A DNA stretch of 20,000 nucleotides from IMG/VR virus record IMGVR_UViG_3300025767_000006, one strand, 5' to 3'. Shown here one piece after another: positions 1 to 20,000 of the stretch. Both the position numbers and the translations under genes were made by a program. The first letter of the stretch is position 1. The number at the start of each line of letters is the position of its first letter. The notes beneath the pieces were generated by a model. That model was not told the DNA's origin. It saw nothing but the letters and a program-made list of their open reading frames with translations, and ran no database searches. The DNA comes from an uncultured virus (IMG/VR IMGVR_UViG_3300025767_000006) (taxonomy: Duplodnaviria; Heunggongvirae; Uroviricota; Caudoviricetes).

Positions 1-59
1 ATAAGTCAAATGCCGGTGGTAGAATTTCAGCTGAAAAATTTGATGGATGGAAACTATGA
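1..59 (+). CDS. 3' end of an upstream gene (partial), possibly a T4 gp41-like replicative helicase C-terminus
   Basis: Open frame from base 3 reads KSNAGGRISAEKFDGWKL* with TGA at 57-59 overlapping the next ATG (ATGA). The helicase identity rests only on recalled similarity of the tail. Confidence 0.3.
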   Translation, partial: KSNAGGRISAEKFDGWKL

Positions 60-238
60 AATTAGATGTAATTAGCTATGACTCAGACCAAGGCATTATT
101 TCATTAGAAATGGATGAAGCCGCTAAGCAATGGATTTTGGATAGAGGATTTAACGAGATACTTAAGGATAGTATAAAAAATTCCTTAAAACCAGAAGAAG
201 CCCAATATTACCAACCAGGCCAGGATCCACAGACATGA
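56..238 (+). CDS. small hypothetical phage protein
   Basis: ORF track 47..238; ATG at 56 preferred because of ATGA coupling to the upstream stop; its own stop overlaps the thyX start (ATGA). Confidence 0.65.
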   Translation: MKLDVISYDSDQGIISLEMDEAAKQWILDRGFNEILKDSIKNSLKPEEAQYYQPGQDPQT

Positions 239-906
239 AAGCACGATTAATCTCATATTCGCAAACCCCAGAAGGAGAACTATATGTCGGTAATGATATC
301 CAAGAACTCGTGGCGTATTGCGCCCGTGTATCCAACCCCTCGAACCAAATTTCTTCTGCGACGTCAGAAAGGTTACTTGCCTATCTCGCAAAGCACAAAC
401 ACTGGTCACCCTTCGAAATGGTATCTGCTTGCATAGAAGTTGAAACAACTCGAGACATTGCAAGACAACTATTAAGGCATAGATCATTTTCATTTCAAGA
501 GTTTTCTCAACGATATGCTGATGTTCGTGATTTAACTGATGAGTTTGAGATTAGAGAAGCTCGATTGCAAGATACAAAGAATCGTCAGAACTCTATTGAA
601 ACTGATAGTGAAGAACTTCAGAGGGAATGGGATCGGCATCAACGTAGAGTACTTTGGATGGTGCAAGAAGTTTATGCGTGGGCTTTAGATCATGGTATTG
701 CTAAAGAACAAGCTCGTGCTGTACTACCTGAAGGATTGACTAAGTCTAGGTTATATGTGAATGGTACCCTTCGATCTTGGATTCATTACATTGAGCTAAG
801 ATCTGCCAATGGTACTCAAAAAGAACATATGGAAATTGCAAGGGAATGTGCTTGTGCAATTGCTAAAATCTTCCCTCTAATTGATGAATATGTGGAGAAT
901 ATTTAA
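235..906 (+). CDS. thyX: FAD-dependent thymidylate synthase
   Basis: ThyX signature RHRSFSFQEFSQRY, plus HWSPFE, AKEQARAVLP and LRSANGTQKEH; 223 aa. Confidence 0.97.
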   Translation: MKARLISYSQTPEGELYVGNDIQELVAYCARVSNPSNQISSATSERLLAYLAKHKHWSPFEMVSACIEVETTRDIARQLLRHRSFSFQEFSQRYADVRDLTDEFEIREARLQDTKNRQNSIETDSEELQREWDRHQRRVLWMVQEVYAWALDHGIAKEQARAVLPEGLTKSRLYVNGTLRSWIHYIELRSANGTQKEHMEIARECACAIAKIFPLIDEYVENI

Positions 907-952
907 TATTTTTTTAAAATAATTCCTAAGTTATTGATTTTCCTCTCAAACT

Positions 953-987
953 AAATGCACTTTTTTTCAAATTAAGTGCATTTTTTT
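953..987. terminator. inverted repeat AAATGCACTT-N11-AAGTGCATTT followed by a T-run; possible terminator or operator
   Basis: Perfect 10-bp arms at 953-962 and 974-983, between the thyX stop and the next promoter's -35. Confidence 0.45.
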
Positions 988-1017
988 GTTTACAAAGGCT
1001 AAAAAGTATAGTATAAT
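988..1017 (+). promoter_or_regulatory. sigma70-type / T4 early-like promoter
   Basis: GTTTACA (-35 TTTACA 989-994), 17-bp spacer, TATAAT 1012-1017, ahead of a run of small ORFs. Confidence 0.8.
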
Positions 1018-1049
1018 ATACTTATAAAATGAAAAAAGGAACTAAACCA

Positions 1050-1319
1050 ATGATGAATGACTTTGTAGAATCTGTACTTTGTGATGATGTTACTTTACCA
1101 CCAGCTGGTAGTCGTATCACTTATACTTATATTTCAGGTGGGGATTATCCCAACTATGAAAAATCTCAAGTATCGTCATTTTTGTCTTCAGGTGATGAAG
1201 CAGATGTTATCCGCGCTGCAAATAGTCTTCGTATTCAGGCCGACTTTGATTGGCATTATTTTATCGAAGCTTTTAGAAAAGATGCAGATGGTTCATATGA
1301 AATTGTTTTAGGTTCTTAG
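1050..1319 (+). CDS. hypothetical protein (early-type)
   Basis: ORF track 1029..1319; AAAGGA RBS at 1035-1040 favours ATG 1050. Confidence 0.7.
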   Translation: MMNDFVESVLCDDVTLPPAGSRITYTYISGGDYPNYEKSQVSSFLSSGDEADVIRAANSLRIQADFDWHYFIEAFRKDADGSYEIVLGS

Positions 1320-1330
1320 GAGAGATAGTT

Positions 1331-1543
1331 ATGTTAGCTTATTGTGATTATATTGCAGATGCAGTACAAAAAGGTTTGATTAGAGATCAATACATGAATC
1401 CCGATCGTATCAAGTTGAGCGATGTTTCAAAAGTTCAAATGGATTTACATCCTGACAAAGGTTATTTCGTATCTACTAAAAAAACAATTAGTGTTGAAGA
1501 TATGAATGGTAAGAAATATAAAATTACAGTGGAGGAAGTGTAA
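1331..1543 (+). CDS. hypothetical protein
   Basis: 70 aa, AGGAG RBS, TAATG coupling to the next gene. Confidence 0.75.
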   Translation: MLAYCDYIADAVQKGLIRDQYMNPDRIKLSDVSKVQMDLHPDKGYFVSTKKTISVEDMNGKKYKITVEEV

Positions 1544-1734
1544 TGTCAAAAATGATGGGTGGATTAATTGCTTTCTTTGGGTTTATTCTTATTCTTGGAT
1601 CAGCGGGATCAGATTGTGATGGCGCGTGTATGGAAAATGCAATGTCATTAACTCAAATTATTGCCTTTACATTGGCTGGTTTTTGTTGTATAATAATAGG
1701 TATAATATTGATGAAAGGAAACGATTATGAGTAA
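1543..1734 (+). CDS. small membrane protein with two TM helices
   Basis: Two hydrophobic segments flanking GSDCDGAC; GGAGG RBS. Confidence 0.7.
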   Translation: MSKMMGGLIAFFGFILILGSAGSDCDGACMENAMSLTQIIAFTLAGFCCIIIGIILMKGNDYE

Positions 1735-1939
1735 GATGGGACAAGCAGTTTTTGAGGGGCAAGAATTTGCTCAAGAAAATTATAATACACCTCGTGACCA
1801 GTTCATGACTATGGTTCGTGCAGAATTTGCTAGTAAACCAATACAGCGTGAATCTGCAATTGAGGAATTTGAAACAATTGGTAATGATTTAGCAGATTAT
1901 GCTGCTTATATTGCGGAGGGTATGTACAATGGCGATTGA
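1727..1939 (+). CDS. hypothetical protein
   Basis: 70 aa, AAAGGA RBS, overlaps both neighbours. Confidence 0.7.
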   Translation: MSKMGQAVFEGQEFAQENYNTPRDQFMTMVRAEFASKPIQRESAIEEFETIGNDLADYAAYIAEGMYNGD

Positions 1940-2246
1940 ACCACAACGTTATCCAACTGACTCATATGTTGGCACTTTTTCACCTGATAATGAAAAAGAC
2001 ATGCAAGAATTGCAAATGGTTAGAGGTATGGTTTCGCGATTTAACGAATGGAATAAACAGCGTGGAGATGACTATCGCTGGAGAGTTGTTATTCGTGGTC
2101 GTAAGCCATACCAAAAAATGAAAGCTGTTCACCCACATTATGCATTCTGTAATTCAAAAGGCGAGGTTTCTTACGATTACTTTGGAAATATTGTCGGTGG
2201 AATCAAAAATGCTTCACTTTATAAAGCATACATTTATAGGAGATAA
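1929..2246 (+). CDS. hypothetical protein
   Basis: ORF track 1899..2246; GGAGG at 1915-1919 favours ATG 1929 (MAIEPQRY). Confidence 0.7.
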   Translation: MAIEPQRYPTDSYVGTFSPDNEKDMQELQMVRGMVSRFNEWNKQRGDDYRWRVVIRGRKPYQKMKAVHPHYAFCNSKGEVSYDYFGNIVGGIKNASLYKAYIYRR

Positions 2247-2247
2247 A

Positions 2248-2613
2248 ATGATAGACTACAAATATAATGAAGGTGAATTGATTCGCCAATTTAAATCATA
2301 TATTGATTCTACGTATAAAGGTCATTATTCAACTGACAAATTTCAAGCAACTGAATTTATTATTGATGGTGGTCATGGTACTGGATTTTGTATTGGTAAC
2401 GTTATGAAATATGCTCAACGTTATGGTAAGAAAGGATCACCAGATGATGCAAGGAAAGACCTTATGAAGGTCCTTCACTATGCACTCATCCAGTTATATA
2501 TCCATGACCTTAGTTCGCAAGTGGATTGTCCAGTGACCGCTGCAACTTCTTTGTCAACTGATCTTCAAGGTCCTTCAGATCTCGAGCTACCTTTGTCTCA
2601 AGGTCTTTTATAG
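2248..2613 (+). CDS. conserved phage protein, DUF3310-like
   Basis: AGGAG RBS then ATG 2248 (MIDYKYNEGE); HYS...GFCIGNVMKYAQRYGKKG...DLMKVLHYA pattern typical of this phage family. Confidence 0.75.
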   Translation: MIDYKYNEGELIRQFKSYIDSTYKGHYSTDKFQATEFIIDGGHGTGFCIGNVMKYAQRYGKKGSPDDARKDLMKVLHYALIQLYIHDLSSQVDCPVTAATSLSTDLQGPSDLELPLSQGLL

Positions 2614-3055
2614 TATTATCATTTCGCTCTGCAAGACGACTGGCCTTTTGGTCATAATCGTTTTGTAGAGCGTCTCTTTTTGCCTCAAATCGTTCTTCTG
2701 CATTTACTATAAGTTCACGAGTTTCTTGTTCAGAAGATCTAATTTTGTCTTCCATACGATCTACTTGCTTTTCAACCGAAAGAATATCATCTCTTAAACC
2801 AGATTTAATGTCTCGTGTATATTCTATAGCTTCTTCAATACGAATCATTTGTTCATCCATCTTTTGAATAACTAAAGTATTTTCAGCTTTAATTGCATCC
2901 ACATCGATGTTTTCAACAATTTCTTTCATATTCCTATAGTCATTATAGAATTCGAATCCACCCCAAGCAGCACCGCCTAGAGTTGATAGAGCAGTAAGAA
3001 CCATAAACATTTTTCCACCACGAAAGGTGGTTCCAGCAAATTCGAATTCTGCCAT
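2510..3055 (-). CDS. membrane-anchored coiled-coil protein
   Basis: N-terminal hydrophobic helix (MFMVLTALSTLGGAAWGG) followed by a long charged heptad-like region. Confidence 0.8.
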   Translation of the reverse strand: MAEFEFAGTTFRGGKMFMVLTALSTLGGAAWGGFEFYNDYRNMKEIVENIDVDAIKAENTLVIQKMDEQMIRIEEAIEYTRDIKSGLRDDILSVEKQVDRMEDKIRSSEQETRELIVNAEERFEAKRDALQNDYDQKASRLAERNDNTIKDLETKVARDLKDLEDQLTKKLQRSLDNPLAN

Positions 3056-3056
3056 G

Positions 3057-3644
3057 TTATTCTCCTATTTGCACGTTTCTTTTTCTATGACCATTCCATG
3101 CAACAAAACCACCAATACGTAAAGCCCAATAGGCTAAGTAGTTAAGTAAATGGAATCCATTTTGTTCAATATTAATGTCTCTAAAGATCATATCAGCTTG
3201 TCTTTGATTCATAAGATGCGTTGTAGTACCATCAACTTTAAGTAGTCTTTGATATTTGTATGCGTAGTCATGAATAAGACCACCCATTAACAATACCCCA
3301 GTTGGTGATAACCAAGTAGCTAAAAATTTAGGTACTGATGCGCCATCAAAAGTAAATCCTGCTGGAATTACAAATTCTTCATTTTGCAATTTATATTTAA
3401 AATCTTCAGCAATTTCCCATTGACGCACACCCACAAACCACATCCATATAGCTCCCCAGAAACCTTTGCCCGCAGTTTCTATTTTAATAGGTCGCATGTT
3501 AGGCATTTCTTCGTATGAAAAGCTAACCAATTCTTTATCATTATCAACACCAAATAGATTAGCAATAAACCCGATAAGTACGAGTATACCAACAATTGTA
3601 AATTGCCAGAAATTAACTAATTGATCTATTATTGTTGTAAGCAT
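3057..3644 (-). CDS. DUF1353-like protein with N-terminal TM helix
   Basis: Motif IPAGFTFDGASVP...LIHDYAY...ADMIF. Confidence 0.8.
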   Translation of the reverse strand: MLTTIIDQLVNFWQFTIVGILVLIGFIANLFGVDNDKELVSFSYEEMPNMRPIKIETAGKGFWGAIWMWFVGVRQWEIAEDFKYKLQNEEFVIPAGFTFDGASVPKFLATWLSPTGVLLMGGLIHDYAYKYQRLLKVDGTTTHLMNQRQADMIFRDINIEQNGFHLLNYLAYWALRIGGFVAWNGHRKRNVQIGE

Positions 3645-3654
3645 TTGAATTCTC

Positions 3655-3867
3655 CTAACCTAATTTGTCTTCTTTAAATACTGGTTTCCATTCCCATTTT
3701 GGAACTTTTGACCAGTATTCTTTTGGAGTTGTAAAAGATTGTTCCCATTGCATTGAAATAACTCTAGATTTAAAATAAAAGTAAGTTGTTACTGATAATC
3801 CTAAAGCCATTAAAATTCCGCAAATAAGGAAATATATTTTTTCTTTTTTAGAATATAAATCATACAT
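3655..3867 (-). CDS. small single-TM membrane protein
   Basis: 70 aa, one hydrophobic stretch, GGAGAG RBS. Confidence 0.7.
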   Translation of the reverse strand: MYDLYSKKEKIYFLICGILMALGLSVTTYFYFKSRVISMQWEQSFTTPKEYWSKVPKWEWKPVFKEDKLG

Positions 3868-3879
3868 ATGAATCTCTCC

Positions 3880-4314
3880 TTAATCGTCTAAGGTAACTAC
3901 ACCTTCGGCAATCAATCTTTCACGATTAACCATGTGTGCAGCCTGAGTTTCTTCTTTACTTCCACCAAAGTAAGGAACGCAATGTCCTTCTTCTATCATA
4001 ATTTCGGTAATCATTCGACCATCTTCAGCAACAAAGTCACCAAGGACACGGCCAAACTTACCTTTCATATCTTCACCATTTTTAGCAATTTGTGTTCTTA
4101 AAACTGCAACATCACCAAGAAGTTCTTGCAATCTTTTCTTAGCTGCAAGACCGAATGCTTTTTCTGTTAAATCACGAGTGCGACTTTCAGGAGTATCAAT
4201 ACCCATAATTCTTACACGTTCATCAGATAGCACAACACCAAATCCCAATTCAATATCAACATCAACGGTATCACCGTCTACTACTTTGTTGACTTTAACT
4301 CTATATTCGTACAT
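3880..4314 (-). CDS. thermonuclease (SNase-like) family protein
   Basis: KVVDGDTVDV, RVRIMGIDTPES and GKFGRVLG motifs. Confidence 0.9.
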   Translation of the reverse strand: MYEYRVKVNKVVDGDTVDVDIELGFGVVLSDERVRIMGIDTPESRTRDLTEKAFGLAAKKRLQELLGDVAVLRTQIAKNGEDMKGKFGRVLGDFVAEDGRMITEIMIEEGHCVPYFGGSKEETQAAHMVNRERLIAEGVVTLDD

Positions 4315-4403
4315 TATTTTCTCCTAGAGCGCTTTAATGCTCGTTTGATTCTTTTCTGTTTTAGAACGGCTATAGCCCATCTTAAAACTTCAATAAAGTA
4401 CAT
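4314..4403 (-). CDS. 29-aa highly basic small ORF (not in the ORF track)
   Basis: Hand translation MYFIEVLRWAIAVLKQKRIKRALKRSRRK*; starts 2 nt after the upstream stop and ends in a TAATG overlap with the nuclease start. Confidence 0.5.
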   Translation of the reverse strand: MYFIEVLRWAIAVLKQKRIKRALKRSRRK

Positions 4404-4404
4404 T

Positions 4405-4821
4405 TTAATTTTCAAAGCCGCTTTGAGCGTTTAATTTCTTTAAAGCTTCTAATTCTTCTTGGAGCTTTAAAACTTCTATTCGTTTTTTTCGTAATTCTAA
4501 TTCATATAAAGAATTACAATTGATTCGTTCTTTAGGTCCATCTAAAGGGATTGTAATTCTAGCATATACGCCAATATCTTTAGTAGATGCACCATTGTCA
4601 TTAGAGAAAGGACTATTGTAATTGTCAATAATTCCTGTTACTCCAAACTCAAAATTGGTTGATCCACCAATAGCATTTTTACAATCAATTTCTCCTGATC
4701 GAATACTATCTTGGCCATATTGAGTTCCAGGTGATGGCATTTGCAAATTGAGTGAACTATTTTCTGCCATGGCTTCTATACTAAATAAAAGACTGGTTAT
4801 TATTATCGCTAAATACTTCAT
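4405..4821 (-). CDS. secreted protein with a Cys pair and C-terminal coiled coil
   Basis: ORF track 4405..4830; ATG 4821 gives signal peptide MKYLAIIITSLLFSIEAMA; two Cys; tail LYELELRKKRIEVLKLQEEL. Confidence 0.75.
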   Translation of the reverse strand: MKYLAIIITSLLFSIEAMAENSSLNLQMPSPGTQYGQDSIRSGEIDCKNAIGGSTNFEFGVTGIIDNYNSPFSNDNGASTKDIGVYARITIPLDGPKERINCNSLYELELRKKRIEVLKLQEELEALKKLNAQSGFEN

Positions 4822-4830
4822 AAAATTCAC

Positions 4831-5232
4831 CTATTTGTTTTGTCTTTGATGCTGAAACTTTGAACATATTCTAGAAGATATAGCAGTTCTTATATCACTA
4901 GCTTTTCTTAATTTACTTTTAGAACAAATGTATGTTGCAGCTTCGTAATCAGCTTTTCGAATATACACATCAAAAGTAACATGACTTAGATATCTTATTT
5001 TTAATATCTTATAAGTTGACACAAATGGTATTTCTTTAAAGTCTTTATCGAATACGCCGATTTCATAAAATTCAACATCTTCCCGCTTATTAAACATCTT
5101 CATAGTGGTTTTATACACACCATCTATAGCTACGGTACTTAGCTTTGGATATGTTGGAATCATTTCATGCGCACTAGCAGTACCAGCATATAATGCTAAT
5201 ACTGCTAGTGGTAATATAATATTTTTTAACAT
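4831..5232 (-). CDS. secreted beta-rich protein, possibly pilus-chaperone-like
   Basis: ATG 5232 gives a signal peptide ending ASA|HEMIPTYP; alternating beta-strand pattern; C-terminal Cys pair. Fold is inference. Confidence 0.6.
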   Translation of the reverse strand: MLKNIILPLAVLALYAGTASAHEMIPTYPKLSTVAIDGVYKTTMKMFNKREDVEFYEIGVFDKDFKEIPFVSTYKILKIRYLSHVTFDVYIRKADYEAATYICSKSKLRKASDIRTAISSRICSKFQHQRQNK

Positions 5233-5248
5233 AACAAACACTATCCTA

Positions 5249-5779
5249 TTACTGAGCAATACATTCAGCAGTTACTAGTGCTGTGTAGTTTCCACCTGGA
5301 AATGATTTACTACCACCCATCGTTGCGACAGATGCTGTTTTAAACCATGTACTTCCAGTTGCGGTGAGATCATATTTGTCAGTCATACCAGTTTGAATTT
5401 TATTTGATTCATATGAACCCATGCCTGTTGCATCAGATACTGCCTCAACTGTTGTATTACCAGTAAACGTTACTTGATCTGGTAATGCTGGACTAGATGA
5501 AAATTCAGTTGGTGGAGTAATTACTGCATAATAAGCATCAGCTAGAGTTACATCAAAACGAATAATAGGTGGTAATCCACCATCAGCTGGTGCAGTTGTT
5601 AGTGTATACGCATTAGGGTTTCCAAACACACCAGCAGTGTCAGTTTGAATAATGCATCTAGATGTTACAATACCATTAATTGGCACTTGTTCTGCCTTAG
5701 CATAAGTTAAGCCAGACCCTAATATGCCCATGCCTACACTTAATGCTATAACTTTTTGTTTAGTGAACACATATCTCAT
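5249..5779 (-). CDS. secreted protein, fimbrial/pilin-subunit-like
   Basis: Signal peptide ending AKA|E; N-terminal VPINGIVTSRC; T/S/G/A-rich body; C-terminal GGNYTALVTAEC resembling the pilin terminal strand (GxYxA/G). Fold is inference. Confidence 0.6.
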   Translation of the reverse strand: MRYVFTKQKVIALSVGMGILGSGLTYAKAEQVPINGIVTSRCIIQTDTAGVFGNPNAYTLTTAPADGGLPPIIRFDVTLADAYYAVITPPTEFSSSPALPDQVTFTGNTTVEAVSDATGMGSYESNKIQTGMTDKYDLTATGSTWFKTASVATMGGSKSFPGGNYTALVTAECIAQ

Positions 5780-5813
5780 GTGTTTTCTCCTATAAGTTTA
5801 GAGTGACATAATA

Positions 5814-6719
5814 TTACTTGTATTGCATATCCACTAATTCATTATGCAATATTTGTTGAGCTAAGTTATTTCTTAAACCTGTTCCGTTATCAGGCAATTT
5901 AGAATCAACTAATTCAATAGTTTCTTTATATGCGCCGCCTGATATTGTTTTATTGTATCCTTGAGCAATTACAGCTAAATTAGCAATTTCATTCATTTGT
6001 TGAATTAATTGATTTTCTGCGAATAAGGCTGAAGCATCAGTAGCAGATAAAGCTTTTTCTAATCTGTACTTTCTAACTTTTTCTTCAGCTTCTTCCTTTT
6101 CTTTTTCTTTTTCTTTTTCTAGCTGCTCGTCATTTTCTTGTATAAGAACTAATTCTTCATTACTTAAATCTACGTTTTCATCTTTAGTTGCGTCATATAA
6201 TGTAGTTAGATCTACTGTAGGTATTTCAATGTCCAGTTTAGGTTCAACATATCCTGGACAATTGGGATCAAACTGTGGATCAAAACAAGGATTAACTCTG
6301 TAATTATAACTTACATTTGCATCAGTAACTGAACCATCACCCTCAACAGCAATAGATCCATCTCCCCATGCGGCTCTTGGAATTCCAGGATTCACTTGAA
6401 CGACTTTATTGATTATAGTTCCTCCCAATGATCCTGGTCTCCATTCGTCAGTCTCTCTAAAAATATATCCAGACCCACTAGCGTTTTCATTTTGAATATG
6501 CACAGTGGCAGCATCTTCAGTTTTCTTTTGAATCGTATAATTGTAAATAACTGCATTAATATCCAACCCTGCGACGTCAGGCAGAATATTCTTCATTACC
6601 CATTGATGCCCATTACTAGCGGCATTACCAGTTCGACCTGGATACGGGGCAATACTTTCAGAGTAGCAGTAAGAAGGCCAAAAGACCCATACCACCAACA
6701 GTAGCAGCTTCTTTAACAT
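5814..6719 (-). CDS. secreted protein with a Cys-Pro hinge and a charged EK-rich segment
   Basis: Signal peptide; PCFDPQFDPNCPGY; EKEKEKEKEE run; 301 aa. Confidence 0.8.
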   Translation of the reverse strand: MLKKLLLLVVWVFWPSYCYSESIAPYPGRTGNAASNGHQWVMKNILPDVAGLDINAVIYNYTIQKKTEDAATVHIQNENASGSGYIFRETDEWRPGSLGGTIINKVVQVNPGIPRAAWGDGSIAVEGDGSVTDANVSYNYRVNPCFDPQFDPNCPGYVEPKLDIEIPTVDLTTLYDATKDENVDLSNEELVLIQENDEQLEKEKEKEKEEAEEKVRKYRLEKALSATDASALFAENQLIQQMNEIANLAVIAQGYNKTISGGAYKETIELVDSKLPDNGTGLRNNLAQQILHNELVDMQYK

Positions 6720-7212
6720 TGATATTATCCGAATCTTCTAATTCTTTTCTCGTAGTCTCAACGTGGGTTTCCCAACCAAGACGCGCGGCATCACCAATTG
6801 TTCCATTATATGGACAGGGTGTACCAGCATGATTCATAGCATCAAAGATCTTTGAATCTTGACACATGACAGACACTGCTGCGACCTTCATACCCATATC
6901 GTATAAAGTCTTAGCATTTTTTAATCTGATACAATTTTTTTCGGTGTAAGTGGTACCTGCAGAGATACCAAGAATTTGCGTTTGGACAGCACCCGCTACG
7001 CCAATAGTACATAGATCACTATTGCTACCACTACTAAATTGTGGTGAGATTGCGGACGGAGGTGGTTGTTTTACCGTTGTGGTCATTTGACCGTTCGTTG
7101 TCACTGTGCTATTACTTGTCGAGTCAGTAACAATGACGTCTTGTTCTTGTGCCATTGCCGGTAATGATATATACATAATAAAGCTAGCACAGATTGCTAG
7201 CTTCTTAAACAT
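6658..7212 (-). CDS. secreted Cys-containing protein with a hydrophobic C-terminal tail
   Basis: Signal peptide ending AMA|Q; PPPSAISP; four Cys in the mature part; tail VGGMGLLAFLLLL. Confidence 0.8.
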   Translation of the reverse strand: MFKKLAICASFIMYISLPAMAQEQDVIVTDSTSNSTVTTNGQMTTTVKQPPPSAISPQFSSGSNSDLCTIGVAGAVQTQILGISAGTTYTEKNCIRLKNAKTLYDMGMKVAAVSVMCQDSKIFDAMNHAGTPCPYNGTIGDAARLGWETHVETTRKELEDSDNINVKEAATVGGMGLLAFLLLL

Positions 7213-7257
7213 TCTAAATCCTCATAAAATAGATAATAAAAGTTTGTATTTCAATCT

Positions 7258-7265
7258 TATTTATA
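7258..7265 (-). promoter_or_regulatory. T4-type late promoter (TATAAATA)
   Basis: TATTTATA on the + strand, 46 bp upstream of the first gene of the minus-strand operon. Confidence 0.75.
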
Positions 7266-7274
7266 AAAAAAACT

Positions 7275-7304
7275 GTTTACAAATACATTTTTATGTGGTA
7301 TAAT
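7275..7304 (+). promoter_or_regulatory. sigma70-type / T4 early-like promoter with extended -10
   Basis: GTTTACA (TTTACA 7276-7281), 17-bp spacer, TGgTATAAT (-10 at 7299-7304); same design as the 988-1017 promoter. Confidence 0.8.
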
Positions 7305-7376
7305 AATAGAGTTAATCCGGAAAGAGGGGGATACCCTTAATATTCCGACAATATACTAACTGAAATGGAGAGAAAT

Positions 7377-7505
7377 ATGCTCAAAAAACTTGTTAAGTTA
7401 TTATCTAAAATGTTTAATAGTAAAGAAAAAACGCCAGGATATTTAGGTAGAGACATGTCAAAACATAGAGTACACTCCACGAAGTATGAAGATCTTTGTA
7501 AGTAA
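7377..7505 (+). CDS. 42-aa small hypothetical protein (not in the ORF track)
   Basis: GGAGAG RBS; MLKKLVKLLSKMFNSKEKTPGYLGRDMSKHRVHSTKYEDLCK*. Confidence 0.65.
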   Translation: MLKKLVKLLSKMFNSKEKTPGYLGRDMSKHRVHSTKYEDLCK

Positions 7506-7509
7506 GTAG

Positions 7510-7517
7510 TATAAATA
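7510..7517 (+). promoter_or_regulatory. T4-type late promoter (TATAAATA) upstream of the tmRNA
   Basis: Exact octamer a few nt before the tmRNA acceptor piece. Confidence 0.75.
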
Positions 7518-7521
7518 AAAA

Positions 7522-7760
7522 TGATTCAGTGAAACTGGATGGATGTAGGCTGGACGTGGGGGCAGTACCCACCGCCTCCACCATAAACACATTTACTGAG
7601 TGTGCTTATGATGGGGGCGAAATAGGATCGACAGATACGTGAAGGCAGCGGAGAATCACAAAAGTAAATGCAAACGATAACTTTGCTCCTCAAGATTACG
7701 CTCTAGCAGCATAGTCGGATAGGGTTTCGGTAGGTTTCCTAGTAACAGAATAACCTACCA
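7522..7760 (+). ncRNA. ssrA: circularly permuted two-piece tmRNA, alphaproteobacterial type
   Basis: T-arm GTGGG-GGCAGTA-CCCAC (7556-7572), CGCCTCC-A-CCA (7573-7583), intervening hairpin 7584-7612, then GGGGGCG (7613-7619) completing an acceptor stem with a G3.U70 pair; tag 7670-7714 reads ANDNFAPQDYALAA*. Outer ends approximate. Confidence 0.95.
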
Positions 7761-7771
7761 TTCGTTTTTTT
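7729..7771 (+). terminator. hairpin at the tmRNA 3' end followed by a T-run
   Basis: GGTAGGTT (7729-7736) pairs with AACCTACC (7752-7759), followed by TTCGTTTTTTT. Confidence 0.55.
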
Positions 7772-7787
7772 AAGAGGAAGTATCATT

Positions 7788-8132
7788 ATGAAAAGATATG
7801 TAATAATGTTTACTTTACTCGTTTGTGCTTCTACTTTAGTTTTTGCTAATGATGCTACTCCTCGGGTGAGCACAATGCAACTACCAATATTTTGTGGAAA
7901 AACAGATGATATTGTAGAAAATTTAAAAAATAAATATGATGAAGAAATTATATTTGTAGCACCTAGTGAAACATCGACTGGTGAAGGTCTTTTTCATTCA
8001 TTGTGGATTAATTATGATACATTAACATGGACATTTATAGTAGTAAATAAAACTCGTGGTACCACATGTGTAATTACATCTGGTGATAAATTTAGTACTA
8101 ACGTTTTAGCAAATAAAGGTACTCAAACGTAA
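7788..8132 (+). CDS. secreted hypothetical protein with a Cys pair
   Basis: Signal peptide ending VFA|N; PIFCG...WTFIV...TCVITSG; GAGG RBS. Confidence 0.8.
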   Translation: MKRYVIMFTLLVCASTLVFANDATPRVSTMQLPIFCGKTDDIVENLKNKYDEEIIFVAPSETSTGEGLFHSLWINYDTLTWTFIVVNKTRGTTCVITSGDKFSTNVLANKGTQT

Positions 8133-8588
8133 ATGGATGGAATTGAAGTTGAAGAGATCTCCTTTGATCAAATTGTAGAATATTGGAAAGAAGTAGATCA
8201 CTTCAATGATCCCAATAAAAACTATAGACAACTGGTTAGCCAATTAGGGCCATTTCGTTCTAGTATAGATAATCCTATATCCAAATGTTATGGGCTATAT
8301 GATCGACATCCTGAAGTAGACTTTGATGGGATTATAGGAGTTACTCAATTATATGAGTGGGATATATCTACCATTCGTTTTCGTACTATAAATATTCGTA
8401 AAGAATGGCGACATCAGGGATTAGGCGCTCTTCTTTTAGAAGAAGCTTATGAAAAACATTGGTCAAATTATCTAAAAATGTTTGGTTGGATGAAAATAAG
8501 TAAATTAGATTGGGCATTACAGAATGGATTCCAAACCATTTCTGGCACAGAACAAGATAATCACATTGGTGTGATAAAAGAGATGTGA
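8133..8588 (+). CDS. GNAT-family acetyltransferase
   Basis: Motif A IRKEWRHQGLGALLL; C-terminal QNGF. Confidence 0.8.
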   Translation: MDGIEVEEISFDQIVEYWKEVDHFNDPNKNYRQLVSQLGPFRSSIDNPISKCYGLYDRHPEVDFDGIIGVTQLYEWDISTIRFRTINIRKEWRHQGLGALLLEEAYEKHWSNYLKMFGWMKISKLDWALQNGFQTISGTEQDNHIGVIKEM

Positions 8589-8615
8589 TTAATCACGTTT
8601 AGGTTATATTATATT

Positions 8616-9251
8616 ATGCATGGATTATATTCAAATACTATTGAACGATTTTTAATTATCGATCAAGATGTACACTCTCTATACGAGACAGCCACAGTAC
8701 TTACCTCTAAAATATTGTGTAACATAATTCCAGTCACATTGCCTGAAATTGATAATAGCGTATGTACTAATTGGACACTAGGTAACCCAAAGGGATACCG
8801 CCAGTCTTCTCCATATCCATATCTAGTAATTAAACCACAAGATTCTTATGTAGATTTGGGTCCTCAGCAGAACACTCCACAAGACATCTTTGAGTCTCAT
8901 TTAGATTATATTCGCATGACGTTTGTAATTATAAAATCTACTATAAAAACTGAAATGGAACTTCCATCATCGTACGAATCTATTTTTTCTTTTGTAGATT
9001 CAAAGGGAATTGAAACATATAAAGATATGGGTTATCATGCATCTGATGGTGGTCACAAAGACTTTGAGAATGGATTTAAAGAAGCAATTTACGAGCTAAT
9101 TTATTATTCAAAAGATGTTGACGAATTATATGACAACATCATGGTTGCCTTTAGTAAATCTAAAACAAGCAACCTACGAAAAAGAAAATTTTATGAGAAT
9201 TTGAGTCGATATGCAAAACCGTTTTTTTCTAATACATTATACACCTTTTAA
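8616..9251 (+). CDS. hypothetical protein upstream of ATP pyrophosphatase 1
   Basis: 211-aa ORF overlapping the next gene; no recognised motif. Confidence 0.75.
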   Translation: MHGLYSNTIERFLIIDQDVHSLYETATVLTSKILCNIIPVTLPEIDNSVCTNWTLGNPKGYRQSSPYPYLVIKPQDSYVDLGPQQNTPQDIFESHLDYIRMTFVIIKSTIKTEMELPSSYESIFSFVDSKGIETYKDMGYHASDGGHKDFENGFKEAIYELIYYSKDVDELYDNIMVAFSKSKTSNLRKRKFYENLSRYAKPFFSNTLYTF

Positions 9252-10476
9252 ATTTTACCATCGTAAAGTTATGAAAAAATATAACTTTCAAAACGATGGA
9301 GCTAAGTTTTTTTATAATATCTCATTAGCATTTGGGTATAATTCATATTCTCCAAGAGATGGAGAGTGGGATACTCCATGGGGTGATGATTTGGTATTAC
9401 CGCCTGGTTATGATATGCCAGATTTATCAAAAGACTTTAATAAATCATTTGCGCAAATTAGTGATGAAACAGCTTTAAATATCGCAAAAAGAATTGATAA
9501 TACAGATGAACAATTTCTTATTCTATATTCTGGTGGTATAGATTCAACAGCAATTGTTGCGGCATTAATTAAAAATCTTACAGATAAACAATTAGATAAT
9601 ATTACAATTTCAATGAGTTTTGACTCAATTATTGAGAATGAATTCTTCTATAATAGATTTATTAAAGATAAACTTAAGATTCATAACAGTAAAGAATTTG
9701 ATATGAGACGTACTGTTGTGGAACAAAACTATACAGTTATTGTAGGTGATCAAGGTGATGCTCTATTTGGTACTGAATTAGGTACTAAATTATATCCGTC
9801 AATTCCTTATTATTTTGATTATACAAAAGAAGCATATGCGTTAAAAGATAATATTGACAACCCAGAAGTTCATTATAGCGAATATAAACAAGCAATTATT
9901 AAGTATTTTAATCTTTGTTTAGATGGTAGATATTTTAAATATTCTAATACCGAAAAATCATCTCTTGATAAAGCATTTGGCGAAATGTATTATAACAAAA
10001 TGGTTAGAAATATTGAAACAGCAAAGTGCAAAGTAACTACCTTACATGATTTCTTTTGGTGGATTATCTTTAATCCAAAATATATGCATTGTGCGCTAAG
10101 GGCTGGAAGCATTCAATCAACAGGTGTTGATCGTAGTAAAATATACGAAAAACAAATTAATTGGTTTAACGCTGTAGACTTTCAATTATGGTCTATGGTA
10201 AATAATAATAACGGCCAAAAAATCTTAGGCACAACACAGGGTCGTTATAAAATGGCAGCTAAAGACTATATACATAGTTTAGATGCCAATGATTGGTACT
10301 ATTGGTACAAAATGAAAATACCATCTAAACAAATCATTGTGAATCGGCATCGAATTGCGATAAACGATGAACTAGATAATATGTTTGGTTTAGATGAAAA
10401 TTATCAAATGAAATATTTTAACAACGAAGGAATAGAAGAGTATTTTTATGAAAAACTTAAAAACTTTAATGGTTAG
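9211..10476 (+). CDS. asparagine-synthetase-like N-type ATP pyrophosphatase lacking a glutaminase domain
   Basis: PP-loop LYSGGIDST; VGDQGDALFG matching the AsnB GEGADELFG motif; no N-terminal Cys/Ntn domain. Start could be 9271. Confidence 0.75.
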   Translation: MQNRFFLIHYTPFKFYHRKVMKKYNFQNDGAKFFYNISLAFGYNSYSPRDGEWDTPWGDDLVLPPGYDMPDLSKDFNKSFAQISDETALNIAKRIDNTDEQFLILYSGGIDSTAIVAALIKNLTDKQLDNITISMSFDSIIENEFFYNRFIKDKLKIHNSKEFDMRRTVVEQNYTVIVGDQGDALFGTELGTKLYPSIPYYFDYTKEAYALKDNIDNPEVHYSEYKQAIIKYFNLCLDGRYFKYSNTEKSSLDKAFGEMYYNKMVRNIETAKCKVTTLHDFFWWIIFNPKYMHCALRAGSIQSTGVDRSKIYEKQINWFNAVDFQLWSMVNNNNGQKILGTTQGRYKMAAKDYIHSLDANDWYYWYKMKIPSKQIIVNRHRIAINDELDNMFGLDENYQMKYFNNEGIEEYFYEKLKNFNG

Positions 10477-11377
10477 CGCGACAGTTGCGTTTACACTAGG
10501 GTCTACACACGCTTTTGCAAAAGAAGACATCTATATTCAAAGTCCGTATTCAGCGTCTCATGGCGGAACACCCGCGTATTTAGCAATTGTCGAAGAAGCT
10601 AATAAGATTCAAGATCAATTTCAATTTCATCTTGAAAATAAACCAGGTGGTCAGCAAATTATTGCTGTAAAACAAATGGATGCATCTCCACAAAATAGAT
10701 TATCTATTATCGCACCAAAATATGTAGAACATACTAGATCTGGTAAATTAGATCGTGAAAAATATGTTCCTATTCATGCTTTAGGATCTGCATGCTGGAT
10801 TGTAATTTCGAATCTAGGAGATTCAATTGAGGCTATGCGAAATGCTGGTAAAGATGTCATGACCGTTGGTGGTGTAGGTATTGGTAATGCTACGCATTTG
10901 ACATCTCTCCAAATTGGTGAAGCAGCTAAAACCGAAATCAATTACGTAATTTTTAAATCTAATTATGAAGGATTGGTGTTAATGGCAGGAGATGGATCAG
11001 TCAATATGGTAGTAGAAAAAGCTAAAAACTATATCCAAATGAAAACTAAAAATCCAAATATTCAAGCCGCCGCGGCTTCGTGTACTTCCCGCCATCCACT
11101 TCTTCCAGAAGTAGCAACATTAGCTGAACAGGGAGTATCTGCTCCACAAGTATTTAATATTACTGTTGCTTCTTCAGAAATGCCAACACTAAAAAGATTG
11201 AAGCTTGGATATGTATTAAATGCTGCTACAAAAAATCTTGGTAAAGATAAAGTATTTGGACTATCAGACATGAATTCACCGGTATTTGATGGTAAAGATA
11301 TTGGTGCATTCTATTTAGAAAATATTGCGATCGTTGAAAAGCTTTTAATTAAGCATAACGACAATATTAAGAAATAA
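10448..11377 (+). CDS. TctC/Bug-like tripartite tricarboxylate transporter substrate-binding protein (divergent)
   Basis: Signal peptide ending AFA|K; ENKPGG, GVGIGNATHL and RHPLLPEVATLAEQG motifs. Confidence 0.85.
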   Translation: MKNLKTLMVSATVAFTLGSTHAFAKEDIYIQSPYSASHGGTPAYLAIVEEANKIQDQFQFHLENKPGGQQIIAVKQMDASPQNRLSIIAPKYVEHTRSGKLDREKYVPIHALGSACWIVISNLGDSIEAMRNAGKDVMTVGGVGIGNATHLTSLQIGEAAKTEINYVIFKSNYEGLVLMAGDGSVNMVVEKAKNYIQMKTKNPNIQAAAASCTSRHPLLPEVATLAEQGVSAPQVFNITVASSEMPTLKRLKLGYVLNAATKNLGKDKVFGLSDMNSPVFDGKDIGAFYLENIAIVEKLLIKHNDNIKK

Positions 11378-11381
11378 AACA

Positions 11382-11389
11382 TATAAATA
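11382..11389 (+). promoter_or_regulatory. T4-type late promoter (TATAAATA)
   Basis: Exact octamer in the intergenic gap before the first DctP-like gene; AGGAG RBS at 11430-11434. Confidence 0.75.
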
Positions 11390-11441
11390 AAGTTGGTTGC
11401 AAACCAAAACGTAAACACGTGTTAACATTAGGAGTTTAACA

Positions 11442-12383
11442 ATGAAAACCATTCGTTGGGTTATTGCTCATGAGCCTATTGATTTGTTTCTGCGCGCTGC
11501 AGAAAGATTCAAAGCGCAAGTACTTGAGCAAACAAATGGTGCTTTAGACATCGAAATTCTTTCTTTGACTGAGTACTCAAATAAGTATAATGGTGGCGAA
11601 AAAGTCACTAAACAAGATCTTCTCCAGTTAATGGAAGATGGCGTTGTAGAAGCATCGCAGATGTATACTACATGGCTTGGTGATTGGAATAAAGATATGT
11701 ATGCACTTGACATGCCTTTCTTGTTCCGCGATCATGACCATGCAGATAAAGTTCTAGAAGGCTCTATCGGCCAGTCTCTATTGGATGGACTTAAGGCAAA
11801 ATCACCTGTACAAGGTTTGGCCTTTACATATTCAGGTGGATACCGTGTTATCCCGTCTGAAAAAGAATTAGATACCGTCGCTGCTTTTGAAGGTATGAGC
11901 ATTCGTACTTCTAAGTCTCCTGTTGCTGTAGACACATTTAAAGCTCTAGGCGCAAATGTTGTTGATTCAGTTGAACTTGAAGAAATGAATGAAGCACATG
12001 CAAATGGTGTTATTGATGGTGGTGAGTCTACATATGTACGTATTCTTCCTCTTAAGCAGGGTGAAGCATTTGGTACAGTTAATGACACTGCACATTCACT
12101 TTTCCTTACCTCAATTATTGTTGGTAAAGAATTCTACGCTGGTCTAGATGAAAAGACTCAAGCCGTGTTGAAAGACGCTGCATTGAATGCTGCTCGTTTA
12201 GAGCGTCGTGAATCAGTTGCTTCTATCGATGGTATCGTAGATCAATGTAAGACCCAAGGCATTAAAATTGTTAAGATGGCTGAATCAGAAACTGCTAAGT
12301 TCAAAGCAGCTACTGCTCATCTGTACACAAAGTACATGAATGTTTTCAGTGATAATATCATTGAGAAAATTCAAAAGTCTTAA
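11442..12383 (+). CDS. TRAP transporter DctP-like substrate-binding protein, no signal peptide
   Basis: LDMPFLFRDHDHA, GGYRVI, GMSIRT, FKALGAN and GVIDGGE motifs. Confidence 0.88.
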   Translation: MKTIRWVIAHEPIDLFLRAAERFKAQVLEQTNGALDIEILSLTEYSNKYNGGEKVTKQDLLQLMEDGVVEASQMYTTWLGDWNKDMYALDMPFLFRDHDHADKVLEGSIGQSLLDGLKAKSPVQGLAFTYSGGYRVIPSEKELDTVAAFEGMSIRTSKSPVAVDTFKALGANVVDSVELEEMNEAHANGVIDGGESTYVRILPLKQGEAFGTVNDTAHSLFLTSIIVGKEFYAGLDEKTQAVLKDAALNAARLERRESVASIDGIVDQCKTQGIKIVKMAESETAKFKAATAHLYTKYMNVFSDNIIEKIQKS

Positions 12384-12411
12384 GCTAAAATAAAAATAGG
12401 ATGTGATTTGA

Positions 12412-13206
12412 ATGATTGATTATGAAGTAAGAGTTGTCGATGACGCTGTTCCAGCTGATCTTAGACATTCAGTATGGGAATACCTATTAGAACAAACTTG
12501 GACAGCCGCTTGGAAAAGGCAGAAAACTAGCAACTTTCATGAAATTCATGAATATGTTCCTGGTAAATGGAAAGCCAATGATTACCCCAAGCGGCTGGAA
12601 GAGCCCCGCCATTTATTCATGCCAAGAGCTCACTTTGCTTCTGACGAAGAAAGTCTAAAAGCTCATGATCCAATTTATAAATTGTGGCAATGTATCAATA
12701 TGCAATTTGATGGTGAATTTGAAATTGCTGGTAAGCCCGAAGGCACAGTAGCAGAAAATTCTCCAGATGAGTATATAAAAGATAAATACACTGCACCACC
12801 AACATTAGATCCCAATATGGATCAGGGTTGGAGAGTGTACGCCGCGGCTCAGCCAAATGAACACTATAAGCATACTCATGGAATTCATCGAGATCAACCC
12901 GATGAATCGAATGACCGTACATATACATGTATGTATGTTGCTAACCCTGTATGGTATCCAACATGGTTTGCGGATAATATGTTCTACACCAGCAATCATA
13001 CAGAAACTGGTGACGACCAAAGATATCAAAAAGGTGGCCAACAACGAGGTTTTCCAATTGACTGGGGCGATACTTGTAAAGTAGTAAGTCCTAAGCCAGG
13101 TCGTATTATTTGTTATGATTCTCGTAGATTACACACAACTAGACCAGCTTCAATTTTTGCAGAAGCTGATCGCAAAGTAGTTACTTTTAGAATTCGCAAA
13201 AAATGA
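12412..13206 (+). CDS. 2OG-Fe(II) oxygenase family protein
   Basis: HxD...H triad (IHRD...LHTT), PKPGRIICYDSR, terminal RKVVTFR. Confidence 0.85.
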   Translation: MIDYEVRVVDDAVPADLRHSVWEYLLEQTWTAAWKRQKTSNFHEIHEYVPGKWKANDYPKRLEEPRHLFMPRAHFASDEESLKAHDPIYKLWQCINMQFDGEFEIAGKPEGTVAENSPDEYIKDKYTAPPTLDPNMDQGWRVYAAAQPNEHYKHTHGIHRDQPDESNDRTYTCMYVANPVWYPTWFADNMFYTSNHTETGDDQRYQKGGQQRGFPIDWGDTCKVVSPKPGRIICYDSRRLHTTRPASIFAEADRKVVTFRIRKK

Positions 13207-13811
13207 TTAATACATATATCTTTGTGGTAGATCAGGAAGAACACCTGATCTACTGCGAAGCTTCTAATTATGATATAGCAAATAAACTTTGTGAGTACGC
13301 ATTAAATACAAGTGTAATGCGAGTACGAACAACATCAACTTTTAATCCAAATATAGATCAAATTTTACTACAACAAAACGTAGGAATGGTAAGACCTGGT
13401 GAAGGTTCTGTCGCCAAACCTAGTGATATCGATGAATTCTATCAAATTCAAAAAGTAGATTTACTAGTATCTCATAAAACAATAAGATTTAAAAAGACAA
13501 AAAAGATATTAAATATAAAAAAAGAATGTCTTATTTTAATAGATGATATGGCCGAAAAATTTATGAGTAGATATACTGATCGCTATATTTTATATAATGA
13601 TAAAATGATAGAATGTTTTGCAAGTCAAGCAGGATTATCTTTTGAATTGGCTAAAAAATTTATTGATATGGAAAATGATTCTTATTTTTATGGTAAAGCT
13701 AAAATTGATGGTTCAGTTTATAAATTAATTCAAAAAGTAAATGACATTAGTAGTCAGCAAGAATTACCAAAACTAAAACGTCTAATTGATAATATGGTAT
13801 ACGTCAATTGA
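13203..13811 (+). CDS. hypothetical protein upstream of ATP pyrophosphatase 2
   Basis: 202 aa, with 4-bp overlaps on both sides. Confidence 0.75.
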   Translation: MINTYIFVVDQEEHLIYCEASNYDIANKLCEYALNTSVMRVRTTSTFNPNIDQILLQQNVGMVRPGEGSVAKPSDIDEFYQIQKVDLLVSHKTIRFKKTKKILNIKKECLILIDDMAEKFMSRYTDRYILYNDKMIECFASQAGLSFELAKKFIDMENDSYFYGKAKIDGSVYKLIQKVNDISSQQELPKLKRLIDNMVYVN

Positions 13812-14827
13812 TTCTACATGCTTCAACAATATTATTACGTGCTCTAGATACTCCTGATATGGTATTATACGAAAGAGCTATGCGCAAAATTATGCGTTTT
13901 AGTTGGATGTCAGATAGAACAGAAACATTAGTAACACCATTAAAGCAATATATGCCAGAAGAATATAAAATTCCTACAGTTAAAGCTGTTGGAACATTTG
14001 AAGATGTATTACAAAGTCGTTGTTTAGAATTAGTTGATACAGGTAAACATTTATATTTACAATGGAGTGGCGGAATTGATTCAACCTTAATGGTTATATC
14101 ATTTCTTAAGTCTAATATTAATTTAGATCAAATAACAATTGTAATGAATCGTGACTCTATAAAAGAGAATCCTAAATTTTATTACACTTATATTTTACCA
14201 AACTTTAAACTTTTATCAATTGAAAAACATTTATCTGAAGATAATGATGGTATTACTATTCAAGCAGAACATGCAGATCAAATTATTAGTGGCATGATGC
14301 TTTCACGAATTGATAAATCTTGGACTACTAAACCAGCAACAAAAACTAATCTATATAATGTTTGTGCTGAGTTGGGATTTGATAAAATTGCGGCTGAAGC
14401 ATTTATCAATGCTATGTTAAAAACTGGTAAAAGTTCTCCACGGCCAATTGATACTATTGAAGATTTTAGTTGGTGGTTTAATTTCAATTTTAGATGGTTA
14501 AACGCTAAAGAAAAATATAAGCCTAGATTGGGTTATCATAAAGAATTTGACACATTTTACTCTTCTCACGATATTCAAAGATGGTCAATCTTAAATAAAT
14601 CTCCAGATAAATCACTCTATAAAGATCTAATATATAATTATACAAAGGATAAAGACTATCATATTTACAAAAGAAAATGGCAGTCTATGGGCAAATTATT
14701 CTTTACAAATAAACCTGATATGATTGTATCTGAATCAAATTCTTTACAATCCTTTTATAAACCATTTGATACAGAGTTTATTAAACAATACTATGTTGAA
14801 GATAATGATTTTTGTGGATATGAATAA
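13808..14827 (+). CDS. asparagine-synthetase-like N-type ATP pyrophosphatase, paralogue of 9211-10476
   Basis: WSGGIDST, AEHADQI, DFSWWFNFN and DIQRWS parallel the motifs of the first copy; TTG start uncertain. Confidence 0.75.
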   Translation: MILHASTILLRALDTPDMVLYERAMRKIMRFSWMSDRTETLVTPLKQYMPEEYKIPTVKAVGTFEDVLQSRCLELVDTGKHLYLQWSGGIDSTLMVISFLKSNINLDQITIVMNRDSIKENPKFYYTYILPNFKLLSIEKHLSEDNDGITIQAEHADQIISGMMLSRIDKSWTTKPATKTNLYNVCAELGFDKIAAEAFINAMLKTGKSSPRPIDTIEDFSWWFNFNFRWLNAKEKYKPRLGYHKEFDTFYSSHDIQRWSILNKSPDKSLYKDLIYNYTKDKDYHIYKRKWQSMGKLFFTNKPDMIVSESNSLQSFYKPFDTEFIKQYYVEDNDFCGYE

Positions 14828-15243
14828 TGACTAAAAAACAATATACTTCTATATTACTTTTTATGATTGGATTTATATTTTTAATTATGTCATCTAATAT
14901 GCAATTAGGAACACTTGCAAATATGGGTCCAGGAATGTACCCATTTATTATTTCTATTATTTTAATTATTATTTCAACAGTATACGCATTTCGATCACAA
15001 AATGATAATGAAGTATTACATTTAGAAATATTTGTACTTATTAAAATGCTGGGTGCTGTATTTTTAGGAATTCTTGCGTTTAAGTATTTTGGTATTTTAG
15101 CTTCTATTGTGGTTTTAGTTCCGTTAGTTTCAACTCTTCATAAAGACTTTACATGGAAATCATGTATTATCTCAACAGCCGTTTCTTCGGTCTTAGCAAT
15201 TATATTAAAACTCACAGTACTTAAAGCATTACCATTATGGTAG
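14827..15243 (+). CDS. tctB: tripartite tricarboxylate transporter small membrane subunit
   Basis: Four or more TM helices; LGTLANMGPGMYP; C-terminal LP; directly upstream of tctA. Confidence 0.8.
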   Translation: MTKKQYTSILLFMIGFIFLIMSSNMQLGTLANMGPGMYPFIISIILIIISTVYAFRSQNDNEVLHLEIFVLIKMLGAVFLGILAFKYFGILASIVVLVPLVSTLHKDFTWKSCIISTAVSSVLAIILKLTVLKALPLW

Positions 15244-16658
15244 AGCAATTAATATTTTTATTAATTGGATGTCTTGCTGGCACTGCCGTTGGTGTATTAC
15301 CTGGCCTCGGTCCATCAACAACAATTGCATTATTATTGCCAATTACTTTTGGAATGGATCCTATTTCTGGTATTATTATGTTAGCTGGAATCTATTATGG
15401 ATCTCAATATGGTGGATCTACTACAGCGATTCTATTAAATACACCAGGCGAAAATAGTGCTATTATGACTTGTATTGATGGTCATAAATTAGCAAAGAAA
15501 GGATTAGCTGGAAAAGCCATTATGGTATCAGCTATTTCTTCCTTTATTGCTGGTATTATTATGGTAATTGCTATGGCAATTATTTCTCCACCATTAGCTG
15601 ACCTTGCTTTTAAATTTGGTCCAGCTGAATATACTGCGTTATTATGTTTAGCATTTGTTGGTGTTACATCTATTCTAAGTGATAATCTTTTAACTGGATT
15701 AGCGGCAGTTATGGTTGGTATATTGACAGGAACTGTTGGTGTTGATTTAAATAGTGGACTTGAAAGATTTGTATTCAATATTGATGATCTATATGATGGA
15801 ATAAGTTTTGTTGCAGCTGCAATTGGAATGGTTGCATTCGCCGAAGTATTTCGAAATTTATCATTAAATACTATGTCTATTGTACAGACTAAAAATTTAG
15901 CAATTCTTCCAACAAAAGAAGATTTAAAACAATTTGTTCCCGCAGCATTGAGAGGAACTCTTATTGGTGGGTTTCTTGGTATTATTCCAGGTGGTGGACT
16001 AACAGGAGCAACATATGCTGCTTATACTGTTGAAAAAAATATTAATAAAAATTTAGGCACCGGAGTTATAGAAGGAGTTGCTGCTCCAGAAGCTGCAAAT
16101 AATGCTGCTGCTCAAGGCAGTCTTATTCCTTTATTAAGTCTTGGATTGCCAGAAAATATGGCAATGACTTTGATTCTTGGTGCCATGATTGTATTTGGAA
16201 TTGTTCCTGGTCCATTAGTAATTCAAAACCATCCTGATTTATTTTGGTCTTTAGTTTACAGTATTTTCTTTGGAAATATTATTCTTCTTATTTTAAATTA
16301 TCCGTTGATTAAAATATGGGTAAGCTTAATTAAAATACCATACACAATATTATATCCTATTATTATTTCTGTTTGTTTTATTGGAACGTATGGAGTAAAT
16401 AATAACTCAAATGATTTAATTATTCTTTGTGCTTTTATTGCTCTCGGTTATCTGTTTATGAAATTAGATATTAATGTTGTCCCATTTATTTTAGGATTAA
16501 TTCTAGGTCCAATGCTTGAAGAATATTTTAGAAGATCTCTTAGTATTTCTCAAGGGGACTTTTCTATCTTTATACATAGTAATATAGCAATAGGAATATG
16601 GTTATGTATATTGGCAATCATATCAGCTAATATGTACAGGATGAAAAAGAATGTTTAG
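15237..16658 (+). CDS. tctA: tripartite tricarboxylate transporter large permease
   Basis: GVLPGLG, YYGSQYGGSTTAILLNTPGE, GVAAPEAANNA and PFILGLILGPMLEEYFRRSL motifs. Confidence 0.95.
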   Translation: MVEQLIFLLIGCLAGTAVGVLPGLGPSTTIALLLPITFGMDPISGIIMLAGIYYGSQYGGSTTAILLNTPGENSAIMTCIDGHKLAKKGLAGKAIMVSAISSFIAGIIMVIAMAIISPPLADLAFKFGPAEYTALLCLAFVGVTSILSDNLLTGLAAVMVGILTGTVGVDLNSGLERFVFNIDDLYDGISFVAAAIGMVAFAEVFRNLSLNTMSIVQTKNLAILPTKEDLKQFVPAALRGTLIGGFLGIIPGGGLTGATYAAYTVEKNINKNLGTGVIEGVAAPEAANNAAAQGSLIPLLSLGLPENMAMTLILGAMIVFGIVPGPLVIQNHPDLFWSLVYSIFFGNIILLILNYPLIKIWVSLIKIPYTILYPIIISVCFIGTYGVNNNSNDLIILCAFIALGYLFMKLDINVVPFILGLILGPMLEEYFRRSLSISQGDFSIFIHSNIAIGIWLCILAIISANMYRMKKNV

Positions 16659-16690
16659 ATCAATTTTATTTGCGATGAATTGGGATTACG

Positions 16691-17416
16691 ATGACAGAAA
16701 TCAAAAATAAAGGTGATGGTGAAAATACTGGTAACTGGTTTGAGAAGTATTCTCGTAAGCCAGAAAAGTTTACACCCACGCAAGAAGATCTTATGTGCGA
16801 GCTACAATTGCAAGCAATGGGTGAATTCGAACTATTAAAACCAAGAATTAATTTAGATCAATTAAATAAAGAATTATCGTTATTTGATAACGATTGGGAA
16901 CCATACTTGAAAAAAGCATGGGCACCAAATAATAGAGAAGGTCTTGTTCTAGTTGGATTAGAAGGAAGTTCTCATTCGGAAAATCTTTCTATCCCACAAT
17001 CTAGAATTAAGACTGGAAACGAGTTTTTACTTGACCAAGACTTCAACCATAAGACAGACGTATATCATGCTCTAACTTCTCTCCATGAGTTGTTGGAACC
17101 ATTTGACAAACTTGGTAGAACTTTCTTAGTTAAAGTAAATGCGGGTGGGTATTTCCCACCGCATAAAGACTATCCACTTATTACTAGAAAAACTATTCGT
17201 ATCGTAGCTTTCTTATCGAAAGCATGTGATAGTGATTCTTTTGAATGGAGTCAATCTGGCCAAAAACAGGATATTATTCCTGGTCGGGCTTATTACGTTG
17301 ATACAATGAAAACGCATAGAACTCATTCTTGGGAAGATGGATCAATTCATTTGGTTGTTAACGTTCCTAAGACTTGGGAGAATGTTCTTAAATTGTGCTC
17401 AATGACAAATAAGTAA
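16691..17416 (+). CDS. aspartyl/asparaginyl beta-hydroxylase-like 2OG-Fe(II) oxygenase
   Basis: GGYFPPHKD...YYVDTMKTH...IHLVVN double-stranded beta-helix pattern. Confidence 0.75.
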   Translation: MTEIKNKGDGENTGNWFEKYSRKPEKFTPTQEDLMCELQLQAMGEFELLKPRINLDQLNKELSLFDNDWEPYLKKAWAPNNREGLVLVGLEGSSHSENLSIPQSRIKTGNEFLLDQDFNHKTDVYHALTSLHELLEPFDKLGRTFLVKVNAGGYFPPHKDYPLITRKTIRIVAFLSKACDSDSFEWSQSGQKQDIIPGRAYYVDTMKTHRTHSWEDGSIHLVVNVPKTWENVLKLCSMTNK

Positions 17417-17419
17417 AAA

Positions 17420-17427
17420 TATAAATA
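17420..17427 (+). promoter_or_regulatory. T4-type late promoter (TATAAATA)
   Basis: Exact octamer in the intergenic gap; near-copy TATAAATC at 17432-17439. Confidence 0.7.
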
Positions 17428-17472
17428 ATCGTATAAATCAAATAAATCCCATTAAAAGGAAAAAAAAATATT

Positions 17473-18426
17473 ATGTTAAAATATATTATGACTTTCGTTA
17501 TTGCTGTGCTAGCAAACACGACTGTGTATGCATGGGAACCAACAGGTCCTATTACCGTTACGGTTCCTTCTTCTCCAACATCTCTTCATGCAACTGGCTT
17601 TATGTCAATTGAAGAAGCACTTGGTGTTGAAGTAATCTATGAGTTTAAACCAGGTGCCGCTGGTATTATCGGAACAAAACATTTTCTTAAATCTTACCCA
17701 GCAGATGGCCATCACGTGCTTTTGACTACAAGCATTAGTCATGTAATGGGTGAAGTCACCAACCCAGAGTTGGTTGATTACGATTGGGCGAATGATTTCG
17801 AATTTACTTCTGGCTTGATCACTTCTAGTATTGTGATCGCCGTAAAGCACGACACACCTATTAATTCATTAGCCGCATTGGTTGAATGGATTCGCACTTC
17901 AAATAAACCACTAAATATCACAACAACATTCCCTAATCAGATTGTTGCAACAAATCTTATTTTAGAAGCTGAAGGTATCTCAAAAGATAAAGTCAACTTT
18001 GTAAAATATAGAAAATCAGCAGAAGCTATTAAAGACGTAGCCGCTGGTGAAGTTGATATTTGGGTAGGTGGTATGCCACCAACAGTTGCGTTCTATAATA
18101 GTGGTGATATTAAGTATATTGCGGTAATGTCTAATGGAAGACTACCAGCATTGCCTAATACTGAAGCTGTTAATGAAACATATCCAGGAATTTTACAAAT
18201 GTCTACAGTCGGTGCCCTTTTAGCAAAAGGTACTGATCCAGAAATTGTAAAATGGTATGAAATTAATTTAGCAAAAGCCGTACAAAGTGAAAAAGCTAAG
18301 GCAGAACGCGAAAAAAGAATGATAAATATAGATAAAGCAGCACTTAATTCGCAAGGATTAAAGAATGCGTATATTGCTAATAGAAAACTATTAGAGCCAG
18401 GATACAGAGAAATTTTCGGAGAGTAA
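17473..18426 (+). CDS. TctC/Bug-like substrate-binding protein (second, divergent)
   Basis: Signal peptide ending VYA|W; PTGPITVTVP, KPGAAGIIG, PADGH, AIKDVAAGEVD and RLPALPN motifs. Confidence 0.88.
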   Translation: MLKYIMTFVIAVLANTTVYAWEPTGPITVTVPSSPTSLHATGFMSIEEALGVEVIYEFKPGAAGIIGTKHFLKSYPADGHHVLLTTSISHVMGEVTNPELVDYDWANDFEFTSGLITSSIVIAVKHDTPINSLAALVEWIRTSNKPLNITTTFPNQIVATNLILEAEGISKDKVNFVKYRKSAEAIKDVAAGEVDIWVGGMPPTVAFYNSGDIKYIAVMSNGRLPALPNTEAVNETYPGILQMSTVGALLAKGTDPEIVKWYEINLAKAVQSEKAKAEREKRMINIDKAALNSQGLKNAYIANRKLLEPGYREIFGE

Positions 18427-18432
18427 ACTAAA

Positions 18433-19389
18433 ATGGAAACTAAACAACTTACGTGGGTTATTGCACACGAACCATTCAATGTATTTTTGCGCGCAGCAAA
18501 AGTATTTAGTGCAAAAATCAAAGATAGCACTGATGGTAGATATGATCTACGGGTTTTAAGTCTATCCGAATGGAATAAAGAAACTGGTAGTAACTTATCT
18601 ATTCACTCTAGTGATAGAGAAAAAGTTGTTAGTTTAGTTAACTCTGGCAATATTGATATTGCTACAACATATGTAGAAACTCTAGGGAAGTTTGAAAAGA
18701 ACATGTTTTCCCTAGGGCTTCCATTCTTATTCGAAGATCATGGCCATGCCGAAAAAGTACTCGATGGAAAAATTGGTCAAAATCTGTTCTCATGGCTCGA
18801 GAAAAAATCTAATTTAAAAGGTTTAGCTTTTACATATTCAGGTGGATATAGGATTATTCCTTCAACAAAGACTCTAGAAAGACTTGAAGATTTCTATGAT
18901 CTTTCTATTGGTTGCTCCAAAAGCCCAGTATCTCAATCTATGTTTGAAGCAGTGCAAGCTAAACCAGTTCAAATGTTAGTTGATGAAATTAATCAAGCAA
19001 TGAAAGATGGTCGTATTGATGCTGGTACTACCACATATGCTCGATTCTTTGCTAGACAGCAGCATGAAGTAGCTAAATATATTAATGACACTTCACACTC
19101 ATTATTCCTTACTTCAATTGTAATGAATAAACAACTATGGGATTCTATGTCTGCTAATGATCAACAAGCATGGAAAGAAGCTTCATTAGAAGCAGCTAAA
19201 ATCGAAAGAGAAGATTCACTGGCAGATAATGTTAGAGTTCAAACAGAAGCAAAAGCTTTTGGCATTGATACTGTTGTTATGTCAGAAAAAGAAAGAGCAA
19301 GATTTTCTACAGCTCTTAAATCAGTTTATCCGCAATATGAGTCATTCTTTGAGAATGGCCTAGTTGCAGATATTAAAGGAGCAGCATAA
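18433..19389 (+). CDS. TRAP DctP-like substrate-binding protein (second), no signal peptide
   Basis: Shares WVIAHEP, LPFLF, GLAFTYSGGYR and NDTxHSLFLTSI with 11442-12383. Confidence 0.88.
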   Translation: METKQLTWVIAHEPFNVFLRAAKVFSAKIKDSTDGRYDLRVLSLSEWNKETGSNLSIHSSDREKVVSLVNSGNIDIATTYVETLGKFEKNMFSLGLPFLFEDHGHAEKVLDGKIGQNLFSWLEKKSNLKGLAFTYSGGYRIIPSTKTLERLEDFYDLSIGCSKSPVSQSMFEAVQAKPVQMLVDEINQAMKDGRIDAGTTTYARFFARQQHEVAKYINDTSHSLFLTSIVMNKQLWDSMSANDQQAWKEASLEAAKIEREDSLADNVRVQTEAKAFGIDTVVMSEKERARFSTALKSVYPQYESFFENGLVADIKGAA

Positions 19390-19682
19390 TGTATAAAACG
19401 GTTATGACATTTACTCGTCCTAGCGTTGATGTACCATTTTGGCAACCAACAAATGACATGATTCTACACACACAATCAGAATATAAGATTGTTCGTGAGC
19501 GCGCTATGTCTGAAGATGGTTTGGTTTTAACTTTGACAAACTATGCAGAAACCGAAGAAATTTGGTTAGCATATAAAGCAGAGTCTGAAAGTGGTGATCA
19601 AGACGCAGCTAATGCAAGAACAGCCTATAATGATGAAAATGGTATTGTTCGCACATGGGTATTTAAAGGCGAAGTAGAGTAA
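19389..19682 (+). CDS. small acidic hypothetical protein
   Basis: 97 aa, TAATG-coupled to the DctP-like gene. Confidence 0.75.
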   Translation: MYKTVMTFTRPSVDVPFWQPTNDMILHTQSEYKIVRERAMSEDGLVLTLTNYAETEEIWLAYKAESESGDQDAANARTAYNDENGIVRTWVFKGEVE

Positions 19683-20000
19683 TTAGACTAAGTCTTTTAC
19701 TTTTTCAAAAATTTCATCCCAAGATAGGAATGGTCCAGTATCAGTATTGGCCATTCCTATTTGTATGGTAAGCCGATCAATTCCATTCTGTGTATCAGTA
19801 CCATGCGGCAATTCTGAATTAATAATAGTAGGTATACCATCATGAATATGTGTGTAAATCGGATCTATTTTTAATTTTCTTGAAGCTTTAATATAAGCAT
19901 CTCTATCTCCAGACAATCGTAATTTTTTTATATAGTCAGGTTCTTCATACCAATAAGTTGGTGCTGGATCTGGTGATAGTGGTATCATTAATACAGCTGT
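19683..20000 (-). CDS. C-terminal part of a protein running off the window; possible cupin/2OG-Fe(II) oxygenase fold
   Basis: Frame is open to the window edge (...TAVLMIPL); PTIINSELPHGT...RLTIQI resembles the distal His/Arg of 2OG oxygenases. Confidence 0.55.
   Translation of the reverse strand, partial: TAVLMIPLSPDPAPTYWYEEPDYIKKLRLSGDRDAYIKASRKLKIDPIYTHIHDGIPTIINSELPHGTDTQNGIDRLTIQIGMANTDTGPFLSWDEIFEKVKDLV

What the first reader, a model, noticed from the sequence alone, without database searches (positions are those of the whole stretch)
8133..20000. Phage island coupling carboxylate-transporter components with adenylating, hydroxylating and acetylating enzymes
Seen: a co-oriented, tightly coupled run of GNAT, [~200-aa unknown + SGGIDS enzyme], TctC, DctP, 2OG oxygenase, [~200-aa unknown + SGGIDS enzyme], TctB, TctA, a second oxygenase, TctC, DctP and a 97-aa ORF, with internal T4-type late promoters. 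Known: TTT and TRAP systems import carboxylates; AsnB-fold enzymes adenylate a carboxylate to form an amide or lactam; 2OG oxygenases consume the dicarboxylate 2-oxoglutarate. Inference: this is a dedicated virus-encoded system for acquiring or sensing a carboxylate and chemically tailoring a metabolite, peptide or virion protein. I do not recognise it as a described pathway.
Basis: partly seen in the sequence, partly recalled or inferred. Interest (0 to 1): 0.9.

Follow-up and report, generated by a model that had tools for sequence, protein, structure and literature searches.

The report
Phage carboxylate-uptake and amide-ligase island
A marine T4-like phage carries a 12-kb gene block that joins a complete small-acid importer, two transporter-type binding proteins that have lost their export signal, and two orphan ATP-using ligases each with a private partner protein; the same building blocks recur in many uncultured phages and no function has been described for them.

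Summary
Window 7788-19682 is a co-oriented, tightly coupled run of GNAT, [partner + PP-loop enzyme], TctC, DctP, oxygenase, [partner + PP-loop enzyme], TctB, TctA, oxygenase, TctC, DctP and a 97-aa ORF. It sits inside a true T4-like myovirus contig, and two other assemblies are collinear with it at 99.9%.

New here:
- The PP-loop enzymes have the asparagine-synthetase synthetase-domain fold (Z 14.1 to TsnB9) but no glutaminase domain.
- Each has a conserved upstream partner (85 of 101 cases in 85 loci).
- Both DctP homologues, and in effect all 120 best relatives, lack a signal peptide. No DctQ/DctM is on the contig, so they are probably cytoplasmic rather than TRAP transporter parts.
- TctC, TctB and TctA form a full TTT importer.
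- The sub-modules recur in mosaic form in IMG/VR contigs. The ligase module also occurs in seven bacterial MAG loci, some of them beside CoA-ligase, SDR and BKACE genes.

Best reading (about 0.45): import, cytoplasmic capture and ATP-dependent amidation and tailoring of a carboxylate metabolite. DNA hypermodification, peptide modification and unlinked auxiliary genes remain possible.

This scan noted the same island earlier on other DNA. I found no description in print.

The parts
7788..8132 (+). 114-aa protein with an N-terminal signal-like hydrophobic stretch; first gene of the co-oriented run
   Evidence: ORF and sequence. PHROG 25396, unknown function, 2.7e-7. Homologues lie near TctA in L096 and L097.
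8133..8588 (+). GNAT-type acetyltransferase (probable)
   Evidence: Pfam Acetyltransf_7 8.4e-5, 23.3 bits, below the cut-off of 27. Homologues in L102, L103 and L114 lie beside Oxy2-like genes. L102:6577-7056 scores 31.5 bits.
8616..9251 (+). Partner protein A1 (211 aa) of ligase PP1; no known family
   Evidence: No Pfam, NCBIfam or PHROG hit. Its family lies directly upstream of a PP homologue in 55 of 57 cases. There are 225 representative clusters, and the 150 listed are 94-297 aa with no sign of a fusion. The AF2 model has pLDDT 84 and no convincing fold match, best Z 7.3.
9211..10476 (+). PP1: stand-alone PP-loop (SGGIDS) enzyme with the asparagine-synthetase synthetase-domain fold
   Evidence: AF2 pLDDT 88.8. 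VIA-align: Z 14.1 to TsnB9 7ylz_B (271 aligned, rmsd 4.8), 11.6 to human ASNS, 11.3 to beta-lactam synthetase, 11.2 to carbapenam synthetase. Pfam Asn_synthase scores only 14.2 bits. 261 homologues, none with a precomputed Pfam domain among the 120 listed.
10448..11377 (+). TctC1: divergent TTT-type binding protein with a signal peptide
   Evidence: Pfam TctC 25 bits. PDB sequence hits: 7ndr 6.7e-7, Bug27 8e-6. Signal-like N-terminus in it and in its relatives, apart from one N-terminally cut ORF.
11382..11389 (+). TATAAATA, T4-type late-promoter-like box 53 nt before DctP1
   Evidence: A contig from an RNA library starts at 11436 (weak).
11442..12383 (+). DctP1: leaderless DctP-family binding protein
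   Evidence: Pfam DctP 2.4e-44. The ORF is maximal and starts MKTIRWVIAHEP. R135 aligns with the Arg of solved TRAP binding proteins. 118 of 120 best homologues carry the motif within the first 20 residues; of the other two, one has a variant of it at residue 6 and one has an over-long ORF call.
12412..13206 (+). Oxy1: probable 2OG/Fe(II) oxygenase
   Evidence: Pfam 2OG-FeII_Oxy_3 2.1e-4, 22.6 bits, below the cut-off of 27. HRD...H seen in the sequence. Homologues in 5 other viral loci.
13203..13811 (+). Partner protein A2 (202 aa) of ligase PP2
   Evidence: Matches the profile of the partner family that lies directly upstream of PP2-type genes (hmmsearch 4.7e-10; 16 of 17 adjacent). Not detectably related to A1.
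13808..14827 (+). PP2: second PP-loop (SGGIDS) enzyme, paralogue of PP1
   Evidence: BLASTP to PP1: 23% identity over 282 columns, E 6e-13. 4-nt overlap with partner A2 and 1-nt overlap with TctB.
14827..15243 (+). TctB small membrane subunit
   Evidence: Pfam TctB 9.7e-10, 39.2 bits, above the cut-off of 29.1.
15237..16658 (+). TctA large membrane subunit
   Evidence: Pfam TctA 1.2e-140, covering profile positions 1-423 of 423. 30 further IMG/VR loci hold relatives.
16691..17416 (+). Oxy2: probable 2OG/Fe(II) hydroxylase of the Asp/Arg-hydroxylase and proline-hydroxylase kind
   Evidence: H158, D160 and R170 are invariant, and the distal His is present in 5 of 5 full-length homologues. The profile hits 4p7w at E 0.0012 and 7v4o at 0.0017. 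Atlas neighbours are viral clusters, one of which has Asp_Arg_Hydrox in 11% of members.
17420..17427 (+). TATAAATA, late-promoter-like box 46 nt before TctC2
   Evidence: A contig from an RNA library starts at 17454 (weak).
17473..18426 (+). TctC2: TTT binding protein with a signal peptide
   Evidence: Pfam TctC 5.7e-26, 92.1 bits. N-terminus MLKYIMTFVIAVLANTTVYA.
18433..19389 (+). DctP2: second leaderless DctP-family protein
   Evidence: Pfam DctP 1.3e-46. 41% identical to DctP1. Starts METKQLTWVIAHEP.
19389..19682 (+). 97-aa ORF, last gene of the run, no family
   Evidence: One weak homologue in L025. Covered by contigs from an RNA library.

Best explanation
The island is a phage-run pathway for one carboxylate-bearing small molecule, or a small set of them.

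Inferred steps:
1. The secreted TctC proteins and the membrane pair TctB/TctA import the acid.
2. Inside the cell the two leaderless DctP-type proteins bind it or an intermediate. They keep the carboxylate-binding arginine.
3. The two AsnB-type PP-loop enzymes, each working with its own upstream partner protein, adenylate a carboxyl group and form an amide. They have no glutaminase domain, so the amine would be ammonia, an amino compound or an internal amine.
4. The two 2OG-type hydroxylases and the GNAT tailor the molecule.

Shown here: the folds and families, the missing signal peptides, the conserved gene pairs, and the recurrence of the modules.

Inferred only: physical hand-over between the parts, the chemistry, and the identity of the substrate.
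For: - Fold. PP1 matches the synthetase domains of TsnB9, ASNS, beta-lactam synthetase and carbapenam synthetase (Z 14.1 to 11.2). The PP-loop residues S107, G108, G109, D111 and S112 are invariant in 33 sequences.
- Partner pairing. 55 of 57, 14 of 15 and 16 of 17 members of three partner families lie within 150 bp of a PP gene, against 101 PP proteins in 85 loci. Partner A2 joins one of these families at 4.7e-10.
- DctP-like proteins. A leaderless DctP-like gene lies within 10 kb of the PP gene in 21 of 76 non-identical viral loci, most often directly after PP1 or after a TctC1-like gene. It is also present in 6 of 7 bacterial MAG loci. The family is 57-91% identical across 120 hits, all 297-336 aa. 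R135 is retained.
- Small-molecule context. In three low-GC MAG loci (Bdellovibrio, Pseudobdellovibrio and one unclassified bacterium) AMP-binding, SDR and BKACE genes flank the partner-PP1 pair and the DctP-like gene. In L087 the order is BKACE, DctP-like, AMP-binding, SDR, partner, PP1. In the 79 viral and 7 bacterial loci pooled, the neighbours include FA_desaturase (23 loci), GNAT (21), AMP-binding (11), BKACE (9) and SDR (9).
- Link to the importer. PP2, TctB and TctA overlap by 1 and 7 nt in the window. Among 30 other viral TctA loci, TctC-like occurs in 12, leaderless DctP-like in 6, PP-like in 5 and Oxy2-like in 5. L102 reads Oxy2, GNAT, a 243-aa ORF, Asn_synthase (PF00733, 6.5e-11), then TctB, TctA, DctP, TctC.
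- Oxygenase type. The Oxy2 profile is nearest to free-amino-acid hydroxylases, though only marginally (E 0.0012).
Against: - No substrate, product or interaction is shown.
- The full gene order is found only in near-identical contigs. TctA is absent from the 76 other PP loci within +/-10 kb, so the transporter and the ligases may be linked only loosely.
- 55 of 76 viral PP loci show no DctP-like gene within 10 kb.
- The partner proteins have no recognisable fold and could be substrates rather than subunits.
- Related loci hold many radical SAM/SPASM enzymes, which would also suit peptide chemistry.
- The contig has a DNA-modification gene set nearby, and a phage AsnB-type ligase acting on DNA is known (PMC12783734, sections 11 and 13 read).
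- Assignments for GNAT, Oxy1 and TctC1 fall below Pfam's own cut-offs.
Confidence: 0.45

Rival explanations
1. Peptide or protein modification. The upstream partner (or another phage or host protein) is the substrate or a carrier. The AsnB-type enzyme adenylates a protein carboxylate, or attaches an acid to a conserved lysine of the partner. The hydroxylases and the GNAT then act on protein-bound groups.
For: - Each ligase has a private, translationally coupled partner.
- The partner family has an invariant K32 within a nearly invariant LSSK stretch.
- Related loci hold radical SAM/SPASM enzymes, Asp_Arg_Hydrox, ClpP and a metallopeptidase.
- From my own knowledge: AsnB homologues cyclise lasso peptides.
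Against: - The partners are 200-255 aa and are predicted to fold well (pLDDT 84), unlike short precursor peptides.
- Only C50 is nearly invariant among possible protease-type residues, with no conserved His.
- The bacterial operon with BKACE, SDR and a CoA ligase points to small-acid chemistry.
- This reading gives the binding proteins and the importer no role.
Confidence: 0.2
2. A loose collection of separate auxiliary genes. The TTT system and binding proteins simply raise host uptake of an organic acid (for energy, or as 2-oxoglutarate supply). The ligase pairs, oxygenases and GNAT serve unrelated ends and are neighbours only because this is a hypervariable region.
For: - Modules occur in many different combinations, and most PP loci lack TctA.
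- tctA alone was listed as a putative viral auxiliary gene on SUP05 viral contigs (PMC4164917, passage read).
Against: - PP2-TctB-TctA and Oxy1-partner2-PP2 overlap in the window.
- PP1 followed by a leaderless DctP-like gene, with or without a TctC-like gene between, recurs across contigs whose PP1 is only 35-41% identical.
- A leaderless binding protein cannot serve uptake from the periplasm.
Confidence: 0.15
3. DNA hypermodification. PP1 and PP2 ligate an amine to a carboxyl-bearing base in phage DNA, as CmoY does with 5-carboxymethylcytosine. The island supplies or tailors the amine.
For: - SpCmoY is a stand-alone phage asparagine-synthetase homologue of 271 aa that makes an amide on DNA (PMC12783734, sections 11 and 13 read; gene located).
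- The own contig encodes a C5-cytosine-methylase-like protein, a TET-associated glycosyltransferase, dCMP deaminase, a thymidylate-synthase-like protein and DUF1599. These lie about 2.7-7 kb beyond the window's first base.
Against: - The PP1 profile against SpCmoY shares only the PP-loop (hhalign probability 7%, 18 columns). PP2 against SpCmoY gives BLASTP E 0.12.
- No CmoA is on the contig. The methylase-like protein has CPCAG where CmoX has SPPC (motif from the paper).
- No methylase or CmoA family is among the 75 commonest neighbour clusters of PP genes.
- Homologues in bacterial loci lie among CoA ligase, SDR and BKACE genes.
Confidence: 0.1
4. Cell-envelope remodelling. The enzymes amidate, hydroxylate and acylate a lipid or peptidoglycan precursor of the host.
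For: - Neighbour clusters include FA_desaturase-type membrane oxygenases (23 loci), D-Ala-D-Ala carboxypeptidase (10) and beta-lactamase-fold proteins (8).
- One bacterial locus each holds MBOAT and Asp_Arg_Hydrox.
- From my own knowledge: AsnB-type enzymes amidate peptidoglycan in some bacteria, and Asp/Arg-hydroxylase and desaturase-family enzymes hydroxylate lipid A and ornithine lipids.
Against: - None of those envelope genes is in this window.
- PP1 has no membrane segment in the model.
- No tool result ties the ligases to a lipid or a muropeptide.
Confidence: 0.1

Closest known systems
Tripartite tricarboxylate transporter TctABC (Salmonella TctABC; Bordetella Bug binding proteins)
   Same: TctA matches at full length, TctB passes its cut-off, and TctC2 has a signal peptide. 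TctC1 hits solved TTT binding proteins by sequence.
   Different: It is phage-borne, has two very different TctC proteins (no significant BLASTP match, best E 0.042), and is translationally coupled to a ligase gene. TctA is 41-51% identical to 28 of the 30 other viral copies and about 50% identical to Burkholderiales proteins.
TRAP transporter binding proteins (DctP family, e.g. SiaP, TeaA)
   Same: Clear DctP domain, and the conserved Arg aligns with that of solved members.
   Different: No signal peptide in either copy, nor in effect in any of the 120 best relatives (118 by the motif test). No DctQ or DctM on the contig. Invariant H10, E11, D97, H98, H100 and H218, which I do not recall from transport-type members. 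Gene partners are enzymes rather than membrane subunits.
Asparagine synthetase B family enzymes that make amides or lactams (AsnB, TsnB9, beta-lactam synthetase, carbapenam synthetase)
   Same: PP-loop SGGxDS and the synthetase-domain fold, including its helical part (model residues 7-410 aligned to TsnB9 148-607).
   Different: No N-terminal Ntn domain. Below Pfam's Asn_synthase cut-off. Always paired with a separate 200-255 aa protein that has no known fold.
CmoY, the phage ATP-dependent amide ligase acting on 5-carboxymethylcytosine in DNA (Synechococcus phage S-B43, PMC12783734)
   Same: A phage-encoded, stand-alone AsnB-type ligase without a glutaminase domain.
   Different: No sequence relation beyond the PP-loop. 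No CmoA or CmoX beside it. Different neighbours (binding proteins, a transporter, a partner protein).

Membership tests
TTT transporter (TctABC) | Large membrane subunit TctA | tested here: met
   PF01970, 469.4 bits, profile positions 1-423 of 423.
TTT transporter (TctABC) | Small membrane subunit TctB next to TctA | tested here: met
   PF07331, 39.2 bits against a cut-off of 29.1; 7-nt overlap with TctA.
TTT transporter (TctABC) | Secreted TctC binding protein | tested here: met
   TctC2 scores 92.1 bits against a cut-off of 27 and has a hydrophobic N-terminus. TctC1 is below the cut-off (25 bits) but hits 7ndr at 6.7e-7.
TTT transporter (TctABC) | Transport of a carboxylate | not testable with these tools
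   Needs an uptake assay.
TRAP transporter | DctP-family binding domain with the carboxylate-binding Arg | tested here: met
   PF03480 at 2.4e-44 and 1.3e-46. R135 aligns with Arg in 4p47 and 4xfe and is kept in at least 97% of 131 sequences.
TRAP transporter | Binding protein exported to the periplasm (signal peptide) | tested here: not met
   Maximal ORFs start 5-7 residues before the first conserved strand. The same holds in 25 locus-encoded relatives and in 118 of 120 database relatives by the motif test; by eye one of the other two is also leaderless and one looks like an over-long ORF call.
TRAP transporter | DctQ and DctM membrane subunits | tested here: not met
   No PF06808 or PF04290 match on the 97.9-kb contig, with controls ringing. 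The contig is estimated 57% complete, so absence from the whole phage is not proven.
Asparagine synthetase B family | PP-loop SGGxDS ATP-pyrophosphatase motif | tested here: met
   SGGIDS in PP1 and PP2. S107, G108, G109, D111 and S112 are invariant in 33 sequences.
Asparagine synthetase B family | Synthetase-domain fold | tested here: met
   Z 14.1 (271 aligned, rmsd 4.8) to 7ylz_B; 11.6, 11.3 and 11.2 to ASNS, beta-lactam synthetase and carbapenam synthetase. Foldseek was only marginal, best E 2e-3.
Asparagine synthetase B family | Match to Pfam Asn_synthase over its cut-off | tested here: not met
   14.2 bits against 21 for PP1 and no match for PP2. A ligase at the equivalent position in L102 scores 42.9 bits but is not detectably related to PP1 beyond the loop region.
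Asparagine synthetase B family | N-terminal Ntn glutaminase domain with a nucleophilic Cys | tested here: not met
   PP1 aligns only to residues 148-607 of TsnB9. The upstream partner's model gave no Ntn-type match, best Z 7.3 to unrelated helical proteins; for the partner itself that result is inconclusive.
CmoY-type DNA amide ligase | Sequence kinship with SpCmoY | tested here: not met
   hhalign probability 7%, 18 columns. BLASTP E 0.12.
CmoY-type DNA amide ligase | Neighbouring CmoA and CmoX (SPPC motif) | tested here: not met
   No TIGR00740 match on the contig. The C5-methylase-like protein has CPCAG and is 23% identical to SpCmoX, E 1e-6. The contig is incomplete.
2OG/Fe(II) oxygenases | HxD...H iron-binding triad and a family match | tested here: inconclusive
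   Oxy1: HRD...H in the sequence, Pfam 22.6 bits against 27. Oxy2: H158 and D160 invariant plus the distal His; profile E 0.0012 to 4p7w. No structure was predicted for either.
GNAT acetyltransferases | Match to a GNAT model over its cut-off | tested here: inconclusive
   23.3 bits against 27. The homologue L102:6577-7056 scores 31.5 bits.

The most novel reading that the evidence does not exclude
A transporter-type binding protein has been moved into the cytoplasm. There it serves as the substrate-capturing subunit of an orphan AsnB-type ligase and its private partner protein. Large aquatic phages, and a few bacteria including Bdellovibrio-like ones, use this three-part machine to turn an imported acid into an amide-containing product of unknown role, such as an antimetabolite, an osmolyte, a signal, or a carrier-protein-bound intermediate fixed to the partner's invariant lysine. 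In this phage the machine is fed by its own TTT importer.
Probability: 0.3. Interest if true: 0.85.

Novelty: new variant of a known kind. Interest (0 to 1): 0.7.

Why it matters
Phage auxiliary genes are usually single enzymes borrowed from host pathways. Here a phage carries a whole importer, four binding proteins and two ligase pairs, and the building blocks are shared by hundreds of uncultured phage contigs but by no cultured phage in GenBank that I could find.

If the parts work together, three things would follow:
- a new use of the TRAP binding-protein fold inside the cell;
- a new branch of asparagine-synthetase-type ligases with obligate partners;
- a metabolite that abundant marine phages make or consume during infection.

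The proteins are small and probably soluble, so ligand identification by co-purification is directly feasible.

Tried and rejected
- **Partner as the split-off Ntn domain of AsnB.** The N-terminal M-x-G-I/L-Y looked like MCGI. However, most homologues have 20-45 residues before it, the model is a small alpha/beta part plus a helical bundle, and no Ntn match came back (best Z 7.3). Not supported.
- **Membership in the CmoY family.** Rejected.
- **Other searches on the partner.** The Atlas search gave scores of 0.86 or less and TM below 0.4, so no lead. Profiles of PP1 and of the partner against PDB sequences gave only PP-loop hits at E 0.02 or worse, and nothing for the partner. No fused partner-ligase form is among the 150 best of 225 representative clusters.
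- **Relation between partner families.** Partner A1 against A2, and against the 243-aa protein of L102, showed no relation. Partner clusters 14 and 17 are related (hhalign 82%), but cluster 1 is not related to them.
- **GenBank phages.** No DNA match to the island and no tblastn match to PP1. The TctA and DctP hits there are 25-39% identical and lie in records that look bacterial.
- **Tet_JBP search of the contig.** Nothing found, but the control rang nowhere, so this says nothing.
- **The count 'TctA in 0 of 79 loci'.** This understates. My script dropped ORFs containing N, which removed TctA from the near-identical loci L007 and L009 (13 and 8 N).
- **RNA evidence.** One metatranscriptome run holds 7% of the sampled words. 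Its contigs cover only 11436-11592, 17454-17728 and 18474-19703, plus two tiny pieces. DNA carry-over cannot be excluded, and the uncovered parts prove nothing.
- **Literature.** Five searches found only a mention of tctA as a domain hit on SUP05 viral contigs (PMC4164917, passage read) and its listing in a review table (PMC6359870, passage read). They found no description of the ligase, partner and DctP module. Supplements were not opened.

Full report
**What is there.**
The window is the reverse strand of bases 41077-61076 of a 97,886-bp IMG/VR virus record, estimated 57% complete. From 7788 to 19682 every substantial ORF lies on the + strand. The order is:
- a 114-aa protein with a signal-like N-terminus;
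- a GNAT-like protein;
- a 211-aa protein and a 421-aa SGGIDS protein;
- TctC, then DctP;
- a 2OG-oxygenase-like protein;
- a 202-aa protein and a 339-aa SGGIDS protein;
- TctB, then TctA;
- a 241-aa protein;
- TctC, then DctP;
- a 97-aa ORF.

TctA (1.2e-140), the two DctP proteins (2.4e-44 and 1.3e-46), TctC2 (5.7e-26) and TctB (1e-9) pass Pfam's cut-offs. GNAT, TctC1 and Oxy1 fall just below them. Gene junctions are tight: 4-nt overlaps at Oxy1/partner2 and partner2/PP2, 1 nt at PP2/TctB and 7 nt at TctB/TctA.

**It is a phage and the join is real.**
PHROG matches across the contig include the T4-type major head protein (3.8e-160), portal, scaffold, prohead protease, sheath, tube, large terminase, gp55-type late sigma factor (1.9e-52), RegA, the clamp and its loader, DNA polymerase, UvsX, a DnaB-like helicase and ribonucleotide reductase. 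Phage genes flank the island on both sides. Two other IMG/VR contigs are collinear with window 1-16963 and 1-12680 at 99.9% identity. At least ten public marine or seawater runs hold half or more of the island's sampled words, spread over 12 studies, three of which may be the source. A chimeric or bacterial origin is therefore unlikely.

**The SGGIDS enzymes.**
PP1 and PP2 are paralogues (23% identity, E 6e-13). PP1 has 261 homologues in the 5.8-billion-protein collection, and none of the 120 listed has a precomputed Pfam domain. With a 33-sequence alignment AlphaFold gave pLDDT 88.8.

An all-against-representatives structural search put these first: TsnB9 (Z 14.1, 271 residues, rmsd 4.8), human asparagine synthetase (11.6), beta-lactam synthetase (11.3) and carbapenam synthetase (11.2). 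Generic PP-loop enzymes followed at Z of about 8.5 and below. Foldseek alone was marginal. The alignment covers only the synthetase half of those enzymes, and no glutaminase domain is present.

**Private partners.**
I clustered 2,082 ORFs from 85 loci that hold a PP homologue (79 viral, of which 3 are near-identical to the window, plus 7 bacterial; one locus lacked a called PP ORF).
- The 211-aa protein's family is the commonest neighbour: 57 loci, with 55 of 57 members within 150 bp upstream and 56 on the same strand.
- Two further families of 215-244 aa fill the same position for more distant PP branches (14 of 15 and 16 of 17 adjacent). The window's 202-aa protein belongs to one of them (hmmsearch 4.7e-10).
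- Together, 85 of the 101 PP proteins have such an upstream neighbour.

The A1-type and A2-type partners are not detectably related. The A1 partner's model (pLDDT 84) is a small alpha/beta part followed by a helical bundle and matched nothing convincingly. Its family has 225 representative clusters, and all 150 listed are short stand-alone proteins.

**The binding proteins.**
Both TctC proteins start with a signal-like hydrophobic segment, as do their relatives in other loci apart from one N-terminally cut ORF.

Both DctP proteins start directly with the first conserved strand (M-K-T-I-R-W-V-I-A-H-E-P). The ORFs are already maximal, so there is no room for a signal peptide. The same is true of 25 relatives in fetched loci. 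Among the 120 best database relatives, 118 carry the motif within the first 20 residues; one more has a variant of it at residue 6, and the last looks like an over-long ORF call.

It keeps the arginine that binds the carboxylate in solved TRAP proteins. It adds invariant H10, E11, D97, H98, H100 and H218. No DctM or DctQ is on the contig. I therefore read these proteins as cytoplasmic carboxylate binders, not TRAP transporter parts.

**Recurrence.**
- Among the 76 viral PP loci that are not copies of the window, a leaderless DctP-like gene lies within 10 kb in 21, a TctC1-like gene in 11, Oxy1 in 5 and TctC2 in 3. The usual order is PP1, optionally TctC1-like, then DctP-like.
- Of seven bacterial MAG loci (Bdellovibrio, Pseudobdellovibrio, a Pseudobdellovibrionaceae MAG, Burkholderiales, Alphaproteobacteria, Xanthobacteraceae and one unclassified bacterium; GC 0.33-0.65), five have the partner directly upstream of PP1 and six have the DctP-like gene.
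- In three low-GC MAG loci (Bdellovibrio, Pseudobdellovibrio and the unclassified bacterium) AMP-binding, SDR and BKACE genes flank the partner-PP1 pair and the DctP-like gene. In L087 the order is BKACE, DctP-like, AMP-binding enzyme, SDR, partner, PP1. Fatty-acid-desaturase-type oxygenases lie near in two of them, and radical SAM enzymes and an Asp/Arg hydroxylase in L087.
- The same families are among the commonest neighbours across the 79 viral and 7 bacterial loci pooled: desaturase-type in 23 loci, GNAT in 21, AMP-binding in 11, B12-radical SAM in 10, BKACE in 9 and SDR in 9. These names come from one representative per cluster.
- A TctA profile found 30 more IMG/VR loci. Within them TctB occurs in 24, TctC-like in 12, leaderless DctP-like in 6, PP-like in 5, Oxy2-like in 5 and GNAT in 3. 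Several of these loci are pairs of near-identical contigs.
- One of them (L102) reads Oxy2, GNAT, a 243-aa ORF, a 433-aa protein that does pass Pfam Asn_synthase (6.5e-11), then TctB, TctA, DctP and TctC.

So the sub-modules are co-conserved, but as a mosaic. The exact 12-gene order is seen only in near-identical contigs.

**Oxygenases and GNAT.**
- Oxy2 has invariant H158, D160 and R170, and a distal His in all five full-length homologues. Its profile is nearest, marginally, to L-proline cis-4-hydroxylase (E 0.0012) and a beta-hydroxylase (0.0017). Atlas neighbours are viral clusters, one with Asp_Arg_Hydrox in 11% of members.
- Oxy1 has HRD...H and a sub-threshold prolyl-hydroxylase-type match.
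- GNAT is sub-threshold here but supported by a homologue.

**Expression signals.**
TATAAATA is no more frequent than chance (5 against 4.24). But two copies sit in the only gaps longer than 50 nt within the island, 53 and 46 nt before DctP1 and TctC2, and the phage has a late sigma factor. A sigma-70-like site (TTTACA, 17 nt, TATAAT, with TG) lies at 7276-7304. In one metatranscriptome run, assembled contigs cover only 11436-11592, 17454-17728 and 18474-19703, which are the stretches just downstream of those two boxes. This is a weak hint of late transcription of the binding-protein genes. DNA carry-over is not excluded.

**How it most likely works.**
The best-supported reading (about 0.45) has four steps:
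1. TctC and TctBA import an organic or amino acid.
2. The leaderless DctP-type proteins capture it or an intermediate in the cytoplasm.
3. The partner-ligase pairs adenylate a carboxyl group and form an amide.
4. The hydroxylases and the GNAT tailor the product.

The shown parts are the families, the folds, the missing leaders and the gene linkage. The chemistry and the hand-over between parts are inferred.

The rivals are:
- peptide or protein modification, with the partner as substrate or carrier (0.2);
- unlinked auxiliary genes (0.15);
- DNA hypermodification in the manner of CmoY (0.1);
- envelope remodelling (0.1).

The DNA reading deserves mention. The contig has a C5-methylase-like gene, a TET-associated glycosyltransferase, dCMP deaminase and DUF1599 a few kb beyond the window's first base, and a phage AsnB-type DNA ligase is known (PMC12783734, sections 11 and 13 read). 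Against it, PP1 and PP2 share only the PP-loop with SpCmoY, no CmoA is present, and the methylase-like protein lacks the SPPC motif.

**Novelty.**
No cultured phage in the GenBank collection has a PP1 relative. Five literature searches found only tctA listed as a domain hit on SUP05 viral contigs. Two earlier reports of this scan described the same island on near-identical DNA. One of them supplied the CmoY lead that I tested. I class the island as a new variant of known kinds: a TTT importer, an AsnB-type ligase and a DctP fold in an undescribed combination and cellular location.

**Limits.**
- The contig is incomplete.
- Neighbour families were named from single representatives.
- The viral status of related loci rests on IMG/VR.
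- Three family assignments are sub-threshold.
- No interaction or ligand was tested.

Noticed in passing
window 7491-7759 (+): A permuted (two-piece) tmRNA gene lies just upstream of the island. Rfam alpha_tmRNA scores 102.6 bits against a gathering score of 50, E 7e-29, and tmRNA_permuted scores 93.8 bits at 7522-7714. ARAGORN missed it. The tag reads ANDNFAPQDYALAA (read by eye). A TATAAATA box at 7510-7517 ends 5 nt before the permuted-model match. The tmRNA type hints at an alphaproteobacterial host. It also explains the 1115x depth of bin 7434-7867 in one seawater run.
   Followed up: partly
own contig G000:C1 63772-68516 (loci L005:3772-8516), about 2.7-7.4 kb beyond window base 1: A DNA-modification gene set: a C5-cytosine-methylase-like protein (PF00145, 3.6e-17, motif CPCAG), a TET-associated glycosyltransferase (PF20691), dCMP deaminase, a weak thymidylate-synthase-like protein (possibly a pyrimidine hydroxymethylase), a cytidylyltransferase-like protein and DUF1599. 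No Tet_JBP or CmoA was found, but the Tet control rang nowhere.
   Followed up: partly
own contig G000:C1 5501-18886 (locus L002): A glycan-type gene run in the same phage: GT25, polysaccharide pyruvyl transferase, GT8, a methyltransferase, a cupin, an NAD-dependent epimerase and a radical SAM enzyme.
   Followed up: no
window 11442-12383 and 18433-19389; alignment of 131 relatives: The leaderless DctP-like family has invariant H10, E11, D85, D90, D97, H98, H100, R200, N214, T216, H218, E254 and R255 besides the canonical R135. The histidine and aspartate cluster could be a metal site or a catalytic site.
   Followed up: no
L061-L078 (distant PP-loop branch in IMG/VR): In this branch a 218-aa cupin_2 protein lies directly downstream of the PP-loop gene in 15 of 16 cases.
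   Followed up: no
IMG/VR contig behind L031, L050 and L053 (244 kb): One large viral contig carries at least three separate PP1-type genes, each with its own upstream partner-family ORF.
   Followed up: no
window 235-906, 2140-2613, 3057-3644, 3880-4314: Ordinary phage genes lie left of the island: ThyX (5.3e-41), DUF3310, DUF1353 and a staphylococcal-nuclease-like protein.
   Followed up: no
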